From NCBI RefSeq assembly GCF_013122565.1, contig NZ_CP053258.1: a stretch of 64,000 nucleotides of DNA, one strand, 5' to 3'. The notes under the pieces were generated by a model. The model did not search any database and had not been told where the DNA came from. It saw nothing but the letters and a program-made list of their open reading frames with translations. How positions within the stretch are numbered: the stretch's first letter is position 1; each line of letters begins with the position of its first letter. Position numbers and translations under genes: made by a program. The DNA is from Escherichia coli (GTDB lineage: Bacteria > Pseudomonadota > Gammaproteobacteria > Enterobacterales > Enterobacteriaceae). Of the stretch, positions 1 to 64,000 are shown one piece after another.

Positions 1-1
1 A

Positions 2-55
2 AGATAAGCTGATTCTGCTGGTGCTTGACGCCGCCCGCGTCAAACATCCTGCTTG
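2..55 (+). CDS. rsd: 3' end of rsd (regulator of sigma D), partial
   Basis: Frame translates ...DKLILLVLDAARVKHPA* ending at TGA 53-55; matches remembered Rsd C-terminus and its position upstream of thiC. Confidence 0.6.
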
Positions 56-95
56 AGTTCTGCGCTGTTAACGCGTAATTTACATTCAACGCCCC

Positions 96-205
96 GTTTG
101 TGGGGGCTAATTTCTTGTCGGAGTGCCTTAACTGGCTGAGACCGTTTATTCGGGATCCGCGGAACCTGATCAGGCTAATACCTGCGAAGGGAACAAGAGT
201 TAATC
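96..205 (+). promoter_or_regulatory. TPP (THI-box) riboswitch in thiC leader
   Basis: Conserved motifs ggagtgcc...ctgaga...acctgatc.ggctaatacc.gcgaagggaac seen directly, about 100-190 nt upstream of the thiC ATG. Confidence 0.85.
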
Positions 206-286
206 TGCTATCGCATCGCCTTTGCGGCGATCGTCTCTTGCTTCATCCGTCGTCTGACAAGCCACGTCCTTAACTTTTTGGAATGA

Positions 287-2184
<1,898 letters not shown>

Positions 2185-2185
<1 letters not shown>

Positions 2186-2820
2186 TGTATCAGCCTGATT
2201 TTCCTCCTGTACCTTTTCGTTTAGGACTGTACCCGGTGGTGGACAGCGTACAGTGGATCGAACGTCTGTTGGATGCAGGCGTACGTACTCTCCAGCTACG
2301 CATCAAAGATCGGCGCGATGAAGAGGTGGAAGCCGATGTCGTGGCGGCAATTGCGCTGGGCCGCCGCTATAACGCGCGATTGTTTATCAACGATTACTGG
2401 CGGCTGGCGATCAAGCATCAGGCGTATGGCGTCCATTTGGGGCAGGAAGATTTGCAAGCCACCGATCTCAATGCCATCCGCGCGGCAGGCCTGCGGCTGG
2501 GCGTTTCGACACATGACGATATGGAAATCGACGTCGCGCTGGCAGCACGCCCCTCTTATATCGCGCTGGGACATGTGTTCCCGACGCAAACCAAACAGAT
2601 GCCTTCTGCACCGCAGGGGCTGGAACAGCTGGCACGGCATGTTGAGCGACTGGCGGATTATCCCACCGTGGCGATTGGCGGTATCAGTCTGGCACGCGCG
2701 CCTGCGGTGATAGCAACGGGTGTCGGCAGTATCGCCGTCGTCAGCGCCATTACTCAAGCCGCAGACTGGCGTTTGGCAACGGCACAGTTGCTGGAAATTG
2801 CAGGAGTTGGCGATGAATGA
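2185..2820 (+). CDS. thiE: thiamine-phosphate synthase ThiE
   Basis: [23 protein letters not shown]...; ATG overlaps thiC stop (GTGATG); alternative GTG start at 2182. Confidence 0.93.
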
Positions 2821-3568
2821 CCGTGATTTTATGCGTTATAGCCGCCAAATCCTGCTCGACGATATCGCTCTTGACGGGCAGCAAAAACTGCTCGACAGCC
2901 AGGTGCTGATTATCGGTCTTGGCGGGCTGGGTACACCTGCTGCGCTGTACCTGGCGGGGGCTGGTGTCGGGACGCTGGTACTGGCAGATGACGACGATGT
3001 GCATTTAAGCAATCTGCAACGACAAATCCTCTTTACCACTGAAGATATCGATCGCCCGAAATCGCAAGTCAGCCAACAGCGACTGACACAGTTGAATCCC
3101 GATATTCAACTGACGGCACTACAACAACGGTTAACGGGTGAGGCGTTAAAAGATGCGGTTGCACAAGCCGATGTGGTGCTCGACTGTACCGACAATATGG
3201 CGACTCGCCAGGAGATTAATGCCGCCTGCGTGGCACTCAACACGCCGCTTATCACCGCCAGCGCGGTCGGATTTGGCGGTCAGTTGATGGTACTGACGCC
3301 ACCCTGGGAGCAGGGGTGTTACCGCTGCCTGTGGCCAGATAACCAGGAGCCAGAACGTAACTGCCGCACGGCGGGCGTGGTTGGCCCGGTGGTCGGGGTT
3401 ATGGGCACTTTACAGGCACTGGAAGCCATTAAGTTATTAAGCGGTATAGAGACGCCTGCGGGAGAATTCCGACTGTTCGACGGTAAGTCGAGCCAGTGGC
3501 GCAGCCTGGCGTTGCGCCGCGCTACAGGTTGCCCGGTATGCGGAGGAAGCAATGCAGATCCTGTTTAA
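2813..3568 (+). CDS. thiF: ThiS adenylyltransferase ThiF
   Basis: [15 protein letters not shown]... E1-like fold with GxGxxG; start chosen at internal ATG overlapping thiE stop (ORF track extends upstream in frame). Confidence 0.92.
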
Positions 3569-3752
3569 CGATCAACCGATGCAGTGCGCCGCCGGGCAAA
3601 CTGTTCACGAACTACTGGAGCAACTCGACCAACGACAAGCGGGCGCGGCTCTGGCGATTAATCAGCAAATCGTCCCGCGTGAGCAATGGGCGCAACATAT
3701 CGTGCAGGATGGCGACCAGATCCTGCTTTTTCAGGTTATTGCAGGGGGTTGA
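3552..3752 (+). CDS. thiS: sulfur carrier protein ThiS
   Basis: 66 aa ORF ending ...VIAGG (GG C-terminus). Confidence 0.95.
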
Positions 3753-3753
3753 G

Positions 3754-4524
3754 ATGTTACGTATTGCGGACATAACGTTTGATTCACATCTGTTTACCGG
3801 CACCGGGAAATTCGCCTCTTCACAACTGATGTTGGAGGCGATCCGCGCTTCCGGCAGCCAGCTGGTGACGCTGGCGATGAAACGTGTCGACTTGCGCCAG
3901 CACAACGACGCTATCCTCGAACCGCTTATCGCGGCGGGTGTGACCCTGCTGCCGAATACATCCGGGGCGAAAACAGCGGAAGAAGCCATTTTCGCCGCCC
4001 ATCTGGCTCGTGAAGCGTTAGGCACAAACTGGTTAAAATTAGAGATTCACCCTGACGCCCGCTGGCTGTTGCCCGATCCCATCGAAACTCTAAAAGCCGC
4101 CGAAATGCTGGTACAACAGGGATTTGTCGTGCTGCCTTACTGCGGGGCCGATCCGGTATTGTGTAAACGTCTGGAAGAAGTCGGCTGTGCAGCGGTGATG
4201 CCGCTCGGCGCGCCGATTGGCTCGAATCAGGGACTGGAAACCCGTGCCATGCTGGAGATTATTATCCAGCAGGCCACAGTTCCGGTGGTTGTCGATGCTG
4301 GCATCGGCGCTCCCAGCCATGCCGCGCAGGCGCTGGAAATGGGGGCCGACGCGGTGTTAGTGAATACGGCGATTGCCGTCGCGGACGATCCCGTCAACAT
4401 GGCGAAGGCATTTCGTCTGGCAGTAGAAGCAGGCCTGCTGGCACGTCAGTCCGGACCGGGCAGCCGCAGTCATTTTGCTCATGCCACCAGCCCGCTGACT
4501 GGATTTCTGGAGGCATCGGCATGA
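3754..4524 (+). CDS. thiG: thiazole synthase ThiG
   Basis: [20 protein letters not shown]...; start taken at ATG 3754 just after thiS stop, not at the upstream in-frame extension in the ORF track. Confidence 0.92.
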
Positions 4525-5654
4525 AAACCTTCAGCGATCGCTGGCGACAACTGGACTGGGACGACATCCGCCTGCGTATCAACGGCAAAATGGCTGCTGA
4601 CGTAGAACGGGCGCTAAATGCCTCGCAACTCACCCGCGACGATATGATGGCGCTGTTATCGCCAGCCGCCAGTGGCTATCTGGAACAACTGGCCCAACGG
4701 GCGCAGCGTCTGACACGTCAGCGATTTGGCAATGTTGTCAGTCTTTACGTCCCGCTTTATCTTTCCAATCTTTGCGCTAACGACTGCACGTACTGCGGAT
4801 TTTCCATGAGTAATCGCATCAAGCGCAAAACGCTGGATGAAGCGGATATTGCCAGGGAAAGCGCCGCTATACGGGAGATGGGCTTTGAACATCTGCTGTT
4901 AGTCACTGGTGAACATCAGGCGAAAGTGGGGATGGATTACTTTCGTCGTCATCTCCCTGCCCTTCGTGAACAGTTCTCTTCACTACAGATGGAAGTGCAA
5001 CCGCTGGCGGAGACGGAATACGCCGAGTTAAAGCAGCTTGGTCTGGATGGCGTGATGGTTTATCAGGAGACATATCACGAGGCGACTTATGCCCGCCATC
5101 ATCTGAAAGGCAAAAAACAGGACTTCTTCTGGCGGCTGGAAACGCCGGATCGGCTGGGGCGTGCGGGGATTGATAAGATAGGCCTCGGCGCGCTAATTGG
5201 CCTTTCCGACAACTGGCGCGTTGACTGCTATATGGTTGCCGAACATTTGCTATGGCTGCAACAGCATTACTGGCAAAGCCGTTACTCTGTCTCCTTTCCG
5301 CGCCTGCGCCCGTGTACTGGTGGCATTGAGCCTGCGTCGATTATGGATGAACGCCAGTTAGTGCAAACCATCTGCGCCTTCCGACTGCTTGCACCGGAGA
5401 TTGAACTGTCACTCTCCACGCGGGAATCACCGTGGTTTCGCGATCGCGTGATTCCACTGGCAATTAATAACGTCAGCGCTTTTTCGAAAACGCAGCCAGG
5501 TGGCTATGCCGACAATCACCCCGAGCTGGAACAGTTCTCACCGCACGACGATCGCAGACCGGAAGCGGTTGCTGCCGCGTTAACCGCTCAGGGTTTGCAG
5601 CCGGTATGGAAAGACTGGGACAGGTATCTGGGACGCGCCTCGCAAAGACTATGA
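4521..5654 (+). CDS. thiH: 2-iminoacetate synthase ThiH (radical SAM)
   Basis: 377 aa ORF with CANDCTYC radical-SAM motif; overlaps thiG stop. Confidence 0.95.
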
Positions 5655-6040
5655 GACGGAATGTAAGAACGTAAATTTATTCCGAGCCGCTACGGAAGAT
5701 GAAAAACGCAAGGTTGTTGAAAGCGTTGTGTTTTTTTATGGTAGTGCCGTCAGCAGGAATGTTGTCCAGGGCGAAAAGCTTCTTCCTCGTTTCGCCCTGC
5801 CTTTCTTAAAAATTCCGTAATGCAAAGTCTGAAGCCATCGCCTGTTGAGCAATGAAAGAGATCTGATTGTAATAGAGTAAATACTCAACTATGATAGAGA
5901 CGAAAATAAGAACACATGTTCTCATCTTCCAGGATGCAGCAGACTGAAGAAATTCAGACATCCCGCAACCTGCGATTATCGCAAGGTCAAGGCAAAGTCC
6001 GGTAATGGCGTTCTGAATACCAGAGATAATTCTCTGGCGA

Positions 6041-6070
6041 AACCCACCTTAAGGTGGGTTTTGTTATTTT
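6041..6070 (+). terminator. Rho-independent terminator-like hairpin (aacccacc-ttaa-ggtgggtt + T-tract) at the 3' end of htrC
   Basis: Perfect 8-bp stem and T-rich tail on + strand; overlaps htrC stop codon. Confidence 0.5.
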
Positions 6071-6603
6071 GAGGGCTGAGGAAGCTGCTTATTTCTCAAT
6101 AAGTTGTAGGCAATGGTGAAAAATTTCACTGATTTACCTTTCTGTTTTTCAGAAATGGGATAAGCGCTAGTTACATGCAAACGGAGTTTTTTCTTTTCCC
6201 TGAAAGCCCTGAACGCAACAAAGTAAAATGCCTTATCTCCTCCGTCTAAGTCCACCTCAATCACGGCATAGCTACCATACCCGGCATGAATAACGTTGCT
6301 TTCTGGCAGCGCCAAAATAGTTCTTTTTAAGTGTGTGCGCGCTAAGTTATAACGGTGCTGGCAGAAGGGACGAGATTCTTTAGGCGCGTGGTACATTAAC
6401 GATTGTTTTTCTTCGTTCGTCTGATGTTCATAATCTTTTGTGAAGCAGTGAAGAGAGTAGGTAACCCAAAAGCGATACTCTAAAGGCTCTTTGCCCTCAT
6501 GATGCTGAACGTAGACAGCCTGATGAGCATCAAGAAATGATAAATCACGAATATCACCATCCGGATGTCCAAAAGGTCGCCACTTTTCCACTTCCTGTTT
6601 CAT
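6064..6603 (-). CDS. htrC: heat-shock protein HtrC (YjaZ)
   Basis: 179 aa ORF in the conserved position between thiH and rpoC. Confidence 0.85.
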   Translation of the reverse strand: MKQEVEKWRPFGHPDGDIRDLSFLDAHQAVYVQHHEGKEPLEYRFWVTYSLHCFTKDYEHQTNEEKQSLMYHAPKESRPFCQHRYNLARTHLKRTILALPESNVIHAGYGSYAVIEVDLDGGDKAFYFVAFRAFREKKKLRLHVTSAYPISEKQKGKSVKFFTIAYNLLRNKQLPQPSK

Positions 6604-6767
6604 TCTCGTTCCTTAAGAAAGTTACACAGGAATAGTATCGAATCCTTGCCGAGTTTGACTCAATTAGTTCAGTTAGTTTCAGGATATTAGTCATCTCTAC
6701 ATTGATTATGAGTATTCAGAAATTCCTTAAATATTCTGACAAATGCTCTTTCCCTAAACTACCCCCA

Positions 6768-6795
6768 TAAAAAAACCCGCCGAAGCGGGTTTTTA
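6768..6795 (-). terminator. rpoBC operon terminator
   Basis: GC stem cccgc-cgaa-gcggg flanked by A-run and T-run, 20 nt downstream of rpoC stop. Confidence 0.8.
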
Positions 6796-6815
6796 CGTTA
6801 TTTGCGGATTAACGA

Positions 6816-9800
6816 TTACTCGTTATCAGAACCGCCCAGACCTGCGTTCAGCAGTTCTGCCAGGCTGGCAGATGCGTCTTCTGCAGTCACCTGCGGTGCA
6901 GCCGGAGCTTCACCCGCAGCACGGCGACGCATACGATCCTGGTGGTACGCGTAACCGGTACCTGCAGGGATCAGACGACCCACGATAACGTTCTCTTTCA
7001 GGCCGCGCAGTTCGTCGCGTTTGCCCGCAACGGCTGCTTCGGTCAGCACGCGAGTGGTCTCCTGGAACGATGCCGCGGAGATGAAGGACTCGGTTGCCAG
7101 AGACGCTTTGGTGATACCCAGCAGATCGCGGGAGTAAGTTGCACCCACTTTGCCGTTCGCTTCCAGTTCGCGGTTTGCGATCTTGACGCGAGAGTATTCA
7201 ACCTGTTCGCCTTCCAGGAAGTCGGAGCTGCCCGCGTTAACGATGGTAGCTTTACGCAGCATCTGACGAACGATAACTTCGATGTGTTTATCGTTAATCT
7301 TAACGCCCTGCAGACGGTATACGTCCTGTACTTCGTTAACGATGTAACGAGTAACAGCATGAACACCACGCAGACGCAGAATGTCGTGCGGCGCTTCCGG
7401 ACCGTCGGAAATTACGTCACCACGTTCTACACGTTCACCTTCGAACACGTTGAGCTGACGCCATTTCGGAATCATCTCTTCGTACGGATCGCTACCGTCT
7501 ACCGGGGTGATAACCAGACGACGTTTACCTTTGGTTTCTTTACCGAAGGAAACGATACCGCTGATTTCAGCCAGGATTGCCGGCTCTTTCGGACGACGTG
7601 CTTCGAACAGGTCCGCAACGCGCGGCAGACCACCGGTGATGTCCTTGGTACCGCCGGATTCCTGCGGAATACGCGCCAGGGTGTCACCAGAGCTGATCTG
7701 TACGCCATCTTCCAGCTGAACAATCGCTTTACCCGGCAGGAAGTACTGCGCAGGCATATCGGTACCTGGGATCAGAACGTCGTTACCCTGAGCATCAACG
7801 ATTTTCAGTGCCGGACGCAGATCTTTACCACCTGCGGTACGTTCTGCGGAATCCAGAACCACCAGCGAAGACAGACCGGTCAGTTCGTCGGTCTGACGCG
7901 TAATGGTCTGGCCGTCGATCATGTCAGTAAAGCGTACAAAACCGCTTACTTCGGTGATAACCGGCATGGTGTGCGGGTCCCAGTTTGCAACGGTTTCGCC
8001 GCCAGCAACCTGTTCGCCATCGCCTTTTGCCAGTACCGCACCGTAAGGTACTTTGTAGCTTTCTTTGGTACGACCGAATTCGTCGATCAGTTTCAGTTCG
8101 GTGTTACGGGAAGTGATAACCAGTTTACCGCTGGAGTTCACAACCGACTTCACGTTGCTGAGCTTGATGCTACCTTTGTTTTTCACCTGGATGCTGGATT
8201 CAGCAGCCGCACGTGATGCCGCACCACCGATGTGGAACGTACGCATGGTCAGCTGTGTACCCGGTTCACCGATGGACTGTGCCGCGATAACACCGATTGC
8301 TTCACCCTTGTTGATGATGTGGCCACGCGCCAGGTCACGACCGTAGCAGTGCGCACATACACCAAAGTCGGTGTCACAAGATACAACAGAACGTACTTTA
8401 ACCGCGTCGACAGAGTTCTCTTCCAGCAGGTCACACCACTGTTCGTGCAGCAGCGTGTTGCGCGGAACGAGGATATCAGCAGTACCCGGCTTCAGAACGT
8501 CTTCAGCAGTTACACGACCCAGTACGCGATCGCGCAACGGCTCTTTAACATCACCACCTTCGATAACCGGAGTCATCATGATACCTTCATGGGTACCACA
8601 ATCGTCTTCGGTAACCACCAGGTCCTGCGCCACGTCAACCAGACGACGAGTCAGGTAACCGGAGTTCGCAGTTTTCAGTGCGGTATCCGCCAGACCTTTA
8701 CGAGCACCGTGGGTGGAGATGAAGTACTGGAGTACGTTCAGACCTTCACGGAAGTTCGCGGTGATTGGCGTTTCGATGATGGAGCCATCCGGCTTCGCCA
8801 TCAGACCACGCATACCAGCAAGCTGACGAATCTGTGCCGCAGAACCACGCGCACCGGAGTCGGCCATCATGTAGATGCTGTTGAAGGAAACCTGCTTCTC
8901 TTCCTGACCGTCACGGTTAATCACGGTTTCAGTTTGCAGGTTATCCATCATCGCTTTGGATACACGATCGTTCGCCGCAGCCCAGATATCGATAACTTTG
9001 TTGTAGCGTTCGCCCGCAGTTACCAGACCAGACTGGAACTGCTCCTGAATTTCCGCAACTTCTGCTTCTGCCTCGGAGATGATTTCGTGTTTCTTCTCCG
9101 GGATGACCATGTCATCGATACCAACAGATGCACCAGAACGCGCTGCATATGCAAAGCCGGTGTACATGATCTGGTCCGCAAAAATAACGGTCGGTTTCAG
9201 ACCGAGAATGCGGTAGCAGGTGTTCAGCATTTTGGAGATTGCTTTTTTACCCAGCGCCTGGTTGACGATGGAGTAAGGCAGACCTTTCGGTACAATCATC
9301 CACAGAATGGCACGGCCAACAGTCGTGTCTTTCAGGCTGGTTTTCGCTACTAATTCACCGTTAGCATCTTTTTCATACTCGGTGATACGCACTTTAACGC
9401 GCGCATGCAGAGAAGCCAGACCAGAGCGATACAGACGTTCTGCTTCTTTCGGGCCAGTCAGCACCATGCCTTCGCCTTTGGCGTTAACACAGTCACGGGT
9501 CATGTAGTACAGACCCAGTACAACGTCCTGAGACGGAACGATGATTGGTTCGCCGTTCGCCGGGGACAGGATGTTGTTGGTAGACATCATCAGCGCACGC
9601 GCTTCCAGCTGGGCTTCCAGCGTCAGCGGTACGTGAACAGCCATCTGGTCACCATCGAAGTCGGCGTTATATGCCGCACAAACCAGCGGGTGCAGCTGGA
9701 TAGCTTTACCTTCGATCAGTACCGGTTCAAATGCCTGGATACCCAGACGGTGCAGAGTCGGTGCACGGTTCAGCAGTACCGGGTGTTCGCGGATAACTTC

Positions 9801-11039
9801 GTCCAGGATATCCCAAACGACAGCTTCTTCGCGCTCAACCATTTTCTTCGCAGCTTTAATGGTGGTAGCAAGACCACGCAGTTCCAGCTTGCCGTAGATG
9901 AACGGTTTGAACAGCTCCAGCGCCATTTTCTTCGGCAGACCGCACTGATGCAGACGCAGGTATGGACCCACGGTGATTACAGAACGACCGGAGTAGTCAA
10001 CACGCTTACCGAGCAGGTTCTGACGGAAACGACCCTGTTTACCTTTGATCATGTCGGCCAAAGATTTCAGAGGACGCTTGTTAGAACCGGTGATCGCACG
10101 ACCGCGACGACCGTTATCCAGCAGGGCGTCTACCGCTTCCTGCAGCATACGTTTTTCGTTACGTACGATGATATCCGGCGCAGCCAGATCCAGCAGACGT
10201 TTCAGACGGTTGTTACGGTTAATGACGCGACGATACAGATCGTTCAGGTCAGAAGTCGCGAAACGACCACCATCCAGCGGAACCAGCGGACGCAGATCTG
10301 GCGGCAGTACCGGCAGAACGGTCAGGATCATCCACTCTGGTTTGTTACCAGACTGAACGAACGCTTCCAGTAGTTTGATACGCTTGGTCAGCTTTTTACG
10401 CTTAGTTTCGGAGTTGGTTTCGTTCAGCTCTTCACGCAGCTGTTCGCACTCTTGCTCCAGATCCATGCTCTTCAGCAGAGCCTGGATTGCTTCCGCACCC
10501 ATCTTCGCGTCGAATTCGTCACCGAACTCTTCCAGCGCGTCCAGATACTGCTCTTCAGTCAGGATCTGCTGACGTTCCAGGTTGGTCATACCGCCTTCAA
10601 TAACCACATAGGATTCGAAGTACAGTACGCGTTCGATATCGCGCAGCGGCATATCAAGCAGCAGGCCGATACGGGACGGCAGCGATTTCAGGAACCAGAT
10701 GTGCGCAGTCGGGGAAGCCAGTTCGATGTGGCCCATACGCTCACGGCGTACTTTAGTCTGGGTCACTTCAACGCCGCACTTCTCACAGATAACGCCACGG
10801 TGTTTCAGGCGCTTGTACTTACCGCACAGGCACTCGTAATCTTTTACCGGCCCAAAGATACGGGCGCAGAAAAGGCCGTCACGTTCTGGTTTGAACGTAC
10901 GGTAGTTGATGGTTTCCGGCTTTTTAACTTCACCGAAAGACCATGAACGGATCATGTCTGGCGAAGCCAGAGCAATTTTGATCGCATCAAACTCTTCGGT
11001 TTTAGTCTGCGCTTTCAGAAACTTTAATAAATCTTTCAC
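6816..11039 (-). CDS. rpoC: RNA polymerase beta' subunit
   Basis: 1407 aa ORF; Zn-finger CxxC...CxxC N-terminus and NADFDGD active site. Confidence 0.99.
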
Positions 11040-11115
11040 GGATTTGCTCCCGTCGGAGTTAGCACAATCCGCTGCCGGGTTTTACCCCGACAGCAGTGAC
11101 CTGTTTGAGCGAGAA

Positions 11116-14100
11116 TTACTCGTCTTCCAGTTCGATGTTGATACCCAGCGAACGAATCTCTTTCAACAATACGTTGAAGGATTCTGGCATGCCCGGCTCC
11201 ATCTGATGGTTGCCGTCCACGATGTTCTTATACATCTTGGTACGACCGTTCACGTCATCAGACTTAACGGTGAGCATTTCCTGCAGGGTGTATGCTGCGC
11301 CGTATGCTTCCAGCGCCCACACTTCCATCTCCCCGAAACGCTGACCACCGAACTGTGCCTTACCACCCAGCGGCTGCTGAGTAACCAGGCTGTAAGAACC
11401 GGTGGAACGCGCGTGCATCTTGTCGTCGACCAGGTGGTTCAGTTTCAGCATGTACATGTAACCAACGGTTACCGGACGCTCGAACTGTTCACCAGTGCGG
11501 CCGTCGTACAGGCGGATCTGACCGGAAGTCGGCAGGTCGCCAAGTTTCAGCAGCTCTTTAATTTCTGCTTCTTTCGCACCGTCGAACACCGGCGTTGCGA
11601 TTGGCATACCTTTGCGCAGGTTTTCAGCCAGACGCATAACTTCTTCATCGCTGAAGGTACTCAGGTCAACTTTCTGACGAACGTCAGCGCCCAGATCGTA
11701 CGCACGCTGGATGAATTCGCGCAGTTTCGCGACTTCTTGCTGCTGTTTCAGCATGGCGTTGATCTTGTCGCCGATACCTTTCGCAGCCATACCCAGGTGG
11801 GTTTCGAGGATCTGACCGATGTTCATACGAGACGGTACGCCCAGCGGGTTCAGTACGATGTCTACCGGCGTACCGTTTTCATCGTAAGGCATATCTTCGA
11901 TCGGGTTGATCTTAGAAATTACACCCTTGTTACCGTGACGACCTGCCATCTTGTCACCAGGCTGGATACGGCGTTTAACCGCCAGATATACCTTAACAAT
12001 CTTCAGCACGCCCGGTGCCAGATCGTCGCCCTGGGTGATTTTGCGGCGTTTCGCTTCGAGTTTCTTCTCGAACTCGTGTTTCAGTTCGTCATACTGCTCA
12101 GCCAGCTGTTCCAGCTGATTTTGTTTCTCTTCGTCGGTCAGGCCCAGCTCCAGCCAGCGATCGCGCGGCAGTTTGTCGAGCTTCTCAGCTTCAACGCCAC
12201 CGGCTACCAGCACAGCACGGATACGGCTGAACAGACCCGCTTCGAGGATCTGCAGTTCTTCAGACAGGTCTTTCTTCGCCTGTTTGAGCTGCATTTCTTC
12301 GATTTCCAGCGCACGTTTGTCTTTTTCTACGCCATCGCGAGTAAAGACCTGAACGTCGATAACCGTACCGGATACACCGTTTGGTACGCGCAGAGAAGAG
12401 TCTTTAACGTCAGAGGCTTTCTCACCGAAGATCGCACGCAGCAGTTTTTCTTCTGGGGTCAGCTGAGTTTCACCTTTCGGCGTTACCTTACCAACCAGAA
12501 TGTCGCCACCGGTCACTTCCGCACCAATGTAAACGATACCGGATTCATCCAGTTTGGAGAGCGCAGCTTCACCCACGTTCGGGATGTCAGCGGTGATCTC
12601 TTCCGGCCCCAGCTTGGTGTCACGGGACACACACGCCAGTTCCTGAATGTGGATGGTGGTGAAACGGTCTTCCTGAACAACACGCTCGGATACGAGGATG
12701 GAGTCTTCGAAGTTGTAACCATTCCACGGCATGAACGCTACGCGCATGTTCTGACCAAGCGCCAGTTCACCGAGGTCGGTGGACGGACCGTCTGCCAGCA
12801 CGTCGCCACGTTCAACCGGTTCACCCAGAGACACACACGGCATCTGGTTGATACAGGTGTTCTGGTTAGAACGGGTGTATTTGGTCAGGTTGTAGATGTC
12901 GATACCTGCTTCACCCGGATACATCTCGTCTTCGTTAACTTTGATAACGATACGGGAAGCATCCACGTACTGAACGACACCACCACGTTTAGCTACCGCA
13001 GTTACACCGGAGTCAACGGCAACAGCACGTTCCATACCAGTACCAACCAGCGGCTTATCAGCGCGCAGAGTCGGAACGGCCTGACGTTGCATGTTCGCAC
13101 CCATCAATGCACGGTTGGCGTCATCGTGTTCCAGGAACGGGATCAGGGACGCACCGACGGATACCACCTGCTGGGTGGATACGTCCATGTAGTCAACCTG
13201 GTCGCGGCTGAACAAGCTGGATTCGCCTTTGCTACGGCAAGTTACCAGGTCTTCTACGAAGTGGCCTTCTTCATCCAGGTTGGAGTTCGCCTGGGCGATA
13301 ACGTAGTTGCCTTCTTCGATAGCAGACAGGTAGTGAATTTCGTCAGTTACAACACCGTCGGTCACTTTACGATACGGAGTCTCAAGGAAGCCGTATTCGT
13401 TAGTCTGTGCGTACACGGACAGGGAGTTGATCAGACCGATGTTCGGACCTTCAGGGGTTTCGATTGGACATACGCGACCGTAGTGAGTCGGGTGTACGTC
13501 TCGAACTTCGAAGCCTGCACGTTCACGGGTCAGACCGCCTGGGCCGAGTGCGGAGATACGACGTTTGTGCGTAATCTCAGACAGCGGGTTGTTCTGGTCC
13601 ATAAACTGAGACAGCTGGCTGGAACCGAAGAACTCTTTCACTGCTGCGGAAATCGGCTTGGCGTTGATCATATCCTGAGGCATCAGGGTATCCAGATCGC
13701 CCAGAGACAAACGCTCTTTCACCGCACGCTCTACACGTACCAGACCAACGCGGAACTGGTTTTCCGCCATTTCGCCAACGGAACGGATACGACGGTTGCC
13801 GAGGTGGTCGATATCATCGACTTCGCCTTTACCGTTACGGATATCGATGAGCTTTTTCATAACATCAATGATGTCGTCTTTGCTCAGGATACCGGAACCT
13901 TCGATTTCTTCGCGCAGCAGAGAACGGTTGAACTTCATACGACCAACCGCAGACAGGTCATAACGGTCTTCGGAGAAGAACAGGTTCTCGAACAGGCTTT
14001 CAGCTGCTTCACGAGTCGGCGGCTCGCCAGGGCGCATCATGCGGTAGATTTCTACCAGTGCGCTCAGACGGTCGTTAGTTGGGTCGACACGTAAGGTTTC

Positions 14101-15144
14101 AGAGATATACGGGCCGTGATCCAGGTCGTTGGTGAACAGCGTTTCGATACGCTTGTGACCAGACTGGCTCAGCTTAGCCAGCAGATCCAGGCTCAGCTCC
14201 ATGTTCGCTGCGCAGATCAGCTCGCCGGTAGACTCATCAATATAGTCTTTAGCAACCACTTTACCTGCGATGTACTCAACCGGGACTTCGATCAGTTTGA
14301 CGTCGTCTTTTTCCAGCTGGCGAATGTGGCGCGCAGTGATACGGCGGCCTTTTTCTACGTACACTTTACCGTTAGCTTCGATGTCAAAAGATGCGGTTTC
14401 ACCACGCAGGCGTTCCGGCACCAGTTCCATCTGCAGCTTGTTATCACGGATTTCAAAGATAACTTTTTCAAAGAACAGGTCGAGGATCTGCTCTGTGGTG
14501 TAGTTCAGGGCGCGCAGAATGATGGTCGCAGGCAGTTTACGGCGACGGTCGATACGTACGAACAGGTTGTCCTTCGGATCGAATTCGAAGTCCAGCCAGG
14601 AACCACGGTAAGGGATGATGCGCGCGTTATACAGCACTTTACCCGAAGAGTGGGTTTTACCTTTGTCGGAGTCAAAGAAGACGCCCGGACTACGGTGCAG
14701 CTGGGAAACGATAACACGCTCAGTACCGTTGATAACAAAGGTACCGTTGTCTGTCATGAGCGGAATTTCGCCCATGTAGACTTCTTGTTCTTTAATGTCT
14801 TTTACGGTGCCTTCCGGCGCTTCGCGCTCATAGATCACCAGACGCAGTTTAACGCGCAGCGGTGCGGAATAGGTCACGCCACGGATTTGACATTCCTGGA
14901 CGTCAAACACCGGTTCGCCAAGGCGGTAGCTGACGTATTGCAGCTCGGAATTACCGCTGTAGCTCTGAATCGGGAATACGGAACGGAAAGCAGCTTCCAG
15001 ACCATACTGCCCTTCAGGATCTTGCTCGATAAATTTCTGAAACGAGTCAAGCTGGATAGAAAGGAGATAAGGTACATCCAGAACTTGTGGACGTTTACCA
15101 AAATCCTTACGAATACGTTTTTTCTCGGTATAGGAGTAAACCAT
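11116..15144 (-). CDS. rpoB: RNA polymerase beta subunit
   Basis: 1342 aa from [17 protein letters not shown]; ORF track extends 11 codons upstream to an earlier ATG. Confidence 0.98.
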
Positions 15145-15393
15145 AGGGTTCCTCAGCTCGCTGACAAGTCGACCCATCTGTCCATTGAGCGGACAGTTTG
15201 TGCAACACTATTTTGTTGACCGGAAAATGGAACACTTTCCGCAATGCCTGTTGCTATCACGCTTAAACCATTTCATTGCGATTTACACAGAACGGGCGTC
15301 CTGTCGCAGTATATTAAGTCGTCGATAGAAACAAGCATTGAAAGGCACAGCAGTAGTCAAACAGTGTGAAACGCTACTGGCGCCTTACAGCGC

Positions 15394-15424
15394 AAAAAGG
15401 CTGGTGACCAAAAAGTCACCAGCC
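15394..15424 (-). terminator. rplL-rpoB intergenic attenuator (partial terminator)
   Basis: 10-bp inverted repeat ggctggtgac/gtcaccagcc followed by U-tract on the transcribed strand, between rplL and rpoB. Confidence 0.7.
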
Positions 15425-15463
15425 ATCAGCCTGATTTCTCAGGCTGCAACCGGAAGGGTTGGC

Positions 15464-15829
<366 letters not shown>

Positions 15830-15895
15830 TTAAATTGTTCCTGAATATCAGAATAAGTTTATACGTAAGCGAATGCGTTAAAAAGATAACTGCGA

Positions 15896-16393
15896 TTAAG
15901 CAGCTTCTTTCGCATCGCGTACAGCAGCCAGAGTACGAACCAGTTTGCCAGCCGAAGCTTCTTTCATGGTTGCCATCAGGCGTGCAATTGCTTCTTCGTA
16001 GGTCGGCAGAGTTGCCAGGCGGTCGATCTGAGACGCCGGGATCAGCTCACCTTCAAAGGCAGCGGCTTTGACCTCAAATTTTGCATTCGCTTTCGCGAAC
16101 TCTTTGAACAGACGAGCAGCAGCGCCCGGGTGTTCCATAGAGTATGCAATCAGGGTCGGACCAACAAACGCGTCTTTCAGGCACTCGAACGGAGTACCTT
16201 CAACAGCACGGCGCAGCAGGGTGTTACGAACAACACGCATGTATACGCCAGCTTCGCGACCTGCTTTACGCAGTTCAGTCATTTTATCTACAGTTACGCC
16301 ACGGGAATCCGCAACTACTGCAGACAGCGCGCCTTTGGCTACTTCGCTGACTTCAGCAACAATCGCTTGTTTGTCTTGAAGATTTAAAGCCAT
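15896..16393 (-). CDS. rplJ: 50S ribosomal protein L10
   Basis: 165 aa [18 protein letters not shown]... Confidence 0.99.
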
Positions 16394-16684
16394 TAGCTTT
16401 GCTCCTGGATGTTTGCCAGAGAAAATCTCTGGAACTCACTTCACTCCTCCAAACGGAGAGAGCGTCTTAATTACGGTGAGCAGAAACAAGCCAGAATATA
16501 AAAGAATAATCTTAGCGTTCTGTCACCGTCTACGCAGGGGATTAAGTTTCTTGCGAAACTCCTGCGGTCTTCGACGGAGGCCTGGATAGGCCAGGCTCCA
16601 ACGAACAAATCTTTTTAGCTGCTAACTTTCGTTAGCATACGTGGGGGTAAGATTGTAGACAAAATCACCGCCCACGTAAAGGCA

Positions 16685-17884
<1,200 letters not shown>

Positions 17885-17901
17885 TTACGGGCAAGGCCCA
17901 T

Positions 17902-17940
17902 AAAAACAAAAGGCGCGAAATTGTATTCCAATCTCGCGCC
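17902..17940 (-). terminator. nusG terminator / rplKA leader
   Basis: Stem ggcgcga...tcgcgcc followed by TTTTGTTTTT on the - strand, downstream of nusG stop. Confidence 0.7.
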
Positions 17941-17979
17941 TTGTGCAACGATTAAATCGCCGCTTTTTTGATCGCTGGG

Positions 17980-18525
17980 TTAGGCTTTTTCAACCTGGCT
18001 GAAGTCCAGCTCTACCGGGGTCGCACGACCGAAGATAGAAACAGACACTTTCAGACGAGATTTCTCGTAATCCACTTCTTCAACAACACCGTTGAAGTCA
18101 GCGAACGGACCATCATTAACACGGACCATTTCACCCGGTTCAAACAGCGTTTTCGGACGCGGCTTATCACCAACCTGCTGCAGGCGGTTCATAATCGCAT
18201 CGACTTCTTTATCGCTGATTGGCGCAGGACGATCGGAAGTACCGCCGATGAAGCCCATCACACGCGGTACGCTGCGCACCAGGTGCCAGCTCGCGTCGTT
18301 CATCACCATCTGAACGAGGACGTAGCCAGGGAAGAATTTACGTTCGCTTTTGCGACGCTGACCGCCACGGATTTCAACCACTTCTTCGGTTGGTACCATG
18401 ACTTCACCAAACAAATCTTCCATGTTGTGTAATTTGATATGCTCACGCAGCGACGTTGCTACGCGGCCTTCAAAACCGGAAAACGCCTGAACGACGTACC
18501 AGCGCTTTTTAGGAGCTTCAGACAT
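17980..18525 (-). CDS. nusG: transcription antitermination factor NusG
   Basis: 181 aa [25 protein letters not shown]... Confidence 0.98.
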
Positions 18526-18526
18526 C

Positions 18527-18910
18527 TCAGAACCTCAGGCCAGTGATAAAGGATACCAGGCGAACCAGAATACCATCCAGTCCCCACAGGATCAGTGACA
18601 TTACTGCGGTAACCGCAGCCACAATCAGCGTGGTGTGCAATGTTTCCTGGCGAGTCGGCCAAATGACCTTACGGACTTCGGTACGCGCTTCACGGGCAAA
18701 AGCAACGGTAGCTTTACCTTTTGTCGTTAACAGCGCGACACCACCCGCTGCAGCAATCAGAATTACTACGGCCAGCGCACGCAGCGGCAGCATAATGTCG
18801 CGATAAAGATAGTTGCCGACAATCGCCACCAGGAGCAATGCCACCACAACGACCCACTTCATCGCTTCCAGGCCGCGCCCGCTTCCTTGAGCTTCGGTAT
18901 TCGCACTCAT
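18527..18910 (-). CDS. secE: preprotein translocase subunit SecE
   Basis: 127 aa membrane ORF immediately upstream of nusG. Confidence 0.97.
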
Positions 18911-19082
18911 AAACCAACCTGTCAGAAGTTTTCTACAAACATTTTCACCCCGCGATCGCGAGGCAAACCAAATCGAAACGCGTATTAGCTTTTCGGATTA
19001 TACGCCCTCAACAGAGCCTGTCTCAGCAATGATTATGACAAAGAAAATCACTGATGAGCCAGGTTCTGGTACGAAAGCGTGC

Positions 19083-19110
19083 AAAAAGGGCATCAAATGA
19101 TGCCCTTTTA
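19083..19110 (-). terminator. tufB terminator
   Basis: Hairpin gggcatca-tttg-atgccc followed by U-run on - strand, 30 nt after tufB stop. Confidence 0.75.
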
Positions 19111-19139
19111 GTGCGCATTGCGTCAAATGTTATCGGCAA

Positions 19140-20360
<1,221 letters not shown>

Positions 20361-20438
20361 TCACCACATCAACCAGGCAACATGCCCGACTTGTTGAATG
20401 CAATAAACAGAAGGAAAAAACAGGGAGGAGAAAAGAAG

Positions 20439-20514
20439 TGGTGCTGATAGGCAGATTCGAACTGCCGACCTCACCCTTACCAAGGGTGCGCTCTACCAAC
20501 TGAGCTATATCAGC
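20439..20514 (-). tRNA. thrT: tRNA-Thr
   Basis: Reverse complement reads GCTGATATAGCTCAGTTGGTAGAGC...ATCAGCACCA (76 nt, CCA encoded). Confidence 0.95.
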
Positions 20515-20520
20515 ACATCT

Positions 20521-20595
<75 letters not shown>

Positions 20596-20711
20596 ATCCT
20601 GGAACTCGGCTACCTGATTTTCATTCTGCACTGAATATCGAGAGAAGCTCTCTTTATTCGAGCCGGTAAGCGAACTTATCGTCTCGGGCTACGCCATCGC
20701 GTGGCCGAAAT

Positions 20712-20796
<85 letters not shown>

Positions 20797-20804
20797 GGAC
20801 TTGA

Positions 20805-20880
<76 letters not shown>

Positions 20881-20894
20881 ATCAAGTAGCGCGC

Positions 20895-20945
20895 ATTCTA
20901 TGGAGACATGCGAGTTCATGCAACTAAAAAATTGCATAATTTGTT
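20895..20945 (-). promoter_or_regulatory. thrU-tyrU-glyT-thrT-tufB operon promoter
   Basis: On - strand TTGCAT, 17-nt spacer, TAGAAT, ending about 8 nt before the thrU 5' end; A/T-rich UP-like tract upstream. Confidence 0.7.
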
Positions 20946-21240
20946 TTGTTGGTCACATTTTATGCGACACGATGAAGAAACAGCCGAATGGAGGGCAGAT
21001 TAGCACACTTTTTCAACATGATGTGCTCAACAATGCGCTCCTGCTAAACCATAATTCTTTTTATCAGATGGAATATCTGTCACATTGCTTTTCAACGATA
21101 GCTTCCTGGGAGAGATTTTTTCTTATTATTCCTCCCCATCTGGTGTTACCCTCCTGCCCATTAACCCATTCAACAGAACTGTGACGCGCCATGGCAAATA
21201 TCGCTTTGCCGATAGAGCTATGACCGCCAGAAACATGCTT

Positions 21241-22191
21241 ATGAGTATAAAAGAGCAAACGTTAATGACGCCTTACCTACAGTTTGACCGCAACCAGTGG
21301 GCAGCTCTGCGTGATTCCGTACCTATGACGTTATCGGAAGATGAGATCGCCCGTCTCAAAGGTATTAATGAAGATCTCTCGTTAGAAGAAGTTGCCGAGA
21401 TCTATTTACCTTTGTCACGTTTGCTGAACTTCTATATAAGCTCAAATCTGCGCCGTCAGGCAGTTCTGGAGCAGTTTCTTGGTACCAATGGGCAACGCAT
21501 TCCTTACATTATCAGTATTGCTGGTAGTGTCGCGGTGGGGAAAAGTACAACCGCCCGTGTATTGCAGGCGCTATTAAGCCGTTGGCCGGAACATCGTCGT
21601 GTTGAACTGATCACTACAGATGGCTTCCTTCACCCTAATCAGGTTCTGAAAGAACGAGGTCTGATGAAGAAGAAAGGCTTCCCGGAATCGTATGATATGC
21701 ATCGCCTGGTCAAGTTTGTTTCCGATCTCAAGTCCGGCGTGCCAAACGTTACAGCCCCTGTTTACTCGCATCTTATTTATGATGTGATCCCGGATGGAGA
21801 TAAAACTGTTGTTCAGCCTGATATTTTAATTCTTGAAGGATTAAATGTCTTACAGAGCGGGATGGATTATCCACACGATCCACATCATGTATTTGTTTCT
21901 GATTTTGTCGATTTTTCGATATATGTTGATGCACCGGAAGACTTACTTCAGACGTGGTATATCAACCGTTTTCTGAAATTCCGCGAAGGGGCTTTTACAG
22001 ACCCGGATTCCTATTTTCATAACTACGCGAAATTAACTAAAGAAGAAGCTATTAAGACTGCCATGACATTGTGGAAAGAGATCAACTGGCTGAACTTAAA
22101 GCAAAATATTCTACCTACTCGCGAGCGCGCCAGTTTAATCCTGACGAAAAGTGCTAATCATGCGGTAGAAGAGGTCAGACTACGCAAATAA
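21241..22191 (+). CDS. coaA: pantothenate kinase
   Basis: 316 aa from [20 protein letters not shown]... with P-loop GSVAVGKST; ORF track extends 52 codons upstream. Confidence 0.95.
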
Positions 22192-22197
22192 TTTTCA

Positions 22198-22225
22198 GGG
22201 GAGCTAATGCTCCCCTTTCTTATTT
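22198..22225 (+). terminator. coaA terminator
   Basis: Hairpin aggggagc-taat-gctcccct followed by T-rich tract. Confidence 0.6.
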
Positions 22226-23185
22226 TTATGCACTACGCAGGGATATTTCACCGCCCATCCAGGGTTTTATTATTCCATCCTGCTCAAGCAATAAAGCGCC
22301 CTGTTTGTCTATTCCGCGTGAAATGCCAAATATTTCTTTATCACCAATGATAAGTTTCACTGGGCGATTAATAAAATTATCCAGCTTTTCCCAGCGCGAA
22401 AGATAAGGTGCCAATCCTTCTTGTTCGAAGAGTTCCAGCGCCGCGCGTAATTCACGTATTAGCATGGCCGCCAACGTATTACGATCGAGATTGATCCCCG
22501 CTTCCTGCAGCGTGATCCACCCCTGATTAACGACACTCTCTTCAACACGACGCATTGCCATGTTGATACCGGCTCCAATGACTATTTGCGCCGCATCGCC
22601 GGTTTTACCAGTCAGCTCCACAAGAATGCCTGCCAGCTTGCGATCCTGCAGATAGAGGTCATTAGGCCATTTAACACGAACTTTATCTGCACCCAGCTTG
22701 CGTAATACTTCCGCCATCACGATACCGATAACCAGACTTAAACCAATCGCCGCCGCCGGGCCTTGTTCCAGACGCCAGAACATCGACAAATATAAGTTTG
22801 CGCCAAAAGGCGAAAACCATTTCCGACCCCGGCGACCACGGCCAGCCTGCTGGTATTCTGCAACGCAGGCATCGCCCGATTTAAGCTCTCCGATACGATC
22901 AAGAAAGTACTGATTCGTGGAGTCAATCACTGGCAGCACGGCTACACTACCGCCATCCAGCTGACCCAATATCTGTTTAGCATTAAGTAACTGGATAGGC
23001 TCAGGCAGGCTGTATCCTTTACCCGGAACGGTAAAGACATCAACGCCCCAGTCACGCAGTGTCTGAATGTGTTTATTAATAGCCGCCCGACTCATTCCTA
23101 ACGTTTCACCCAACTGCTCACCTGAGTGAAATTCGCCATTCGCTAACAGCGCGATTAATTTCAGCGGAACGGTATTATCCTTCAT
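22226..23185 (-). CDS. birA: biotin-[acetyl-CoA-carboxylase] ligase / bio operon repressor BirA
   Basis: 319 aa [50 protein letters not shown]... (HTH plus ligase). Confidence 0.97.
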
Positions 23186-24210
23186 GAAATCGTCTCCACT
23201 GCGCTAACTTCACCTGATGCACCAATAAAGCGAACTTCAGGCTCAAGCCAGACATTAAATTTTTCACCCACTTTTTGTCTTACATGGTGCGCCAGTTGCA
23301 CCACATCTTCGCTTTTTGCATTGTCTTCATTAATGAGAACTAACGCCTGTTGACGGTGCACCGCTGCACCACCCATTTGCATCCCTTTTAGCTGGCACTG
23401 ATCGATAAGCCAACCTGCTGCCAGTTTTACTGAACCATCCACCTGGGGGTAATTTGGTGCTGTTGGAAATTGTGCCAGTAATGCTTTAGCCGTTTCGGCA
23501 GACACAACAGGGTTTTTGAAGAAACTACCGGCATTGCCATTCACTTTTGGGTCAGGAAGTTTGGTGGTGCGCATATGACACACCGCATCAAATACTTGCT
23601 GTGGCGTTATTGTTGCAGGATCCAGACGAGTTAAGTCACCATACGTTAGTACAGGTTGCCACTCTTTTGGCAGACGCAGACCTACGGCTACAATGGCGAA
23701 GCGATCCTGGTATTCATGTTTAAAAATACTGTCGCGATAGCCAAAACGGCACTCTTTGGCAGTTAAGCGCACTTGCTTGCCTGTCACCAGTTCAACACAA
23801 TCAACATAAGCGCAAACTCGCTGTAATTCTACGCCATAAGCACCAATATTCTGGATAGGTGATGAGCCGACACAACCAGGAATTAATGCCAGATTTTCCA
23901 GACCTGGCATACCTTCCTGCAAAGTGTATTTTACCAGGCGATGCCAGTTTTCCCCTGCCCCCACATGTAAATACCACGCATCAGGTTCATCATGAATTTC
24001 GATACCTTTGATCCGGTTGATGATCACCGTGCCGCGATAGTCTTCCAGAAAAAGTACATTACTTCCTTCACCCAGAATAAGAGCGGGTTGTCCTTTTGCG
24101 GTTGCATGCTGCCAGGCATTGAGTAGTTGTTGTTCGTCTTCGGCACATACAATGTGCTGAGCATTATGATCAATGCCAAATGTGTTCCAGGGTTTTAAGG
24201 AGTGGTTCAT
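23182..24210 (-). CDS. murB: UDP-N-acetylenolpyruvoylglucosamine reductase MurB
   Basis: 342 aa ORF; 4-bp overlap with birA start. Confidence 0.97.
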
Positions 24211-24302
24211 AGCTGCTTTCCTGATGCAAAAACGAGGCTAGTTTACCGTATCTGCGGGGGGATGGCTTGTAGATATGATGACAGGAAAAGTTTGTAGAAA
24301 CG

Positions 24303-24330
24303 CAAAAAGGCCCAGTCTTCCGACTGAGCC
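24303..24330 (-). terminator. rRNA operon terminator
   Basis: On - strand GGCUCAGUC-GGAA-GACUGGGCC hairpin followed by UUUUUGCG, 15 nt after the 5S 3' end. Confidence 0.75.
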
Positions 24331-24344
24331 TTCTGCTTAATTTG

Positions 24345-24464
24345 ATGCCTGGCAGTTCCCTACTCTCGCATGGGGAGACCCCACACTACCATCGGCGCTA
24401 CGGCGTTTCACTTCTGAGTTCGGCATGGGGTCAGGTGGGACCACCGCGCTACGGCCGCCAGGCA
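24345..24464 (-). rRNA. rrfB: 5S ribosomal RNA
   Basis: 120-nt reverse complement TGCCTGGCGGCCGTAGCGCGGTGGTCCCACCTGACCCCATGCCGAACTCAG...GGGAACTGCCAGGCAT. Confidence 0.97.
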
Positions 24465-24556
24465 AATTCTGTTTTATCAGACCGCTTCTGCGTTCTGATT
24501 TAATCTGTATCAGGCTGAAAATCTTCTCTCATCCGCCAAAACACCTTCGGCGTTGT

Positions 24557-27460
<2,904 letters not shown>

Positions 27461-27653
27461 TCACAACCCGAAGATGTTTCTTACGATTCATCATCGTGTC
27501 GCGAAAATTTGAGAGACTCACGAACAACTTTCGTTGTTCAGTGTTTCAATTTTCAGCTTGATCCAGATTTTTAAAGAGCAAATATCTCAAACATCACCCG
27601 AAGATGAGTTTTGAGATATTAAGGCAGGTGACTTTCACTCACAAACCAGCAAG

Positions 27654-27729
27654 TGGCGTCCCCTAGGGGATTCGAACCCCTGTTACCGCCGTGAAAGGGC
27701 GGTGTCCTGGGCCTCTAGACGAAGGGGAC
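27654..27729 (-). tRNA. gltT: tRNA-Glu in the 16S-23S spacer
   Basis: Reverse complement GTCCCCTTCGTCTAGAGGCCCAGGACACCGCCCTTTCACGGCGGTAACAGGGGTTCGAATCCCCTAGGGGACGCCA. Confidence 0.96.
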
Positions 27730-27814
27730 GTATCAGTCTGCTTCGCAAGACGCCTTGCTTTTCACTTTCTATCAGACAATCTGTGTGAGCACTGCAAAGT
27801 ACGCTTCTTTAAGG

Positions 27815-29356
<1,542 letters not shown>

Positions 29357-29485
29357 AAAAGTTTGATGCTCAAAGAATTAAACTTCGTAATGAATTACGT
29401 GTTCACTCTTGAGACTTGGTATTCATTTTTCGTCTTGCGACGTTAAGAATCCGTATCTTCGAGTGCCCACACAGATTGTCTGATA

Positions 29486-29500
29486 AATTGTTAAAGAGCA
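29486..29500 (-). promoter_or_regulatory. rrn leader boxA antitermination element
   Basis: Reverse complement TGCTCTTTAACAATTTA in the leader upstream of 16S. Confidence 0.7.
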
Positions 29501-29535
29501 GTGCCGCTTCGCTTTTTCTCAGCGGCGCGGGGTGT

Positions 29536-29700
29536 GCATAATACGCTTTCCCGCCACAGAGTCAAGCATTTATTTTTGCTTTCTCTGCCGAAGTTCTCAG
29601 GAGAACCCCGCTGACCCGGCGGCGTGTTTGCCGTTGTTCCGTGTCAGTGGTGGCGCATTATAGGGAGTTATTCCGGCCTGACAAGAGGAAATTTAAAATA
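29536..29700 (-). promoter_or_regulatory. rRNA operon tandem promoters P1 and P2 with UP element
   Basis: P2 -35 TTGACT / -10 TATTATG near 29536-29565; P1 -35 TTGTCA / -10 TATAAT near 29657-29684; A/T-rich UP region just upstream. Confidence 0.8.
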
Positions 29701-29729
29701 ATTTTCCGACCGCGCAACATTCAACCAAA

Positions 29730-30587
29730 TCAGCCTAAAACTGCCAGTTTTTCGAGCGTTCCGAAGCCATAACGTTGTAAAACGGGCATTAATTGTTCAG
29801 CTTCTGGCGTCATTGCCATACAAAAGGCAATATTCGCATCGGCAGATTTTGCATCCGGAGCTTCATGTTCTAACAGCCAGGCCGTTCTGCGAGCAATCGC
29901 TGCGCCAGAATCCACCAGCCGGGTTCCCTCTGGCAGCACCTGTAACAGTTCTTCTTGTAGTAGAGGGAAATGGGTGCAACCCAATACAACGGTATCTGGC
30001 GGCTCTTTCATTCTTAACCACGGGCGTAGGATACGTTTTAGTGCATCCAGAGAAACATCTTCGCCATGCAGCTTCGCTTCAGCCAACTCAACCATCTCTG
30101 CCGAGCCCAGCATTTCTATCTGGCATTCATTAGCGAAACGCGCGATCAGCTCATGAGTATAAGAACGTTTAACTGTTCCGCGGGTTGCCAGTAATCCGAC
30201 AATGCCATTTGCCGTCAGACGTGCAGCAGGTTTAATCGCCGGCACGACACCAACAACCGGGAAGTCGAACTTTTCGCGTAATGCAGGAAGTGAAACGGTA
30301 CTGGCAGTGTTGCAAGCGACCACTGCCAGCGCAAGGGGATAACGTTCTTGCACCGCGGTGACAATTGCCACCACTCGCTCAACAATAAACGCTTCGCTTT
30401 TTTCGCCATACGGGAAAGCGACGTTATCGAAAGCATAAATGTAATGGAGATCCGGTAAGAGATGCCGGATCTCGTCATAGACCGACAACCCACCGACGCC
30501 GGAGTCAAACACCAGCACGGTGGGACGTGGTTCAGAAGGTGTAGCTGCCAGACAAGGTGTATTCCCGTCCTGCAGTTTGGTAGCCAT
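29730..30587 (-). CDS. murI: glutamate racemase MurI
   Basis: 285 aa from [17 protein letters not shown]...; ORF track extends 4 codons upstream. Confidence 0.95.
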
Positions 30588-32376
30588 AGACTGTCTCATA
30601 ATCTTTGTCGAACAGGTTGGCTATTTTACCACGAACTGTCAGGTGAGAGGTGACCGGATACGCAACCGCAAGATCCCACAAGCTCACACCGCCCATTTTA
30701 ACGGTTTGATAAGGATAAGATGAGTAATCCTTATCATAGCGAGTGCCTAAATACTGATAAGTAATACCCCAGTCGAAGTCATACAACTGCCAGTCGAGCT
30801 GGTATTTCACCTGCTGTTTAGCACGGCGTAACAACGGCGTGTCGGTAATTGCATTGCGCGCATCGACATAATCATAACTCACAGTATGCGTCAGTGGTCC
30901 GGTATCAAAATTGGCGGTCGCCTCGACGCCCTTAATCCGCGCTTTCCCTTCGTTGTAATATTTCAGGGTGTGATCATCATAATCGATCAAGTCACTGACA
31001 TCGTTACGATATCCGGAAATACGCCAGTTCACCCCAGCGGTTAAGCCTTCAAACGCGCCTTCCCACTGTTTGCTTTTCTCCGGGTCCAGATTCGGATTTC
31101 CGTAGAAGCCATACAGTTGCCCCAGATTTGGTGCCTTATAAGATGTCCCGTAGGAAGCAATGAAGCGATAACCTTCGATGAATTCCCAACCGGCGCTGGT
31201 TTGCCAGGTTCCATGACGACCAAACTGTGAGTTATCGTCGCTGCGTGCTGCGCCTTCAAAGGTAAAATCGCCGACTTGTTGCAGCCCGGTCAGATAGATG
31301 CCGGTATTACGTTGATCATATCCATCCTCAACATAACCTGTACCCGGCGTCGTAGTCTGTTTCTGCCAGTCGACACCCGCACCAATACTACCGTGACCAA
31401 CGATGACATTGTTTGCCCACTGGACGGTGTATTGCTTCATCTCATCGAGCGTCGCCGACGAATCATAACGACCATAATGGGGATCGTAGTTGTAATCTTT
31501 GCTATGGCTATAGCTGGTAATGAATTGTGATTTAATCAGTTCGCCGTTATAGCGCAGCCCGGCGTCCCAACTTTGGCTATAGAGTTTACGGGTATCGAGC
31601 AACGGTGAACCGGGAGAATAATACGCGTCATAATTGGTACGGTTATCATAGCCATAGCCGCGCACAAAGCCGCTCCAGGCATCAGTAAAGTTATGCTCCA
31701 GCGCGCCATAAAGCGTTTTACTTAAAAAACCATCGTTATCTGTCTGCGCTTGCGTTCCGGTATTACCATAGGCAACAACATCATAACCATGAGTATGGGC
31801 ATAATCGCCCAACAACGTTACTCGTGTCTTATCCCCCAGTTGTTGCTGTGTAGAGACATCATAGTTCTGGTAACTATTGCTTCCCCACCCTGCTGAAATT
31901 TCCGTTCCGGGTTCATCGCGCGTCGTGATGATATTCACCACCCCGCCTATTGCATCGGAACCATAAACGGCGGAGCGCGGCCCACGGATATATTCAACAC
32001 GCTGGACAAGCGCAATAGGGAACTGGCTAAGGTCGGCAGAACCACTCACCCCCGCCAGATTCAGGCGTACGCCATCAATTAACACCAACACATGACTGGC
32101 ATTTGTACCGCGAATAAAAATAGATGAGAGCTGACCTGAACCGCCGTTTTGGGTGATATCGACGCCCGGAAGACGGCGCAGCACATCATTGACCGAGGTC
32201 GACTGCCAGCGGTCGATATCCTGACGCGTCACAACGGTGGTTGGTGCAAGCACAGTGCTGCGCGGCTGTTCAAAACGGTTAGCAGTAACGACGAGAGTAT
32301 CCGGGCTGGTATCCTGTGCCCAAGCGGAAAAGGCTGTGACAGAACACGCCGTCAGCAGCGAAGCTTTTTTAATCAT
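30532..32376 (-). CDS. btuB: TonB-dependent vitamin B12 outer-membrane receptor BtuB
   Basis: 614 aa from [20 protein letters not shown] (signal peptide), TonB box [10 protein letters not shown]-terminal ...SGSYTF; overlaps murI start by about 56 nt. Confidence 0.96.
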
Positions 32377-32620
32377 TGTAAAGCATCCACAATAGAAGAA
32401 GGATGCCGCAGGTTTCATCAATATTACGCGATGATGAGAACCAGATGCGACGTTGGCCGGCAGGTCTTCGGGCTTGGAGGGGTATCTAAGATACTAAGAG
32501 ATGATGACTTCCCACCGAATGGCAGTGTCCGCATAACGCAATCATCGCACCTTTCCTTACCGCTGCGCGTCAGCTCCAGATTCGCACTGGATTCCCTATT
32601 AACTCACAGGACCGGCAAGT
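32377..32620 (-). promoter_or_regulatory. cobalamin (B12) riboswitch in btuB leader
   Basis: About 240-nt leader containing B12-box (reverse complement AGCCCGAAGACCTGCCGGCC at 32455-32474) and GCCGGTCCTGTGAGTTAATAGGGAATCCAGTGCGAATCTGGAGCTGACGCGCAGCGGTAAGG. Confidence 0.85.
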
Positions 32621-32744
32621 GGATGCTACAGGTTGTAACAAGTTACTGTCCAGACATAGCTCACAAATAGGAATTCATCAAGATCTGGACATCTGATGAG
32701 CAATCCCTACAATCGCCGCGTACTTTAATTTTTCAGGATACATC

Positions 32745-33845
32745 ATGACCCCCGAACACCTTCCAACAGAACAGTATGAAGCGCAGTTAGCCGAAAAAGT
32801 GGTACGTTTGCAAAGTATGATGGCACCGTTTTCTGACCTGGTTCCGGAAGTGTTTCGCTCGCCGGTCAGTCATTACCGGATGCGTGCGGAGTTCCGCATC
32901 TGGCACGATGGCGATGACCTGTATCACATCATTTTCGATCAACAAACCAAAAGCCGTATCCGCGTGGATAGCTTCCCCGCCGCCAGTGAACTCATCAACC
33001 AGTTGATGACGGCGATGATTGCGGGTGTGCGTAATAATCCCGTTCTGCGCCACAAGTTGTTCCAGATTGATTACCTCACCACGCTGAGTAATCAGGCGGT
33101 GGTTTCCCTGCTGTACCATAAAAAGCTGGATGATGAGTGGCGTCAGGAAGCGGAAGCACTGCGCGATGCACTGCGCGCGCAGAATCTGAATGTGCATCTG
33201 ATTGGTCGGGCAACGAAAACCAAAATCGCGCTGGATCAAGATTACATCGACGAGCGTCTGCCGGTCGCAGGGAAAGAGATGATCTATCGTCAGGTAGAAA
33301 ACAGCTTTACCCAGCCGAACGCGGCGATGAATATTCAGATGCTGGAATGGGCGCTGGACGTAACCAAAGGCTCAAAAGGCGATTTACTGGAGCTGTACTG
33401 CGGCAACGGTAACTTTTCATTAGCGCTGGCGCGCAATTTTGATCGGGTATTAGCCACCGAAATCGCCAAACCGTCAGTCGCTGCCGCGCAATACAACATT
33501 GCCGCTAACCATATTGATAACGTACAAATTATTCGTATGGCGGCAGAAGAATTTACTCAGGCGATGAATGGCGTGCGCGAGTTTAACCGCCTGCAAGGGA
33601 TCGATTTAAAGAGTTATCAGTGCGAAACCATTTTTGTCGACCCACCGCGCAGCGGTCTGGACAGTGAAACCGAGAAAATGGTGCAGGCGTATCCACGTAT
33701 TCTGTATATCTCCTGCAATCCGGAAACGTTATGCAAGAATCTGGAAACATTAAGTCAGACGCACAAGGTCGAACGTCTGGCTCTGTTTGATCAGTTCCCC
33801 TACACGCACCATATGGAGTGCGGCGTATTACTGACCGCGAAGTAA
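32745..33845 (+). CDS. trmA: tRNA (uracil54-C5)-methyltransferase TrmA
   Basis: 366 aa [22 protein letters not shown]... Confidence 0.96.
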
Positions 33846-33884
33846 AACCCATGCCGGATGCATCAGCATCCGGCATGATTCCGA

Positions 33885-34244
33885 TTACTCAGCAACTTCC
33901 TGCTTACGGTTACGCATCTTCGCGCCAATCCAGAACACCATAATGACGGACAGTACTGCCGGGAAGAAGTTAGAGCCGATATCCGGATATTCCGCACGAA
34001 CTACCGTGCTGTACAGCAGTACGCCGAGAATAAAACAGGCAGCTGCCAGACCGGGCAAGCCTACCGGCATGGTGCGATTAAGATAACGTTGATGCAGGCA
34101 GTAAACCGTCAGCACCAGGGAAATAATCGGGAATACAGAAAATGGCACAATGGAGCTAAACAGCGCTGCGAAAGTACCATTAATCGATAAGCCAGCAACC
34201 AACGCCAGCAGCAGCGTACCTCTATCTTGATTTGCTTGTTTCAT
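33885..34244 (-). CDS. yijD: inner-membrane protein YijD (DUF1422)
   Basis: 119 aa hydrophobic ORF directly downstream of fabR. Confidence 0.9.
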
Positions 34245-34891
34245 TACTCGTCCTTCACATTTCCCGGAATAATTGCGGTTTTCTCTTGTTCACGGCGATA
34301 CCAGTAATAAGCCCCTTTCGAAATCATTCGCAGTTGCAGTACCAGTCGCTCTTCTAATTGCCGACGTTGTTCGACGCCGACGTCCAACGCCTCGGCACCC
34401 GCACTGAAGACAATTGTCACCATTGCTTCGGCTTGCGCTTCAGTAAACGCACGCGGCATATGGTTTTCGAGTTCCAGATAGTCCGCAAGTTCCGCAATGA
34501 AGTGCTGAATTTCACGCGCAACGGCAGCACGAAACGCAGCGGAGGTGCCGGAGCGTTCCCGCAATAATAACCGGAAGGCGTTAGGATTATTACCGATGAA
34601 CTCCATAAATGTGGAGACCGAGGTGCGGATCACACTCCCGCCTTTGGCGATACGCTGACGCGCCTGGCGCATGAGTTGGCGTAGCATTAAACCGCTCTCA
34701 TCAACCATGGTCAGACCCAGTTCGTCTACGTCGCGGAAATGCCGATAAAAAGAGGTGGGAGCAATGCCCGCTTCACGCGCCACTTCACGCAAACTCAAGC
34801 TGGCGAAGCTGCGTTCAGCACTTAATTGGCTAAATGCGGCTTCCACCAGCGAACGGCGGGTTTTTTCTTTTTGTTGCGCTCTTACGCCCAT
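34244..34891 (-). CDS. fabR: TetR-family repressor of unsaturated fatty-acid synthesis FabR
   Basis: TetR HTH ([20 protein letters not shown]); start taken at MGVRAQQ (215 aa); in-frame upstream starts at 34948 and 34987 are possible. Confidence 0.85.
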
Positions 34892-35216
34892 CACGATGTC
34901 TGAATCCTTGCCAAAAGTACTGCTGGCACTATACCAGAGAATGAACATACTGGATTGCTCCAGTGTTGTGAATGAACGGTAACGCAATAAAACATATTTA
35001 CTGCAATTCTTTGGCCGGTTCTTTTACGTACATGCCGCTTAAACGGAGAGTATCGTCGATAAAAATCCAATAAAACGTTCATGTCAAAAGTAAGAAACAG
35101 ACAAAGCAAAGGCCGCTCACGATATAGCCAGATAAATGACGGGGATCAATTGGCTTACCCGCGATAAAATGTTACCATTCTGTTGCTTTTATGTATAAGA
35201 ACAGGTAAGCCCTACC

Positions 35217-36617
35217 ATGCCACATTCCTACGATTACGATGCCATAGTAATAGGTTCCGGCCCCGGCGGCGAAGGCGCTGCAATGGGCCTGGTTAAGCAA
35301 GGTGCGCGCGTCGCAGTTATCGAGCGTTATCAAAATGTTGGCGGCGGTTGCACCCACTGGGGCACCATCCCGTCGAAAGCTCTCCGTCACGCCGTCAGCC
35401 GCATTATAGAATTCAATCAAAACCCACTATACAGCGACCATTCCCGACTGCTCCGCTCTTCTTTTGCCGATATCCTTAACCATGCCGATAACGTGATTAA
35501 TCAACAAACGCGCATGCGTCAGGGATTTTACGAACGTAATCACTGTGAAATATTGCAGGGGAACGCTCGCTTTGTTGACGAGCATACGTTGGCGCTGGAT
35601 TGCCCGGACGGCAGCGTTGAAACACTAACCGCTGAAAAATTTGTTATTGCCTGCGGCTCTCGTCCATATCATCCAACAGATGTTGATTTCACCCATCCAC
35701 GCATTTACGACAGCGACTCAATTCTCAGCATGCACCACGAACCGCGCCATGTACTTATCTATGGTGCTGGAGTGATCGGCTGTGAATATGCGTCGATCTT
35801 CCGCGGTATGGATGTAAAAGTGGATCTGATCAACACCCGCGATCGCCTGCTGGCATTTCTCGATCAAGAGATGTCAGATTCTCTCTCCTATCACTTCTGG
35901 AACAGTGGCGTAGTGATTCGTCACAACGAAGAGTACGAGAAGATCGAAGGCTGTGACGACGGTGTGATCATGCATCTGAAGTCGGGTAAAAAACTGAAAG
36001 CTGACTGCCTGCTCTATGCCAACGGTCGCACCGGTAATACTGATTCGCTGGCGTTACAGAACATTGGGCTGGAAACTGACAGTCGCGGACAGCTGAAGGT
36101 CAACAGCATGTATCAGACCGCACAGCCGCACGTTTACGCGGTGGGCGACGTGATTGGTTATCCGAGCCTGGCATCAGCGGCCTATGACCAGGGGCGCATT
36201 GCCGCGCAGGCGCTGGTGAAAGGTGAAGCCACCGCACATCTGATTGAAGATATCCCTACCGGCATTTACACCATCCCGGAAATCAGCTCTGTGGGCAAAA
36301 CCGAACAGCAGCTGACCGCGATGAAAGTGCCATATGAAGTGGGCCGCGCCCAGTTCAAACATCTGGCACGTGCACAAATCGTCGGCATGAACGTGGGCAC
36401 GCTGAAAATTTTGTTCCATCGGGAAACAAAAGAGATTCTGGGCATTCACTGCTTTGGCGAGCGCGCTGCCGAAATTATTCATATCGGTCAGGCGATTATG
36501 GAACAGAAAGGTGGCGGCAACACTATTGAGTACTTCGTCAACACCACCTTTAACTACCCGACGATGGCGGAAGCCTATCGGGTAGCTGCGTTAAACGGTT
36601 TAAACCGCCTGTTTTAA
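35217..36617 (+). CDS. sthA: soluble pyridine nucleotide transhydrogenase SthA (UdhA)
   Basis: 466 aa [28 protein letters not shown]... (FAD-binding GxGxxG). Confidence 0.96.
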
Positions 36618-37517
36618 CACTTTATCGAAATGGCCATCCATTCTTGCGCGGATGGCCTCTGCCAGCTGCTCATAGCGGCTGCGCAGCGGTGAGCCAGGAC
36701 GATAAACCAGGCCAATAGTGCGGCGTGGTTCCGGCTTAATGCACGGCAGATAAACAACCCCATCGCGTTTGCGTTCCGGCGGCACAGCCAGCGCTGGCAA
36801 TAAAGTGATCCCGCTACCTGCCGCCACCATGTTGCGCAGCGTCTCCAGGCTGGTCGCGCGGAAGTGTGTATCTTCATCCGCCCCGGCTTCAAAACAGAAA
36901 CCCATTGCCTGATCGCGCAAACAGTGACCATCTTCCAGCATCAGCAGTTTTTCCCCTGCCAGATCGGCCATCGGTACGCATTCGCGGTTCGCCCACGGGT
37001 GATCTTCATAGATAGCCAGCAACATTGGCTCATCAAACAACGGCACTTCAATGAATGCTTCGCTCTCTTTCACCAGCGCGAGGATCACGCAATCGAGTTT
37101 GCCGCTGTCCAGTTGCGCCAGTAACTGGTGGGTCTGTGCTTCATGCAGATACATTTCCAGCTTTGGAAAGGTCTGGTGCAGCATCGGGATAATATGCGGT
37201 AGCAGGTACGGTCCAACCGTGGGAATCAAACCAATATGCAGCGGTCCGGACATCGTCTCGCCCTGCTGGCTTGCCATCTCTTTAAGGACTTTCACCTCAC
37301 GCAGCACGGTACGCGCCTGATCCACCAGCAGCATTCCCGCCTGGGTGAACAACACTTTACGGCTGGTCCGCTCCAGCAACATCACGCCCAGCTCATCTTC
37401 CAGCTTACGAATTTGCCCGCTAAGCGTCGGCTGGCTAACGTGGCAGGAATCTGCTGCACGCCGAAAATGGCGGTGTTCAGCCAATGCCACCAGGTACTCA
37501 AGATCACGAATATTCAT
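36600..37517 (-). CDS. oxyR: LysR-family oxidative-stress regulator OxyR
   Basis: 305 aa from [40 protein letters not shown]; convergent with and overlapping the sthA 3' end. Confidence 0.97.
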
Positions 37518-37612
37518 TATCCATCCTCCATCGCCACGATAGTTCATGGCGATAGGTAGAATAGCAATGAACGATTATCCCTATCAAGCATTCTGACTGA
37601 TAATTGCTCACA
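37518..37612. promoter_or_regulatory. oxyR-oxyS divergent promoter region with OxyR operator
   Basis: 95-bp interval between the oxyR start codon and the oxyS 5' end; position-based call. Confidence 0.6.
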
Positions 37613-37721
37613 GAAACGGAGCGGCACCTCTTTTAACCCTTGAAGTCACTGCCCGTTTCGAGAGTTTCTCAACTCGAATAACTAAAGCCAACGTGAACTT
37701 TTGCGGATCTCCAGGATCCGC
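37613..37721 (+). ncRNA. oxyS: OxyS small regulatory RNA
   Basis: Sequence GAAACGGAGCGGCACCTCTTTTAACCCTTGAAGTCACTGCCCGTTTCGAGAGTTTCTCAACTCGAATAACTAAAGCCAACGTGAACTTTTGCGGATCTCCAGGATCCGC matches remembered oxyS. Confidence 0.93.
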
Positions 37722-37730
37722 TTTTTTTTT
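37702..37730 (+). terminator. oxyS intrinsic terminator
   Basis: Stem gcggatc-tccag-gatccgc followed by T10. Confidence 0.9.
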
Positions 37731-37770
37731 TATTCTACAGGCCCACAACAAGAGAGCCTGATAGTAACGG

Positions 37771-39054
37771 TTACTCAATGCGATCTTTGACAATAAAGAA
37801 GTAACACAACGCCCCGGTGAACGTCACACAGGCCGCGATAACCAACGCCAGATTAAACGAGTGTGTGGTATCCACTACCCAACCGGTTACGATCGGAGCA
37901 AAGGAAGCAAAAACAAAACTGCCAAAGTTTTGAATCCCGGCGATGGAAGCCACTTTTGTTTCTGACACCATCACCTGCACCAGTCCCCATGCAGACGTTC
38001 CCGCGAAATGCACGCAGAATAGCGCCATTGAGATAAACGCTACCGCCTGAGCTGGCGAGGAAGATTGCACGACCAGCAACGTGCCTAATGCCGACATCAT
38101 CAAACCGCAGACAATAGCCGTTTTACGCGTCTTCGCCAGGTCGTAGCCTTTTTTCGCCAGTCGATCGACAACAATACCGTTTACCCACATCCCGACTGCC
38201 GCCGCGAGGAAAGGAATCGCCGCCACCCAACCGGTTTTCGCCAGACTGAAACCTTGCTCGGCCTGCAAATAACCGGGTAACCACGCGATGTAGAGCCAAC
38301 CGGTATAATTGACGCCAGAGAAACCTAAAATCATCCCCCAGGTTGTCCGATGCTTAAACAGCGCCAGCCACTCGCTAAATTGCAGCTGTGGACGCGGTTT
38401 AACCGGCGCGGAGAGATACGTCCGTTCTTCGTCAGTCAGGACAAACTGCGCCCGGTTGCGATACCACGCGTACCAACAGATCCCAACCAGAATCCCCGCC
38501 ACGCCGATGATGACGAACATCGTCCGCCAGCCCCATGCCAGCTGCATCAATACAAGAGCAGGAGGCGCGATAGCCTGACCGATAACGGTAGATGAGTTAA
38601 AAATCCCCAGCGCCGTGCCGCGTTCTTTTTGTGCATACCAGTCGGTGATCGACTTTACTCCCGCAGGCATAAATGGCGCTTCGCCAATACCCAGACCGAT
38701 ACGCATTAAAATAAAGTGGCTAAAAGAATTAACCATTCCTGTTAATGCCTGCATTAATGACCAGAATATTAAGCCTGCGCCTAAAACTATTCGTGGGCCA
38801 AAGCGGTCTAGCAAAATACCGGAAGGAAGTTGTGAAAAACCATAAGACAGAGAAAATGCAGAAAGCAAAAAACCAAACTCTGTCGCTGATAATCCTAACT
38901 CGCCACGAATCGCTTCGCCTGCCACGCTCAATGACGAACGGTCGAGAAAATTAACGATCCCCGCCATAAATAATAAAACCAGGGTCACTGTCTGAATACG
39001 ACGAATCCGTTGCGGTTTATTACCCGCAACACTGGTTGACACATCAACGTCCAT
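37771..39054 (-). CDS. MFS transporter, anion:cation symporter (ACS) family, putative sugar-acid (hexonate/hexuronate) permease
   Basis: 427 aa ORF, about 12 predicted TM segments, ACS-like N-terminus (LVLLFMAGIVNFLDRSSLSVAG, LDRFGPR); AAGGAG RBS 7 nt upstream of ATG; not present at this locus in K-12. Confidence 0.85.
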   Translation of the reverse strand: MDVDVSTSVAGNKPQRIRRIQTVTLVLLFMAGIVNFLDRSSLSVAGEAIRGELGLSATEFGFLLSAFSLSYGFSQLPSGILLDRFGPRIVLGAGLIFWSLMQALTGMVNSFSHFILMRIGLGIGEAPFMPAGVKSITDWYAQKERGTALGIFNSSTVIGQAIAPPALVLMQLAWGWRTMFVIIGVAGILVGICWYAWYRNRAQFVLTDEERTYLSAPVKPRPQLQFSEWLALFKHRTTWGMILGFSGVNYTGWLYIAWLPGYLQAEQGFSLAKTGWVAAIPFLAAAVGMWVNGIVVDRLAKKGYDLAKTRKTAIVCGLMMSALGTLLVVQSSSPAQAVAFISMALFCVHFAGTSAWGLVQVMVSETKVASIAGIQNFGSFVFASFAPIVTGWVVDTTHSFNLALVIAACVTFTGALCYFFIVKDRIE

Positions 39055-39120
39055 TTTTAGCTCCTTGAGCGGAATTAATCGATTTGATGACTATTCAGAA
39101 AATAATTAAGCGAACCGTTA

Positions 39121-40335
39121 TTACCAGTTCCACAATGTGCCATCTTCCAGTCGTGCGACGGGGAGATACGCCGGGTCATACGGATATTTCGCCGCCAGTT
39201 TCTCATCGAAAGAAATACCCAGCCCCGGTTCATCGCCTGGGTGCATATAACCTTCATCGAAGCGCCAGCTGTGCGGGAAGACTTCAAGCATTTGTTCGGA
39301 ATAGCCCATGTACTCCTGAACGCCAAAGTTTGGCACCCAGAGGTCAAAATGCAGCGCCGCCGCATGACAAACAGGCGATAAATCTGAAGGGCCATGCGAA
39401 CCGGTACGTACCTGATAAAGCGATGCAAAATCGGCAATCCGTCGCATCCCGGTAATGCCGCCTGCATGGGTAATCGTCGTGCGAATATAGTCAATCAGCT
39501 GCTCTTCGATTAACTGCTTGCAGTCCCAGATACTGTTAAACACTTCACCGACCGCAATCGGCGTCACGGTGTGCTGGCGAATCAGACGGAAACATTCCTG
39601 GTTCTCGGCAGGCGTAGGATCTTCCATCCAGAACAGGCGGTAATCCTCAATGCTCTTCCCAAAGCGCGCCGCTTCGATGGGGGTCAGGCGATGGTGCATG
39701 TCATGCAACAGATGTTCGTTAAAACCGAACTTATTACGCACCGCTTCAAATAACTTCGGCGTAAAATCGAGATACTTTTCTGAAGACCACAACTGCTCTT
39801 CTGGCCACAGGCCTTTGGTTGCCGGTTCATACGCCAGTCCTTTGCCCTTCGCCAGGCCATAAGTGGTTTGCATACCCGGTACACCACACTGCACACGAAT
39901 CGCCTTAAAGCCCATGTGCTGGTGCTTTGCATAGTCTTCAAGGACTTCATCAATCGTACGCCCGGTGGTGTGGCAATAAACCATCACGCCTTCACGAGAA
40001 GCACCACCAAGCAGTTGATACAATGGCATATTTGCCGCTTTAGCTTTGATATCCCACAACGCCATATCAATGGCAGAAATGGCTGACATCGTGACGGGGC
40101 CACGTCGCCAGTAAGCACCTTTATAAAAGAATTGCCAGATATCTTCGATACGGCTGGCATCGCGGCCAATTAGTTGTGGACAAAGATGATCTTTCAGATA
40201 AGAAGCGACCGACAATTCGCGACCATTTAACGTGGCATCTCCTAATCCACAAAGTCCGCTTTCAGTGGTTATTTTAAGCGTAACGAAATTACGCCCTGGG
40301 CAAGTAACAAAAACATCCGCAGCAATAATTTTCAT
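39121..40335 (-). CDS. enolase-superfamily dehydratase, ManD/RspA-like (putative D-mannonate or related acid-sugar dehydratase)
   Basis: 405 aa from [25 protein letters not shown]... ending ...[22 protein letters not shown]; closely resembles remembered RspA; AGGAG RBS; ORF track extends 20 codons upstream. Confidence 0.85.
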
Positions 40336-40744
40336 TATTGCAATCTCCTGTGTTGTAAATAGACGTTTCAAACTTAATTTTACGCCTACTACCATACAAG
40401 AGAGAAAAAGCGATTATTCAACCGTGATCACATTAAAAACAAAAATTTCCATCGAGGAGAAAAAATACCCTCAAAAACCACCTGAATAATTAACCATTAT
40501 CGTTAAAACAACACGTTAAATAATCACATAACAAACTCCATTAATCATTAAAAATGGGCACAGCAATAGAAAATAATTATATTCAATTAATTAAAACATG
40601 CATTGGTTGATGTATTGAAAATATGATTTTTATGGGGGGGAGTGAAGGTAAAGAAGACACAATAATAAAAAGGAATATGACAAATAATGGTTCTGGTTGG
40701 ACGTTAAATTTAAGGTCACCAGAATGATGACAAATTTCTGCCTG

Positions 40745-40795
40745 ATGCGGCGTAAACGCCTTATCCGCCTACGAAGTGTCGCACTTTGTAGGCGT
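40745..40795. repeat. REP (repetitive extragenic palindrome) element downstream of argH
   Basis: gcctgatgcggcgtaaacgccttatccgcctac... typical REP consensus. Confidence 0.7.
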
Positions 40796-40800
40796 GGTAA

Positions 40801-40821
40801 ACTCCCCATTTTCAGGGGAGC
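40801..40821 (-). terminator. argH terminator-like hairpin
   Basis: ctcccc-attttca-ggggag inverted repeat immediately after argH stop; weak U-tract. Confidence 0.5.
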
Positions 40822-40833
40822 AATATAAACAAA

Positions 40834-42207
40834 TTACTCTAACCGAGCCTGCGCAAAAGCAATTGCCTGCGCCACCTGCTGCGGTGAGACGCCGCCTTTT
40901 GCCGCACGCTTGTCGAGGCACGATTGTAGCGACAGAATCGGATAGACATCTTCGCCAATCACCTGACTGAATTTCTGCAACTCACTGAGTGGCAGATCTT
41001 CCAGCGGTTTGCCCTGACGAATGGCTTCCACCACCGCTTCACCCACAATATGGTGCGCCTCGCGGAAAGGTACGCCTTTCGCCACCAGGTAATCCGCCAG
41101 TTCGGTGGCGTTGGCGTAACCCTGCTGAGCCGCTTCCTGGCAACGTGGACGTTTCACCTGAATGCCGTCCAGCACCAGCGCCGCCATATGCAGGCAGTCC
41201 AGCCAAGTATCGAGCGCGTCGAACAGACCTTCTTTGTCTTCCTGCATATCTTTGTTGTAAGCCAGCGGCAAACCTTTCAGCGTCATCATCATGCCAGTTA
41301 ACGCGCCCTGCACCCGACCACATTTACCGCGAATCAGCTCCAGCGCATCCGGGTTTTTCTTCTGCGGCATTAATGATGAACCGGAAGTCACGCGGTCAGA
41401 AAGCTCCACAAACCCCGCTTCGCCGGTGTTAAAGAAAATCAGATCTTCAGCAAAACGCGACAGATGCACCATGCCGATAGCGGCAGCAGAAAGCAGTTCC
41501 AGCACGTGGTCACGGTCAGAAACGCTGTCGAGACTGTTACGGGTCGCTGAAGCAAAACCCAGCCAGCCAGCTAACTGTTCACGGTCGATTTCATAAGCCG
41601 TTCCCGCCAGCGCGCCACAGCCTAACGGACTGACATCCAGACGCTTAAGCGCATCCTGCAAACGGCTTTCATCACGCGCCAGCATCTCAACATAGGCCAG
41701 GCACCAGTGCGCGAACGTCACCGGCTGGGCGCGTTGCAGGTGAGTGTAACCTGGCATGACCGCGTCCTGATTGTTTTGTGCGGTTTCCACCAGCGCCGAT
41801 TGCAGCTGCCGGTTAGCCGTCAGCAACTCGCCAACGGTATCTTTGCACCACAGTTTCAGGTCTGTCGCTACCTGATCATTACGACTACGCCCGGTATGCA
41901 GCTTTTTGCCTAACTGGCCCACTTTGTCGATCAGTTTGCCTTCCACCCAGCTATGAATATCTTCGGCGTCGCTTTCGAGGATTTGTTGTGGCCTGGCGCG
42001 AACATCTTCCAGCAGCACGTTCAGCGCCTCTTCCAGTTGCGCCTGCTCTTCTGCGGTTAACACGCCGACCGTTACCAGGGCTTTGGACCAGGCCACAGAG
42101 CCAACAATATCCTGCTCCGCCAGACGGTAATCAAAGCGCAGTGAGTCGTTGAATTGTTTGAACCGTTGATCTGCTGCCTGGGTAAAACGCCCGCCCCAAA
42201 GTGCCAT
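40834..42207 (-). CDS. argH: argininosuccinate lyase
   Basis: 457 aa [40 protein letters not shown]... Confidence 0.98.
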
Positions 42208-42267
42208 AACTCTGTTTCCTTATTTTGAAATTCAATGCCGGAAAGCTGCGCCTCCGGCTAACAAAAC

Positions 42268-43044
42268 TTAAGCTAAAATCCGCGTACCCATCGGCATACC
42301 GTTAAACAGTGCCGGAAGCTGTTCCGCATGACGCCAGGAGGCGATATCTACCGGACGGCCCAACGTGCGCGCAGCATCCAGCGCCGCGTTCACTTTCACT
42401 ATCATGCCGTCAGTAATAATACCCTGCTCAATCAGTTGTTCTGCTTTCGCGGCGGTCATTTCGGCAATACGTTGCCCTTTGCCGTCGAGAATGCCACTGA
42501 CGTCGGAGAGCAAAATCAGATCCGCGCCCAGCGTTGCCGCCAGCGCCGTTGCCGCCTGATCGGCATTGACATTCATCAGTTGCCCTTCGTCTGTTACGCC
42601 AATGGAGCTGACCACCGGCAGATAACCGTTCTCCAGCAAGGTGTTGATAAGCTTAGGCGAACCTGGCTGCGCCAGTCCAACATGGCCTAACTCTTCATCA
42701 AGCTGGGTCACTTTGACGCTGTCGCCGTCACCGAGAAACAAACCTACGGCCGCAATCTGATGTTTCTTCGCCCATGCCAGCAGGGTTTTATTTGCCGTTC
42801 CCGCCAGTGCTCCGGTGATAATGTCTATCTGATCCGCAGGCGTCACCCGCAGGCCGTTTTTCTTTTTCACTGGCAGATTCAGCCCTTTCATCAGCTCATC
42901 CACCACGCAACCGCCGCCGTGGACAATCACCAGCGGACGCTGATGTGACTCACGATAATTCACCAGTGCGCTAAACAGACGTTCCAGCGCCTCTTCACTA
43001 TCCAGCAGTACGCCACCCAGTTTGATAATTAATGGATTCATCAT
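42268..43044 (-). CDS. argB: acetylglutamate kinase
   Basis: 258 aa from [20 protein letters not shown]; ORF track extends 11 codons upstream. Confidence 0.96.
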
Positions 43045-43051
43045 TGCACCC

Positions 43052-44056
43052 TTAAATAAGAGACTGCGTTTCCGCATAGCCGAAACGAATATTGGCGCAC
43101 TGTACCGCTTGTGCCGCCGCGCCTTTCAGTAAGTTGTCTTCGGTCGCCACAATAATCAGATGCTCACCCTGAACGGCAAACCCGATATCGCAAAATGGCA
43201 GCCCAACGACATTTTTCAGCGCCGGAACGCCTTTGTCATACAGACGCACCAGCGGTTTATGGGCATACGCCTGCTGTAATGCCTGCGCCACTTGCGCCTG
43301 GCTCACGCCCGGTTTCAGGCGGCAGGTAATGGTTTCGAGAATGCCGCGCGGGAAATTGCCCAGATGCGGGGTGAAGATAACGTCAGCACCGAGGTGTGTG
43401 GCGATCTCTGGTTGATGGCGATGGGTAAAGACGCCATACGGTTGCAGGCTAACTTCACAAAAACTATTTGAAATCGCTGCCTTACGTCCTGCACCGCTCA
43501 CGCCGCTGGTGGCGTTGATCACTGGCCACTGATTGAGGTCAAGAAGATCGGCATCAATCAACGGTTTCAGCGCCAACTGTGCTGCCGTCGGATAACAGCC
43601 TGGTACCGCAATCAAATTCGCTTCTTTTAATTTATTACCGCACCACTCCGCCAGACCGTAGGCTGCCTGTTCCAGCAGTTCCGGGTATTGATGGGTAAAG
43701 CCGTAATATTTTTCATAGAAGGTGGCGTCGTTAACACGAAACGCGCCGGAAAGGTCGAACACCACGCAGCCCGCTTCAAGAAACTGCGGCGCTAAATCGT
43801 GGCTAACTTCATGGGCAGTGGCGAGAAACACCACGTCCACCCCTGGGCTAAACTCGCTGATATCCGACATCGGCTGCAACGGCAGATCAACGATGCCTTT
43901 TAGCTGCGGATGCAAATCGGAGATTAACTTTCCCGCATCATTGCTTTGCGCTGAAACAGTCAAAGCGGTTATGTTCATATGCGGATGGCGATTTACATAG
44001 GTCACTAGCTCTGCGCCAGCGTAGCCGCTGGCACCCACAATCAGCGTATTCAACAT
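43052..44056 (-). CDS. argC: N-acetyl-gamma-glutamyl-phosphate reductase
   Basis: 334 aa [30 protein letters not shown]... Confidence 0.97.
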
Positions 44057-44139
44057 CGGGGCTATTCACCTTCTTATGTCTGGTTGCCAGGTTAAACGTA
44101 AAACATTCACCTTACGGCTGGTGGGTTTTATTACGCTCA

Positions 44140-44190
44140 ACGTTAGTGTATTTTTATTCATAAATAATGCATGAATATTGATACTATCAT
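44140..44190. promoter_or_regulatory. ArgR operator (ARG boxes) in the divergent argE / argCBH control region
   Basis: A/T-rich tattcat / tgaatat half-site motifs between the divergent starts. Confidence 0.6.
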
Positions 44191-44209
44191 GACCAGAGGT
44201 GTGTCAACA

Positions 44210-45361
44210 ATGAAAAACAAATTACCGCCATTTATCGAGATTTACCGTGCTCTGATTGCCACACCTTCAATAAGCGCCACGGAAGAGGCACTCGATCAAA
44301 GCAATGCAGATTTAATCACTCTGCTGGCGGACTGGTTTAAAGATTTAGGCTTCAATGTGGAAGTGCAGCCTGTGCCAGGAACTCGCAACAAATTTAATAT
44401 GCTGGCCAGTTGCGGACAGGGGGCTGGCGGCTTGTTGCTGGCGGGGCATACCGATACGGTGCCATTTGATGACGGTCGCTGGACGCGCGATCCGTTTACA
44501 CTGACGGAGCATGACGGCAAGCTTTACGGCTTAGGCACCGCCGACATGAAAGGCTTTTTTGCGTTTATCCTCGATGCGCTACGCGATGTCGACGTTACGA
44601 AGCTTGCAAAACCGCTCTACATTCTGGCGACTGCCGATGAAGAAACCAGTATGGCCGGAGCGCGTTATTTTGCCGAAACTACCGCCCTGCGCCCGGATTG
44701 CGCCATCATTGGCGAACCGACGTCACTACAACCGGTACGCGCACATAAAGGTCATATCTCTAACGCCATCCGTATTCAGGGCCAGTCGGGGCACTCCAGC
44801 GATCCAGCACGCGGAGTTAACGCTATCGAACTAATGCACGACGCCATCGGGCATATTTTGCAATTGCGCGATAACCTGAAAGAACGTTATCACTACGAAG
44901 CGTTTACCGTGCCATACCCTACGCTCAACCTCGGGCATATTCACGGTGGCGACGCTTCTAACCGTATTTGCGCTTGCTGTGAGTTGCATATGGATATTCG
45001 TCCGCTGCCTGGCATGACACTCAATGAACTTAATGGTTTGCTCAACGATGCATTGGCTCCGGTGAGCGAACGCTGGCCGGGTCGTCTGACGGTCGACGAG
45101 CTGCATCCGCCGATCCCTGGCTATGAATGCCCACCGAATCATCAACTGGTTGAAGTGGTTGAGAAATTGCTCGGAGCAAAAACCGAAGTGGTGAATTACT
45201 GTACCGAAGCGCCGTTTATTCAAACGTTATGCCCGACGCTGGTTCTGGGGCCTGGCTCAATTAATCAGGCTCATCAGCCTGATGAATATCTGGAAACACG
45301 GTTTATCAAGCCCACCCGCGAACTGATAACCCAGGTAATTCACCATTTTTGCTGGCATTAA
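44210..45361 (+). CDS. argE: acetylornithine deacetylase
   Basis: 383 aa from [23 protein letters not shown]; divergent from argC. Confidence 0.96.
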
Positions 45362-45364
45362 AAC

Positions 45365-45465
45365 GTAGGCCGGATAAGGCGCTCGCGCCGCATCCGGCAC
45401 TGTTGCCAAACGCCAGCGCTGCAATAATGTCGGATGCGATGCTTGCGCATCTTATCCGACCTACG
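45365..45465. repeat. REP/BIME element pair between argE and ppc
   Basis: Inverted REP copies gtaggccggataaggcgctcgcgccgcatccggcac and gtcggatgcgatgcttgcgcatcttatccgacctac. Confidence 0.8.
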
Positions 45466-45712
45466 CCTTTGGTGTTAATTGAGGCGATTTTTTAACATTC
45501 CCATAAGTTACGCTTATTTAAAGCGTCGTGAATTTAATGGCGTAAATTCCTGCTATTTATTCGTTTGCTGAAGCGATTTCGCAGCATTTGACGTCACCGC
45601 TTTTACGTGGCTTTATAAAAGACAACGAAAAGCAAAGCCCGAGCATATTCGCGCCAATGCGACGTGAAGGATACAGGGCTATCAAACGATAAGATGGGGT
45701 GTCTGGGGTAAT

Positions 45713-48364
45713 ATGAACGAACAATATTCCGCATTGCGTAGTAATGTCAGTATGCTCGGCAAAGTGCTGGGAGAAACCATCAAGGATGCGTTGGGAGAAC
45801 ACATTCTTGAACGCGTAGAAACTATCCGTAAGTTGTCCAAATCTTCACGCGCTGGCAATGATGCTAACCGCCAGGAGTTGCTCACCACCTTACAAAATTT
45901 GTCGAACGACGAGCTGCTGCCCGTTGCGCGTGCGTTTAGTCAGTTCCTGAACCTGGCCAACACCGCCGAGCAATACCACAGCATTTCGCCGAAAGGCGAA
46001 GCTGCCAGCAACCCGGAAGTGATCGCCCGCACCCTGCGTAAACTGAAAAACCAGCCGGAACTGAGCGAAGACACCATCAAAAAAGCAGTGGAATCGCTGT
46101 CGCTGGAACTGGTCCTCACGGCTCACCCAACCGAAATTACCCGTCGTACACTGATCCACAAAATGGTGGAAGTGAACGCCTGCTTAAAACAGCTCGATAA
46201 CAAAGATATCGCTGACTACGAACACAACCAGCTGATGCGTCGCCTGCGCCAGTTGATCGCCCAGTCATGGCATACCGATGAAATCCGTAAGCTGCGTCCA
46301 AGCCCGGTAGATGAAGCCAAATGGGGCTTTGCCGTAGTAGAAAACAGCCTGTGGCAAGGCGTACCGAATTACCTGCGCGAACTGAACGAACAACTGGAAG
46401 AGAACCTCGGCTACAAACTGCCCGTCGAATTTGTTCCGGTGCGTTTTACCTCGTGGATGGGCGGTGACCGCGACGGCAACCCAAACGTCACTGCCGATAT
46501 CACCCGCCACGTCCTGCTACTCAGCCGCTGGAAAGCCACCGATCTGTTCCTGAAAGATATTCAGGTTCTGGTTTCTGAACTGTCGATGGTTGAAGCGACC
46601 CCTGAACTGCTGGCGCTGGTTGGCGAAGAAGGTGCCGCAGAACCGTATCGCTATCTGATGAAAAACCTGCGTTCTCGCCTGATGGCGACACAGGCATGGC
46701 TGGAAGCGCGCCTGAAAGGCGAAGAACTGCCAAAACCAGAAGGCCTGCTGACACAAAACGAAGAACTGTGGGAACCGCTCTACGCTTGCTACCAGTCACT
46801 TCAGGCGTGTGGCATGGGTATTATCGCCAATGGCGATCTGCTCGACACCCTGCGCCGCGTGAAATGTTTCGGCGTACCGCTGGTCCGTATTGATATCCGT
46901 CAGGAGAGCACACGTCATACCGAAGCGCTGGGCGAGCTGACCCGCTACCTCGGTATCGGCGACTACGAAAGCTGGTCAGAGGCCGACAAACAGGCGTTCC
47001 TGATCCGCGAACTGAACTCCAAACGTCCGCTTCTGCCGCGCAACTGGCAACCAAGCGCCGAAACGCGCGAAGTGCTCGATACCTGCCAGGTGATTGCCGA
47101 AGCGCCGCAAGGCTCCATTGCCGCCTACGTGATCTCGATGGCGAAAACGCCGTCCGACGTGCTGGCTGTCCACCTGCTGCTGAAAGAAGCGGGTATCGGG
47201 TTTGCAATGCCGGTTGCTCCGCTGTTTGAAACCCTCGATGACCTGAACAACGCCAACGATGTCATGACCCAGCTGCTCAATATCGACTGGTATCGCGGCC
47301 TGATTCAGGGCAAACAGATGGTGATGATTGGCTATTCCGACTCAGCAAAAGATGCGGGCGTGATGGCAGCGTCCTGGGCGCAATATCAGGCACAGGATGC
47401 ATTAATCAAAACCTGCGAAAAAGCGGGTATTGAGCTGACGTTGTTCCACGGTCGCGGCGGTTCCATTGGTCGTGGCGGCGCACCTGCTCATGCGGCGCTG
47501 CTGTCACAACCGCCAGGAAGCCTGAAAGGTGGCCTGCGCGTGACTGAACAGGGCGAGATGATCCGCTTTAAATATGGTCTGCCAGAAATCACCGTCAGCA
47601 GCCTGTCGCTGTACACCGGGGCGATTCTGGAAGCCAACCTGCTGCCACCACCTGAGCCGAAAGAGAGCTGGCGTCGCATTATGGATGAACTGTCAGTCAT
47701 CTCCTGCGATCTCTACCGTGGCTACGTACGTGAAAACAAAGATTTTGTGCCTTACTTCCGCTCCGCTACGCCGGAACAAGAACTGGGCAAACTGCCGTTG
47801 GGTTCACGTCCGGCGAAACGTCGCCCAACCGGCGGCGTCGAGTCACTACGCGCCATTCCGTGGATCTTCGCCTGGACGCAAAACCGCCTGATGCTCCCCG
47901 CCTGGCTGGGTGCAGGAACAGCGCTGCAAAAAGTGGTCGAAGACGGCAAACAGAGCGAGCTGGAGGCTATGTGCCGCGATTGGCCATTCTTCTCGACGCG
48001 TCTCGGCATGCTGGAGATGGTCTTCGCCAAAGCAGATCTGTGGCTAGCGGAATACTATGACCAACGCCTGGTAGACAAAGCACTGTGGCCGTTAGGTAAA
48101 GAGTTACGCAATCTGCAAGAAGAAGACATCAAAGTGGTGCTGGCGATTGCCAACGATTCCCATCTGATGGCCGATCTGCCGTGGATTGCAGAGTCTATTC
48201 AGCTACGGAATATTTACACCGACCCGCTGAACGTATTGCAGGCCGAGTTGCTGCACCGCTCCCGCCAGGCAGAAAAAGAAGGCCAGGAACCGGATCCTCG
48301 CGTCGAACAAGCGTTAATGGTCACTATTGCCGGGATTGCGGCAGGTATGCGTAATACCGGCTAA
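45713..48364 (+). CDS. ppc: phosphoenolpyruvate carboxylase
   Basis: 883 aa [39 protein letters not shown]... ending ...MRNTG. Confidence 0.99.
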
Positions 48365-48546
48365 TCTTCCTCTTCTGCAAACCCTCGTGCTTTTGCGCGA
48401 GGGTTTTCTGAAATACTTCTGTTCTAACACCCTCGTTTTCAATATATTTCTGTCTGCATTTTATTCAAATTCTGAATATACCTTCAGATATCCTTAAGGA
48501 ATTGTCGTTACATTCGGCGATATTTTTTTCAAGACAGGTTCTTACT

Positions 48547-50280
48547 ATGCATTCCACAGAAGTCCAGGCTAAACCCCTTTTTAGCTGGAAAGCCCTGGGT
48601 TGGGCACTGCTCTACTTTTGGTTTTTCTCTACTCTGCTACAGGCCATTATTTACATCAGTGGTTATAGTGGCACTAACGGCATTCGCGACTCGCTGTTAT
48701 TCAGTTCGCTGTGGTTGATCCCGGTATTTCTCTTTCCGAAGCGGATTAAAATCATTGCCGCAGTGATCGGCGTGGTGCTATGGGCGGCCTCTCTGGCGGC
48801 GCTGTGCTACTACGTCATCTACGGTCAGGAGTTCTCGCAGAGCGTTCTGTTTGTGATGTTTGAAACCAACACCAACGAAGCCAGCGAGTATTTAAGCCAG
48901 TATTTCAGCCTGAAAATTGTGCTTATCGCGCTGGCCTATACGGCGGTGGCTGTTCTGCTGTGGACACGCCTGCGCCCGGTCTATATTCCAAAGCCGTGGC
49001 GTTATGTTGTCTCTTTTGCCCTGCTTTATGGCTTGATTCTGCATCCGATCGCCATGAATACGTTTATCAAAAACAAGCCGTTTGAGAAAACGTTGGATAA
49101 CCTGGCCTCGCGTATGGAGCCTGCCGCACCGTGGCAATTCCTGACCGGCTATTATCAGTATCGTCAGCAACTAAACTCGCTAACAAAGCTACTGAATGAA
49201 AATAATGCCTTGCCGCCGCTGGCTAATTTCAAAGATGAATCGGGTAACGAACCGCGCACCTTAGTGCTGGTGATTGGCGAGTCAACCCAGCGTGGACGCA
49301 TGAGTCTGTACGGTTATCCGCGTGAAACCACGCCGGAGCTGGATGCGCTGCATAAAACCGATCCGAATCTAACCGTGTTTAATAACGTAGTTACGTCTCG
49401 TCCGTACACCATTGAAATCCTGCAACAGGCGCTGACCTTTGCCAATGAAAAGAACCCGGATCTGTATCTGACGCAGCCGTCGCTGATGAACATGATGAAA
49501 CAGGCGGGTTATAAAACCTTCTGGATCACCAACCAGCAGACGATGACCGCCCGCAATACCATGCTGACGGTATTTTCGCGCCAGACCGACAAGCAGTACT
49601 ACATGAACCAGCAACGTACGCAGAGTGCTCGTGAATACGACACTAACGTGCTGAAGCCGTTCCAGGAAGTGCTGAAGGACCCTGCGCCGAAGAAACTGAT
49701 CATTGTTCATCTGCTGGGTACGCATATCAAATACAAATACCGCTACCCGGAAAATCAGGGCAAGTTTGATGGCAATACCGATCATGTTCCGCCGGGATTA
49801 AACGCGGAAGAGCTGGAGTCATATAACGATTATGACAACGCTAACCTGTATAACGATCATGTGGTTGCCAGCCTGATTAAAGACTTTAAAGCAGCAGACC
49901 CGAACGGTTTCCTGGTTTACTTCTCTGACCACGGTGAAGAGGTTTACGACACGCCGCCTCATAAAACCCAGGGGCGTAATGAGGACAACCCGACGCGTCA
50001 TATGTACACCATTCCGTTCCTGCTGTGGACGTCGGAAAAATGGCAAGCGACTCATCCGCGTGATTTCTCGCAGGATGTTGATCGTAAATACAGCCTGGCG
50101 GAACTGATCCACACCTGGTCAGATTTGGCGGGCTTATCTTACGACGGTTACGATCCAACCCGTTCAGTGGTGAATCCGCAGTTCAAAGAAACTACCCGCT
50201 GGATTGGTAACCCGTATAAGAAAAACGCACTGATCGATTACGACACGCTGCCGTATGGCGATCAGGTGGGTAATCAGTAA
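48547..50280 (+). CDS. eptC: phosphoethanolamine transferase EptC (YijP)
   Basis: 577 aa from MHSTEVQAKPLFSWKALGW; N-terminal TM segments plus sulfatase-like domain. Confidence 0.93.
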   Translation: MHSTEVQAKPLFSWKALGWALLYFWFFSTLLQAIIYISGYSGTNGIRDSLLFSSLWLIPVFLFPKRIKIIAAVIGVVLWAASLAALCYYVIYGQEFSQSVLFVMFETNTNEASEYLSQYFSLKIVLIALAYTAVAVLLWTRLRPVYIPKPWRYVVSFALLYGLILHPIAMNTFIKNKPFEKTLDNLASRMEPAAPWQFLTGYYQYRQQLNSLTKLLNENNALPPLANFKDESGNEPRTLVLVIGESTQRGRMSLYGYPRETTPELDALHKTDPNLTVFNNVVTSRPYTIEILQQALTFANEKNPDLYLTQPSLMNMMKQAGYKTFWITNQQTMTARNTMLTVFSRQTDKQYYMNQQRTQSAREYDTNVLKPFQEVLKDPAPKKLIIVHLLGTHIKYKYRYPENQGKFDGNTDHVPPGLNAEELESYNDYDNANLYNDHVVASLIKDFKAADPNGFLVYFSDHGEEVYDTPPHKTQGRNEDNPTRHMYTIPFLLWTSEKWQATHPRDFSQDVDRKYSLAELIHTWSDLAGLSYDGYDPTRSVVNPQFKETTRWIGNPYKKNALIDYDTLPYGDQVGNQ

Positions 50281-50353
50281 ATGACCTATGTATCGCGTCT
50301 GGCGCTATTTGCCGGATGCGATACTGGCACAATGTTTACATCTCACTTCCATC

Positions 50354-50381
50354 AGGCCACACTTTTCAGGTGGCCTTTTTT
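50354..50381 (+). terminator. eptC terminator
   Basis: aggccac-loop-gtggcct stem followed by T6. Confidence 0.7.
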
Positions 50382-50428
50382 CATAATGCCAGTTACTGTT
50401 TTCCCGTCTACATACCTAAGGGAATAAC

Positions 50429-51280
50429 ATGTATCACGACGTCAGCTATCTGCTCTCCCGCCTGATCAACGGCCCGCTGTCCCTGCGCCAGATTTACTTT
50501 GCAAGCAGTAACGGCCCGGTGCCCGATCTTGCGTATCAGGTCGATTTTCCACGACTGGAAATTGTGCTGGAAGGTGAGTTTGTTGATACCGGCGCTGGAG
50601 CAACGTTAGTTCCCGGCGATGTGCTGTACGTTCCCGCTGGTGGCTGGAATTTTCCACAATGGAAAACACCCGCGACCACCTTTAGCGTGCTGTTTGGCAA
50701 ACAGCAACTCGGCTTCAGCGTCGTGCAATGGGATGGCAAACAATATCAAAATCTGGCGAAGCAACACGTCGCCCGACGCGGCCCACGCATAGGTTCTTTT
50801 CTGCTACAAACGCTCAATGAAATGCAAATGCAGTCGCAGGAGCAGCAAACGGCAAGGCTTATCGTCGCCAGCCTGCTTAGCCACTGCCGCGATTTGCTTG
50901 GCAGCCAAATCCAGACCGCCTCACGCAGCCAGGCACTGTTCGAAGCTATTCGTGATTATATCGACGAACGCTACGCCTCCGCGCTTACCCGCGAATCTGT
51001 CGCACAGGCATTCTATATTTCACCAAACTATCTCTCGCACCTGTTTCAAAAAACGGGGGCCATTGGTTTTAACGAATACCTGAATCACACGCGACTGGAG
51101 CACGCCAAGACGTTATTGAAAGGCTATGACCTGAAGGTAAAAGAAGTGGCGCACGCCTGCGGCTTTGTCGACAGCAACTACTTCTGCCGTCTGTTTCGTA
51201 AAAACACCGAACGCTCGCCGTCGGAATATCGCCGGCAGTACCACAGCCAACTGACAGAAAAACCGACTACTCCAGAATAA
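50429..51280 (+). CDS. yijO: AraC-family transcriptional regulator YijO
   Basis: 283 aa ORF with C-terminal AraC HTH. Confidence 0.9.
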   Translation: MYHDVSYLLSRLINGPLSLRQIYFASSNGPVPDLAYQVDFPRLEIVLEGEFVDTGAGATLVPGDVLYVPAGGWNFPQWKTPATTFSVLFGKQQLGFSVVQWDGKQYQNLAKQHVARRGPRIGSFLLQTLNEMQMQSQEQQTARLIVASLLSHCRDLLGSQIQTASRSQALFEAIRDYIDERYASALTRESVAQAFYISPNYLSHLFQKTGAIGFNEYLNHTRLEHAKTLLKGYDLKVKEVAHACGFVDSNYFCRLFRKNTERSPSEYRRQYHSQLTEKPTTPE

Positions 51281-51608
51281 GATGGGTTTGCTGCGGCGCA
51301 GAAAGCACTTTGCGCACCGCGCTCATTACCCGCTGCGGCTCACGCAGGAATGCGTAGATGCTGCATTGCACATAGCGGCAATGTTCAAATCGCTCGGCAC
51401 CGGCAAGCTCGATATCCGTAATTAACAGCGCAACATCCGCCCGGCGGATATCCTCGTCCGCTAAACGATTCTCCGTTCCCAGCGCGCCCTGAGTTTCAAT
51501 GCTGATGACCCACTTCTCTAACTGGCACAACTTTTCCAGCCGTTCCGCCGCCATATAAGTATGCGCCACGCCGCTTACGCAGGCGGTTACTGCCACCAGG
51601 TATGCCAT
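51267..51608 (-). CDS. frwD: PTS fructose-like IIB component FrwD
   Basis: 113 aa from MAYLVAVTACVSGVAHTYMAAERLEK (IIB Cys motif). Confidence 0.9.
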   Translation of the reverse strand: MAYLVAVTACVSGVAHTYMAAERLEKLCQLEKWVISIETQGALGTENRLADEDIRRADVALLITDIELAGAERFEHCRYVQCSIYAFLREPQRVMSAVRKVLSAPQQTHLILE

Positions 51609-51609
51609 T

Positions 51610-52488
51610 TTAACCTCCCACGGTAACCTGAAATCCGGCCCGTTCTGCCATTTCGCGCATCGTTGCCACATCAGCTGACGACGGCGCAGGCACCTCTTTC
51701 ATCGACCATGTTTTCCCCAGCAGGCGGTATTTCGGTTCGCCGTACTGATGAAACGGTAACAGATGGATCTGCCTGATATTCAGCGGGATCAGCACGTCCA
51801 GCGCCTGCTGCATATTCTCCCGGCTGAGCGTGAAACCAGGGATCAGCGGTAAACGCGGGATCACGTTGACACCCTCACTCACCAGCAAACGCAGATTCTC
51901 CACCACGCGTGGCAGGTTCATCTTCACCACATCCCGCGCCTGAGTCGCATCCATGATTTTTAAATCGAACAACACTTCATCGCACAATTTCGCCAGTGGT
52001 AACAGCTTGCTTGCTGGCGCGTCTCCGGCAGTTTCAATGGCGCATGACACCCCCCACAGCCGCAGTCGCTGTAAAAAACGGGTAGCAAACTCCGCCTGCA
52101 TTAACACTTCGCCGCCAGAAAGCGTGACGCCGCCGCCGGACGTGCGAAAGAAAATGTCATCTTTCATCACTTCCCGTTCCAGCGCGTCAAGGCTGATATC
52201 GCGACCAATCCGTTCAAACGCCCCGGAGGGGCATTCATCCGCATCACGCAAACATTTCGCACAGTGCAGACATTTCGCCTCTCTGCGTACCGTCTGGATT
52301 TTGCCGGAGATCGACTCCGGATTAGCACACCACGGGCAAAGATGCGGACAGCCTTTAAAAAAGACCACCGTACGAATGCCCTCACCGTCATTCAGTGAAT
52401 AACGCTGAATGTTGAAAATGCGCGCCACATCATTGCGGCGCGTTTCCACAACGTTACAGCTGATGCGCTGTCCGGCGGATGATGTCAT
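51610..52488 (-). CDS. pflC: glycyl-radical enzyme activating protein PflC
   Basis: 292 aa from MTSSAGQRIS... with radical-SAM CPHLCPWC and ferredoxin-like Cys clusters. Confidence 0.93.
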   Translation of the reverse strand: MTSSAGQRISCNVVETRRNDVARIFNIQRYSLNDGEGIRTVVFFKGCPHLCPWCANPESISGKIQTVRREAKCLHCAKCLRDADECPSGAFERIGRDISLDALEREVMKDDIFFRTSGGGVTLSGGEVLMQAEFATRFLQRLRLWGVSCAIETAGDAPASKLLPLAKLCDEVLFDLKIMDATQARDVVKMNLPRVVENLRLLVSEGVNVIPRLPLIPGFTLSRENMQQALDVLIPLNIRQIHLLPFHQYGEPKYRLLGKTWSMKEVPAPSSADVATMREMAERAGFQVTVGG

Positions 52489-54751
52489 CCTGGATCTCCT
52501 TCGACAGTTCGACAAAGAAGGCGCTGTATCCGGCAACGCGCACCACCAGCCCGGCATAATCTTGTGGGCGCTGTTGCGCTTCCCGCAACGTGTCGGCGTT
52601 CACCACGTTAAACTGAATATGTTGTAACTTAAGCTGGGTAAACGCCCGTAAGAAGTCGGCCAGTTTGCGTAATCCCGCTTCACCTTCCAGGGTCGCCGGA
52701 GTGAATTTCACGTTCAGCAACGTACCGTTAGACAGCAGTGTGTTATCGAGCTTACTGACTGACTTCAGTACCGCCGTTGGCCCTTGTGCGTCCTGGCCCA
52801 GCATGGGTGACAAGCCGCCGTCTGCCAGTTGTTCCCCGGCAAAACGACCGTCTGGCGTCGCACCAACCACCGATCCCAACGGGACGTGAGCAGAAACGGT
52901 ATACGATCCCGGCGTGAAGTAGCCGCCGCGCGGGTTCTGGTATTTTTCCACTTCTTTGCAGTAGTGGCGTAACAGTTCGGCGCTGATGTTATCCACCTCG
53001 TCGATATCGTTACCGTATTTCTCAAAGCGGTTAATTAAGCGAGCGCGGACTTTTTCGCCTTCTGGCGTTGCGAAGTTGGCTTTTAATACCGACAGCAATT
53101 CGTCAAAACTTAAACGCTGTTGATCAAAAACCATCCCTTTCAACGCATGGAGAGAATCGCTCAGGTTGGCGATACCGATCCCCTGTACGCCGGAGAAGTT
53201 ATAACGCGCGCCGCCATCGGTAATATCGCGGCCTTTTTCCAGACAATCGCTGATAAACGATGAGAGCAGCGGTACAGGTGCCCAGTCGCGATGGCCGATA
53301 TCACAAATATTGCTGCCCTCAACCATCAGGGTGATGTAGTGGCTGATCTTGGCGCGGATCTGCTCCAGTAAACCTTCATAAGTCAGCGCAGCATTGCCTT
53401 CATTTTCATGCAGGCAGATTTCCATCACTTTCAGCAGATTAAACATCGCGATGTCATGCAAGCCGTAGGTTCTGCCGGGAATAGATAATTCCACACAGCC
53501 CACTACGGAATAGTCGCGCGCATCTTCCAGCGAAACGCCACGGTTGAGGAACGCTGGCACCACCACTTCATCGTTAAAGATTTGCGGAATACCGGTGCCG
53601 AGGCGAATGGTTTCGGCGGTTTTCATCAGGAACGGCGTGTCGATCAAGGCGTTAGTGCGCACGCCGAGGTTCGGTTGCGGTAATTGCACGCTTTGATAAG
53701 CATCGAGGCAAAGGAATGAAAGCACGTTCACCGCGCTACGTCCGTTCTCGGTTAACCCGCCGAGCAGTGCGGTATAGCCGGTCGGGAAACCTGCGAAATA
53801 ACGCGCGCTGCTGGTGGAGCGCAACAGCACGATGTCGTTGCATTTCACCCATAAAGATTCGAGCAGTTCTTTCAGGAACGCCGGATCTTCGCCCTGGGTT
53901 AAAGATGCCTGATAGAACGGCAACATATACTGGTCGAAGCGCCCTAAAGACAGCGAACTGGCGTTGGATTCGTATTGCAGAATGATGTTCATGTACCAGA
54001 ATAACTGGCACGCCTGCCAGAACGTCTGCGGCTTATGTTGCGCGTTATGGCGGGAGATCTCCGCAATAGTCAGCAGCTCTTAGCGACGCTGGGCATCTGT
54101 GCAGTTTGCCGCCATCGTTTCCGCCAGTTCGGCGTAACGCAAAATGTGTTTCTGCGAGGCTTCCAGCAGTAACAGCGCTGCCTGATAAAAGTAATTCTCC
54201 GGCTGTTGCTGACAATGTTGCTGCATCTGCGCCACCAGCTCCCCCAGCCCGTGATTCAGCAGGCGCGGGTAATCAATAATAATGTGCCCCTGGCCTTTAT
54301 CCGTCTGGTTGATGCTGAAAATCTGCGTGCTGGTCGCGGCTTTTACTTCATCCGTCATCTGCCCGTTGATGAAATCTTTCATCGAACGTTTTTCCCAGTA
54401 CGGGAACAACTCTTCGCGGTAGATACGTTTATCTTCTTCGCTGATAGCAAAGCGGTCCTGCGGACGCGTCGGGAACTGGTCCAACTCTTTCAGCAGCCAG
54501 TAAGGATCCATTTCCGGCGACATAATCCCGGCGCGTGGTTTCACCGTGCGGTTACCGGCAATCAGTTCTTCATCACGAATCGAAATTTCAACATGTTCAA
54601 GGATATACGCTGTTGCTTTCGCCCGGCGCAATATCACCGGTTCGCCTTCGGTTTGCCGATGGCTGGCGGTATAAAGCAGCGCACGCTCCAGCGAGATTTC
54701 ACGGGTATTGGCAAACAGTGCAGTTTTGAGGCGAGAGATACGATTCGTCAT
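52454..54751 (-). pseudogene. pflD: pflD (glycyl-radical formate-acetyltransferase 2), interrupted by an in-frame TAA at codon 224
   Basis: Two collinear same-frame ORFs (54080-54751 and 52454-53992) separated only by a TAA at 54080-54082; full frame otherwise intact at 765 codons. Confidence 0.8.
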
Positions 54752-54801
54752 GAGGAACTCCTGTGGGAAAGCGAACCCGCCCTTGCGAGCGGGAGAAGAA
54801 C

Positions 54802-55122
54802 TTAAGCGGTTTGCGCCAGGTGAGCTTCAATTTTGCTCATAATGGCGTCAGCGCGTTTTACCGCGTCGCTGATGTTGACGCGCACAATGGTCTTGCCAGC
54901 AAAACGCTCTTCAAACTTGATGCCGATATCTTTGGTCAGAATCACCATATCGGCGCTCGCCACATCTTCCGCAGTCAGTTCGTTTTCCAGACCAATCGAG
55001 CCCTGGGTTTCTACTTTCACTTCCCAGCCTTTCGCTTTCGCGGCACTTTCCAGCGCCTCTGCCGCCATATAAGTATGGGCAACACCAGATGGACATGCGG
55101 TTACTGCAATAATTTTCGTCAT
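54802..55122 (-). CDS. frwB: PTS fructose-like IIB component FrwB
   Basis: 106 aa ORF MTKIIAVTACPSGVAHTYMAAEALE... Confidence 0.93.
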   Translation of the reverse strand: MTKIIAVTACPSGVAHTYMAAEALESAAKAKGWEVKVETQGSIGLENELTAEDVASADMVILTKDIGIKFEERFAGKTIVRVNISDAVKRADAIMSKIEAHLAQTA

Positions 55123-55136
55123 GGCTCGTTCCTCAA

Positions 55137-56216
55137 TTAATTAATTTCAAAATCCAAATCCAGGTCGTCTTCTTTTTCATCAGTAGAAGATCCATTTTTA
55201 CGCGCCAGACTTTTCAGCACGTTCACGCAGACTGCCGTCACAACCGCCCCGACAGCCACTGCTGCGATATAACCCAACTTACCTTCAACCACCGGCAGCA
55301 CAATCAGACCACCCCAGCCGGCATAGCACTGCGCACCGACCAGCGCCGCAGTTACTGCACCACAAACTGAACCGACCATGATGGAAGGAATAACACGCAG
55401 CGGATCGGCAGCGGCGAAAGGAATCGCCCCTTCAGTAACGCCAACGCACCCCATCACCAGCGCCGCTTTACCAGTTTCGCGCTCTTCTGCGGAGAAATTT
55501 TTACGACCAATCAGCGTCGCCAGCCCCATCCCCAGCGGCGGGATACAAATACCCACGGCAGCAATGGCCACCACGGTATAAACACCCTGAGCAACGCAAA
55601 TCAGCATGAAGGCATAGGCCACTTTGTTAACCGGACCGCCCATATCGAACGCCAGCATCAGACCCATGATCACCGCCAGCATAACAATGCTGCCCTGCTG
55701 CATCCCCTGAAGCCACTGAGTCAGGCTGTTGGTCAACGCCCCTACAGGCTCGCCCAAGCCCCACATCATGATGCCTGCGGTAATCAGTGTGCCGACGATA
55801 GGAATGATGAAGATAGGCATCACCGAGCGCAGAACTTTATGCACCGGAATTTTCTTCAGGTAATGCACCACGATGCCGCCGATAATCCCGGCGATCAGTG
55901 CACCAAAGAAGCCCGCACCAAAGCTGTTACCAACCCAGGCACCGATAGCGCACGGAGCCAGCGCAGAACGCTCTGCAATGGAGTAACCAATGTAAGCGGC
56001 GAGGAAAGGCACCATCAGCGTCAAACCCGCAACGCCGATATCAAACAGTTTTTTCAAATTCGGATCGGCTACGGCATTCGGCACTGCGCCTTTGCCATAC
56101 AACATGACGGAAACCGCCAGCAAAATACCGCCCGATACCACGAAGGGAATCATGTGTGAAACGCCCGTCATTAAGTGCTGACGGGTATTTTTCAGGATCT
56201 GCACCAACTCATTCAT
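55137..56216 (-). CDS. frwC: PTS fructose-like IIC component FrwC
   Basis: 359 aa polytopic membrane ORF from MNELVQILKNTRQHLMTGVSHMIPFVV; upstream in-frame ATG at 56237. Confidence 0.9.
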   Translation of the reverse strand: MNELVQILKNTRQHLMTGVSHMIPFVVSGGILLAVSVMLYGKGAVPNAVADPNLKKLFDIGVAGLTLMVPFLAAYIGYSIAERSALAPCAIGAWVGNSFGAGFFGALIAGIIGGIVVHYLKKIPVHKVLRSVMPIFIIPIVGTLITAGIMMWGLGEPVGALTNSLTQWLQGMQQGSIVMLAVIMGLMLAFDMGGPVNKVAYAFMLICVAQGVYTVVAIAAVGICIPPLGMGLATLIGRKNFSAEERETGKAALVMGCVGVTEGAIPFAAADPLRVIPSIMVGSVCGAVTAALVGAQCYAGWGGLIVLPVVEGKLGYIAAVAVGAVVTAVCVNVLKSLARKNGSSTDEKEDDLDLDFEIN

Positions 56217-56524
56217 AAGCTGCTCCCGGGCTTGCAAAAGCCCATGTCCATATTTTTGATGGAGGAAACAATAGGCAATCGCAGGCGGAGCAAACAGTGG
56301 ATAAAAAGGCCATTTACTGGACTTTTGTAATATCAGTACAAAAATGCGATCCGCCTCATAACTTGCGATAAACCTGAAGCATGCCGCAAAACGGCGTCTT
56401 GTGAGACGCGTCGCAAATTGACGGTTACATTACATTTGTCCAGCTTTTGGCAGATTTGTCACATGGCAGGCCGTTGCCGTGCGCTCTTATCCTGTAAACA
56501 GAAAACCGTACCGGGAGAGAGGCA

Positions 56525-59026
56525 ATGGCCCTGATTGTGGAATTTATTTGTGAGCTACCTAACGGCGTACATGCGCGTCCGGCAAGCCACGTTGAAACGC
56601 TGTGTAATACTTTTTCATCTCAAATTGAGTGGCATAACCTGCGTACTGACCGTAAAGGCAACGCCAAAAGCGCCCTGGCGCTGATTGGCACCGATACACT
56701 GGTGGGCGATAACTGCCAGTTACTAATTTCCGGGGCCGACGAACAGGAAGCGCACCAGCGTTTAAGCCAATGGCTGCGCGATGAATTTCCCCACTGCGAC
56801 GCACCGCTGGCGGAAGTAAAATCTGACGAACTGGAACCACTGCCGGTTTCACTGACCAATCTGAATCCGCAAATTATCCGCGCCCGCACCGTGTGCAGCG
56901 GTAGCGCTGGCGGCATTCTGACGCCGATCTCTTCTTTAGATCTCAATGCGCTGGGTAATCTTCCTGCTGCCAAAGGCGTTGACGCCGAGCAATCCGCGCT
57001 GGAAAACGGTCTGACACTGGTGATGAAAAACATTGAGTTTCGTCTGCTCGATAGCGACGGTGCCACCAGCGCGATTCTGGAGGCTCACCGATCCCTGGCT
57101 GGCGATACTTCCCTGCGCGAACATTTACTGGCAGGCGTCAGCGCCGGATTAAGCTGCGCCGAAGCGATTGTCGCCAGCGCGAATCACTTTTGCGAAGAGT
57201 TTTCCCGTTCCAGCAGCAGCTACCTGCAAGAACGTGCCCTGGACGTACGCGACGTCTGCTTCCAGTTACTCCAGCAAATCTACGGTGAGCAACGCTTCCC
57301 GGCACCGGGCAAACTGACGCAGCCCGCCATTTGTATGGCTGATGAACTGACCCCCAGCCAGTTCCTCGAACTGGATAAAAATCACCTCAAAGGTCTGTTG
57401 CTGAAAAGTGGCGGCACCACATCGCATACGGTGATTCTTGCCCGTTCGTTCAACATTCCAACGCTGGTTGGTGTGGATATTGATGCCCTTACTCCGTGGC
57501 AGCATCAGACGATTTATATCGACGGCAACGCTGGGGCGATTGTGGTTGAGCCAGGGGAAGCCGTAGCCCGTTATTATCAGCAAGAAGCCCGCGTACAGGA
57601 CGCCCTGCGTGAGCAACAGCGTGTCTGGCTGACCCAACAAGCCCGTACCGCTGACGGTATCCGCATTGAAATTGCCGCTAACATCGCTCACTCCGTGGAA
57701 GCGCAGGCCGCATTCGGCAATGGTGCGGAAGGCGTTGGTTTGTTCCGCACTGAAATGCTCTATATGGATCGCACCAGTGCACCGGGCGAAAGCGAGCTGT
57801 ACAACATTTTTTGTCAGGCGCTGGAGTCTGCCAACGGACGCAGCATTATTGTGCGCACTATGGACATTGGCGGCGACAAACCCGTTGATTATCTAAACAT
57901 TCCCGCAGAGGCAAACCCGTTCCTCGGTTATCGCGCCGTGCGTATTTATGAAGAATACGCCTCGCTGTTCACCACACAACTACGGTCGATCCTGCGCGCC
58001 TCCGCTCACGGCAGCCTGAAAATCATGATCCCGATGATCTCTTCAATGGAAGAGATCTTATGGGTGAAAGAAAAACTGGCGGAAGCCAAACAGCAACTGC
58101 GTAACGAACACATTCCGTTTGATGAGAAGATCCAGCTCGGCATTATGCTGGAAGTGCCGTCGGTGATGTTCATCATCGATCAATGCTGCGAAGAGATTGA
58201 TTTCTTTAGTATTGGTAGTAATGACCTGACGCAATATCTGCTGGCGGTGGATCGCGATAACGCTAAGGTTACTCGTCACTATAACAGCCTGAATCCGGCA
58301 TTCCTGCGGGCGCTCGATTACGCCGTGCAGGCGGTGCATCGCCAGGGCAAATGGATTGGTCTGTGCGGTGAACTGGGAGCGAAAGGTTCCGTGCTGCCAT
58401 TGCTGGTCGGTTTAGGGCTGGATGAGCTGAGCATGAGCGCACCATCAATTCCGGCGGCGAAAGCGCGGATGGCGCAACTTGATAGCCGTGAGTGCCGCCA
58501 GTTGCTCAACCAGGCAATGGCCTGCCGTACTTCGCTGGAAGTGGAACACCTGCTGGCGCAATTCCGCATGACCCAACAGGACGCACCACTGGTCACCGCC
58601 GAGTGCATCACGCTGGAAAGCGACTGGCGCAGCAAAGAAGAAGTGCTCAAAGGCATGACCGATAACCTGCTGCTGGCAGGGCGCTGCCGCTATCCGCGTA
58701 AACTGGAAGCCGACTTGTGGGCGCGCGAGGCCGTTTTCTCTACCGGTCTGGGCTTTAGTTTTGCCATTCCACACAGCAAATCAGAACACATTGAGCAATC
58801 CACCATCAGTGTAACGCGTCTGCAAGCGCCGGTGCGCTGGGGCGATGATGAAGCACAATTCATCATTATATTAACCCTGAACAAACACGCTGCGGGCGAT
58901 CAGCATATGCGCATTTTCTCGCGCCTCGCTCGCCGCATCATGCACGAAGAATTCCGTAACGCGCTGGTTAACGCCGCCTCTGCCGACGCTATCGCCAGCC
59001 TGCTGCAACATGAACTGGAACTGTAA
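56525..59026 (+). CDS. ptsA: multiphosphoryl transfer protein PtsA (EI-HPr-IIA fusion)
   Basis: 833 aa ORF with HPr-like N-terminus, EI PEP-utilising domain (SHTVILARS) and IIA C-terminus. Confidence 0.95.
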
Positions 59027-59037
59027 AAGGAAACATC

Positions 59038-59700
59038 ATGGAACTGTATCTGGACACCGCTAACGTCGCAGAAGTCGAACGTCTGGCACGCATATTCCCG
59101 ATTGCCGGGGTGACAACTAACCCGAGCATTATCGCTGCCAGCAAGGAGTCCATCTGGGAAGTGCTGCCGCGTCTGCAAAAAGCTATTGGTGATGAGGGCA
59201 TTCTGTTTGCTCAGACCATGAGCCGCGACGCGCAGGGGATGGTGGAAGAAGCGAAGCGCCTGCGCGACGCCATTCCGGGCATTGTGGTGAAAATCCCGGT
59301 GACTTCCGAAGGTCTGGCAGCAATTAAAATACTGAAAAAAGAGGGTATTACTACACTTGGCACCGCTGTATATAGCGCCGCACAAGGGTTATTAGCCGCA
59401 CTGGCAGGGGCAAAATACGTTGCTCCGTATGTTAACCGCGTAGATGCCCAGGGCGGAGACGGCATTCGTACGGTTCAGGAGCTGCAAGCGTTGTTAGAAA
59501 TGCATGCGCCAGAAAGCATGGTGCTGGCAGCCAGCTTTAAAACGCCGCGTCAGGCACTGGACTGTTTACTGGCAGGATGTGAATCCATCACCCTGCCCTT
59601 AGATGTAGCGCAACAAATGCTCAACACCCCTGCGGTAGAGTCAGCTATAGAGAAGTTCGAACACGACTGGAATGCCGCATTTGGCACTACTCATCTCTAA
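59038..59700 (+). CDS. fsaB: fructose-6-phosphate aldolase 2
   Basis: 220 aa [34 protein letters not shown]... Confidence 0.96.
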
Positions 59701-59710
59701 AGGAGCAATT

Positions 59711-60814
59711 ATGGACCGCATTATTCAATCACCGGGTAAATACATCCAGGGCGCTGATGTGATTAATCGTCTGGGCGAATACCTGAAGCCGCTGGCAGAA
59801 CGCTGGTTAGTGGTGGGTGACAAATTTGTTTTAGGTTTTGCTCAATCCACTGTCGAGAAAAGCTTTAAAGATGCTGGACTGGTAGTAGAAATTGCGCCGT
59901 TTGGCGGTGAATGTTCGCAAAATGAGATCGACCGTCTGCGTGGCATCGCGGAGACTGCGCAGTGTGGCGCAATTCTCGGTATCGGTGGCGGAAAAACCCT
60001 CGATACTGCCAAAGCACTGGCACATTTCATGGGTGTTCCGGTAGCGATCGCACCGACTATCGCCTCTACCGATGCACCGTGCAGCGCATTGTCTGTTATC
60101 TACACCGATGATGGTGAGTTTGACCGCTATCTACTGTTGCCAAATAACCCGAATATGGTCATTGTCGACACCAAAATCGTCGCTGGCGCTCCTGCACGTC
60201 TGTTAGCGGCGGGTATCGGCGATGCGCTGGCAACCTGGTTTGAAGCACGCGCCTGTTCCCGTAGCGGCGCTACCACTATGGCGGGCGGCAAGTGCACCCA
60301 GGCGGCGCTGGCACTGGCAGAACTGTGCTACAACACTCTGCTGGAAGAAGGCGAAAAAGCGATGCTTGCCGCCGAACAGCATGTAGTAACCCCTGCGCTG
60401 GAACGCGTGATTGAAGCGAACACCTATTTAAGCGGTGTTGGTTTTGAAAGCGGCGGACTGGCGGCGGCTCACGCGGTGCATAACGGCCTGACCGCTATCC
60501 CGGACGCGCATCACTATTATCACGGTGAAAAAGTGGCATTCGGTACGCTGACGCAGCTGGTACTGGAAAACGCGCCGGTTGAGGAAATCGAAACCGTAGC
60601 TGCACTTAGCCATGCGGTAGGTTTGCCAATAACTCTCGCTCAACTGGATATTAAAGAAGATGTCCCGGCGAAAATGCGAATTGTGGCAGAAGCGGCATGT
60701 GCAGAAGGTGAAACCATCCACAACATGCCTGGCGGCGCGACGCCAGATCAGGTTTACGCCGCTCTGCTGGTAGCCGACCAGTACGGTCAGCGTTTCCTGC
60801 AAGAGTGGGAATAA
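59711..60814 (+). CDS. gldA: glycerol dehydrogenase
   Basis: 367 aa from [24 protein letters not shown]; AGGAG RBS. Confidence 0.96.
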
Positions 60815-60822
60815 CCTACTCC

Positions 60823-60847
60823 AAACTCCCGGCTTGTCCGGGAGTTT
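60823..60847 (+). terminator. gldA terminator-like hairpin
   Basis: aaactcccgg-cttgt-ccgggagttt perfect inverted repeat after gldA stop; weak T tail. Confidence 0.55.
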
Positions 60848-60859
60848 GAACGCAAAATT

Positions 60860-60958
60860 GCCTGATGCGCTACGCTTATCAGGCCTACGCAATCTCTGCA
60901 ATATATTGAATTTGCGTGCTTTTTAGGCCAGATAAGGCGTTCACGCCGCATCCGGCAC
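60860..60958. repeat. REP/BIME elements between gldA and yijF
   Basis: gcctgatgcgctacgcttatcaggcctac and ggccagataaggcgttcacgccgcatccggcac REP consensus copies. Confidence 0.8.
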
Positions 60959-61087
60959 TCTGTGCCAGTAATCTGAAACTCCCACGTTGTTCAGGAGTTT
61001 TTTATCCGCTTCTGGACATTTTCTCTACAGAACAATCGTTATCCCGGAAGGTCGAATCTGTGACTCTTATTTTCACGGACGAAACAG

Positions 61088-61705
61088 ATGAAAGCTTCAC
61101 TGGTGCTGGTCAGCCTGCTAACGGCATTTACCAGCCACTCCTTAAAATCTCCCGCCGTTCCACCAACCGTGGTACAAATCCAGGCCAATACCAACCTTGC
61201 CATCGCAGACGGTGCCAGACAGCAAATTGGCAGCACGCTATTTTACGATCCGGCGTATATGCAGCTTACCTATCCTGGCGGTGATGTTCCGCAAGAACGC
61301 GGCGTATGTTCCGATGTGGTGATCCGCGCATTGCGCAGCCAGAAGGTCGATTTGCAGAAACTGGTGCACGAAGATATGGCGAAGAATTTTGCCGAGTACC
61401 CGCAAAAATGGCAGTTAAAGCGCCCGGACAGCAACATCGATCACCGTCGGGTGCCTAATCTGGAAACCTGGTTTACCCGCCACGATAAAACACGCCCCAT
61501 CAGCAAGAACCCCAGTGACTATCAAGCGGGCGATATTGTCTCCTGGCGATTAGATAACGGGCTGGCACATATTGGGGTGGTTTCAGATGGCTTCGCCCGC
61601 GACGGTACGCCGCTGGTGATACATAACATTGGCGCAGGTGCGCAGGAAGAAGATGTGCTGTTTAGCTGGCGGATGGTAGGGCATTATCGTTATTTTGTTA
61701 AATAA
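61088..61705 (+). CDS. yijF: DUF1287-family exported protein YijF
   Basis: 205 aa ORF with N-terminal signal peptide MKASLVLVSLLTAFTSHS. Confidence 0.9.
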   Translation: MKASLVLVSLLTAFTSHSLKSPAVPPTVVQIQANTNLAIADGARQQIGSTLFYDPAYMQLTYPGGDVPQERGVCSDVVIRALRSQKVDLQKLVHEDMAKNFAEYPQKWQLKRPDSNIDHRRVPNLETWFTRHDKTRPISKNPSDYQAGDIVSWRLDNGLAHIGVVSDGFARDGTPLVIHNIGAGAQEEDVLFSWRMVGHYRYFVK

Positions 61706-61731
61706 GCGATCGCCCCACATGAAGAAAAAAT

Positions 61732-62637
61732 TCAGATCCTTTTTACACTGACGGCTTCTTTTTTCTTACGGCTCACCAGCGCCAGTGCCAGCACAATCAG
61801 CACAATACCGCTACCTTCAACGGCCCCCGGATTCTCGCCGAGCAGCCACCAGGAAAAGAGTACGCCGCAAACGGGAACGGCCAGTGTGCTTAAGCTGGCA
61901 ATACTGGCAGGCAAGTTCTTCAATACAAACAACCATAAGCTCCACGCCAACGCCGTCGCCAGAATCGCACTGTAGGCCAGCGCCCAGAACACAGTGGGCT
62001 GCCAGTCAATTTCACGTTGCGGCACCAGTAAAGCGACCACACTCATCACCAGCGCCGCATAGAGCATCTGCCAGGATGTTAACGACAATAAATCCACGCG
62101 CGGATGACGGGCATACAGACGTTTAGCAACAATCGCGCTCGCCCCCCAACTAACACCAGAGAGGATTGCCAGCATGGCACTTTTCATCGAAGAGAAATCG
62201 AGTTGCCACGGTTGCAACACCAAAAATAAGCCGAAAGCGGCAATCAGAATCGCGAAATATTGCCCACGTCGCAGGCGTTCACCGAGAAACAACGCGGCGA
62301 AAATCACCACCCAGAACGGCATGGTATAGCTCAGGATCGCCACCTTTCCCGCTCCGCCGCTGACCAGCGCCCACTGCGCCAGGCCAACCATCCCACAGGT
62401 TTGTAACAGCGCAATGGCTAAGGTGTATTTAAACGGCGTCGGGCGCATTCCGCGACCACGTAATAAAAGGACGATGAATAAAACGAGAGCGCCGAAAATG
62501 CAGCGTAAGGCGGTAAAGTCGAAGGCACCGATGTAGCTGGTGACTTGCTTCATGAAAATCCAGCTATAACTCCAGATAAGTGTGAGCACAACCAGGCCAC
62601 TGATTGCCAGTGGGTTGCTCTTTCCTGCGGCAGACAT
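61732..62637 (-). CDS. yijE: EamA/DMT-family transporter YijE
   Basis: 301 aa from [22 protein letters not shown]; two EamA repeats; ORF track extends 11 codons upstream. Confidence 0.9.
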
Positions 62638-62730
62638 GAGAGATCCAGTGTGTAGTTTTCCTGTGGACACTATACGCCGGTAAAGAAACTTCAGCGACTG
62701 CCTGAAAGACAGTCGCTGAAGAAGGTCAGA

Positions 62731-64000
62731 TTACAGCAGGTCGAAACGGTCGAGGTTCATCACTTTCACCCATGCCGCCACGAAGTCTTTAACAAACTTC
62801 TCGTGGGCATCGCTGCTGGCGTAAACTTCAGCCACCGCACGCAGGACAGAGTTAGAACCAAATACCAGATCCGCACGGCTGGCAGTGTATTTCACTTCGC
62901 CGGTTTCGCGGTCACGGCCTTCGAACAGCTCTTTCGATTCGTCGGTCGCTTTCCACTCGTAACGCATATCCAGCAAGTTCACGAAGAAGTCATTGCTCAA
63001 TACGCCAACGCGGTCAGTGAAGACGCCGTTTTTGCTGCCATCGAAGTTGGCACCCAGTACACGCATCCCGCCCACCAGCGCGGTCATTTCCGGCGCGGTC
63101 AGCGTCAGTTGCTGGGCTTTATCAATCAGCAGTGACTCGGTGGTGGAAACGTCCAGACGAGCGCGGTAGTTACGGAAACCGTCAGCAATTGGCTCCAGCA
63201 GTTCGAACATCTCAATGTCAGTCTGATCCTGACGCGCATCAACGCGACCCGGCGCAAACGGTACATGAATGCTCAAACCAGCGGCGCTTGCGGCTTTCTC
63301 AACGCCAACCACACCTGCCAGCACGATGATATCCGCCAGCGAGGCTTTACCAGACTCTTTCTGAATTTTCTCCAGAACTGGCAGCGCACGAACGGCTGCT
63401 GCGTTCACATCCCAGTCGCGCTGCGGCATTAATGCCAGACGCGCACCGTTGGCACCACCGCGTTTGTCGCCACCACGGAAGGTAGAAGCAGAAGCCCAGG
63501 CCACCGATACCAGCTCACTAACAGACAGACCAGAATCCGCAATCGCGAATTTCAGATCGATAATGTCCTGCTCGGTCGGGTTGTAGATCGGCTGCGGCAG
63601 CGGATCTTGCCAGATCAGATCTTCTTTCGGCACTTCCGGCCCGATGTAGCGAGATTTCGGCCCCATATCCCTGTGCGTCAGTTTGAACCAGGCACGGGCA
63701 AAGGCTTCGTTGAACGCCTGCGGATCGTTGAGGAAACGACGAGAGATCTTCTCGAACTCAGGATCAAAACGCAGCGTCAGGTCGGTCACCAGCATCGTCG
63801 GTTTACGTTTCTTCGACGGATCAAACGGATCCGGAATAATTTCCGGTGCGTCTACCGCTTCGAACTGGATTGCGCCAGCCGGGCTGCGGGTCTGTACCCA
63901 CTCATACTTGAACAGGTTCTCGAAGAAATAGTTGCTCCACTGGGTCGGCGTCTGGGTCCAGACTACTTCCAGACCAGAGGTAATGGCATCTGCGCCAACG
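62731..64000 (-). CDS. katG: catalase-peroxidase KatG, C-terminal portion (gene continues past the window end)
   Basis: C-terminal sequence ...[21 protein letters not shown]; reading frame open to position 64000. Confidence 0.93.

Follow-up and report, generated by a model that had tools for sequence, protein, structure and literature searches.

In the window analysed here, a stretch of 64,000 nucleotides of Escherichia coli DNA, thiH ends at position 5654 and the convergent gene yjaZ (formerly htrC) occupies 6064–6603 on the minus strand, leaving a gap of 409 bp (5655–6063) between them. A first-pass annotation had described this thiH–htrC intergenic region as free of long open reading frames (ORFs), and its largest ORF indeed encodes at most 51 aa. 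The same annotation had flagged a perfect hairpin followed by a U-tract, oriented as a plus-strand terminator and overlapping the htrC (yjaZ) stop codon on the opposite strand; both the hairpin, at 6040–6072, and the overlap are present. The flagged hairpin is the terminator of an already catalogued small RNA (sRNA), SroH, and as a feature it is ordinary and already known. To judge from its sequence and from comparison with other genomes, the region most probably consists of two unrelated units: the ancestral thiH 3′ region and the known sRNA gene sroH, which is half of a mobile sroH–yjaZ cassette of two genes. The features are as follows.

5699–5809, plus strand: 36-codon ORF, judged non-coding; codons 2–13 form the T1 hairpin and codons 24–34 form hairpin 2
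5701–5737, plus strand: T1, candidate intrinsic terminator of the thi operon (A5-stem-U7), beginning 47 nt past the thiH stop; an A-tract, a weak stem (5707–5730), and U7 (5731–5737)
5767–5808, plus strand: hairpin 2, conserved; CAGGGCGAAA, a 13-nt loop, TTTCGCCCTG, then CCTTTCTT
5820–6763: sroH–yjaZ insertion/deletion cassette of ~0.94 kb, boundaries approximate
5867–5895, plus strand: sroH promoter-like site; TTGTAA, 17-nt spacer, TATGAT, with +1 at about 5902
5902–6062, plus strand: sroH sRNA gene, 161 nt as annotated; the transcript probably reaches the U-tract, at about 6066–6072
6040–6072, plus strand: SroH intrinsic terminator; stem 6040–6048/6053–6061, loop TTAA, tail TGTTATTTTGA
6064–6603, minus strand: yjaZ, 179 aa, convergent gene and putative partner of sroH

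The ancestral thiH 3′ region spans 5655 to about 5819 and carries its own terminator-like hairpin, T1, which has a predicted fold of −14.6 kcal/mol (z = −4.7). The T1 stem is weak, with 3 G-C pairs, and a simple terminator scan did not list it; partial read-through from thiH into sroH may occur past this candidate terminator. At the position of T1, Salmonella has a strong canonical terminator and Klebsiella a hairpin with a U-run. Hairpin 2 (−15.0 kcal/mol, z = −3.7) has the same stem in Klebsiella, is invariant across E. coli lineages with and without the sroH–yjaZ cassette, and closes the conserved part of the ancestral segment next to thiH.

The 36-codon ORF has exactly the translation quoted in the first-pass annotation, and the poor Shine-Dalgarno spacing remarked on there was confirmed, the Shine-Dalgarno-like GGAAG directly abutting the ATG. 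That the ORF codes for a small hydrophobic protein is hardly credible. The frame is open, begins with ATG, and is hydrophobic in composition, and its nucleotides are highly conserved within Escherichia; however, this conservation tracks the two RNA hairpins and not the reading frame, and the start codon itself sits in the base of the T1 stem. The variable sites within Escherichia comprise 3 non-synonymous and 1 synonymous. Conservation across Enterobacteriaceae had been proposed as a check on this ORF, and it is not kept as a protein: the ATG is absent in Salmonella, and in Klebsiella the frame gives an unrelated peptide. No CDS is annotated at this position in the MG1655 RefSeq entry. A small-protein gene with a conserved start, frame, and amino acids and a usable ribosome binding site is not supported by these comparisons, and the ORF would be a by-product of the structured, U-rich sequence 3′ of thiH.

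The identity of sroH, which had been offered as one reading of the region, was established by the Rfam covariance-model scan that had been suggested for it. RF00372 matched 5902–6062 on the plus strand over model positions 1–161 of 161, with 201.1 bits (E = 4e-51); this full-length match is well above the gathering score of 80 bits. In MG1655 (RefSeq NC_000913.3), the ncRNA sroH (b4691) is annotated at the equivalent position, on the thiH strand and between the same neighbours; position 5902 of the window corresponds to MG1655 4190487 (minus strand). Over the locus, 440 of 441 aligned bases agree with MG1655 (1 mismatch in 441 nt). The whole sroH region has a predicted fold of −58.8 kcal/mol (z = −5.6). 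Its promoter-like site has 9 of 12 consensus matches in a promoter scan and ends 6 nt before 5902. Most homologues have elements resembling −10 and −35 sequences in corresponding places on the strand of the RNA, such as TTGACA-17-TATAAT in Pseudomonas and, in a cyanobacterium, TTGACA-17-TATAGT. The PMC3415461 supplement reports a transcription start for sroH in both E. coli and K. pneumoniae. SroH has been described as a "primary transcript" polyadenylated at its 3′ end, and as a labile RNA subject to polyadenylation-dependent turnover (PMC5389530). Transcription of sroH would run on the plus strand from its own sigma-70-type promoter-like site, starting at about 5902 and ending at the hairpin and U-tract of 6040–6072.

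The cassette is carried by 3729 of 5420 E. coli genomes. About 31% of the thiH-bearing E. coli genomes lack sroH and keep thiH with the first 162–164 bases downstream of it. In alignments of the B2 strains ATCC 11775 and CFT073, thiH is followed directly by the rpoC terminator; in other Enterobacteriaceae, unrelated genes lie between thiH and rpoC.

These observations bear on the proposal, made in the first-pass annotation, that the 400 nt form a long 3′ UTR of the thi operon. According to that explanation the hairpin terminates thiCEFSGH transcripts and SroH is processed from their 3′ end, which is very improbable. The hairpin does lie on the same strand as thiH, no canonical terminator between the two is listed by a simple scan, and the weak T1 stem could let transcription read through. 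Against this, the position of T1 is conserved across genera, the sroH promoter-like site is correctly spaced from the annotated 5′ end, a start site has been reported, sroH is missing from many genomes that keep thiH, and it adjoins yjaZ in genomes and on plasmids without nearby thi genes. Neither mark of a 3′-UTR-derived sRNA, the lack of a promoter of its own or co-inheritance with the upstream mRNA, was found for sroH. Judged by its sequence and context, SroH is an independent sRNA gene with its own promoter-like site, not a tail of the thi operon.

Several other candidate features of sroH were considered and rejected. A 29-codon ORF within the gene (5916–6005) is not conserved: its opening AUG CAG CAG is kept, but in the majority of plasmid copies the frame closes after 5 codons. 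Sub-threshold Rfam matches to Hammerhead_II, the rnk leader, and RsmY (15–29 bits) were driven by the terminator hairpin and judged to be chance. The architecture of a CsrA sponge was dismissed, there being just one GGA motif. Mimicry of, or pairing with, rRNA was considered because of CAGCAG and CGGUAAU, as in the 16S 530 loop; the longest words that SroH shares with 16S, 23S, and 5S rRNA are 6–9 nt, no better than for random 13–25-mers.

The terminator consists of AACCCACC-TTAA-GGTGGGTT at 6041–6060, extends to an 11-nt perfect inverted repeat (6040–6050/6051–6061), and has TGTTATTTTG directly 3′ of it. As expected of an intrinsic terminator, it has a stem of 9–11 bp with 5 G-C pairs, a UUAA loop, and the tail UUUUGUUAUUUU. 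A simple, strict terminator scan did not list it, probably because the T-run is interrupted. The segment 6030–6075 has a predicted fold of −22.7 kcal/mol (z = −4.7), and the 20-mer of the terminator occurs once in the window, with 0 expected from shuffles. The yjaZ stop codon, TAA (6066–6064, minus strand), lies inside the T-rich tail, which holds its complement, and the same hairpin and a UUUGUUAY tail over the yjaZ stop were found in every homologue examined.

Upstream of the terminator, SroH has a conserved structure that was captured by a covariance model of our own (R1), with the following parts.

5932–6071, plus strand: conserved SroH core, R1 score here 148.7 bits
5932–5936/5959–5963, plus strand: P1, core helix
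5937–5943, plus strand: J1, core junction CAGCAGA
5944–5948/5953–5957, plus strand: P1b, core helix
5964–5966/6008–6010, plus strand: P3, core helix
5968–5987, plus strand: P2 hairpin of the core
within 5989–6000, plus strand: P4 mini-hairpin of the core
from 6000, plus strand: CGGUAA junction of the core
6011–6019, plus strand: UUCUGAAUA, core
6020–6026/6031–6037, plus strand: P5, core helix, followed by the terminator

The SroH-like RNA has six helices with strong covariation and invariant junction sequences, whereas the Rfam sroH consensus marks the terminator stem only. Across 45 sequences, 99.2% of the helix cells were paired and 19 of 32 pairs had compensatory changes; none of 500 shuffles reached the observed value, and slid controls gave 29–45%. 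There are 48 invariant columns, though the identity of YjaZ across phyla is just 47–50%; both across phyla and on mobile elements, conservation of the RNA exceeds that of the protein. The covarying helices are rich in G-U pairs and nearly devoid of C-A pairs, which marks the plus strand as the one selected as RNA.

The hairpin might instead serve chiefly, as a bidirectional element, to terminate yjaZ, with SroH an incidental antisense by-product. It does begin 3 nt past the yjaZ stop on the minus strand, and a second hairpin comes next on that strand. However, the minus strand has CGCCAGAG after the stem, with no U-run, whereas the plus strand has UUUUGUUAUUUU; the G-U pairs point to the plus strand; and an incidental transcript would have no need of the promoter-like elements, the five helices upstream, or the invariant junctions, all of which are conserved. 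We consider this explanation highly unlikely.

The same RNA accompanies yjaZ far beyond E. coli. A convergent SroH-like RNA follows yjaZ at 15 of 15 homologues with downstream DNA, from Enterobacterales to cyanobacteria; it was present at 9/9 yjaZ loci in GTDB representative genomes and at 6/6 further yjaZ loci with downstream DNA (Aeromonas and four cyanobacteria), the latter six scoring 95–118 bits. Counted from the RNA side, yjaZ was present at 57 of 66 assessable loci, being adjacent at 55 and displaced by IS at 2. Members of the Enterobacterales, Aeromonas, Pseudomonas, Marinomonas, and cyanobacteria carry the pair, as do plasmids, among them ColE1-type ones and one in which phage tail genes flank it, and 5 viral contigs of IMG/VR; a collection of phage GenBank entries gave no nucleotide match. 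One ColRNAI plasmid of 2462 bp (CP124999.1) carries the pair with yjaZ as its sole annotated CDS. On some plasmids relBE occupies the slot of yjaZ, beside a tyrosine recombinase. No conserved second ORF was seen in the cassette. A 10-nt inverted repeat flanking yjaZ (TTCTGAATAC/GTATTCAGAA) was set aside as chance, because it occurs only in the K-12-type sequence and in 0 of 40 other unique homologues. We found nothing in the searchable literature on SroH being obligately paired with yjaZ, on its six covarying helices, or on its occurrence in cyanobacteria and on plasmids and phage contigs.

YjaZ matches NCBIfam NF007263 with 430 bits, and its homologues match Pfam PF27200 ("YjaZ"). The protein is basic (family median pI 9.2), and its AlphaFold model (pLDDT 87.7) is of the alpha/beta type. 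In its C-terminal half, the model weakly resembles RelE/ParE toxins. Comparison with RelE/ParE profiles revealed no similarity (hhalign probability 0.3%), local Pfam and PADLOC searches of YjaZ gave no match, a PDB sequence search found nothing, and a viral fold search of BFVD found nothing significant.

The joint travel of the RNA and yjaZ on plasmids, phages, and chromosomes suggests that the two work together. This pairing, the structure of the RNA, the weak RelE/ParE likeness of the YjaZ model, and the replacement of yjaZ by relBE all point to SroH as probably being the RNA partner of YjaZ. SroH would then be a compact structured RNA acting on its partner yjaZ and not on the thi operon, by 3′ antisense overlap with yjaZ mRNA, by binding of the basic YjaZ protein, or by both, and together the two would act in the manner of toxin-antitoxin or addiction-type modules. 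By position, the tail of SroH is the complement of the sequence around the yjaZ stop codon; the length over which it would overlap yjaZ mRNA in antisense is inferred. The invariant SroH loops had no conserved complementarity to the yjaZ 5′ UTR or coding sequence, and RNAduplex on the long sequences, scoring no better than shuffles, was uninformative as to pairing with yjaZ mRNA. It is possible, if somewhat doubtful, that SroH (with its ~130-nt core) and YjaZ (~180 aa) form an unrecognised, widely mobile RNA-protein module, with YjaZ held in check by the RNA and the whole serving in addiction, stress, or defence. An sroH deletion strain has been made and studied, with envelope stress as its only phenotype (cited in PMC5389530), which speaks against any potent toxin being left unopposed in K-12. 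Overexpression of SroH gave no biofilm or motility phenotype (PMC4606813).

A different explanation makes SroH an ordinary sRNA that base-pairs in trans with chromosomal targets such as kbl, its adjacency to yjaZ being mere co-transfer. In its favor, kbl mRNA is bound by SroH in EMSA (PMC6172242), and SroH accumulates in stationary phase (bioRxiv 10.64898/2025.12.22.696124). The sroH copies without yjaZ also remain intact: they keep the promoter, the helices, and all but one of the 48 invariant positions. Relaxed constraint in these copies was considered and rejected, that single departure being the only one at the invariant columns and no sign of decay being seen. Such intact copies suggest that SroH may work without YjaZ. 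A trans-acting seed, however, leaves unexplained the 48 invariant positions and six covarying helices maintained from cyanobacteria to E. coli and on mobile elements, the terminator tail fixed over the yjaZ stop, and the co-occurrence at every yjaZ locus counted from the protein side (15/15). Moreover, the U-tail of SroH is interrupted, unlike that of typical Hfq-dependent sRNAs. We therefore regard the trans-acting explanation as unlikely, and SroH as probably tied to YjaZ.

No function is yet known for SroH, and publications as late as 2016 state so outright. The association gives it a concrete, testable lead in yjaZ, a gene once assigned to "heat shock" (htrC) until that assignment was retracted. 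Should the two prove to be a toxin-antitoxin- or defence-like unit, two orphan K-12 genes would be explained together, and it would become clear why some E. coli phylogroups have the cassette and others lack it.

Compared with known systems, the pair has likenesses and differences. The RelE/ParE toxins (of RelBE, ParDE, HigBA, and YoeB-YefM) have no sequence or profile likeness to YjaZ, which is twice their size, has an extra N-terminal domain and no protein antitoxin gene, and belongs to a Pfam family of its own (PF27200). Type I loci with convergent, 3′-overlapping RNA antitoxins include txpA/RatA, bsrG/SR4, and fst RNAI/RNAII. As in these loci, a protein gene faces a convergent small RNA with a terminator region common to both, the pair occurs on mobile elements, and the RNA is labile. 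Type I toxins, however, are hydrophobic peptides of less than about 60 aa; YjaZ, at 179 aa, is basic and soluble, its toxicity being putative, and the conservation of SroH sequence and structure goes beyond the needs of cis-antisense pairing. With type III systems (ToxIN and its relatives), the pair would share the idea of a structured RNA neutralising a protein by binding. In type III systems the antitoxin is a series of tandem repeats, encoded ahead of the toxin gene in the same direction and processed by the toxin itself; in SroH no tandem repeats were found, and it is convergent with yjaZ, not upstream and co-directional. The proposed SroH–YjaZ module would match neither definition and, if real, would be a new RNA-protein module beyond the current type I and type III definitions.

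All of the elements that the first-pass annotation had described between thiH and yjaZ (old name htrC) were found where it had placed them. The region and its neighbors in this E. coli window are arranged as follows:

109–209, plus strand, TPP riboswitch upstream of the thi operon, before thiC (Rfam match)
3' end at 5654, plus strand, thiH
5655–6063, thiH–yjaZ gap, 409 bp
6064–6603, minus strand, yjaZ
6816–11039, minus strand, rpoC, next after yjaZ
15398–15459, P26 (Rfam match)
24347–29356, rrn operon with 5S, 23S and 16S (Rfam), and StyR-44 in the 16S–23S spacer just upstream of 23S
32442–32631, cobalamin riboswitch (Rfam match)
37613–37722, OxyS (Rfam match)

The flagged hairpin consists of a perfect inverted repeat of 11 nt (6040–6050/6051–6061) followed directly by TGTTATTTTG, and the yjaZ stop codon (6066–6064, minus strand) lies inside that tail. 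Its 20-mer occurred once in the window, with 0 occurrences expected by chance, and the segment from 6030 to 6075 had a fold energy of −22.7 kcal/mol (z = −4.7). A strict terminator scan did not list this hairpin. The Rfam scan gave a full-length match to RF00372 (sroH) at 5902–6062 on the plus strand, with 201 bits against a gathering score of 80; thus the suggestion of an sRNA, sroH, was right. In the RefSeq annotation of MG1655, the corresponding position holds the ncRNA sroH (b4691), encoded on the same strand as thiH. A promoter-like TTGTAA-17-TATGAT (5867–5895) ends 6 nt before 5902, and an sroH transcription start has been reported in E. coli and K. pneumoniae (PMC3415461 supplement). 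The flagged feature is therefore the SroH terminator, real and already known, and sroH is a gene in its own right, with a promoter-like site and a terminator that belong to it alone. The gap and its immediate flanks differed from MG1655 at 1 of 441 aligned bases; this sole difference, T for G at 5873, lies directly after the −35 hexamer of sroH.

In earlier work, the SroH "primary transcript" was found to be polyadenylated (PMC5389530), SroH accumulated in stationary phase (bioRxiv 10.64898/2025.12.22.696124), and kbl mRNA was bound by SroH in vitro (PMC6172242). An envelope-stress phenotype of an sroH deletion is cited in PMC5389530. The function of SroH was still described as unknown in 2016. 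A 29-codon ORF lies inside sroH at 5916–6005 on the plus strand, and the invariant AUG CAG CAG of the RNA core opens a shorter frame nested within it. This nested frame was rejected as a conserved coding sequence, since it stops after 5 codons in most plasmid homologues.

The other reading, that this stretch on the thiH strand is a long thi operon 3' UTR, was not supported, given a hairpin much closer to thiH, the promoter-like site of sroH, and the absence of sroH from B2 strains. The hairpin, a candidate thi operon terminator at 5701–5737 (T1), has an A5-stem-U7 form (−14.6 kcal/mol, z = −4.7); at its position Salmonella has a strong canonical terminator and Klebsiella a hairpin plus U-run. 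A second hairpin (5767–5799) is also present in Klebsiella. These hairpins also bear on the proposed 36-codon ORF (5699–5809), whose translation was as quoted: its first 13 codons are T1 and codons 24–34 are the second hairpin. Its ATG is lost in Salmonella, its frame is open in Klebsiella with an unrelated peptide, its variable sites within Escherichia are 3 non-synonymous and 1 synonymous, and MG1655 RefSeq has no CDS annotated there. From these comparisons we judged the ORF to be non-coding.

Beginning at about 5820, a cassette some 0.94 kb long comprises the promoter of sroH, sroH itself, yjaZ and the region upstream of yjaZ. It is missing from B2 strains such as ATCC 11775 and CFT073; in these two, thiH and the first 162–164 downstream bases are followed almost directly by the rpoC terminator. 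Of 5420 E. coli genomes, just 3729 had the full region, in line with the loss of sroH from B2 and D strains that had been inferred previously (PMC3318445). In a divergent Escherichia genome (L009), the cassette occupies the same site. The cassette-free site of ATCC 11775 (L003:1615-1726) contains a 23-nt filler with the invariant SroH motif TCTGAATA, 10 nt before the rpoC terminator; the SroH model gave it 20 bits, and it may be left over from the cassette or be due to chance. Where E. coli has sroH-yjaZ or nothing, the thiH–rpoC interval contains unrelated genes in other genera: an SseK/NleB-type effector gene in Salmonella, a GGDEF gene with PTS IIB/IIA genes in Klebsiella, and a cold-shock-domain gene with PTS genes in a third genus (L102, L103, L104). 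The interval (window 5655–6816) is therefore a hypervariable insertion hotspot in Enterobacteriaceae. The gene that sroH goes with is yjaZ rather than thiH.

The pairing extended well beyond this locus. A nucleotide search of plasmids returned 103 matching records; with 4 E. coli sequences of chromosome size set aside, 99 bona fide plasmids contain both sroH and yjaZ, in Escherichia, Enterobacter, Klebsiella, Citrobacter, Serratia, Edwardsiella and other hosts. The pair lay between phage tail genes in one E. coli plasmid and adjoined a tyrosine recombinase in one Serratia plasmid; in a 2462-bp ColRNAI plasmid, yjaZ was the only annotated CDS. Starting from the protein, an sroH match lay immediately past the yjaZ stop, on the other strand, at 9 of 9 GTDB representative loci (E. 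coli, Erwinia, Pantoea, Serratia, Enterobacter, Pseudomonas lundensis and Marinomonas), and our covariance model of the SroH core (R1) found the RNA, at 95–118 bits, in all six further yjaZ loci with downstream DNA (Aeromonas and four cyanobacterial contigs). Starting from the RNA, a 24-base pattern from its 5' part yielded 77 metagenomic and viral loci; among the 66 with sufficient downstream DNA, yjaZ was adjacent in 55, displaced by an IS in 2, a truncated remnant in 4 and absent in 5. In four of these last five, the place of yjaZ was taken by relE-relB together with a 236-aa tyrosine recombinase. The sequence complementary to the yjaZ stop codon lay within the terminator tail UUUGUUAY in every homologue examined.

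Several individual contigs merit mention. Some plasmids have relE-relB in place of yjaZ, between sroH and the 236-aa recombinase; sroH is full-length in L024, L037, L062 and L083, and L005:1501-1551 has its 3' 50 nt only. On a 6.9-kb metagenomic contig covered at ~3984x (L044), two sroH copies (3361 and 5823) are separated by exactly 2462 bp; they look like the ColRNAI plasmid assembled in tandem and very abundant. A contig with a complete sroH-yjaZ pair has a second, partial SroH copy at its end (L036:10886-10959; model positions 64–136, 69 bits). A superoxide dismutase gene adjoins yjaZ in the cyanobacterium Waterburya (L095:1543-2142) and a yjaZ remnant in metagenomic contigs L050, L057 and L092, which may be coincidence.

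Forty-five sequences aligned to R1, a fit that biases toward structure, had 99.2% standard pairs, with compensatory changes in 19 of 32 pairs (reached by 0 of 500 shuffles); slid-partner controls gave 29–45% pairing. Independent MAFFT and RNAalifold analysis reproduced the helices, with compensatory changes in 12 pairs. Anchor-based parsing added a variable hairpin, P2, always closed by ACC/GGU, in whose fourth pair all four Watson-Crick combinations occur; the long-range helix P3 varied as CGC/GCG, CAC/GUG, CGU/ACG and GGC/GCU. Because G-U pairs were many and C-A pairs nearly absent, the plus strand is the functional one. In most homologues, promoter-like −10/−35 elements were kept on this strand, directly before the GGAUG core or, in the E. 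coli type, before an extra 5' hairpin. The RNA had 48 invariant columns, whereas YjaZ proteins are only 47–50% identical across phyla. These results demonstrated a high degree of structure in SroH and strong selection on it.

YjaZ matched only its own families, NCBIfam NF007263 and, for homologues, Pfam PF27200, and the htrC name has been retracted as a functional assignment (PMC11551758). The family is basic (median pI 9.2), and the AlphaFold model was confident (pLDDT 87.7, pTM 0.84). A Foldseek search returned nothing significant, and comparing profiles with the RelE that takes the place of YjaZ gave no similarity.

We infer that SroH may act on yjaZ by way of their fixed 3' overlap, by binding the basic YjaZ protein, or both, and that the pair might behave as an addiction or toxin-antitoxin-type module. 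Against this mechanism, sroH copies without yjaZ are intact, those next to relE-relB keeping promoter and structure; sroH deletion mutants have already been made and studied, as cited in PMC5389530; no complementarity between SroH and the 5' region of yjaZ is conserved; and the literature searched contained no paper that connects SroH to YjaZ or to toxin-antitoxin systems. The conserved SroH-YjaZ pairing goes beyond the original finding and is the part that deserves follow-up. The likeness to addiction modules is suggested by the pair being the sole cargo of a tiny plasmid, by its placement next to recombinase and toxin-antitoxin genes, by the replacement of yjaZ with relBE and, weakly, by a modeled YjaZ fold that may be RelE/ParE-like.

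What the first reader, a model, noticed from the sequence alone, without database searches (positions are those of the whole stretch)
22226..22234. birA stops two codons earlier than the K-12 form I recall
Here BirA ends ...GGEISLRSA followed by TAA AAA TAA. I recall K-12 BirA ending ...SLRSAEK (GCA GAA AAA TAA), which would make this a GAA-to-TAA change removing the last two residues. It is probably functionally neutral, but it is the same G-to-T, Glu-to-stop pattern seen in pflD, which makes a strain-specific mutational signature or a systematic sequencing artefact worth excluding.
Basis: partly seen in the sequence, partly recalled or inferred. Interest (0 to 1): 0.15.

Follow-up and report, generated by a model that had tools for sequence, protein, structure and literature searches.

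The report
BirA two residues short: harmless SNP
In this strain a single G-to-T change turns the second-to-last codon of the essential biotin ligase gene birA into a stop, so the protein loses its last two amino acids; the change is real and found in this strain only, it is almost certainly harmless, and nothing points to a mutational signature or a sequencing artefact.

Summary
birA (minus strand, 22226-23185) encodes 319 aa ending ...SLRSA, followed by TAA AAA TAA. K-12 and seven other E. coli genomes read GCA GAA AAA TAA (321 aa, ...SAEK). The difference is one base, window 22228, making E320*.

The allele is private. None of 5,411 complete E. coli genomes matches the surrounding 69-mer exactly, and the exact protein is on record from one NCBI chromosome and one SRA run. 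A separate assembly of that run is 100% identical across birA, so this is not an assembler error.

The loss looks neutral:
- Pfam's BPL_C domain ends at residue 317.
- Citrobacter and another enterobacterial BirA end at ...RSAE (320 aa), as does one E. coli variant.
- Distant solved homologues end 1-2 residues after the equivalent of residue 317/318.
- birA is essential and the strain was cultured.

pflD does carry a second private GAA-to-TAA (E224*). These are the only 2 shortened genes among 43. The lineage's private substitutions are 10% G:C>T:A, the same as in other lineages (p=0.58), and mostly synonymous (127 to 32).

Verdict: an ordinary strain-specific polymorphism in a well-known gene. 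Interest is very low.

The parts
22226..23185 (-). birA coding sequence as it now reads: 319 codons plus the new TAA stop. It encodes the bifunctional biotin-[acetyl-CoA-carboxylase] ligase and bio operon repressor.
   Evidence: ORF list. Pfam HTH_11, BPL_LplA_LipB and BPL_C all match above their cut-offs. 1e-209 to E. coli BirA structure 1bia. 97.1% nucleotide identity to K-12 birA with no gaps.
22226..22228 (-). New stop codon TAA at codon 320, ancestrally GAA (Glu320). The mutated base is 22228: A on the + strand where the ancestor has C.
   Evidence: Private against 8 comparator genomes. No exact match to the surrounding 69-mer in 5,411 complete E. coli genomes.
22220..22225 (-). Remnant of the old reading frame: AAA (formerly Lys321) and the ancestral stop TAA. 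It now sits in the 3' UTR as an in-frame back-up stop two codons downstream.
22197..22228 (.). Terminator-like element shared by the convergent genes coaA and birA. The hairpin AGGGGAGC-TAAT-GCTCCCCT spans 22197-22216. The T-rich tail TTCTTATTTTTA spans 22217-22228 and overlaps the end of birA. The SNP is the last base of that tail, 12 nt past the stem.
   Evidence: Consensus scan found one terminator-like site on the + strand; function was not tested.
21241..22191 (+). coaA (pantothenate kinase), convergent with birA, 316 aa, intact. The 368-aa TTG ORF starting at 21085 is only an upstream extension produced by mechanical ORF calling.
   Evidence: Alignment to K-12 coaA, 98.4% identity, same length; ORF list.
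23182..24210 (-). murB, lying upstream of birA and overlapping its start by 4 bases. It is intact at 342 aa but carries six lineage-private amino-acid changes.
54080..54082 (-). The second private GAA>TAA: pflD codon 224 (E224*). It splits the 765-codon pflD (52454-54751) into a 223-aa ORF and a 512-aa ORF.
   Evidence: No exact 69-mer match in 4,426 E. coli genomes that carry the region. The same truncated product is called in SRR11451224.

Best explanation
This is a genuine single-nucleotide substitution, G>T on the birA coding strand at window 22228, fixed in a rare E. coli-type lineage. It converts Glu320 (GAA) to TAA, so BirA ends at Ala319 instead of Lys321. The two lost residues lie beyond the last conserved position of the C-terminal domain, and the rest of the protein is intact: the HTH, the GRGRRGR loop, Lys183 and the whole BPL_C domain. 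BirA therefore most likely still biotinylates AccB and represses the bio operon normally. The change behaves as a nearly neutral polymorphism. The old AAA TAA remains as an in-frame back-up stop. On the other strand the SNP is the last base of the coaA terminator's T-rich tail, where an effect is not expected. The second private GAA>TAA, in the non-essential gene pflD, is an independent event of one of the commoner routes to a stop codon. It is not evidence of a special mutational process. Shown here: the sequence change, its privacy, its reproduction in a second assembly, intact domains, natural length variation at this terminus, and a normal substitution spectrum. Inferred: retained function and neutrality.
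For: The sequence change is documented.

Privacy:
- 0 of 5,411 complete E. coli genomes match the 69-mer exactly; the best have 1 mismatch.
- The exact 319-aa protein is QJU26017.1/WP_171460008.1, UniRef100 n=1, on one 4,821,968-bp chromosome plus Logan run SRR11451224.
- No match among 100,044 species-representative genomes.

Not an assembly error: Logan contig L004 is 100% identical to window 20767-24362, and L013 is 100% identical across pflD.

Real evolution rather than noise:
- Window-private changes are 127 synonymous to 32 nonsynonymous.
- There are no frameshifts in 43 genes.

The tail is dispensable:
- BPL_C matches residues 271-317, covering profile positions 1-48 of 48.
- Citrobacter freundii BirA and a second ~92%-identical enterobacterial BirA are 320 aa ending ...RSAE. 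An E. coli-type variant, P0014, also ends ...RSAE.
- The A. aeolicus (233 aa), P. horikoshii (235 aa) and 9j8e (302 aa) ligases end 1-2 residues after the position aligned to E. coli 317/318.
- From established knowledge, birA is essential in E. coli, and this strain was cultured and sequenced.

No signature:
- The C>A class is 18/175 (10.3%) in the window lineage against 134/1470 (9.1%) in eight others, p=0.58.
- Among nonsynonymous changes it is 6/32 against 42/251, p=0.80.
Against: No functional assay exists for BirA(1-319). The C-terminal domain as a whole matters: deleting 43 C-terminal residues inactivated the E. coli-derived miniTurbo (PMC9293651), and the domain is thought to contribute to BCCP binding (PMC5640590). 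A small effect of shortening its last strand or tail on stability or substrate binding therefore cannot be excluded. Glu320 is retained in every other enterobacterial sequence I looked at, so the 319-aa form has no natural precedent in my sample. Two of two nonsense changes being GAA>TAA has probability of only about 0.007 (lineage spectrum) to 0.025 (uniform rates) if that exact pair is specified in advance. The SRA run is probably the read set behind the assembly itself, so it does not rule out a library-level artefact.
Confidence: 0.85

Rival explanations
1. The T is a sequencing or consensus artefact, for example oxidative G>T damage during library preparation or a polishing error. On this reading the real genome has GAA, in birA and in pflD alike.
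For: Both private stops are the same G>T change on the same strand of the window. G>T is a known class of library artefact (my own knowledge). Both alleles are unique among thousands of genomes.
Against: An independent assembly (Logan) of SRA run SRR11451224 gives contigs 100% identical to the window over 3,596 and 3,672 bases, including both stops. Damage artefacts occur at low read fraction and should not win a haploid consensus (my own knowledge). The private differences in the window are 80% synonymous among coding changes, and no gene is frameshifted; random errors would not look like that. The C>A class is not enriched.
Confidence: 0.04
2. The two GAA>TAA changes are real but reflect a recent strain-specific burst of G:C>T:A mutagenesis, such as a mutY/mutM-type 8-oxoG repair defect or oxidative stress.
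For: Two of two private nonsense mutations are G>T. P(both in the C>A class) is 0.035 and P(both GAA>TAA) is 0.007 under the lineage's own spectrum. Four further private nonsynonymous changes belong to this class: thiG V27L, rplL A110S, frwD G34V and ptsA L167M.
Against: The C>A share of all private substitutions (10.3%) and of the nonsynonymous ones (6/32) is indistinguishable from eight other lineages (p=0.58 and 0.80). GAA>TAA is the fifth commonest route to a stop under the lineage spectrum (8.6%), and accounts for 15.7% of routes under uniform rates. The chance that two nonsense hits share any one codon change is 0.15. n=2, and the pattern was noticed after the fact. Strain ES5 also has a pseudogenised btuB and yjaZ in the same region, so occasional private knock-outs are normal.
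Confidence: 0.06
3. The truncation has a functional consequence. It could alter BirA stability, BCCP recognition or dimerisation-dependent repression, or change coaA/birA transcription termination, and so may be adaptive or mildly deleterious.
For: The C-terminal domain is required in E. coli-type BirA and is thought to help bind BCCP. Glu320 is present in all other enterobacterial sequences seen. BirA also carries a second private change, L94F. The SNP lies within the T-rich tail of the coaA terminator.
Against: Only two residues are lost, and they lie outside the Pfam domain. Homologues with solved structures end at the equivalent position. Lys321 is naturally absent in other genera and in one E. 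coli variant. The SNP is 12 nt beyond the terminator stem, past where termination normally occurs (sequence, plus general knowledge of intrinsic terminators). The gene is essential and the strain is viable.
Confidence: 0.05

Closest known systems
E. coli K-12 BirA (P06709; PDB 1bia/1hxd/2ewn), a group II biotin protein ligase and bio repressor
   Same: Same gene in the same murB-birA-coaA context. 319 of 319 residues align with no gaps at about 99% identity. All three domains are present, as are the GRGRRGR loop and Lys183.
   Different: It lacks Glu320 and Lys321 because of GAA>TAA. It also has L94F, plus I108V, which is shared with other non-K-12 strains.
320-aa BirA of Citrobacter freundii and a related enterobacterial BirA (probably Salmonella, from my recollection of that sequence), and the E. 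coli-type variant P0014
   Same: These are naturally shorter C-termini at the same place (...SLRSAE), which shows that the extreme tail varies in length among functional BirA proteins.
   Different: They lose one residue (Lys321) and keep Glu320. The window's protein loses both.
Group I biotin protein ligases with solved structures (A. aeolicus 2eay/3efs, P. horikoshii 1wnl)
   Same: The catalytic and C-terminal domains align up to E. coli residue 317/318, and these proteins stop 1-2 residues later, roughly where the truncated protein stops.
   Different: They have no N-terminal HTH domain and share only low sequence identity. They bear only on fold boundaries.

Membership tests
BirA, group II biotin protein ligase / bio operon repressor | N-terminal winged helix-turn-helix DNA-binding domain | tested here: met
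   Pfam HTH_11, E=3.4e-13, 49.7 bits against a cut-off of 25, residues 9-58.
BirA, group II biotin protein ligase / bio operon repressor | Central BPL/LplA/LipB catalytic domain with the GRGRRGR biotin-binding loop and catalytic Lys183 | tested here: met
   Pfam BPL_LplA_LipB, E=1.2e-31, residues 84-208. G115-R121 and K183 are invariant in the alignment with K-12, O157 and O25b.
BirA, group II biotin protein ligase / bio operon repressor | Complete C-terminal BPL_C domain | tested here: met
   Pfam BPL_C, E=2.4e-13, residues 271-317 covering profile positions 1-48 of 48. The truncation at 319 lies outside the model.
BirA, group II biotin protein ligase / bio operon repressor | Orthologous position between murB and coaA | tested here: met
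   The order murB-birA-(convergent) coaA is the same as in K-12 and all comparators.
BirA, group II biotin protein ligase / bio operon repressor | Biotinylation of AccB and biotinyl-AMP-dependent repression of bioO | not testable with these tools
   This needs complementation, reporter or enzymatic assays. Function is inferred only from the gene's essentiality and the strain's viability.
Intrinsic (Rho-independent) terminator shared by convergent genes | GC-rich hairpin followed by a T-run | tested here: met
   An 8-bp stem with 6 GC pairs and a 4-nt loop at 22197-22216, followed by TTCTTATTTT. This is a consensus match only; 0.7 such sites are expected by chance in 600 bp.
8-oxoG-repair (mutY/mutM) mutator signature | Excess of G:C>T:A among lineage-specific substitutions | tested here: not met
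   18/175 against 134/1470 in eight other lineages, p=0.58. Among nonsynonymous changes, 6/32 against 42/251, p=0.80. The test covers 56 kb only and is dominated by old substitutions.

The most novel reading that the evidence does not exclude
The two private GAA>TAA stops, together with a few private G>T missense changes including rplL A110S, could be the visible tip of a recent episode of G:C>T:A-biased mutagenesis in this rarely sampled lineage, for example a transient or current 8-oxoG repair defect. Such an episode would be masked in my spectrum test by the much larger number of old substitutions.
Probability: 0.05. Interest if true: 0.2.

Novelty: already known. Interest (0 to 1): 0.03.

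Why it matters
It matters very little. BirA is among the best-characterised bacterial proteins, and this allele is already deposited and annotated as an ordinary BirA (WP_171460008.1). It has three minor uses. First, it suggests that Glu320 and Lys321 are dispensable in vivo, which bears slightly on the design of C-terminal BirA/BioID fusions. Second, it serves as a strain marker for a rarely sampled E. coli-type lineage. Third, it is a worked example showing that two nonsense SNPs of the same type are not enough to infer a mutational signature.

Tried and rejected
1. Naming the source organism did not succeed.
- The exact BirA and MurB proteins are found only in one NCBI chromosome (4,821,968 bp) and one Logan run.
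- None of 5,426 RefSeq complete E. coli genomes is the source. The best matches are 99.3% over 15-35 kb, 98.1-98.3% over 41-64 kb and 98.2% over murB-birA.
- A scan of 100,044 species-representative genomes for the 34-mer carrying the TAA allele found nothing.
- A full-text paper search for the run and protein accessions found nothing.

I considered Shigella, or an assembly since removed from RefSeq, but could not test either. A cryptic Escherichia clade is unlikely: B2 strain O25b is the outgroup on the shared columns, and the window is as far from K-12 as K-12 is from O157.

2. I looked for close relatives to date the mutation by searching for contigs encoding the lineage-specific MurB. Only the same sample came back, so the age of the SNP within the lineage is unknown.

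3. I did not run structure prediction or the large protein-database searches. Pfam domain boundaries, cluster members and alignments to solved homologues already answered the question about the tail.

5. I rejected the idea that the 368-aa TTG ORF is a longer coaA. It is a mechanical upstream extension.

Full report
**What is there.** birA lies on the minus strand at 22226-23185. It reads ...GGT GAA ATA TCC CTG CGT AGT GCA TAA AAA TAA and gives a 319-aa protein ending GGEISLRSA. K-12 MG1655 birA is 966 nt, or 321 codons plus a stop. The K-12 derivative TC9/EC600, O157:H7 PV15-279 and O25b:H4 all read GCA GAA AAA TAA and end ...SLRSAEK. Codon by codon, the only difference at the terminus is GAA>TAA at codon 320. 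The base is window 22228, A on the + strand where the ancestor has C. The former Lys321 codon (22223-22225) and the ancestral stop (22220-22222) are untouched and now act as an in-frame back-up stop.

**How common it is.** A 69-base query centred on the codon matched 5,411 of 5,426 complete RefSeq E. coli genomes, none of them exactly. The best hits had one mismatch, and in the ones I aligned that mismatch is the G/T. The exact 319-aa sequence is in the public protein collection as QJU26017.1/WP_171460008.1 (UniRef100 n=1). It comes from one chromosome of 4,821,968 bp and is also found in the Logan assembly of SRA run SRR11451224. It is annotated there as an ordinary BirA. No species-representative genome among 100,044 carries the allele. 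The variant is therefore private to one strain, or to one very thinly sampled lineage.

**Whether it is real.**
- The Logan contig carrying birA (3,596 bp) is 100% identical to window 20767-24362. It breaks at the tRNA cluster and the rRNA operon, as a short-read assembly would.
- A second contig from the same run is 100% identical across pflD.
- The window shows no sign of error-prone consensus. None of 43 complete K-12 orthologues has an indel.
- Against eight comparator genomes, the lineage's private coding changes are 127 synonymous and 32 nonsynonymous. That is the signature of purifying selection, not of random error.

An assembler or polishing artefact is therefore very unlikely. A library-level artefact is not formally excluded, because the SRA run is probably the read set behind the deposited assembly.

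**What the lineage is.** On 59,563 shared columns the window is 98.55% identical to K-12, 98.7% to ES5, 98.6% to O157 and 97.7% to O25b. K-12 against O157 is 98.5% on the same columns. This is an ordinary phylogroup-level distance inside E. coli, with B2 as the outgroup. Even so, no complete E. coli genome is close: 98.1-98.3% over 41-64 kb and 98.2% over murB-birA. The exact MurB protein, with six private substitutions, is again found only in SRR11451224. I could not name the organism. Without close relatives the age of the SNP cannot be estimated.

**Likely consequence.** All three BirA domains score well above Pfam cut-offs. The C-terminal BPL_C model is matched in full (profile 1-48 of 48) by residues 271-317, so the loss of residues 320-321 lies outside it. 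The GRGRRGR loop and Lys183 are intact.

The extreme terminus varies naturally:
- Citrobacter freundii BirA and a second ~92%-identical enterobacterial BirA are 320 aa ending ...SLRSAE. One E. coli-type variant (P0014) has also lost Lys321.
- In alignments to solved structures, the A. aeolicus (233 aa), P. horikoshii (235 aa) and 9j8e (302 aa) ligases end one or two residues after the position equivalent to E. coli 317/318. That is about where this protein now ends.

The literature shows that the C-terminal domain as a whole is needed. Deleting 43 residues inactivated E. coli-derived miniTurbo (PMC9293651), and the domain is thought to contribute to BCCP binding (PMC5640590). That concerns the folded domain, not its last two residues. 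birA is essential in E. coli (established knowledge) and the strain was grown and sequenced. My best reading is a functionally near-neutral truncation. This is an inference, not a measurement.

On the other strand, the SNP is the final base of the T-rich tail (TTCTTATTTTT[C>A]) that follows the coaA terminator hairpin at 22197-22216. At 12 nt beyond the stem, no effect on termination is expected.

**The 'same pattern as pflD' question.** pflD codon 224 is indeed TAA where all comparators have GAA. That allele is also absent from the 4,426 E. coli genomes that match the region. These are the only two shortened genes among the 43 complete orthologues in the window.

I tested for a G:C>T:A bias by polarising window-private substitutions.
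- With four comparators: 25 of 238 are in the C>A class, against 7-12% in the other lineages (p=0.32).
- With eight comparators: 18 of 175 (10.3%) against 134 of 1,470 (9.1%), p=0.58. Among nonsynonymous changes, 6 of 32 against 42 of 251, p=0.80.

Using the lineage's own spectrum on the 48.7 kb of coding sequence:
- 3.8% of random coding substitutions would be nonsense.
- GAA>TAA is the fifth commonest route to a stop (8.6% of routes; 15.7% with uniform rates).
- The chance that two nonsense hits share some codon change is 0.15.
- The chance that both are specifically GAA>TAA is 0.007-0.025.

With n=2 and a pattern noticed after the fact, this is a mild coincidence and not evidence of a signature. 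Roughly 6-8 nonsense changes would be expected among the lineage's 159-212 private coding substitutions (eight- or four-comparator set) if selection did not act. Only two survive, one at the dispensable tip of an essential gene and one in a non-essential gene. That is what purifying selection predicts. Comparator ES5 also has a pseudogenised btuB and yjaZ in the same region, so sporadic private knock-outs are normal.

The caveat is that my private set is dominated by old substitutions. A very recent mutator episode would be diluted, and I give it about 5%.

**Comparison with what is known, and verdict.** This is E. coli BirA, a textbook group II biotin protein ligase and repressor, in its canonical murB-birA-coaA context. 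It meets every sequence-level family criterion I could test. The allele is already deposited and annotated. The two things it wanted excluded, a signature and an artefact, are excluded as far as a 64-kb window and one independent assembly allow. Novelty: already known. Interest: about 0.03.

Noticed in passing
window 52454-54751 (- strand); stop at 54080-54082: pflD (putative formate acetyltransferase 2) carries a private E224* (GAA>TAA) that splits it into 223-aa and 512-aa ORFs. pflC and the frw genes around it are intact. The allele is absent from 4,426 E. coli genomes that match the region and is reproduced in SRA run SRR11451224.
   Followed up: yes
window ~37730-40833: A 3.1-kb accessory island between oxyR/oxyS and argH encodes an MFS transporter (37771-39054, -) and a D-mannonate dehydratase ManD-type enolase-superfamily protein (39121-40395, -). 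It is absent from K-12, ES5, O157 and O25b, and is present at full length in 1,860 of 5,426 complete E. coli genomes.
   Followed up: partly
window 34949-35216 (sthA-fabR intergenic): The window lacks the two-gene M20 aminoacylase / citrate-proton symporter island found here in ES5, O157, O25b, PapM-32-1, TB06052 and 2018-05-2CC. In this respect it resembles K-12 and strain A5. Strain A5 has the same gene content as the window across all 64 kb (63,979 of 64,000 bases aligned).
   Followed up: partly
whole window: The source lineage is unusually poorly sampled. It sits at phylogroup-level distance (about 98.5%) from every comparator, and no genome among 5,426 complete E. coli is closer than 98.1-99.3%, depending on the segment. 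Its exact MurB and BirA proteins occur in only one chromosome and one SRA run. The organism name could not be recovered.
   Followed up: partly
window 15502 (rplL codon 110): There is a private A110S (GCC>TCC, G>T) in ribosomal protein L7/L12. That protein is the identical WP_000028878.1 in all seven RefSeq comparators whose protein accession was listed. It is a rare amino-acid change in a highly conserved protein.
   Followed up: no
window 22906 (birA codon 94); 23441-24096 (murB); 304-5624 (thiC-thiH): Private nonsynonymous changes cluster: BirA L94F, six in MurB, eleven across thiC, thiF, thiG and thiH, and three in ptsA. Private-substitution density peaks at 1.4% per kb in murB and in ptsA, against about 0.1-0.3% elsewhere. 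This suggests divergent alleles, possibly brought in by recombination from an unsampled lineage.
   Followed up: partly
window 6064-6603 (yjaZ), 17980-18910 (nusG, secE), 15896-16393 (rplJ): These genes are 100% identical to K-12 at the nucleotide level, while the neighbouring thi genes are 97-98% identical. yjaZ is intact here but is pseudogenised, truncated or absent in ES5, PapM-32-1, TB06052, O157 and O25b. This points to mosaic ancestry along the window.
   Followed up: no
window 22197-22216: The coaA/birA terminator hairpin differs from K-12 at two loop-proximal positions: GGGGAGC-ATTA-GCTCCCC here and in O157/O25b, against GGGGAGT-ATTC-GCTCCCC in K-12. This gives a 7-bp perfect stem here, where K-12 has a T-G wobble at the top of its stem.
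   Followed up: no

Follow-up and report, generated by a model that had tools for sequence, protein, structure and literature searches.

The window analyzed here is a 64-kb stretch (64,000 nucleotides) of an Escherichia coli genome, and it contains the 3′ end of an rRNA operon on the minus strand. Rfam locates 23S rRNA from position 24557 upward and matches 5S rRNA at 24347-24462 (RF00001, 92.8 bits). The complete 5S gene lies in the rrfB position at 24345-24464 (minus strand) and is 120 nt long, with a C at position 12. The next open reading frame after 5S on this strand (23182-24210, ATG at 24210-24208) encodes 342 aa, and its counterpart is labelled murB in every matching E. coli genome. 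Downstream of murB are birA (22226-23185, minus strand; the matching regions of E. coli genomes are annotated as murB and birA), coaA, four tRNA genes, and tufB. This gene order identifies the rRNA operon as the rrnB locus.

The spacer between 5S and murB comprises 134 nt (24211-24344), in agreement with the estimate of a preceding sequence-only reading; the rrfB-murB spacer of K-12 MG1655 is 300 nt. All elements of the window spacer lie on the minus strand and are described here from the 5S side. A single copy of AACTGCCAGGCATCAAAT, read directly at 24340-24357, consists of the last 13 nt of 5S and 5 nt of trailer. Its position coincides with the gap in the alignment with K-12, which makes it the site where a unit of terminator T1 plus the repeat rrB is present or absent. 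The A/U-rich linker CAAATTAAGCAGAA (24331-24344) fills the distance between 5S and the hairpin. It is a T2-type flank, identical to that of K-12 rrnB T2, and its last 6 nt lengthen the terminator stem in the computed fold. The terminator hairpin GGCTCAGTC-GGAA-GACTGGGCC (24309-24330) has 9 bp, including one U·G pair, and a GNRA-type loop; the 5′ arm GGCTCAGTC covers 24330-24322, the loop GGAA 24321-24318, and the 3′ arm GACTGGGCC 24317-24309. Directly 3′ of the hairpin is TTTTTGCG (24308-24301), and the U-tract TTTTTGCGTTTCT extends over 24296-24308, identical to the tail of K-12 rrnB T2 and with the same T-tract score of 4.05. About 85 nt more separate TTTTTGCGTTTCTACAAAC, a longer stretch after the hairpin, from the murB ATG.

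The murB-proximal end of the spacer (24211-24251, minus strand) is a conserved block composed of ATACGGTAAACTA and TTTTGCATCAGGA. In an alignment of 81 Enterobacteriaceae loci, the columns of both are at least 90% identical, and the stretch from there up to the terminator is free to vary. The block includes a −10-like TAAACT at 24245-24240 and a Shine-Dalgarno AGGA at 24222-24219. A consensus promoter scan of 23800-24800 returned no sigma-70 match. The block is likely to represent the −10 region of murB and a 5′ UTR with its Shine-Dalgarno sequence, the promoter function being putative. One departure from this layout is seen in the species representative Escherichia sp. MOD1-EC7003 (L016, 1-421), in which other sequence precedes the conserved murB leader: an insertion with an ORF and a REP-like palindrome stand where the terminator and 5S would be.

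The hairpin has the features of an intrinsic terminator, and it is the single one in the spacer, as the sequence-only reading had proposed. Folded as RNA with its flanks, the region has a free energy of −23.8 kcal/mol (z = −5.2), and none of 200 dinucleotide shuffles is as stable. The stem of 9 bp contains six G-C pairs, the U-tract begins at the first base past the stem, and the hairpin starts 14 nt past the 3′ end of 5S on the minus strand, which also encodes 23S and 5S. The 134-nt spacer contains neither a second tandem hairpin, as in the T1-rrB-T2 arrangement, nor a second copy of AACTGCCAGGCATCAAAT, the hallmark of a tRNA-linked repeat (TLR).

Pairing of the stem is kept in relatives. Among 17 distinct variants, drawn from at least six genera, the paired fraction of cells is 99.5%; two stem pairs are changed on both sides, and two variable stem positions alternate between G-C, A-U, and G-U. 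Shifting the partner columns by one position lowers pairing to 55-65%. Because the variants are close to one another, covariation gives a modest signal, and the observed measures were reached in 14 to 19 of 500 shuffles. Scores of the d'Aubenton-Carafa type, computed after d'Aubenton-Carafa et al. 1990 and used for relative comparison only, are 26.0 for the window hairpin, 27.6 for K-12 T2, 14.6 for the K-12 T1 core, and 25-31 for the K-12 rrnG and rrnE terminators. On the basis of this score and the kept pairing, the hairpin is expected to be an efficient intrinsic terminator; termination, its efficiency, and the read-through into murB are predictions.

A consensus terminator scan of 23800-24800 did not call the window hairpin (24296-24336). 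Applied to the K-12 locus (L001), the same scanner reports T1 (361-404) and misses T2 (538-561). As T2 of K-12 is experimentally established, we regard the miss in the window as a limit of the tool. The scanner probably overlooks T2-type terminators since it extends their stems by A-U and G-U pairing and so consumes the T-run, and its negatives at such terminators are not to be trusted.

The T1-T2 arrangement of K-12 rrnB is the textbook form of this locus and has been reused in very many cloning vectors. The sequence-only reading had described a K-12 spacer of roughly 300 bp with T1, T2, and a partial 5S-like repeat, and had allowed that the window might prove the same in length and sequence. 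The MG1655 spacer is indeed 300 nt long and consists of T1, a 168-bp unit, and T2, with AACTGCCAGGCATCAAAT occurring twice (start-to-start distance 168) as an 18-bp repeat of the 5S 3′ end. Pairwise alignment shows that the two spacers differ, 300 versus 134 nt, with a gap of 166-168 nt in the window. The alignment also bears out the description of the window terminator as T2 flanks around a T1-like stem. T2-type flanks (TTAAGCAGAAGGC ... TTTTTGCGTTTCTACAAAC) enclose a T1-type stem, and all 22 nt of the stem-loop, GGAA included, agree with the T1 core in K-12 rrnA and rrnD (22/22). According to Orosz et al. 1991, as cited in PMC8144298, termination in K-12 amounts to 87% at T1 and 100% at T2.

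Of the K-12 terminators, rrnB T2 shares its position with the window hairpin: both lie upstream of murB, and the downstream spacer is colinear as far as murB. No base differs in the 5′ flank CAAATTAAGCAGAAGGC, the U-tract, or GGCCTTTTTGCGTTTCTACAAAC further downstream, and the two hairpins are of similar predicted stability (−22.7 kcal/mol for T2 versus −23.8 kcal/mol). The cores differ, with GGCCATCC-TGAC-GGATGGCC in T2 and the T1-flavored GGCTCAGTC-GGAA-GACTGGGCC in the window, and T2 sits after rrB whereas the window hairpin directly follows 5S. The window element thus has the position and flanks of a T2 allele without the T2 hairpin sequence GGCCATCC/GGATGGCC. K-12 rrnB T1 also directly follows 5S, and its GAAA loop is one base away from GGAA. 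T1, however, has a long A-rich/U-rich extension (AAAACGAAA...UUUCGUUUU) that yields a 20-bp stem (−32.6 kcal/mol) and is missing from the window. Where T1 has UUUCGUUUU, the window has an uninterrupted run of five U, and no rrB lies behind the window hairpin. The same architecture as in the window is found at the 3′ end of K-12 rrnG, with 5S, a short A/U linker, one T2-type hairpin, five U, and no TLR; the rrnG hairpin is of the CATCC/GGATG flavor, and its downstream sequence is unrelated to that of the window. Elsewhere in K-12, T1, an rrB-type segment, and T2 are arranged in tandem at rrnA, rrnB, and rrnD (behind rrfA, rrfB, and rrfF), rrnE ends in a terminator of its own, and the 3′ ends of rrnC and rrnH lead on into tRNA genes.

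By alignment, the length difference of 166-168 bp between K-12 and the window corresponds to T1 plus rrB. The latter is a tRNA-linked repeat located between T1 and T2 of rrnB and is reported as an sRNA, RrB (Stenum et al. 2021, PMC8144298). The hallmark of such repeats is an 18-19-bp copy of the 3′ end of the upstream gene; RrB is produced by read-through of T1 and binds Hfq and CsrA, and the rrA/B/F sRNAs are called well conserved, with weak deletion phenotypes (PMC8144298). Of the 18-bp sequence bounding the unit, one copy remains in the window, and rrB itself is missing. The rrB core has no match anywhere in the 64-kb window with up to three mismatches allowed, so the rrnB operon of the window cannot make RrB. 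For the K-12 inter-terminator segment, an origin as a decayed 5S gene was considered and rejected: with the last 13 nt removed, its global alignment to 5S is no better than that of shuffled sequences (415 of 1000 as good). Rfam searches of the window and K-12 spacers at E ≤ 1 yield 5S and insignificant sRNA matches only, and ARAGORN finds no tRNA in the K-12 spacer.

To place these two forms within the species, allele counts were derived from coverage and identity bands over 5,426 complete E. coli genomes. The long form was queried with a 301-nt K-12 sequence spanning rrB, T2, and the murB start, counting matches with a coverage of at least 80%. It is present at murB in 2,517 of the 5,426 genomes, and all others match from the repeat onward only. 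Two kinds of short allele are distinguished. In a pure-T2 allele, found in about 500 genomes and 100% identical to the query from the repeat onward, 5S is joined directly to the T2 hairpin (strain 537-20 is an example). A hybrid-type allele accounts for 2,286 records in the 90-95% identity band; it is 93-94% identical and 2 nt longer, and it combines a T1-flavored hairpin with T2 flanks. Within this type, O157:H7 has GGCCCGGTC in the 5′ arm, and further variants occur in strains 120899, 9, and O145.

At a coverage of at least 80%, 1,550 genomes match the 61-nt terminator of the window itself. Of these, 1,209 are 95-99% identical, with one or two mismatches in the examples listed. An exact match (61/61) is found in one genome among the 5,426, strain MEW (NZ_CM192120.1). 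In the MEW locus (L091, 1320-1646), the spacer is long and includes T1 and rrB, and the 61-nt terminator of the window occupies the T2 position. The MEW allele is a possible parent or derivative of the window allele. Because about half of the sequenced E. coli share the short form, the single-terminator form is a common natural allele and not an anomaly. In our literature search, no account of naturally varying rrnB terminators came up.

The TLR sequences are themselves unevenly distributed. Searched with the K-12 segment L001:400-512, rrA/B/F-type sequence is detected in 3,945 of the 5,426 complete E. coli genomes, with megablast and blastn giving the same result. Positive genomes have one to nine such places (median 2), and the remaining 1,481 genomes (27%) have none.

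Outside E. coli, the murB loci of 80 species-representative genomes were compared, 31 of which are cut before 5S by assembly breaks. The 5S-murB junction could be verified in 41 Enterobacteriaceae species. In 38 of these, one copy of the 5S-end motif is present, together with a short spacer and a single terminator; Kluyvera genomosp. 3, Enterobacter sp. CC120223-11, and Raoultella ornithinolytica have two copies. All three verifiable Escherichia other than E. coli are short (strain E69, Escherichia sp. E1V33, and E. whittamii). A T1-flavored hairpin with a T2-type tail occurs at the murB locus of E. whittamii, Citrobacter amalonaticus, and Kosakonia oryzendophytica, and the E. albertii contig begins just before a related hairpin. 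Parsimony over the species representatives suggests that the single terminator is probably the usual and older state at murB; with this inferred polarity, the K-12 arrangement would reflect the presence of a TLR at rrnB. Within E. coli, long and short states are both found on both downstream haplotypes, represented by K-12 and 537-20 on one side and by MEW and O157-O145 on the other. Gain or loss must therefore have occurred more than once.

The 5S gene of the window also departs from that of K-12 rrnB, as the sequence-only reading had noted. All 120 nt are identical to K-12 rrfC, rrfD, rrfG, and rrfH, and the sole difference from rrfB is at position 12 (C in the window, A in K-12 rrfB). On this comparison, C12 is simply the form common to four K-12 5S genes. 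Positions 12-13 (window 24452-24453) vary among rrnB alleles, with AG in K-12 rrfB, CG in the window, and CT in O157, O145, 537-20, and strain 9; among genera, TT, AC, GA, and TG are observed. The A12 form of K-12 is carried by rrfA, rrfB, rrfE, and rrfF, three of which precede a T1 plus TLR unit.

The relatedness of the window to sequenced strains was assessed with three segments (8000-14000, 21000-24346, and 42000-48000). The best identities among the 5,426 complete E. coli genomes are 98.3% for murB-birA-coaA, 98.8% for ppc-argECBH, and 99.5% for rpoBC, and the O157:H7 lineage is nearest. At the murB locus, the window is 95.8% identical to E. albertii. The exact MurB protein of the window has no record in a collection of 15 billion proteins. 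The window seems to come from an E. coli-complex lineage with sparse coverage in public data.

Taken with the allele counts and the species comparison, the anatomy, fold, and kept pairing of the hairpin very probably define the window element as the natural short-form end of the murB-linked rrnB operon, with one Rho-independent terminator directly after 5S. It is an element of a known kind that works in a known way, and no new mechanism is called for. RNA polymerase transcribing rrnB would form the 9-bp GC-rich hairpin with its GGAA loop, lengthened by about six flanking pairs, and would then reach the run of five U, releasing the transcript some 45-50 nt past 5S. The 5S precursor would be released by RNase E cleavage within CAAAUUAAG, the linker that joins 5S to the hairpin. 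This linker is A/U-rich and single-stranded in the fold, and by analogy with 9S RNA processing (PMC8144298) it is likely to be the RNase E site for 5S 3′ maturation. As the rest of the spacer holds the conserved promoter-like block of murB, the terminator would shield murB-birA from very heavy rRNA transcription.

The same reading offers an account of the differences from K-12. Since a genome may carry a T1 plus rrB unit at as many as three of its rrn operons, this unit, bounded by the 18-bp repeat of the 5S 3′ end, can be lost by recombination between the repeats or gained by exchange between operons. Two hairpin flavors next to murB, CAGTC/GACTG and CATCC/GGATG, circulate among the rrn 3′ ends of Escherichia and other Enterobacteriaceae. 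The hybrid look of the window terminator would then arise because the terminator next to murB comes in two hairpin flavors.

How the window came by this hairpin can be explained in other ways. A short-patch gene conversion, in which an rrnB end with a T2 hairpin took up the T1 stem-loop alone from rrnA or rrnD through the AAGGC and GGCCTTT edges common to both, is possible but less likely than not. The 22-nt stem-loop, including GGAA, matches the T1 core of K-12 rrnA and rrnD, the loop of K-12 rrnB T1 itself being GAAA, and the flanks remain T2-type on both sides. The rrn operons are, moreover, known to exchange sequence. Against a conversion particular to this genome, the same flavor stands in a T2-type context at murB in E. 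whittamii, C. amalonaticus, Kosakonia, and one Enterobacteriaceae isolate. If a conversion took place, it is therefore an old or recurrent event rather than one peculiar to the window genome, and gene conversion is compatible with, rather than opposed to, the explanation by a natural short allele.

The sequence-only reading had pointed to a deletion through recombination between the AACTGCCAGGCATCAAAT repeats, by which a tandem T1-T2 ancestor would have lost T1 and the inter-terminator segment. As a recent event, this proposal holds for one kind of donor and fails for another, and we consider it unlikely. The 18-bp repeats that it requires are present in long alleles, events of this kind do recur, as seen from the finding of both states on two haplotypes, and one crossover in the long allele of MEW, with its 61/61 terminator in the T2 position, would yield exactly the window sequence. 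A crossover in a K-12-like allele, in contrast, joins 5S to the intact T2 hairpin (GGCCATCCTGACGGATGGCC); the product is the pure-T2 allele of 537-20 and not the window hairpin. The MEW-type donor is the sole exact match among 5,426 genomes. Short single-terminator spacers also prevail in the outgroups (38/41) and in Escherichia other than E. coli, and the downstream haplotype of the window (CATCAT...CGCAG) is the one common to E. albertii and strain E69. Collapse of repeats during assembly, either between the 18-bp repeats or between rrn operons, is most improbable: the 3′ ends of rrn operons are repetitive and a frequent breakpoint of draft contigs (31/80 loci cut before 5S), but the same 134-nt spacer is found gap-free in well over 1,000 complete E. 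coli genomes, most of them from long reads, as well as in other species, and a collapse would not produce a hairpin different from T2.

Beyond the natural short allele as such, T1 plus rrB could be regarded as a cassette that is recurrently gained and lost and whose presence at rrnB is under selection. We think this improbable; it draws support from the 27% of genomes without rrA/B/F-type sequence and from the occurrence of both rrnB states on more than one haplotype. If true, loss of the cassette would remove one dose of a growth-rate-coupled sRNA, RrB. It would also place murB-birA behind a single terminator, with altered rRNA-driven read-through into genes for cell-wall synthesis and biotin control.

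For the organism and its relatives, the comparison indicates that the T1-T2 arrangement of K-12 is not the norm at rrnB, where a single terminator is found in just over half of the complete E. coli genomes and in most related species. The rrA/B/F sequences are variable in copy number, and roughly one in four complete E. coli genomes has none that can be detected. This patchiness fits the weak deletion phenotypes reported in PMC8144298 and should temper claims on a general role of these sRNAs.

Follow-up and report, generated by a model that had tools for sequence, protein, structure and literature searches.

A probable murI promoter inside btuB at the 56-nt btuB-murI overlap of Escherichia coli

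The 64,000-nt stretch of E. coli DNA analysed here (the window) carries btuB, which encodes the TonB-dependent vitamin B12 receptor, and murI, which encodes glutamate racemase, as overlapping neighbours on the minus strand. We consider it likely that murI is expressed mostly from an extended -10 promoter of its own inside btuB, that MurI synthesis begins by ordinary initiation at the ATG at 30587, and that the btuB mRNA is a largely separate molecule. A sigma-70 extended -10 promoter, TGGTAAAAT, with no -35 element and lying within the btuB coding sequence, would give rise to a murI mRNA with its 5' end 28 nt upstream of the ATG and a weak GAG ribosome-binding match. Because murI would thus have its own mRNA with a short leader, its translation is expected to be ordinary initiation on that leader, and not to be coupled to translation of btuB. 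The riboswitch-controlled btuB mRNA would cross the overlap and end about 144 nt into murI, past a conserved hairpin. What both genes have in common would then be DNA and about 172 nt of transcript, and for the most part no functional message.

The shared 56 nt and the start of murI

Overlaps between same-strand neighbours in bacteria are mostly of 1 or 4 nt, and one of 56 nt is unusual. In the window, btuB occupies 30532..32376 on the minus strand (614 codons, with the ATG at 32376 and the stop codon TGA at 30534..30532), and murI occupies 29730..30587 on the same strand (285 codons plus the stop, with the ATG at 30587..30585 and the stop ending at 29730). Their overlap on the minus strand, 30532..30587, holds the last 18 residues of BtuB and its stop codon, together with residues 1-18 and part of residue 19 of MurI, the murI frame being +1 relative to btuB. 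The sequence-only reading, which left the strand of both genes unstated, had put the murI start about 56 nt within the 3' end of btuB, and the open reading frames and the sequence give these coordinates exactly. The gene identities it assumed agree with the Pfam matches (Plug, E = 6e-30, and TonB_dep_Rec_b-barrel, E = 9e-45, for BtuB; Asp_Glu_race for MurI), with RefSeq, and with the crystallised E. coli glutamate racemase (PDB 2jfn_A), which aligns to all 285 residues of MurI from its own residue 1 (MATK...). Compared with the K-12 protein, three C-terminal positions of MurI differ.

The 56-nt overlap of btuB and murI is already known for E. coli, as had been claimed, and the present locus is that known junction. 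In near-identical E. coli genomes, the RefSeq annotation, against which a check had been proposed, likewise gives 56 nt and names the upstream gene btuB, and the same holds for K-12 MG1655 (btuB 4163639..4165483, murI 4165428..4166285; b3966/b3967). The window and K-12 MG1655 have a common gene order of trmA, riboswitch, btuB, murI and rrnB, the sequence around the murI start is identical, and nothing substantive differs there. Of the 5,426 complete E. coli genomes searched, 5,425 have a match to the 3.2-kb region, the best at 99.4% identity. RiboReport lists btuB/murI among “well-characterized overlapping ORFs ... which share 56 bp”.

Beyond E. coli, the comparison set consisted of 80 species-representative genomes with MurI 86-98% identical, all of them Enterobacteriaceae, the only family that the scan of the genome collection yielded. 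With the sequences aligned at the ATG, the murI start codon is invariant (80/80), and the btuB stop ends exactly 56 nt past it in 79 of the 80. The remaining genome, a Citrobacter amalonaticus (L067), was rejected as a natural case of no overlap, as it differs from a close relative by a single extra G in a homopolymer run; its frameshift is most likely an assembly error. In Proteus (Morganellaceae; MurI 67% identical) we find the order trmA-btuB-murI and again an overlap of exactly 56 nt. More distant murI homologues, at about 50% identity, are without a TonB-dependent receptor upstream and are uninformative on the origin of the overlap. Within E. coli, 466 genomes fall below 95% identity across the 3.2-kb region, and none does so over the 61 nt that surround the start of murI. 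To judge from these alignments, the overlap is neither an annotation artefact nor a chance feature.

The same nucleotides serve the two proteins differently. Read in the btuB frame, the overlap specifies the final beta-strand of BtuB up to its terminal Phe. On the MurI side, alignments to homologues at 56% identity or less start at about residue 20-24 of the E. coli protein, on residues 3-14 of the homologues themselves, which would place the overlap wholly within an N-terminal extension that typical glutamate racemases are without and that appears specific to Enterobacterales. A literature search on the role of this extension found no text. Among Enterobacteriaceae, 4 of 18 BtuB columns in the overlap vary, compared with 13 of 19 in MurI, and between E. 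coli and Proteus the identical residues number 13/18 for BtuB and 8/19 for MurI. With its frame the better conserved, BtuB looks like the senior partner, and the MurI extension seems to evolve within limits set by BtuB. The synonymous codon entropy of btuB is about 0.13 bit in the overlap versus about 1.28 outside it, and such near-absence of synonymous variation is the expected signature of double coding, because each third position of btuB is a second position of murI.

A downstream in-frame start of murI, which would abolish the overlap, had been named as the observation that would overturn this picture. The candidates are two GTG codons, at +69 and +75 relative to the ATG (window 30518 and 30512; position 0 is 30587), and the idea draws on the conserved racemase core, which starts at about residue 22-24, and on a TraDIS preprint whose authors speculate that a truncated MurI made from an alternative start works when a transposon sits in the overlap. 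We think that it can hardly be correct. None of the 80 species genomes has an in-frame ATG, GTG or TTG between 0 and +69; the codon at +69 is GTG in 59 of 81 sequences and a GTN codon other than GTG in the other 22; and neither GTG pairs with the 16S rRNA tail (dG of at least 0). In addition, codon periodicity in the murI frame is present at +56..+68, with an entropy of 0.94 bit at third positions versus 0.18 at first and second positions. This stretch lies directly past the btuB stop and upstream of the first GTG, which requires ribosomes to have started in the murI frame at position 0 or further upstream. The freezing of btuB third positions, i.e., murI second positions, across the overlap and the invariance of the ATG also speak against a downstream start, as does the calling of both open reading frames as translated by ribosome-profiling tools (RiboReport).

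An in-frame ATG also exists upstream, at 30597..30599 on the minus strand, 12 nt before the annotated start. Its use in E. coli, alone or together with the ATG at 30587, would extend MurI by MRQS to 289 residues and the overlap to 68 nt. This codon is the first in-frame ATG and the start of the mechanically called open reading frame, it lies inside the transcript that begins at -28, 16 nt from the 5' end, and it is present in K-12; an identical 61-mer spanning it occurs in 4696 of 5424 complete E. coli genomes (87%), and the ATG is found in Proteus as well. It is missing, however, from 78 of the 80 species genomes, its carriers being L004 and the odd locus L067, and it stems from a synonymous TAC-to-TAT change in btuB at a codon that is TAC in 77 of 79 aligned sequences. 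The ribosome-binding match is also weaker, at -0.9 kcal/mol compared with -2.7 kcal/mol for the Shine-Dalgarno duplex of the ATG at 30587, and both RefSeq and the crystallised protein start at the latter, which is a choice and not a measurement. We therefore regard use of the upstream codon as improbable, and it may be a minor start in E. coli. The ATG at 30587 remains our preferred start.

A probable promoter for murI within btuB

The putative promoter of murI is the extended -10 element TGGTAAAAT (TGgTAAAAT) at 30623..30631 on the minus strand, inside btuB and 36-44 nt upstream of the murI ATG, with the TG at 30631-30630 and the hexamer TAAAAT at 30628..30623. No match to a -35 element was found at 16-18 nt from the hexamer. 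The element is invariant in 80 sequences, including at third codon positions of btuB, and its counterpart in Proteus is TGGTAGAAT. It belongs to a longer block of low synonymous variation in btuB, 30588..30636 on the minus strand (-49..-1 relative to the murI ATG), which comprises the promoter and the 28-nt leader with the weak GAG ribosome-binding match at 30597..30595. The block starts sharply at -49 with the invariant GTTCGTGGTAAAAT, which holds TGgTAAAAT. Its mean codon entropy over 15 eligible codons is 0.25 bit, about fivefold lower than the value of about 1.28 elsewhere in btuB; the minimum among 208 background windows of the gene is 0.97, and none of 100,000 permutations reached the value of the block. 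Between E. coli and Proteus, the sequence from -48 to +7 is nearly identical, while the overlap downstream has diverged. RNA structure was considered as a cause of this conservation and rejected, the region around the murI start being unstructured (z = -0.19).

Published start-site data, in which the sequence-only reading had suggested looking for an internal murI promoter, contain a matching start: two independent K-12 data sets place a murI transcription start at -28. In SMRT-Cappable-seq of cells in rich medium (Yan et al. 2018; PMC6131387, Supplementary Data 1), a transcript running from 4165400 to 4166543 is represented by 121 reads and covers only murI (b3967). In the 454-based mapping of Mendoza-Vargas et al. 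2009 (PMC2760140, Table S1), murI has a start at -28 with a frequency of 2, a sigma-70 -10 box given as “tcgtGGTAAAATagcc”, and an entry of yes under “-10 ext (TG)”. Transferred by collinearity, K-12 position 4165400 corresponds to 30615 on the window's minus strand, 28 nt upstream of the ATG and 8 nt past the hexamer, and the K-12 sequence in this region is identical to the window. A second 5' end in the 454 data lies 178 nt inside murI (about 30409), with the -10-like sequence GATAACGT and a frequency of 2.

The element has the features of an extended -10 sigma-70 promoter, namely a TG one base before a hexamer close to TATAAT and a triphosphate 5' end 6-8 nt downstream, the latter in data from K-12 and not from this strain. 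Like other promoters of this class (TGn-TATAAT) that lie within an upstream gene, it combines the TG with a hexamer matching at five of six positions, is without a -35 element, and has its start 8 nt after the hexamer. It departs from the usual form in that transcription starts at a C and the hexamer is one base further upstream than textbook spacing; its activity in the present strain is putative. The bare pattern TGNTANAAT is not enriched in the window, with 5 occurrences found and 6.2 expected, and since the pattern is not rare, the case for the promoter rests on conservation and experiment. A search of the literature found no reporter or mutational study of the murI promoter. We infer that this promoter supplies most of the MurI in the cell.

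A consensus promoter scan, which is blind to extended -10 promoters, returned 6 candidates versus 4.2 expected, one of them inside the 3' part of btuB. This -35/-10 candidate at 30760..30733 (9 of 12 matches) was rejected, as it is at chance level and the btuB third positions under its -10 vary freely from species to species.

Could the conserved block reflect constraint on btuB only, through its protein, codon choice or mRNA, with the -28 ends being minor or processed species? The BtuB residues encoded there are almost invariant, the pattern TGNTANAAT occurs readily by chance, and the 454 set has just 2 reads, all of which fit such an account, and the conserved C-terminal strands of BtuB could contribute to the conservation of the block. 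The freezing of synonymous positions, however, is left unexplained by the protein, and equally conserved btuB codons elsewhere vary freely. The AT-rich Proteus retains the codons GCC AAC CTG in the block. Moreover, Cappable-seq selects for triphosphate 5' ends, and 121 reads were obtained at the site. For these reasons, we consider constraint on btuB only to be very improbable as the whole cause, and an own promoter for murI accounts better for both the sequence and the mapped ends.

The btuB message and its cobalamin riboswitch

The leader of btuB contains a cobalamin riboswitch at 32442..32631 on the minus strand (Rfam RF00174, 87 bits, E = 3e-21), which is also a RefSeq feature in two of the E. 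coli genomes (L001 and L002); the K-12 start site of btuB, 4163398, corresponds to about 32617 in the window. In addition, the first 20 codons of btuB (32317..32376) show low synonymous variation, 0.72 bit versus about 1.28, which would fit a riboswitch expression platform or a translation initiation region that extends into the coding sequence.

Transcripts from the btuB promoter appear to stop soon after they enter murI. In the M9 sample of the SMRT-Cappable-seq study (PMC6131387), the btuB transcript runs from 4163398 to a termination site at 4165572 and is represented by 21 reads, of which 10 end at the site and 4 within 50 bp downstream. By collinearity, this 3' end lies at 30443 on the window's minus strand, or +144 in murI, and none of the 21 reads from the btuB promoter is listed as passing it, at low depth and in M9 alone. 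Four nucleotides before this end, at 30447..30473 on the minus strand (+114..+140), murI contains a hairpin, GAGAUCCGG...CCGGAUCUC, with a folding energy of -15.2 kcal/mol and z = -4.7. The hairpin is conserved among Enterobacteriaceae: across 70 distinct sequences, 94% of cells are paired, and two pairs have changed on both sides. A proper U-tract is missing, and transcripts of murI continue past the hairpin; a true terminator should stop murI transcripts too. Its role is thus a matter of candidates: terminator, exonuclease block or coincidence. A search for independent 3'-end data gave no hits.

The sequence-only reading had suggested that the riboswitch could in principle influence murI. 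The riboswitch itself is borne out by the RF00174 match upstream of btuB, and an influence on murI is made less likely by the finding that no btuB read passes +144, in one condition. The reads suggest that the btuB and murI messages are largely separate, small as their number is (21, one condition). With the btuB message apparently ending soon after it enters murI, the riboswitch probably affects murI little. As in other transcription units of its class, the cobalamin riboswitch precedes btuB; the second gene, murI, differs from that class in that it appears to escape through an internal promoter, with the btuB mRNA ending inside it. A literature search for measurements of murI with and without B12 found none.

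Coupling to btuB had been offered, next to an internal promoter, as a way to start murI. The promoter has gained support from the -28 start in two data sets and from the conserved extended -10 element; for coupling we found no positive support. Classical translational coupling goes with a stop/start geometry of 1-4 nt. In coupled pairs (ATGA or TGATG, 4 or 1 nt), the genes are likewise same-strand neighbours with overlapping frames, whereas the overlap of btuB and murI is 56 nt, murI has a transcription start of its own, and nothing indicates a dependence on btuB translation. The murI ATG precedes the btuB stop by 56 nt, and not by a few nucleotides.

The fullest form of this idea is that murI is expressed mainly from a polycistronic btuB-murI mRNA, is translated by coupling to btuB, and shares its control by the B12 riboswitch. 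Several features invite it: the genes are on the same strand with overlapping frames and no intergenic gap, ribosomes translating btuB must cross the murI ATG, and the pair is called an operon in PMC11841063, where a 300-fold rise of the “btuB-murI transcript” in promoter and RBS mutants is reported, apparently measured on btuB. On the other hand, the stop is far from the geometry of coupled pairs, the start region holds no stable structure for ribosomes to open, murI has its own start at -28, and none of the 21 btuB-promoter reads extends beyond +144. Genetic data point in the same direction, as disruptions of btuB are viable though murI is essential. In the TraDIS preprint, cells survive the loss of the first ~1000 bp of btuB, and transposon insertions in btuB are the most strongly enriched hit in a phage selection. 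Insertions in the overlap region are about tenfold biased to one orientation in the same preprint, as is expected if a transposon inserted downstream of the promoter has to provide outward transcription itself. A coupled, riboswitch-controlled murI is thus rather unlikely, and initiation on a separate murI mRNA remains the reading that we prefer.

A more far-reaching version of that reading is held only tentatively, and we would sooner doubt it than rely on it. Here, btuB and murI would not be an operon but a pair of interleaved transcription units with about 172 nt in common (-28 to +144), the hairpin would set the 3' end of btuB, and promoter and hairpin together would insulate murI, as an essential gene of cell-wall synthesis, from B12 control. 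This architecture, with its overlap of exactly 56 nt, would have been kept since before the split of Enterobacteriaceae and Morganellaceae.

Implications and the surrounding region

The overlap explains why a clean deletion of btuB harms an essential gene. It also means that transposon screens can score murI falsely where btuB is the real target (TraDIS preprint). For engineering of btuB, whether for phage or colicin resistance or for B12 uptake, the presence inside btuB of a conserved murI promoter, seemingly largely uncoupled from the riboswitch, makes it advisable to keep at least the last ~110 nt of the gene. The label “btuB-murI operon” calls for caution. Three points were not found in the searched literature, namely that the 56 nt are fixed from Escherichia to Proteus, that conservation is higher in the block of promoter and leader than where both frames are coding, and that the upstream ATG is specific to the E. 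coli lineage. These are refinements of a known case and not a new kind; the useful one concerns murI, with a deeply conserved promoter of its own within btuB and, seemingly, little coupling to the riboswitch.

Several observations on individual loci concern btuB and its neighbourhood more generally. BtuB diverges far more between species than MurI does (loci L045, L067 and L016). For example, BtuB of E. coli and of C. amalonaticus L067 is 52% identical over residues 1-580 and 85% over the last 55, and MurI of the same pair is about 91% identical. In Intestinirhabdus alba (L041), btuB has a premature TAA at -616, where relatives have CAA, and is otherwise full-length and 84.5% identical; either the gene became a pseudogene recently or the receptor for B12, phage and colicins was lost in this strain only, and we set the locus aside as uninformative on long-term constraint. 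A locus from Logan SRR14318305 (L092; MurI about 51% identical) has the order trmA, rmuC, a TPR protein and murI, with no btuB between trmA and murI, which hints that the linkage of trmA and murI is possibly older than the overlap with btuB. An enterobacterial btuB-murI locus is also carried by CACSKA010000012.1 (L040), labelled Chryseobacterium sp. 18061. It has the same MurI match statistics and locus length as L031, the locus of Citrobacter sp. 18056 in that study, and is identical to it over the compared 55-nt stretch, and it looks like a mislabelled or contaminated assembly.

At the other end of murI, the transcript that starts at -28 extends to about 29472 (K-12 4166543), 116 nt before the 5' end of mature 16S rRNA (rrsB 4166659). 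We take RNase III to release 17S pre-rRNA by cutting at -115, near this 3' end. If so, transcription of murI would continue across the rrnB promoters into the leader of the rRNA, and processing of the rRNA, in place of a terminator specific to murI, would generate the transcript end. Synonymous variation is also low in murI codons 261-280 (about 29748..29807), at 0.88 bit versus about 1.4 in the middle of the gene. Just downstream of these codons, the promoter scan placed an rrnB P1-like promoter at 29684..29657, and the low variation may stem from an overlap between the murI coding sequence and upstream activating sites belonging to the rRNA promoter.

What the first reader, a model, noticed from the sequence alone, without database searches (positions are those of the whole stretch)
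37613..39054. Inserted operon is convergent on oxyS with no intervening terminator for the minus strand
The MFS gene stops at 37771, only 50 nt from the 3' end of plus-strand oxyS. The only strong hairpin in between is the oxyS terminator, whose U-tract is on the plus strand; read in the minus direction the stem is followed by AAAAG, not a U-run. Read-through from the inserted operon would therefore be antisense to OxyS and could continue toward the oxyR promoter. This could couple sugar-acid operon expression to the OxyS/OxyR oxidative-stress circuit in strains carrying the insert.
Basis: inference. Interest (0 to 1): 0.4.

Follow-up and report, generated by a model that had tools for sequence, protein, structure and literature searches.

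The report
Terminator-less sugar-acid operon facing oxyS
In about a third of E. coli strains a two-gene sugar-acid operon ends about 40-50 bases from the peroxide-stress small RNA gene oxyS with no recognisable stop signal of its own, so its transcripts probably run backwards across oxyS, but this layout is common in bacteria and no regulatory effect has been shown.

Summary
OxyS lies at 37613-37722 (+). An MFS transporter gene ends at 37771 (-), downstream of manD in the same operon. No minus-strand hairpin between them is followed by a U-run. The minus-strand RNA across oxyS is G-rich and structured, so it is a poor Rho loading site.

K-12 has only 54 bp here, and they hold a proper argH terminator. 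In this allele 3,104 bp replace that spacer. About 34% of complete E. coli genomes and three other Escherichia species carry the same allele with a conserved spacer. The operon is a second copy of the rspA/ydfJ-type module and keeps an rspA-type promoter core.

Two corrections apply. First, oxyR is on the same strand as the operon, so read-through would be antisense to OxyS and then sense to oxyR. Second, a missing U-run does not prove read-through, because E. coli can stop convergent transcription at a hairpin by polymerase collision.

About half of the gene ends in this window also lack a terminator-like site. Read-through across oxyS is likely. Coupling to the OxyS/OxyR circuit is untested. 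Interest is modest.

The parts
36600..37517 (-). oxyR coding sequence (305 aa). It is co-directional with the manD-MFS operon.
   Evidence: NCBIfam OxyR equivalog NF008361, 632.8 bits, aligned from residue 11 of the listed ORF. ATG at 37517 preceded by GGAGGA.
37518..37612 (.). Divergent oxyR/oxyS promoter region. It holds the ATAG/CTAT-rich OxyR operator (about 37551-37589).
   Evidence: Sequence read. Minus-strand promoter-like sites at 37603->37574 and 37587->37558. OxyR binding and autorepression here are established knowledge recalled from memory, not tested.
37613..37731 (+). oxyS small RNA gene, including its terminator hairpin (37703-37721) and T10 run (37722-37731).
   Evidence: Rfam RF00035 37613-37722, 139.5 bits. 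Terminator dG -11.2, tail score -6.62.
37617..37655 (-). Complement of the OxyS 5' stem-loop. It is the only minus-strand hairpin with any terminator-like tail, and it lies after the whole oxyS antisense has been made.
   Evidence: dG -10.0, tail TTTCTGTGAGC, score -4.04, about the 1st percentile of random 15-mers. It forms in the 201-nt minimum-energy fold.
37735..37764 (-). Hairpin just downstream of the MFS stop codon, followed by AAUA(10). It is a likely pause site or 3' stabiliser, not an intrinsic terminator.
   Evidence: dG -12.8 to -13.9, tail score -1.77. Conserved in E. coli carriers apart from one loop SNP. Partly degraded in Escherichia sp. MOD1-EC7003.
37771..39054 (-). MFS transporter gene (427 aa) of the D-galactonate-transporter subfamily type. 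By recollection (not tested) it resembles K-12 ydfJ.
   Evidence: TIGR00893 5.5e-82. RefSeq annotation 'MFS transporter'. 87% identical orthologues sit in the rspA locus of Raoultella, Kluyvera and Cedecea.
39121..40335 (-). manD, a D-mannonate dehydratase of the enolase superfamily (404 aa) and a paralogue of rspA.
   Evidence: NCBIfam ManD equivalog NF043051, 732 bits against a cutoff of 550. 92-94% aa identity to RspA of E. coli, Raoultella, Kluyvera and Cedecea.
40388..40434 (-). rspA-type promoter core upstream of manD: invariant CTTGTATGGTAGT (40388-40400) and TGTGATC (within 40422-40434).
   Evidence: Alignment with rspA upstream regions of four genera. The RspR box ATACnnGTAT (PMC8249747) reads TCTCttGTAT here, so one half-site is lost.
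40610..40750 (-). C-rich, G-poor untranslated tract downstream of argH. It is rut-like and would insulate the manD promoter from argH read-through.
   Evidence: C/G ratio 2.0-6.7 in 78-nt windows. The region 40336-40740 is 30% GC.
40740..40793 (-). REP-type palindromic element.
   Evidence: Sequence read, coordinates. A sub-threshold naRNA4 (REP-derived) Rfam match at 40690-40770 overlaps part of it, 30.8 bits.
40802..40821 (-). argH-proximal hairpin GCUCCCC-UGAAAA-UGGGGAG followed by UUUACC. It is a weak terminator that takes the place of the K-12 argH terminator.
   Evidence: dG -10.7, tail score -3.54.
40834..42207 (-). argH (argininosuccinate lyase).
   Evidence: TIGR00838 715.6 bits. RefSeq annotation.
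37730..40833 (.). The 3,104-bp segment that replaces the 54-bp K-12 spacer between the oxyS T-run and the argH stop codon.
   Evidence: The BLAST junctions are window 37729 = L001 1730 and window 40834 = L001 1785. The K-12 RV308 spacer is identical to L001.

Best explanation
The segment is a second, translocated copy of the enterobacterial rspA/MFS sugar-acid module, here manD plus an MFS transporter gene. It has replaced the short K-12-type oxyS-argH spacer, including the argH terminator.

The operon is driven by an rspA-type promoter (inferred). It ends 39-48 nt from the oxyS 3' end with no intrinsic terminator of its own and no rut-like tract (shown in silico). When the operon is on and oxyS is off, a sizeable fraction of its transcripts most likely continues through two U-less hairpins and across all of oxyS. 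That would create a 3' extension perfectly complementary to OxyS (inferred).

These transcripts probably end heterogeneously at several places:
- the weak hairpin at the far end of oxyS (37655->37617);
- the OxyR-occupied promoter region, acting as a roadblock;
- through Rho acting on the borderline C-rich stretch at 37625->37540.

A minority may enter oxyR in the sense direction (inferred). 3' exonucleases then likely trim the RNA back to the stable hairpins. When peroxide turns oxyS on strongly, head-on collisions at the hairpins should block the read-through.

The net effect on OxyS or OxyR levels is probably small. Induced OxyS is very abundant, and the operon is probably weakly and conditionally expressed.
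For: - Gene identities and geometry.
- No minus-strand terminator-like site between 37613 and 37770 in the tool scan or in my exhaustive hairpin and tail scan. Tail scores are -1.62 and -1.77 for the two hairpins, against -6.62 for the oxyS terminator and -4.83 for the K-12 argH terminator.
- The minus-strand RNA from 37775 to about 37630 has C/G 0.57-0.81 and folds tightly (201 nt, -60.9 kcal/mol, z -3.2), which is poor for Rho.
- Internal contrast: the argH side of the same segment has a hairpin, a REP element and a tract with C/G 2-6.7.
- The K-12 allele has back-to-back terminators at this place.
- The spacer is conserved in six diverse E. coli carriers and U-less in three other Escherichia species.
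- The allele is in 1860-1867 of 5426 complete genomes.
- Origin of the module.
- Conserved rspA-type promoter core.
- Hairpin-plus-collision termination requires the convergent partner to be transcribed.
Against: - No transcript data were available. Everything about read-through is prediction.
- Hairpins without U-tracts can still pause RNA polymerase, and E. coli uses such elements as collision-type bidirectional terminators.
- Rho can act on poor rut sites in untranslated RNA.
- The strength and inducing conditions of the manD promoter are unknown. One half of the RspR box is lost and the upstream region is 30% GC, so H-NS silencing is possible.
- About half of gene ends in this window lack a recognisable terminator, yet genomes are not flooded with functional antisense RNA.
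Confidence: 0.55

Rival explanations
1. Hairpin-pause or collision-type termination. The two stem-loops (37735-37764 and the complement of the oxyS terminator, 37703-37721) trap RNA polymerase coming from the MFS gene. Transcripts end at a defined position before or at the oxyS 3' end, so little antisense OxyS is made.
For: Two stable hairpins, -10 to -14 kcal/mol, lie exactly between the convergent 3' ends. Wang et al. describe E. coli bidirectional terminators that do not resemble intrinsic terminators. There a nascent-RNA stem-loop pauses polymerases and head-on plus trailing collisions release them.
Against: That mechanism needs polymerases arriving from the other side. oxyS is essentially silent without peroxide, and its own canonical T10 terminator should release rather than park its polymerases. 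On this model the block would exist only under oxidative stress. Hairpin 2 is not well conserved in Escherichia sp. MOD1-EC7003.
Confidence: 0.2
2. Rho-dependent termination soon after the MFS stop codon. Once ribosomes leave at 37771, Rho loads on the untranslated RNA and stops transcription within or just beyond oxyS. Exonucleases then trim back to hairpin 2.
For: There are 254 untranslated nucleotides between the MFS stop (37771) and the oxyR start (37517). Roughly half of E. coli transcription units are thought to end by Rho (general knowledge). Windows starting at 37625-37615 reach C/G 1.14-1.19.
Against: From 37775 to about 37630 the RNA is G-rich (C/G 0.57-0.81) and strongly structured, the opposite of a rut site. 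The only borderline C-rich stretch lies beyond oxyS, so even Rho termination would come after the OxyS antisense has been transcribed.
Confidence: 0.15
3. Read-through acts as a regulatory cis-antisense RNA and/or as transcriptional interference. It would lower OxyS, feed extra oxyR mRNA, or let OxyS destabilise the manD-MFS mRNA, coupling sugar-acid use to the peroxide response.
For: The geometry permits it. The arrangement is old and conserved across Escherichia species. In K-12, an oxyR P2 transcript overlapping OxyS by 41 nt has been linked to lower OxyS levels (PMC7967276). GadY/gadX shows that a convergent sRNA can control an mRNA through 3' overlap (recalled knowledge).
Against: No expression data exist. 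Conservation within Escherichia is explained by short divergence times. Induced OxyS is far more abundant than a conditional catabolic mRNA is likely to be. Two thirds of E. coli genomes lack the arrangement. Terminator-less convergent ends are common.
Confidence: 0.1
4. The question is moot. The operon is essentially silent under most conditions because of its AT-rich, possibly H-NS-bound upstream region and its repressor control, so there is nothing to read through.
For: The 405 bp upstream of manD are 30% GC. No consensus-like minus-strand promoter passed the scan there. The homologous rspA promoter is repressed by RspR. Some carriers have truncated MFS genes, for example 335 aa in ECONIH1 and 399-aa forms.
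Against: The rspA-type -10 region and upstream TGTGATC are invariant across genera and retained here. Half of the RspR operator is lost, which would if anything relieve repression. Both ORFs are intact and 98-99% conserved down to E. whittamii.
Confidence: 0.15

Closest known systems
K-12-type oxyS-argH junction (back-to-back unidirectional terminators)
   Same: Same flanks. oxyS and its terminator are followed by a convergent minus-strand operon (argCBH), with oxyR downstream on the minus strand.
   Different: K-12 has a dedicated minus-strand terminator (AGCCUGGC-UUAUC-GCCGGGCU + UUUUUAUGG, dG -14.2, tail -4.83) in a 54-bp spacer. Here that spacer is replaced by 3,104 bp, and the new convergent gene has no such terminator.
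GadY / gadX-gadW: a cis-encoded small RNA overlapping the 3' end of a convergent mRNA (recalled from the literature, not tested)
   Same: A small-RNA gene convergent with the 3' end of a protein-coding operon. Any overlap would be perfectly complementary and a potential RNase III substrate.
   Different: For GadY the overlap and its effect on gadX mRNA are demonstrated experimentally. Here the overlap is only predicted. OxyS is a well-known trans-acting, Hfq-dependent sRNA with its own strong terminator.
Collision-driven bidirectional terminators between convergent E. coli genes (Ju et al. 2019, as cited in Wang et al.; 10.1101/2022.10.23.513370)
   Same: Stem-loops sit between convergent 3' ends. 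There is no canonical U-tract for one direction and no rut-like signature.
   Different: Those elements work when both genes are transcribed. Here one partner (oxyS) is peroxide-inducible and has an efficient canonical terminator of its own. No 3'-end data exist for this locus.
Transcriptional interference between convergent promoters, and 'excludon'-type long antisense read-through (recalled: Shearwin/Callen/Egan; Listeria excludons)
   Same: Read-through from one unit would run antisense over the neighbour and across its promoter.
   Different: The interfering promoter is about 2.8 kb away and of unknown strength. No reciprocal expression pattern has been shown.
rspA-(rspB)-MFS sugar-acid module under the GntR-type repressor RspR/YdfH
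   Same: ManD is 92-94% identical to RspA and the MFS is 87% identical to the transporter of that locus. The promoter core CTTGTATGGTAGT and upstream TGTGATC are shared.
   Different: The module sits at oxyS/argH instead of ynfA. It has no rspB and no adjacent regulator gene. One half of the RspR box ATACnnGTAT is lost (TCTCttGTAT).

Membership tests
OxyS RNA (Rfam RF00035) | Covariance-model score above the gathering threshold; divergent from oxyR | tested here: met
   139.5 bits against 75, full-length 1-110. oxyR is divergent at 36600-37517.
Canonical intrinsic terminator serving the minus strand | GC-rich hairpin immediately followed by a U-rich tract on the transcribed strand | tested here: not met
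   Both hairpins between 37700 and 37770 have tail scores of -1.62 and -1.77 (random mean -2.05; oxyS terminator -6.62). No site in the tool scan.
Symmetric bidirectional intrinsic terminator | One hairpin flanked by an A-tract upstream and a U-tract downstream, so that both strands see a U-tail | tested here: not met
   The plus-strand flank upstream of the oxyS stem is AACTTTT, which gives AAAAGTT on the minus strand.
Collision-type bidirectional terminator (Ju 2019 / Wang 2022) | Stem-loop-encoding element between convergent genes | tested here: met
   Hairpins at 37703-37721 and 37735-37764.
Collision-type bidirectional terminator (Ju 2019 / Wang 2022) | Overlapping, sharply defined 3' ends of both convergent transcripts that depend on convergent transcription | not testable with these tools
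   Needs SEnd-seq or Term-seq data from a carrier strain.
Rho-dependent terminator | About 80 nt of C-rich, G-poor, unstructured untranslated RNA (rut) upstream of the release site | tested here: not met
   C/G is 0.57-0.81 for all 78-nt windows starting 37775-37635 and only 1.14-1.19 at 37625-37615. The region folds with z -3.2. The actual Rho dependence is not testable here.
cis-antisense sRNA / mRNA 3'-overlap pair (GadY-gadX type) | sRNA gene convergent with and adjacent to the mRNA 3' end | tested here: met
   39-48 nt between the MFS stop and the oxyS 3' end.
cis-antisense sRNA / mRNA 3'-overlap pair (GadY-gadX type) | Demonstrated physical overlap of the two transcripts and an sRNA-dependent change in mRNA processing or stability | not testable with these tools
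   No transcript data. A literature search found nothing for this locus.
D-mannonate dehydratase ManD/RspA subgroup (enolase superfamily) | Score above the curated NCBIfam equivalog cutoff | tested here: met
   NF043051 scores 732 bits against a cutoff of 550. 92-94% identity to RspA orthologues. Enzyme activity was not tested.
RspR (YdfH)-repressed promoter | RspR box ATACnnGTAT overlapping the promoter | tested here: inconclusive
   The right half-site GTAT and the flanking 13-mer are invariant. The left half-site reads TCTC instead of ATAC.
Mobile genomic island | Integrase or transposase, flanking direct or inverted repeats, tRNA target | tested here: not met
   No flanking repeats. Only two metabolic genes are present. 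The junctions fall exactly at the oxyS T-run and the argH stop.

The most novel reading that the evidence does not exclude
In the third of E. coli strains, and the other Escherichia species, that carry this allele, OxyS would have a natural cis-antisense partner as well as its trans-acting role. The terminator-less 3' extension of the manD-MFS mRNA would pair perfectly with OxyS. On this reading, peroxide-induced OxyS would trigger RNase III cleavage of the sugar-acid mRNA, as GadY does for gadX. In the other direction, starvation-induced operon transcription would damp OxyS and add autoregulation-independent oxyR mRNA. That would be a strain-specific rewiring of a textbook stress circuit, created by loss of the K-12 argH terminator.
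Probability: 0.1. Interest if true: 0.55.

Novelty: new member of a known kind. Interest (0 to 1): 0.3.

Why it matters
OxyS/OxyR is a textbook stress circuit studied almost entirely in K-12, which has back-to-back terminators at this junction. About one third of sequenced E. coli carry a different junction, in which a conditionally expressed operon faces oxyS without a terminator. These include uropathogenic strains (UTI89, ABU 83972) and O104:H4. If read-through is substantial, OxyS and oxyR expression in these strains could differ from K-12 in a nutrient-dependent way. The locus would also be a natural two-allele test of how much a dedicated terminator matters between convergent genes. If read-through is not substantial, this is one more ordinary terminator-less operon end.

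Tried and rejected
- **Second hairpin as a hidden terminator.** Rejected: hairpin 37735-37764 is followed by an A-run.
- **Independent antisense promoter.** I looked for a minus-strand promoter inside the spacer or the MFS 3' end. None passed the scan.
- **Mobile-element origin.** No repeats, integrase or tRNA. The sub-threshold naRNA4 hit is just the REP element.
- **K-12 spacer as a deletion remnant of the insert.** No similarity between the 54-bp spacer and the insert ends.
- **Outgroup scan with the exact 23-nt oxyS terminator.** It found only Escherichia genomes plus one unrelated MAG match (L011). The statement that oxyS abuts argH in Salmonella comes from PMC8825220.
- **Literature searches.** Searches for oxyS/argH terminators, bidirectional terminators at oxyS, antisense read-through at oxyS, and ManD in CFT073 gave no data on this locus.
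- **61-aa minus-strand ORF antisense to oxyS (37608-37793).** Not pursued. It has a TTG start and was not searched for homologues or assessed for a ribosome-binding site.
- **First genome-contig scan attempt.** It failed for lack of a slot.
Full report
**What is in the sequence.** The window is a stretch of an Escherichia chromosome. The gene order is sthA (35217-36617, +), oxyR (36600-37517, -), oxyS (37613-37722 plus its T-run, +), an MFS transporter gene (37771-39054, -), manD (39121-40335, -), argH (40834-42207, -), then argB, argC, argE and ppc. OxyS matches Rfam RF00035 over its full length, at 139.5 bits against a threshold of 75. ManD passes the NCBIfam equivalog cutoff (732 against 550 bits). 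The transporter is of the D-galactonate-transporter subfamily type. RefSeq annotates the same two genes in the same place in E. coli UTI89 and many other strains.

**Checking the observation.** The MFS stop codon is at 37771-37773. The Rfam end of OxyS is 37722 and its T10 run ends at 37731, so the gap is 39-48 nt.

- On the plus strand the oxyS terminator is strong: 8-bp stem, dG -11.2, TransTerm-style tail score -6.62.
- Read on the minus strand, the same stem is followed by AAAAGTTCACG, tail score -1.62. Random 15-mers of the window average -2.05.
Its dG of -12.8 to -13.9 makes it at least as stable as the oxyS stem. It is followed by AAUAAAAAAAAAA, tail score -1.77.
- Neither the built-in scan nor an exhaustive hairpin-plus-tail enumeration finds a minus-strand terminator-like site between the MFS stop and the far end of oxyS.
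- The first site with any such character is the complement of the OxyS 5' stem-loop (37655->37617, dG -10, tail UUUCUGUG, score -4.04). It lies after the whole antisense has been made.

I also looked for a Rho loading site. All 78-nt windows of the minus-strand RNA starting between 37775 and 37635 have C/G of 0.57-0.81. The 201-nt stretch folds to -60.9 kcal/mol (z -3.2). Only windows starting at 37625-37615 reach C/G 1.14-1.19.

**The comparison that gives it meaning.** In K-12 (RV308) and strain S30, the oxyS T-run is separated from the argH stop codon by only 54 bp. On the minus strand that spacer encodes a good terminator: AGCCUGGC-UUAUC-GCCGGGCU followed by UUUUUAUGG, dG -14.2, tail -4.83. 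BLAST puts the junctions exactly at the end of the oxyS T-run (window 37729/37730) and at the argH stop (40833/40834). So 3,104 bp replace the 54 bp, and the K-12 terminator is gone.

On the argH side the segment supplies a weak hairpin (40802-40821), a REP element (40740-40793) and a strongly C-rich, G-poor tract (C/G 2-6.7 at 40750->40610). That tract looks like a rut site. The argH side is therefore insulated and the oxyS side is not.

**Distribution and origin.**

- The allele is in 1860-1867 of 5426 complete E. coli genomes, including UTI89, ABU 83972, O104:H4 and O103 strains.
- The MFS-oxyS spacer is nearly invariant among six diverse carriers. Only the T-run length (7-10), one loop SNP and substitutions at two positions (37769/37770) next to the MFS stop codon vary.
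- The same colinear arrangement occurs in E. whittamii and Escherichia sp. E1V33, and the same oxyS-MFS-manD junction on the short contig of Escherichia sp. MOD1-EC7003. None has a minus-strand U-tract, and the last has a partly degraded hairpin 2.
- There are no flanking repeats, integrase or tRNA.
- In Raoultella, Kluyvera and Cedecea, the 87%-identical transporter sits in the ynfA-rspA locus beside an RspA dehydratase. In Kluyvera and Cedecea a 228-aa GntR-family gene lies nearby, probably the rspR/ydfH orthologue (inferred from size and family).
- ManD is 92-94% identical to those RspA proteins and to E. coli RspA.
- A published survey places oxyS directly in the oxyR-argH intergenic region of E. 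coli and Salmonella and notes that the region toward argH varies between families (PMC8825220).

'Inserted operon' is thus fair. It is a second copy of the rspA-type module that entered this site early in Escherichia and is now polymorphic in E. coli.

**Promoter.** The manD upstream region aligns with rspA upstream regions of four genera. It shares an invariant CTTGTATGGTAGT (40388-40400) and an upstream TGTGATC. In K-12 the rspA promoter is repressed by RspR (YdfH) through the palindrome ATACnnGTAT (PMC8249747). Here the left half-site reads TCTC. The operon therefore probably has a working, conditionally active promoter, possibly less tightly repressed than rspA. This is inference. The 405 bp upstream are only 30% GC, so silencing is also possible.

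**How it most likely works.**

- Shown: the geometry, the lack of a canonical terminator and of a rut-like tract, and the K-12 contrast.
- Inferred: when the operon is transcribed and oxyS is quiet, many polymerases pass both hairpins and transcribe all of oxyS in antisense. They then stop heterogeneously at the weak hairpin at 37655->37617, at the OxyR-occupied operator (about 37551-37589; a roadblock, from general knowledge), or through Rho on the borderline tract.

Any polymerase that gets through makes a sense oxyR transcript with a 254-nt leader. That would bypass OxyR autorepression.

Under peroxide the very strong oxyS promoter should win head-on encounters. Any remaining overlap RNA would pair with abundant OxyS.

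**Why absence of a U-run is not proof.** Wang et al. report that E. coli has many 'bidirectional terminators' between convergent genes that do not resemble intrinsic terminators and do not need Rho. In these, a nascent-RNA stem-loop pauses polymerases, and head-on plus trailing collisions release them (10.1101/2022.10.23.513370). The two hairpins here could act that way, but only while oxyS is being transcribed.

In K-12, an oxyR P2 start 41 nt inside oxyS already gives a partial antisense overlap. The authors of that study link it to lower OxyS levels (PMC7967276). Antisense transcription over oxyS is therefore not unprecedented.

**Base rate and verdict.** With lenient criteria, 19 of 44 ORF-proxy gene ends in this window, and about half of the convergent ones, have no terminator-like site. 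This includes the sthA/oxyR pair, whose coding regions overlap by 18 bp. A terminator-less convergent end is common.

What is specific here is the partner, a well-studied sRNA, and the natural two-allele contrast with K-12. I rate read-through across oxyS as likely (about 0.55). Regulatory coupling is unlikely but not excluded (about 0.1). The finding is a new instance of a known kind of arrangement. It can be settled with existing strand-specific RNA-seq from carrier strains or a simple terminator-probe assay.

Noticed in passing
window 41000-61000 and 37500-41000: The window is only about 98% identical to the best of 5,426 complete E. coli genomes, and about equally distant from all of them. 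That suggests a divergent Escherichia lineage (for example a cryptic clade) rather than a mainstream E. coli strain. It is 92.8% identical to E. whittamii and 94.2% to Escherichia sp. E1V33 over this locus.
   Followed up: partly
window 36600-36617: The sthA (+) and oxyR (-) coding regions overlap by 18 bp at their 3' ends. No terminator-like site follows sthA, and only a weak one follows oxyR inside sthA. This is another terminator-poor convergent pair next door.
   Followed up: no
window 40388-40434: manD keeps the rspA-type promoter core (invariant CTTGTATGGTAGT and TGTGATC across four genera) but has lost the left half of the published RspR box, ATACnnGTAT -> TCTCttGTAT. UTI89 shows the same. 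This may mean altered repression of this paralogous operon.
   Followed up: partly
window 40610-40821: In the insert allele argH is followed by a weak hairpin, a REP element and a very C-rich, G-poor tract (C/G up to 6.7). Together they look like a composite Rho-type insulator in front of the manD promoter. A sub-threshold naRNA4 Rfam match (30.8 bits) overlaps part of the REP.
   Followed up: partly
window 37722-37731: The oxyS terminator T-run, which is also the left junction of the segment, varies from 7 to 10 T among carriers and is 8 T in K-12. This could affect the OxyS 3' end or Hfq binding.
   Followed up: no
L005 (E. coli ECONIH1) and proteins P0003-P0010: Some carriers have shortened MFS annotations (335 aa in ECONIH1; 399-aa forms), which hints at decay or alternative starts of the transporter in part of the population.
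   Followed up: no
L011 10756-10778: An exact 23-nt match to the oxyS terminator lies in a MAG labelled Acetatifactor. It lies in a locus with no match to any gene of this region and appears to be an unrelated palindrome-containing sequence, not an oxyS homologue.
   Followed up: yes
window 37608-37793 (-): A 61-codon TTG-initiated ORF runs antisense through all of oxyS. It starts in the MFS 3' end in another frame. It is probably spurious, but it would lie on any read-through RNA.
   Followed up: no
L013-L015 (Raoultella, Kluyvera, Cedecea): The rspA locus differs in gene order between genera: MFS before or after rspA, with or without rspB, a mannitol-dehydrogenase-family gene, and in Kluyvera and Cedecea a 228-aa GntR-family regulator gene. 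In Raoultella a phage integrase abuts it, which recalls (from memory) the Qin prophage insertion at this locus in K-12.
   Followed up: no

Follow-up and report, generated by a model that had tools for sequence, protein, structure and literature searches.

The 64,000-nt stretch of Escherichia coli DNA analyzed here (the window) carries about 3.1 kb between oxyS and argH (37730–40833) that is filled with a minus-strand two-gene operon. The account that we favor, and consider likely as a whole, is that of an old, retained operon for hexonate uptake and dehydration, a satellite of the rsp cluster, which has been replaced by an empty allele in two thirds of E. coli. The features of the locus, in window coordinates, are as follows.

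37613–37722, plus strand: oxyS sRNA gene (Rfam RF00035, 139.5 bits against a gathering score of 75, full length)
37730/37732–40833, minus strand: allele-specific segment of about 3.1 kb, delimited by alignment with the empty allele
37771–39054, minus strand: ACS/SLC17-type MFS permease gene (ORF), 427 aa, second in the operon
39055–39120, minus strand: intercistronic spacer of 66 nt, with an AAGGAG Shine-Dalgarno sequence 6 nt before the MFS ATG
39121–40335, minus strand: manD, 404 aa, first in the operon, enolase-superfamily D-mannonate dehydratase (ManD/RspA) subgroup
40389–40432, minus strand: rsp-type promoter core, with sequence and spacing as upstream of rspA
40336–40732, no strand assigned: AT-rich leader and upstream spacer, 30.5% GC against 52.1% in the whole window
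40740–40794, plus strand: REP element, one unit and an adjoining short hairpin, identified by an exact REP core match
40802–40820, minus strand: hairpin CUCCCCUGAAAAUGGGGAG followed by UUUACC just past the argH stop, candidate argH terminator of the filled allele
40834–42207, minus strand: argH (ORF), the right boundary, its stop codon directly adjoining the variable segment

Alignment with the empty allele placed the left junction of the segment inside the T-run of the oxyS terminator (37722–37731) and the right junction immediately before the argH stop codon. The layout proposed by an earlier sequence-only reading was borne out with small coordinate corrections (oxyS 3′ end at 37722). The distance of about 3.1 kb, the two minus-strand genes with strong Shine-Dalgarno sequences (AGGAG upstream of manD and AAGGAG for the permease), the AT-rich region ahead of them and the REP element on the argH side were all recovered, and the ORF list held no integrase, transposase or regulator in the argH–oxyS interval. 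A search for direct or inverted repeats flanking the segment found none. The K-12 arrangement given there, argH and oxyS within about 60 bp, agreed with MG1655, where argH ends at 4,158,223 and oxyS starts at 4,158,278, leaving a gap of 54 bp.

Proteins encoded by the operon

The manD gene was listed as an ORF at 39121–40395; its true start is the ATG at 40335 (MKIIAAD…, 404 aa), which gives an end-to-end alignment with RspA and ManD. The product matched the NCBIfam equivalog NF043051 at 732.2 bits (cut-off, 550; residues 1–404 on profile positions 1–403) and PRK15072 at 806 bits, and gap-free alignments were obtained with PDB 4il2 (RspA, 900 bits) and 4e4f (895 bits). Along its whole length of 404 residues it shared 91.8% identity with E. 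coli RspA, in agreement with the ManD/RspA-like dehydratase originally suggested. At filled-allele loci, the 404-aa product at this site carries PF02746 and PF13378 (MR_MLE_N and MR_MLE_C). The exact protein is WP_171460012.1, named "D-mannonate dehydratase ManD", and both genes had already been annotated by PGAP.

Residues R147, Y159, D212, H214, E238, E264 and H314 were invariant in 17 ManD orthologues and paralogues (4 argH-locus and 13 rsp-locus copies), and R147, Y159, D212, H214, E238 and E264 were identical in the 4il2 and 4e4f alignments. In NaManD, the metal ligands are reportedly D210, E236 and E262, with a Tyr–Arg base dyad (Y159/R147, in the 150–180s loop) and H212 as the acid catalyst. 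By these roles, all checked metal-binding and general-base residues are present, and every catalytic residue is shared with RspA (PDB 4IL2, the CFT073 protein). The argH-locus (n = 4) and rsp-locus (n = 13) copies differ consistently at six residues, namely V4I, H61S, R137K, M161L, K369E and E375S. Their contexts differ as well: rspA has its own locus, ynfA/rspB, and is followed by rspB, whereas the present manD sits at argH/oxyS, is followed by the ACS permease gene and occurs in only 34% of E. coli genomes.

The high-efficiency ManDs of Novosphingobium aromaticivorans (2QJJ) and Caulobacter (3VCN/4GME) belong to the same subgroup and fold, align over their full length at 611–615 bits and have the same catalytic residues, but they are further from the present ManD than is the enterobacterial RspA group (~900 bits), reportedly the low-efficiency class. 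Enterobacterial RspA-type ManDs, CFT073 RspA included, are reportedly "low-efficiency" enzymes with no identified physiological role, and CFT073 was a model strain in the search for such a role. The present locus gives this strain another ManD-family gene, one paired with a dedicated permease, and this pairing could be part of the reason that the search for a role of RspA by itself came up empty.

The best PDB match of the permease was DgoT (6e9n; E = 8e-58, 33% identity over 405 aa, query 13–424 against chain 24–440). Permease residues D38, R39, Y71 and E125 correspond to DgoT D46, R47, Y79 and E133, and W356 and N376 correspond to W373 and N393; DgoT D46, R47 and E133 are needed for H+ coupling and carboxylate binding (PMC6532931). 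The permease is predicted to be an H+:sugar-acid symporter. The only ACS subfamily model that it matched, and its best-scoring family, was TIGR00893, at 275.8 bits over residues 31–422, below the cut-off of 395. At the hydroxyl-contacting positions, where DgoT has Q164, Q264 and S370, the permease has T156, F245 and G352; this unlike pocket and the score below cut-off speak against the sugar-acid account. Of the 12-TM anion:cation symporter named in the sequence-only reading, the ACS/SLC17-like homology stood, and the 12 TM are read from the DgoT alignment because a crude hydropathy scan gave only 10 clear peaks.

Public names of the permease are all the generic "MFS transporter", which PGAP also uses, except for one "L-galactonate transporter" in Cedecea. 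The K-12 ACS sugar-acid transporters DgoT, LgoT, ExuT, GarP and GudP are of the same family and align with it end to end. The permease itself is absent from K-12 and therefore missing from a recent systematic characterization of five ACS transporters, a preprint that makes no mention of mannonate or gulonate (bioRxiv 10.64898/2026.05.20.726482). It would be the sixth ACS sugar-acid transporter in E. coli, and both pathogens and commensals carry it, CFT073 and IAI1 among them. DgoT is presumably likewise paired with an enolase-superfamily acid-sugar dehydratase, DgoD, in the dgo operon.

Relation to the rsp clusters and the imported substrate

An orthologous permease gene was found adjacent or close to manD at 13 loci in 9 other enterobacterial genera (82–89% identity), a context that favors a role centered on mannonate. 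These clusters encode an RspB-type Zn oxidoreductase (NF007489), a fructuronate-reductase-family enzyme (NF011611) and a glucuronate isomerase (NF002794), together with YdfJ-type and GPH transporters, YdfG and a YdfH-like regulator ORF, the last assigned by position and size, with no NCBIfam match at E ≤ 1e-30. In the rsp-type clusters of Lelliottia, Siccibacter, Enterobacter, Klebsiella, Raoultella, Pluralibacter and Atlantibacter (permease 82–89%, ManD 91–94% identical), the two genes are adjacent, except in Atlantibacter, where they lie about 5 kb apart, and the shared promoter stands ahead of the first gene of each. The order manD then permease, as at argH/oxyS, is seen in Lelliottia, Siccibacter and Enterobacter sp. 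kpr-6. The pair there lies inside ynfB…rspB–ydfJ–ydfI…ydfH–ydfG, with or without uxaC and the GPH transporter, whereas the argH/oxyS pair is isolated at an unrelated site and has neither dehydrogenase genes nor a regulator beside it.

The rsp-type promoter was defined as TGTGATC, about 27 nt, CTTGTATGGTAG and about 60 nt before the first gene. At argH/oxyS, TGTGATC, a candidate CRP half-site (40426–40432, minus strand), and CTTGTATGGTAG are located at −97 and −62 from the manD ATG. E. coli rspA and all rsp-type operons at 13 other loci are preceded by the same sequence at the same spacing. CTTGTATGGTAG holds TCTCTTGTAT (40394–40403), a degenerate RspR box overlapping the putative −35 element. 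The RspR box ATACnnGTAT, which overlaps the promoter, and the rspA transcription start have been described (PMC8249747); allowing up to 1 mismatch, the box had no match in 40336–40833. At the homologous position, each of the 11 Escherichia copies at argH/oxyS has TCTCTTGTAT, and E. coli rspA has ATACTTGTAT, as do four rsp operons that begin with manD, so that the left half-site is ATAC in the latter group and TCTC in the former. Judged from these alignments, the left half of the palindromic RspR operator is lost from the argH-locus copy, and the operon would be catabolite-controlled through CRP and at most weakly repressed by RspR.

The AT-rich leader and spacer (40336–40732) are 89–97% identical in other Escherichia copies, and only the promoter-proximal part is conserved in Citrobacter. 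The region matched no Rfam family, and no remnants of ynfA, ynfB or rspB were found in it; the leader may be silenced by H-NS. By gene content and promoter, the manD–permease pair is best described as a satellite, paralogous to the rsp cluster (rspA–rspB–ydfJ–ydfI), from which it would have descended while keeping the CTTGTATGGTAG −35 region and TGTGATC where a class I CRP site would lie. This origin was missed in the earlier reading.

In the proposed pathway, the ACS permease would import a C6 sugar acid together with protons, and Mg2+-dependent ManD would convert D-mannonate to 2-keto-3-deoxy-D-gluconate (KDG). KdgK and Eda, encoded outside the window, would take KDG to pyruvate and glyceraldehyde-3-phosphate, the known E. 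coli pathway. UxuA is predicted to catalyze the same step from D-mannonate to KDG but is unrelated in fold and family and belongs to the core exu/uxu regulon; with UxuA available to E. coli, a further mannonate dehydratase seems superfluous. The close identity to RspA, whose group is reportedly low-efficiency, also speaks against a D-mannonate role. Rouxiella has a 71%-identical permease paired with UxuA, which takes the place of the non-homologous ManD beside it, and with a UxuR-like regulator. Because a mannonate dehydratase is the only enzyme accompanying the permease both there and at argH/oxyS, direct mannonate uptake is the simplest self-contained reading. We regard D-mannonate as the likeliest substrate for import.

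Alternatively, L-gulonate or a hexuronate could be taken up and turned into mannonate by enzymes whose genes lie elsewhere. More broadly, the permease may import L-gulonate, L-idonate, D-gluconate or a hexuronate, with ManD acting after RspB/YdfI-type or UxaC/UxuB enzymes or as a D-gluconate dehydratase, a reading that we regard as possible but rather unlikely. Some ManD-subgroup members dehydrate D-gluconate, and the permease clusters of other genera hold an RspB-type dehydrogenase, a fructuronate reductase and a glucuronate isomerase. The pathway from L-gulonate through fructuronate and mannonate to KDG is established (PMC5788505), and the hexuronate carrier ExuT belongs to the same ACS family (bioRxiv 10.64898/2026.05.20.726482). 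Against this stand the sole pairing with a mannonate dehydratase at argH/oxyS and in Rouxiella, and the second (YdfJ-type) or third (GPH) transporter of the dehydrogenase-bearing clusters, which could serve the upstream substrates.

Age, selection and the empty allele

The segment is accessory, as had been claimed: it was present in 1,860 of 5,426 complete E. coli genomes (34%; a genome was called positive when it covered at least 80% of the query), and 66%, K-12 among them, were without it. CFT073 and IAI1 are filled; K-12, EC958, O157 and O121 are empty. The empty allele has its own 54-bp filler, identical in 7/7 sampled empty loci. The presence/absence mapping suggested earlier showed that phylogroups B1 and B2 each contain both states and that, in the trees of both flanks, filled and empty loci are intermingled, on related or near-identical flank haplotypes. 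Because the filler is the same throughout and the states are interspersed, the empty allele is taken to have a single origin and to have spread by recombination via the conserved flanks; homologous recombination would have replaced the segment by this one allele in about two thirds of E. coli. On a comparison that covered three other Escherichia species and a Citrobacter, the 54-bp allele could also be ancient.

E. whittamii and two further Escherichia species carry the segment in collinear form at this site, bounded by the same junctions, and identity within the segment equals that of the flanks. For manD and the permease gene, dS was 0.25–0.36, save one pair (ManD versus E1V33, 0.125), and dN/dS was 0.012–0.038, indistinguishable from the flank genes sthA, oxyR, argH and argB (dS 0.18–0.39, dN/dS 0.006–0.032). 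The segment is under strong purifying selection where present. Between argH and oxyS of Citrobacter sp. R56 lie this promoter, the MFS gene and what is left of manD, in which aa 1–32 are joined to aa 371–403. The segment is an old resident of this site, common to sister Escherichia species and, in decayed form, to a Citrobacter.

Signs of dispensability were also seen: several in-frame permease deletions, at least 3 of them independent, circulate in E. coli, and two thirds of strains lack the operon. It is unlikely, though conceivable, that the operon is a cryptic relic, normally silent, without a current role and drifting out. The permease deletions, the 66% of genomes that have lost the operon and the internally deleted manD of Citrobacter sp. 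R56 would fit such decay, as would the lack of a dedicated regulator and an AT-rich leader that may be typical of H-NS-silenced DNA. The closest characterized relatives are reportedly low-efficiency enzymes with no phenotype, and a no-role conclusion was reportedly reached for other low-efficiency RspA-type ManDs. Long-term neutrality is incompatible with the observed dN/dS of 0.012–0.038 at dS ≈ 0.25–0.36, as low as that of the flank genes; 11 Escherichia copies have an identical promoter core, and the probed permease segments are retained in ~97% of filled genomes.

Recent horizontal acquisition, that is, a small islet inserted between argH and oxyS in some lineages, is largely refuted and very improbable: the absence from K-12 and most genomes, the AT-rich upstream region, the REP at one edge and a GC3 slightly below that of the flanks (0.52–0.54 versus 0.57–0.61) would suit it, but the segment shares its site, junctions and flank-like dS with three other Escherichia species and its site with the decayed orthologous copy of Citrobacter, lacks an integrase, transposase, tRNA or flanking repeat, faces an empty allele with unrelated filler instead of a clean target site, and alternates with that allele within B1 and B2 on near-identical flanks. 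Neither deviant composition nor younger age, as for a horizontally acquired island or mobile element, was found. Gene GC (0.50–0.51) was close to the window value (0.52).

The term "insertion" probably has the polarity wrong, given the collinear copies, the flank-like dS, the decayed Citrobacter copy and the 54-bp filler. The filled state is probably ancestral, and the locus is better described as an old two-allele polymorphism reshuffled by homologous recombination. The operon is ordinary and the locus unsurprising in kind. It is a clear case of a core-looking intergenic site with an old presence/absence polymorphism that was kept and shuffled by recombination, not made by insertion, which is of importance where "accessory" calls in pangenomes are read as gene gains.

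Transcript ends beside oxyS and argH

The REP core GATGCGGCGTAAACGCCTTATC at 40744–40765 is an exact match to the REP consensus, and 3 exact core sites were observed in the window, with 0 expected by chance. Past argH, hairpin CUCCCCUGAAAAUGGGGAG of the filled allele folds at −15.8 kcal/mol (z = −2.8). The 54-bp filler of the empty allele contains GCCUGGC…GCCGGGC followed by U6, with which argH would end in a canonical hairpin-plus-U6 terminator.

At the other end, no intrinsic terminator was found between the permease stop (37771) and the convergent oxyS, 48 bp away, and oxyR lies just beyond oxyS on the same strand as the operon, so that antisense readthrough over oxyS can be envisaged. Induction of the operon might drive transcription antisense over oxyS and on into oxyR, linking sugar-acid/cAMP status to the OxyS/OxyR circuit, a speculative idea to which we attach very little probability. 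If true, it would couple the operon to the OxyS/OxyR oxidative-stress response in a third of E. coli, a coupling that is impossible in K-12.

Structure and distribution of the argH–oxyS segment

The segment of ~3.1 kb between oxyS and argH (window 37730–40833) is a genuine accessory operon for catabolism, ordinary in kind and made up of known families, whose genes PGAP has already named 'manD: D-mannonate dehydratase ManD' and 'MFS transporter'. The analysis adds the link of the pair to the rsp cluster (rspA–rspB–ydfJ–ydfI) and its promoter, together with a degenerate box for the repressor RspR; the finding that the segment is of trans-species age and under purifying selection, and that there is a single 54-bp empty allele; and the presence in CFT073 of this second ManD, which has an uncharacterised ACS permease dedicated to it.

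Features of the argH–oxyS region. Coordinates are window positions; the basis of each assignment is in brackets.
35217–36617, plus strand: sthA (ORF)
36600–37517, minus strand: oxyR (ORF)
37613–37722, plus strand: oxyS (Rfam, 139.5 bits)
37771–39054, minus strand: MFS gene, 427 aa (ORF)
39121–40335, minus strand: enolase-superfamily gene, manD (ORF)
40336–40732: AT-rich spacer, 30.5% GC (composition)
40744–40765: REP core (exact consensus match, 0 expected by chance)
40802–40820: short hairpin (fold)
40834–42207, minus strand: argH (ORF)

The longer reading of manD given by the ORF finder, with a start at 40395, was rejected in favour of 40335, because the protein beginning MKIIAAD… there aligns from residue 1 with RspA and ManD. 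A good Shine-Dalgarno sequence lies upstream of both manD and the MFS gene, and the sequence-only reading had described the locus rightly as a two-gene operon with REP element, AT-rich spacer and ribosome-binding sites. Two more REP cores were seen on the minus strand of the window (45373–45394 and 60931–60952). Alignment with an empty-allele genome placed the left junction at ~37730, within the T-run of the oxyS terminator, and the right junction directly before the argH stop codon (40833/40834). K-12 MG1655 has 54 bp between the end of argH and oxyS, in line with the close spacing that the sequence-only reading had given for it.

Megablast with 37600–40950 as the query detected the segment at ≥80% coverage in 1,860 of the 5,426 complete E. 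coli genomes (34%). In the other genomes only the flanks of ~240 bp matched, and the span was 300–301 bp in every one sampled. The accessory status proposed earlier thus stood in this pangenome BLASTN, with K-12 empty and the genes not core. Phylogroup spread was judged from spot-checked reference strains, in which the filled (segment present) or empty state differed inside phylogroups: CFT073 (ST73) was filled and EC958 (ST131) empty within what we take to be B2, and IAI1 was filled and an O121 strain empty within presumed B1. An O157:H7 strain (presumably phylogroup E) and K-12 MG1655 (presumably A) were both empty.

The core genes of the window over 20 kb (41000–61000) showed at most 98.1% identity to any of the 5,426 complete RefSeq genomes, and its E. 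coli lineage seems sparsely sampled. In IAI39 (NC_011750.1; loci L037 and L040), the argH–oxyR region was absent from the two positions inspected, as estimated from CFT073/K-12 synteny; the DNA upstream of thiC/rrn continues into mnmG–rbs, and IS4 and IS3-family (IS1397) elements are close by, which suggests a large rearrangement around argH–oxyR in this strain.

Age and polarity of the filled and empty alleles

The sequence-only reading had called the segment an insertion, and this polarity is probably wrong. Compared with three other Escherichia species and a Citrobacter, the locus is best read as a polymorphism of two alleles that is old; the filled state dates back at least to the separation of these Escherichia species, and the empty allele, with a 54-bp filler in place of the segment, probably had a single origin. 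A recent insertion is opposed by the lack of a mobility signature: no integrase, transposase or tRNA was found in the interval, and its ends showed only short chance matches, inside genes, when direct or inverted repeats were sought. The GC comparison gave no deviant composition either (operon genes 0.50–0.51, window 0.52).

It is also opposed by the occupation of the same site in sister species. A search with the permease as query, in one genome per species (GTDB representatives), recovered the order argH–manD–MFS–oxyR in Escherichia sp. MOD1-EC7003, Escherichia sp. E1V33 and E. whittamii. Each of these loci was collinear with the window over flanks and segment in a single HSP, and the nucleotide identity of the segment equalled that of the flanks. 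Nei–Gojobori dS of manD and the MFS gene against the three species was 0.25–0.36, except for 0.125 for manD against E1V33, and that of the flanking sthA, oxyR, argH and argB was 0.18–0.39. The dN/dS of the two operon genes was 0.012–0.038, as compared with 0.006–0.032 for the flanks, indicating selection where the operon is intact. The dS of manD (39121–40335) against E1V33 (locus L004, 6720–7934) is unusually low beside the 0.26–0.31 of its neighbours, which suggests a recombination tract within manD between the window lineage and E1V33.

Three further results speak against a recent insertion. Citrobacter sp. R56 carries an MFS gene of 92% amino-acid identity between argH and oxyR, and the 793 bp ahead of it retain the same motif at the promoter, along with a remnant of manD in which residues 1–32 are joined to 371–403. 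The 54 bp of the empty allele include a hairpin-plus-U6 terminator for argH and match neither the segment nor other parts of the window beyond chance-level 7–15-mers; all 7 of the empty loci that were sampled share them, with no more than 1–2 SNPs of difference. Neighbour-joining trees, one of argB–argH and one of oxyR–sthA, interspersed loci of the two states, and some sister pairs had one filled and one empty member. Under the two-allele reading, homologous recombination via the conserved flanks would have spread both states.

The filled allele also decays. An E. coli lineage (e.g. DSM 101139) has lost 92 permease residues through an in-frame deletion of 276 bp, and other E. coli permease proteins in the databases are short by 28 or 39 residues. 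At least three different in-frame internal deletions occur in E. coli (window 38227–38489 and 38161–38244; locus L035, 3169–4176), and PGAP still names the products 'MFS transporter'. Two probes inside the permease gene were kept by 1,806 and 1,801 of the 1,860 filled genomes, counts that pool the deletion types and do not resolve single deletions. These deletions, the remnant in Citrobacter and the 66% of genomes that are empty together show repeated loss.

A second two-gene presence/absence polymorphism was observed ~2.5 kb away, in the sthA–fabR spacer (window ~35033–35097). This pair, an M20 aminoacylase and a 'citrate-proton symporter'-type MFS protein (L036, 25897–28422; L042, 11579–14104; L004, ~11956–14656), is present in CFT073, EC958, several sampled loci and Escherichia sp. 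E1V33, whereas the window, IAI1 and K-12 lack it. It was seen with the manD polymorphism in all four combinations.

The ManD enzyme, its permease partner and the candidate substrate

The enzyme (exact protein WP_171460012.1, also QJU26026.1 from E. coli) scored 732 bits on the NCBIfam equivalog NF043051 (cut-off 550) and ~807 bits on PRK15072, and aligned gap-free with the solved structures 4il2 ('RspA', 900 bits) and 4e4f ('mannonate dehydratase', 895 bits). With 91.8% identity to RspA, the E. coli ManD paralogue, its assignment as a ManD/RspA-like dehydratase was borne out. Residues R147, Y159, D212, H214, E238, E264 and H314, which Rakus et al. 2007 are said to have assigned as base dyad, metal ligands and acid catalyst, were invariant in 17 ManD sequences including that of the window; the earlier concern that metal-binding or general-base residues might be missing was thereby set aside. 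The rsp-locus ManDs of nine other genera are 91–94% identical to the window protein and 93–95% identical to RspA, so the argH-locus ManD is not a recent duplication within E. coli. Six positions consistently separate the argH-locus copies from all rsp-locus copies.

The permease is most similar among solved structures to DgoT (E = 8e-58, 33% identity over 405 aligned residues). Its D38, R39, Y71 and E125 correspond to DgoT D46, R47, Y79 and E133, the proton sites and carboxylate anchor, whereas the hydroxyl-contact positions differ (T156, F245 and G352 against Q164, Q264 and S370; residue roles from PMC6532931). It scored under the curated TIGR00893 cut-off (276 vs 395 bits), a crude count of hydropathy peaks yielded 10 rather than 12, and its public names are all generic. 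A 2026 preprint (bioRxiv 10.64898/2026.05.20.726482) characterised five E. coli ACS transporters, DgoT, LgoT, ExuT, GarP and GudP; the permease is outside these five, and mannonate and gulonate are unmentioned there. A literature search retrieved no paper specific to the argH–oxyS manD–permease locus.

Permease orthologues of 82–89% identity lie near or next to ManD in Enterobacter, Pluralibacter, Klebsiella, Raoultella, Lelliottia, Atlantibacter, Siccibacter and a second Citrobacter, where the pair is within ynfE–ynfC–speG–ynfB … rspB–ydfJ–ydfI … ydfH–ydfG. Neighbours confirmed by NCBIfam were an RspB-type Zn oxidoreductase, a metabolite:H+ symporter, a fructuronate-reductase-family enzyme, YdfG, glucuronate isomerase and a GPH transporter; the YdfH-like regulator ORF had no family match at E ≤ 1e-30 and was assigned by position and size. 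The rsp locus of E. coli itself, ynfB–ynfA–rspA–rspB, differs in lacking such a permease, and no remnants of ynfA, ynfB or rspB were found in the spacer or tail of the segment. In Rouxiella badensis (L018, 6992–10502), a UxuR-like GntR regulator and a 71%-identical permease are followed by UxuA, a mannonate dehydratase non-homologous to ManD, in the place of ManD.

As the recurring partner of the permease is a mannonate dehydratase of either type, D-mannonate is the favoured candidate substrate on genomic context. Because the larger clusters contain dehydrogenases and glucuronate isomerase, L-gulonate and hexuronates are alternative candidates, and a pathway from L-gulonate through fructuronate and mannonate to KDG is documented (PMC5788505). 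The earlier guess of acid-sugar uptake and dehydration is reasonable from families and context.

An enterobacterial rsp-type locus was also seen in CACSKA010000003.1 (L009, 'Chryseobacterium sp. 18061'). It is almost identical to the locus in 'Citrobacter sp. 18056' (L021), and its permease is 88% identical to that of the window; a wrong label or a mixed assembly is the probable cause.

Transcript end and proposed promoter of the operon

The operon and oxyS are convergent and 48 bp apart (window 37690–37775). No terminator-like site was found on the minus strand from the permease stop (37771) to oxyS, where the fold gave a hairpin without U-tract and then the oxyS terminator in reverse orientation. 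Operon transcripts could thus conceivably extend antisense across oxyS and into oxyR, although this is unlikely.

The leader of manD is homologous to that of rspA, with TGTGATC at −97 and CTTGTATGGTAG at −62 from the ATG, and the same elements and spacing precede the first gene, manD or permease, of every rsp-type operon examined. A sigma-70 consensus scan of the minus strand upstream of manD returned nothing, so the manD promoter is proposed by homology to the mapped rspA promoter, at which transcription starts 30 bp upstream of the ATG (PMC8249747). Counting from this start, we infer that TTGTAT would be the −35 element and that TGTGA, centred near −61, would take a class I CRP position.

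RspR (YdfH) represses the rspA operon and protects 31 bp centred on ATACnnGTAT at rspA (PMC8249747). A perfect box, ATACTTGTAT, is found in E. coli rspA and four ManD-first rsp operons. The argH-locus box reads TCTCTTGTAT in all 11 Escherichia copies and AATCTTGTAT in the Citrobacter copy; no ATACnnGTAT with ≤1 mismatch was found in the manD leader, and the window-wide count was not above chance. We therefore predict that the manD operon is catabolite-controlled, with RspR repression weakened or lost. The leader, at 30% GC, may be silenced by H-NS. In Shimwellia pseudoproteus (L015, 8001–9284), the permease gene stands alone with no ManD within 8 kb and keeps the rsp-type promoter core TGTGATC…CTTGTATGGTAG.

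Follow-up and report, generated by a model that had tools for sequence, protein, structure and literature searches.

The window analysed in this study is a 64-kb stretch of the Escherichia coli chromosome in which ppc, argE, argCBH (minus strand), a 3.1-kb segment, oxyS, oxyR and sthA follow one another. The 3.1-kb segment lies between argH and oxyS (located at 37613-37722 by an Rfam match) and consists of manD and an MFS transporter gene, both on the minus strand. Positions 40336-40833 are the intergenic region between argH and this accessory manD-MFS operon, which is strain-variable. The features of the region are shown in Table 1.

Table 1. Features between argH and oxyS. Coordinates are those of the 64-kb window. 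Diversity and variable columns refer to ten aligned Escherichia copies; P values are for being less variable than manD third codon positions.
Feature	Position	Strand	Diversity	Variable columns	P	Remark
MFS transporter gene, anion:cation symporter type, operon gene 2	37771-39054	-				427-aa ORF
manD, enolase-superfamily D-mannonate dehydratase, RspA paralogue, operon gene 1	39121-40335	-				NCBIfam ManD equivalog
Putative 5' untranslated leader	40336-40365	-				Homology to mapped rspA start; predicted unstructured
Block C (operator to ATG)	40336-40405		0.025-0.031	6/70	3e-5	
Putative -10 hexamer TAAGTT	40371-40376	-				17 nt downstream of TTGTAT; aligns with TAGATT, TAAATT, TAAGTT of rspA-type promoters
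12-mer CTTGTATGGTAG, putative RspR operator core over the predicted -35	40389-40400	-				Invariant in 16 aligned promoters
Putative -35 TTGTAT	40394-40399	-				Homology; inside the 12-mer
Block B (TGTGA site)	40412-40449		0.015	1/38	3e-5	
CRP-like site TGTGATCACGGTTGAA	40417-40432	-				TGTGA half alone conserved; fixed spacing, conservation
Block A, core TAACGTGTTGTTTTAACGAT	40497-40539	-	0.018-0.045	6/43	0.013	Chosen post hoc
Rest up to REP	40450-40496 and 40540-40735		0.07-0.23	47-60%		Not below third codon positions
Distal AT-rich spacer without detectable sequence constraint	40540-40735	.		57-60%		Third positions: 31%
REP element	~40744-40794	-				Repeated intergenically; strong hairpins
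argH terminator-like hairpin (GCUCCCC / GGGGAGU) then UUUACC	40801-40821	-				-13 kcal/mol, z = -3.6

The manD product scored 732 bits with the NCBIfam ManD equivalog, whose cutoff is 550. Among solved structures E. coli RspA (4IL2) comes closest to it, and it shares 91.8% identity with resident E. coli RspA. In a phylogenetic tree the window ManD formed a long branch beside all enterobacterial RspA proteins; the tree points to no clear source, and the donor lineage of manD therefore cannot be named. For the MFS protein, the best NCBIfam match was the D-galactonate transporter subfamily, with a score below the family cutoff, and its orthologues found inside the rsp clusters of other Enterobacteriaceae are 81-92% identical to it.

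Comparison of E. coli genomes revealed that in K-12 and O157:H7 just 54 bp separate the oxyS terminator from the argH stop codon, against 3.1 kb in the window. The segment is present in 1860 of 5426 complete E. coli genomes (34%), CFT073 included. In CFT073 argH is c4919 and oxyR is c4922, and manD and the MFS gene should therefore be c4920 and c4921; our literature search found no paper on the regulation of the manD and MFS genes, nor one naming c4920 or c4921 in connection with CFT073. The whole 3.4-kb stretch from 37500 to 40900 showed 97-98.6% identity to other copies, 98.6% being the best among the complete-genome matches listed, which thus do not include the window's own lineage, and the intergenic region showed 90-95% identity to most E. 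coli copies. The full intergenic region was found in 1713 E. coli genomes against 1860 with the segment, which leaves about 147 without the argH-proximal end. Two of these were examined, and both carry a larger island between argH and manD-MFS, in the order argH, araD-like gene, DeoR regulator, sugar ABC transporter, epimerase (L-ribulose-5-P 3-epimerase, as in E. coli E200086, L028 4191-13745), FGGY kinase, AT-rich leader and manD-MFS. Homology of these copies to the window leader stops about 300 bp upstream of manD, and the DeoR gene is part of the neighbouring sugar cluster, not of manD-MFS. The argH-oxyS spacer of E. coli has three states: empty, manD-MFS, and the larger island followed by manD-MFS.

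Analysis of base composition revealed a GC content of 0.339 over 40336-40833 and 0.302 over 40336-40735, the latter being the lowest-GC 400-bp stretch of the window (mean 0.521, sd 0.041; next lowest 0.39). A preliminary description of this DNA had called the interval strikingly AT-rich compared with flanks of about 50% GC, and this was borne out: GC across the region is not uniform (0.30 against 0.52), and the A/T runs quoted there are present at 40433-40448, 40547-40561 and 40662-40675. The size of 0.43 kb given for it was right only in part, the interval being 498 bp long and AT-rich for 400 bp, because the part with the REP element and terminator has a normal GC content. These elements occupy the final 98 bp. 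The REP element fits the definition of an imperfect palindrome repeated at many intergenic sites: positions 40738-40800 match 2-8 other places per E. coli genome at about 83% identity among the matches listed, and the hairpins have a folding energy of -25.5 kcal/mol (z = -4.1). The sole Rfam hit of the region is a weak, sub-threshold match of the REP part to naRNA4, a REP-derived family. The argH terminator hairpin is not the same as the K-12 argH terminator, and it was missed by the consensus scan because its U tract is short. Elsewhere in the window, just downstream of argE, a match to naRNA4 (REP325-derived) was found at 45368-45461, with 59.2 bits against a gathering score of 59.5.

Very AT-rich promoters of horizontally acquired genes can be silenced by H-NS, a process known as xenogeneic silencing. 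The region resembles such promoters in its AT-rich composition and in its location upstream of an accessory operon, and it contains the stretch of at least 100 bp with an AT content well above the genome average that is expected of them. From this composition H-NS silencing of the manD promoter is plausible, and the distal spacer may bind H-NS. Taken as exclusive, the view of the preliminary description would make the region a horizontally acquired, H-NS-silenced promoter without a dedicated regulator, its operon being cryptic or under the control of global factors only. The window-minimum GC over 400 bp, the occurrence of the module in about a third of genomes and the lack of a regulator gene in the segment agree with this explanation. 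However, the H-NS high-affinity motif is not enriched: the region has two hits with 2 mismatches, and the window as a whole has 65 where 52 would be expected, so that the H-NS motif scan suggested by that description did not rise above chance. Unlike H-NS-silenced promoters, moreover, the window module has a host-like GC content (0.50) in its coding parts and a putative specific operator of a resident repressor, a 12-nt motif described below that is common to every rspA-type promoter and whose repressor gene is core E. coli. Overall, an explanation by H-NS only seems improbable to us.

No regulator gene was found in or beside the 3.1-kb segment, as the preliminary description had stated, and no overlooked regulator ORF came to light there. 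The small ORFs of the region gave no Pfam match; those at 40232-40489 and 40630-40809 were rejected as genes, both being without a Pfam match and the second also being broken by indels in other strains. A blastx search of the region for gene remnants, with every neighbouring protein of the related loci as target, had no hit below E = 1, and no homologues of RspR, YnfA, RspB, YdfJ or YdfI were found anywhere in the window. Since no regulator is encoded with the operon, regulation must come from the host.

A scan with the MFS protein using one genome per species returned 21 loci. The argH-manD-MFS-oxyR arrangement of the window was found in three Escherichia species or clades. In Citrobacter sp. 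R56 (L020 7208-8000) the argH-oxyR site has the promoter, the 12-mer and the MFS gene intact, with manD present as an internally deleted remnant. Orthologues of the MFS and ManD/RspA genes occur in 12 other genera within a ynfA-rspA/MFS-rspB-ydfJ-ydfI-rspR-ydfG(-dcp) cluster, and the MFS gene adjoins the ManD/RspA gene in the rsp clusters of Enterobacter, Lelliottia, Siccibacter, Atlantibacter, Pluralibacter, Klebsiella, Raoultella and another Citrobacter. A record titled Chryseobacterium sp. 18061 (CACSKA010000003.1) also holds a typical enterobacterial rsp locus (MFS 88% identity) and is probably mislabelled or contaminated. The clusters encode a 228-aa GntR-family protein that is the orthologue of E. 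coli RspR (YdfH), its gene matching the gene annotated rspR over the full length with 78% nucleotide identity and the protein being 85% identical. The N-terminal DNA-binding domain of RspR is about 95% identical between E. coli and Enterobacter, and a conserved motif should therefore be read alike in both. The preliminary description had raised the loss of a regulator gene from the locus, which our comparison did not support: a regulator was never found in the argH-oxyR module of any genome examined, and the regulator has not been lost, because 5417 of 5426 complete E. coli genomes have rspR, as must at least 1851 of the 1860 module carriers.

RspR has been studied in K-12, where it represses rspAB and its footprint on the rspA promoter covers 31 bp, with the palindrome ATACnnGTAT at the centre (Shimada et al. 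2021, PMC8249747); earlier work on rspA and RspR (Sakihama et al. 2012) is cited in the same paper. The K-12 rspA start was mapped 30 nt before the ATG, and genomic SELEX gave a single target of RspR in K-12 (PMC8249747).

Comparative analysis revealed that the approximately 115 bp nearest manD are homologous to the rspA-type promoter, a block common to the rsp loci and E. coli rspA. Alignment of 16 promoters identified 12 consecutive invariant positions, CTTGTATGGTAG, which run from 40400 to 40389 in the window. A scan of 16 sources that tolerated one mismatch placed this 12-mer at 26 intergenic sites, where it precedes rspA, the MFS gene, ydfI or manD; the 64-kb window holds it once. It ends 53 nt before the manD ATG, compared with 49-63 nt at the rspA genes of other genera; its position is that of an operator that overlaps the promoter some 50-65 nt ahead of the start codon. 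A TGTGA sequence is nearly invariant in the 16 promoters and starts 32 nt upstream of the 12-mer, which corresponds to a gap of 27 nt, and 23 of the 26 sites have TGTGA at this distance. The composite motif TGTGA-N25-29-CTTGTATGGTAG appears once or twice per rsp-type locus in which a ManD/RspA gene lies beside the transporter gene and is always upstream of rspA or the MFS gene: one copy where rspA/manD comes first, two (before the MFS gene and before rspA) where the MFS gene comes first. In 12 further genera it is found ahead of rspA, of the transporter gene or of both.

Of the published RspR box, ATACnnGTAT, the 12-mer includes the right arm. The E. coli rspA promoter has the palindrome ATACTTGTAT immediately before GGTAGTAG, and the 12-mer therefore represents the right arm plus neighbouring bases and would lie within the 31-bp footprint. 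Even with one mismatch allowed, the published box ATACNNGTAT was not found in 40336-40833, because the window carries only the right arm (TCTCTTGTAT), with TCTC where the left arm ATAC is expected; the shared core was found only by aligning related loci. Two classes of sites were identified: the full palindrome occurs in all rspA promoters, and the right arm only in the MFS, ydfI and window sites. The window copy does not have the full RspR palindrome that the published definition requires; by the comparative features of invariant core, position, TGTGA spacing and gene family it belongs with the promoters adjoining rsp-cluster genes that share the core. In three genera ydfI too has the 12-mer ahead of it, at a distance of 76-94 nt, and in one genus (Enterobacter sp. 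kpr-6) a copy with two mismatches lies 31 nt upstream of rspR; the copies before ydfI and rspR are at L013 11819-11830, L015 13192-13203, L009 14532-14543 and L007 10054-10065. From these sites the RspR regulon there looks larger than the single target of K-12. No half-palindrome site was found near ydfI in K-12, and the single-target result, coming from a strain without a half-palindrome copy, therefore neither supports nor contradicts binding of RspR to such sites.

The incomplete palindrome also allows a reading in which the 12-mer and TGTGA belong to the core promoter or bind some other shared factor, RspR being idle at this operon. Only the right arm of the box is present, and the 12-mer overlaps the -35 region, so polymerase contacts could explain part of its conservation; K-12 genomic SELEX would in addition have been blind to half-palindromic sites. 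However, 12 invariant positions across 12 genera far exceed the needs of a -35 hexamer, the same half-palindrome precedes the MFS and ydfI genes within clusters that contain rspR, and no other regulator gene consistently co-occurs with the motif. On this evidence we give the reading a low probability.

The preliminary description had suggested scanning for sigma-70 and CRP elements, and neither scan was positive on its own terms: the consensus promoter scan called no promoter on the manD strand, and matches to the CRP consensus were not above chance in the 64-kb window. Weak hexamers were placed by homology instead (Table 1). The start of manD transcription is likely to be near 40365, about 30 nt before the ATG, by analogy with rspA, and an AGGAG Shine-Dalgarno sequence is present at 40345-40349. 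The putative -10 hexamer TAAGTT has 3 of 6 consensus positions and was not called by the scan. If, alternatively, TAAAAT (40377-40382) were the -10 and TTCTCT the -35, the operator would fall in the spacer, an arrangement still compatible with repression. The CRP-like site TGTGATCACGGTTGAA matches TGTGA-N6-TCACA at 7 of 10 positions; it may be a CRP site, for which its conservation and fixed spacing speak more than the consensus match. Its centre at 40424.5 would be at -59.5 to -60.5 from a start at 40365 or 40364, where a class I site is at about -61.5. A rise of rspAB in glucose-transporter mutants has been reported (PMC6786474), which is consistent with a role of CRP, if indirect.

Since the operator is common with the rspA promoter, RspR, whose gene lies at another chromosomal locus, is most likely the missing regulator. 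The reading we favour, as reasonably probable, is that the operon is controlled in trans by resident RspR from a copy of an rspA-type promoter with CRP as co-activator. The statement of the preliminary description that the operon is either cryptic or controlled by host factors holds in part: the operon is absent from K-12 and its regulation comes from the host, but the promoter, instead of being an anonymous xenogeneic sequence, reproduces the promoter and operator of the rspA type. The locus anatomy, the homology, the conservation of the motif and the presence of rspR in nearly all E. coli are observed directly; the start site, binding of RspR at the window copy and the role of CRP are inferred. 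Overall the interval is an ordinary promoter region, and its functional control part would mainly be the 115 bp nearest manD, a weak sigma-70 promoter with -35 TTGTAT, a 17-nt spacer and -10 TAAGTT, in which the rspA-type operator overlaps the -35 and the TGTGA half-site, about 60 bp before the start, stands where a class I CRP site would. RspR, a GntR/FadR-type repressor from the distant rsp locus, would bind the operator and block RNA polymerase, a sugar-acid inducer would release it, and cAMP-CRP would be needed for full activity. H-NS binding and RspR control could coexist, as they are not mutually exclusive.

Comparison with the K-12 rspA system revealed the same CTTGTATGGTAG over the -35, a TGTGATCAC motif 27 nt upstream, a similar distance to the start codon and a downstream ManD/RspA dehydratase (92% amino-acid identity). 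Unlike the K-12 rspA promoter, the window copy is without the palindrome left arm, has a spacer 1 nt shorter and has about 285 bp of extra AT-rich DNA upstream; its partner gene encodes an MFS transporter instead of RspB, and its site is argH-oxyR, far from rspR. The MFS and ydfI promoters in the rsp clusters of Klebsiella, Raoultella, Enterobacter, Lelliottia and relatives have the same half-palindrome TTCTTGTATGGTAG as the window, and in the MFS promoters the TGTGATC spacing is the same as well. These promoters, whose sites are putative and known from sequence, differ from the window in lying within a few kb of rspR.

Constraint along the region was assessed with ten aligned Escherichia copies and measured against the third codon positions of manD, where pairwise diversity is 0.085-0.091 and 124 of 404 columns (31%) vary. 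Blocks B and C, which hold the TGTGA site and the stretch from operator to ATG, were far less variable than these positions; less variable too was Block A with modest significance (Table 1). Our analysis suggests that the distal 285 AT-rich bp are mostly unconstrained spacer save for this one modestly conserved 43-bp block, and the distal spacer contains no gene remnant, Pfam match or Rfam family. Block A accompanies the module whichever of the three upstream contexts it has, with partial retention in Citrobacter sp. R56; it occurs only in modules of the argH-oxyR type and not in rsp loci. A further explanation is that the distal AT-rich part is functional, Block A being the site of a second regulator or an upstream promoter part and the whole 0.4 kb a control region. 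Retention of Block A in the three contexts, and a diversity 2-5 times below synonymous sites, speak for it. However, Block A was chosen post hoc and is modestly significant, it could not be tied to any motif, no promoter was called on the manD strand, and the DNA flanking it is more variable than synonymous sites. We regard a functional distal part as rather unlikely.

Extending the favoured reading, we tentatively propose, as possible but short of probable, that RspR may control a second, strain-variable operon through a half-palindromic operator in about a third of E. coli, with Block A adding a further input. If true, an acquired transporter-dehydratase pair would have joined a resident regulon without bringing its own regulator, the accessory operon reusing the operator of the paralogous core operon so that the resident repressor governs both, and the RspR regulon would differ between E. 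coli strains. A cryptic L-gulonate pathway at the rsp locus of CFT073 has reportedly been described by Wichelecki and colleagues, and the proposal would bear on the cryptic sugar-acid (L-gulonate/D-mannonate) pathways studied in that strain.

Several minor features of the distal DNA were also recorded. Block A contains direct TAACG repeats 13 bp apart. As a KdgR box it was rejected, with 8 of 19 positions matching the consensus by eye; a UxuR/ExuR box, likewise compared by eye with its consensus, was rejected since the DNA around its ATTGGT half-site (about 40603-40608) is not conserved. At 40634-40640 the window has seven consecutive G (seven C in the manD direction); the nine other aligned Escherichia copies all have a shorter or broken run.
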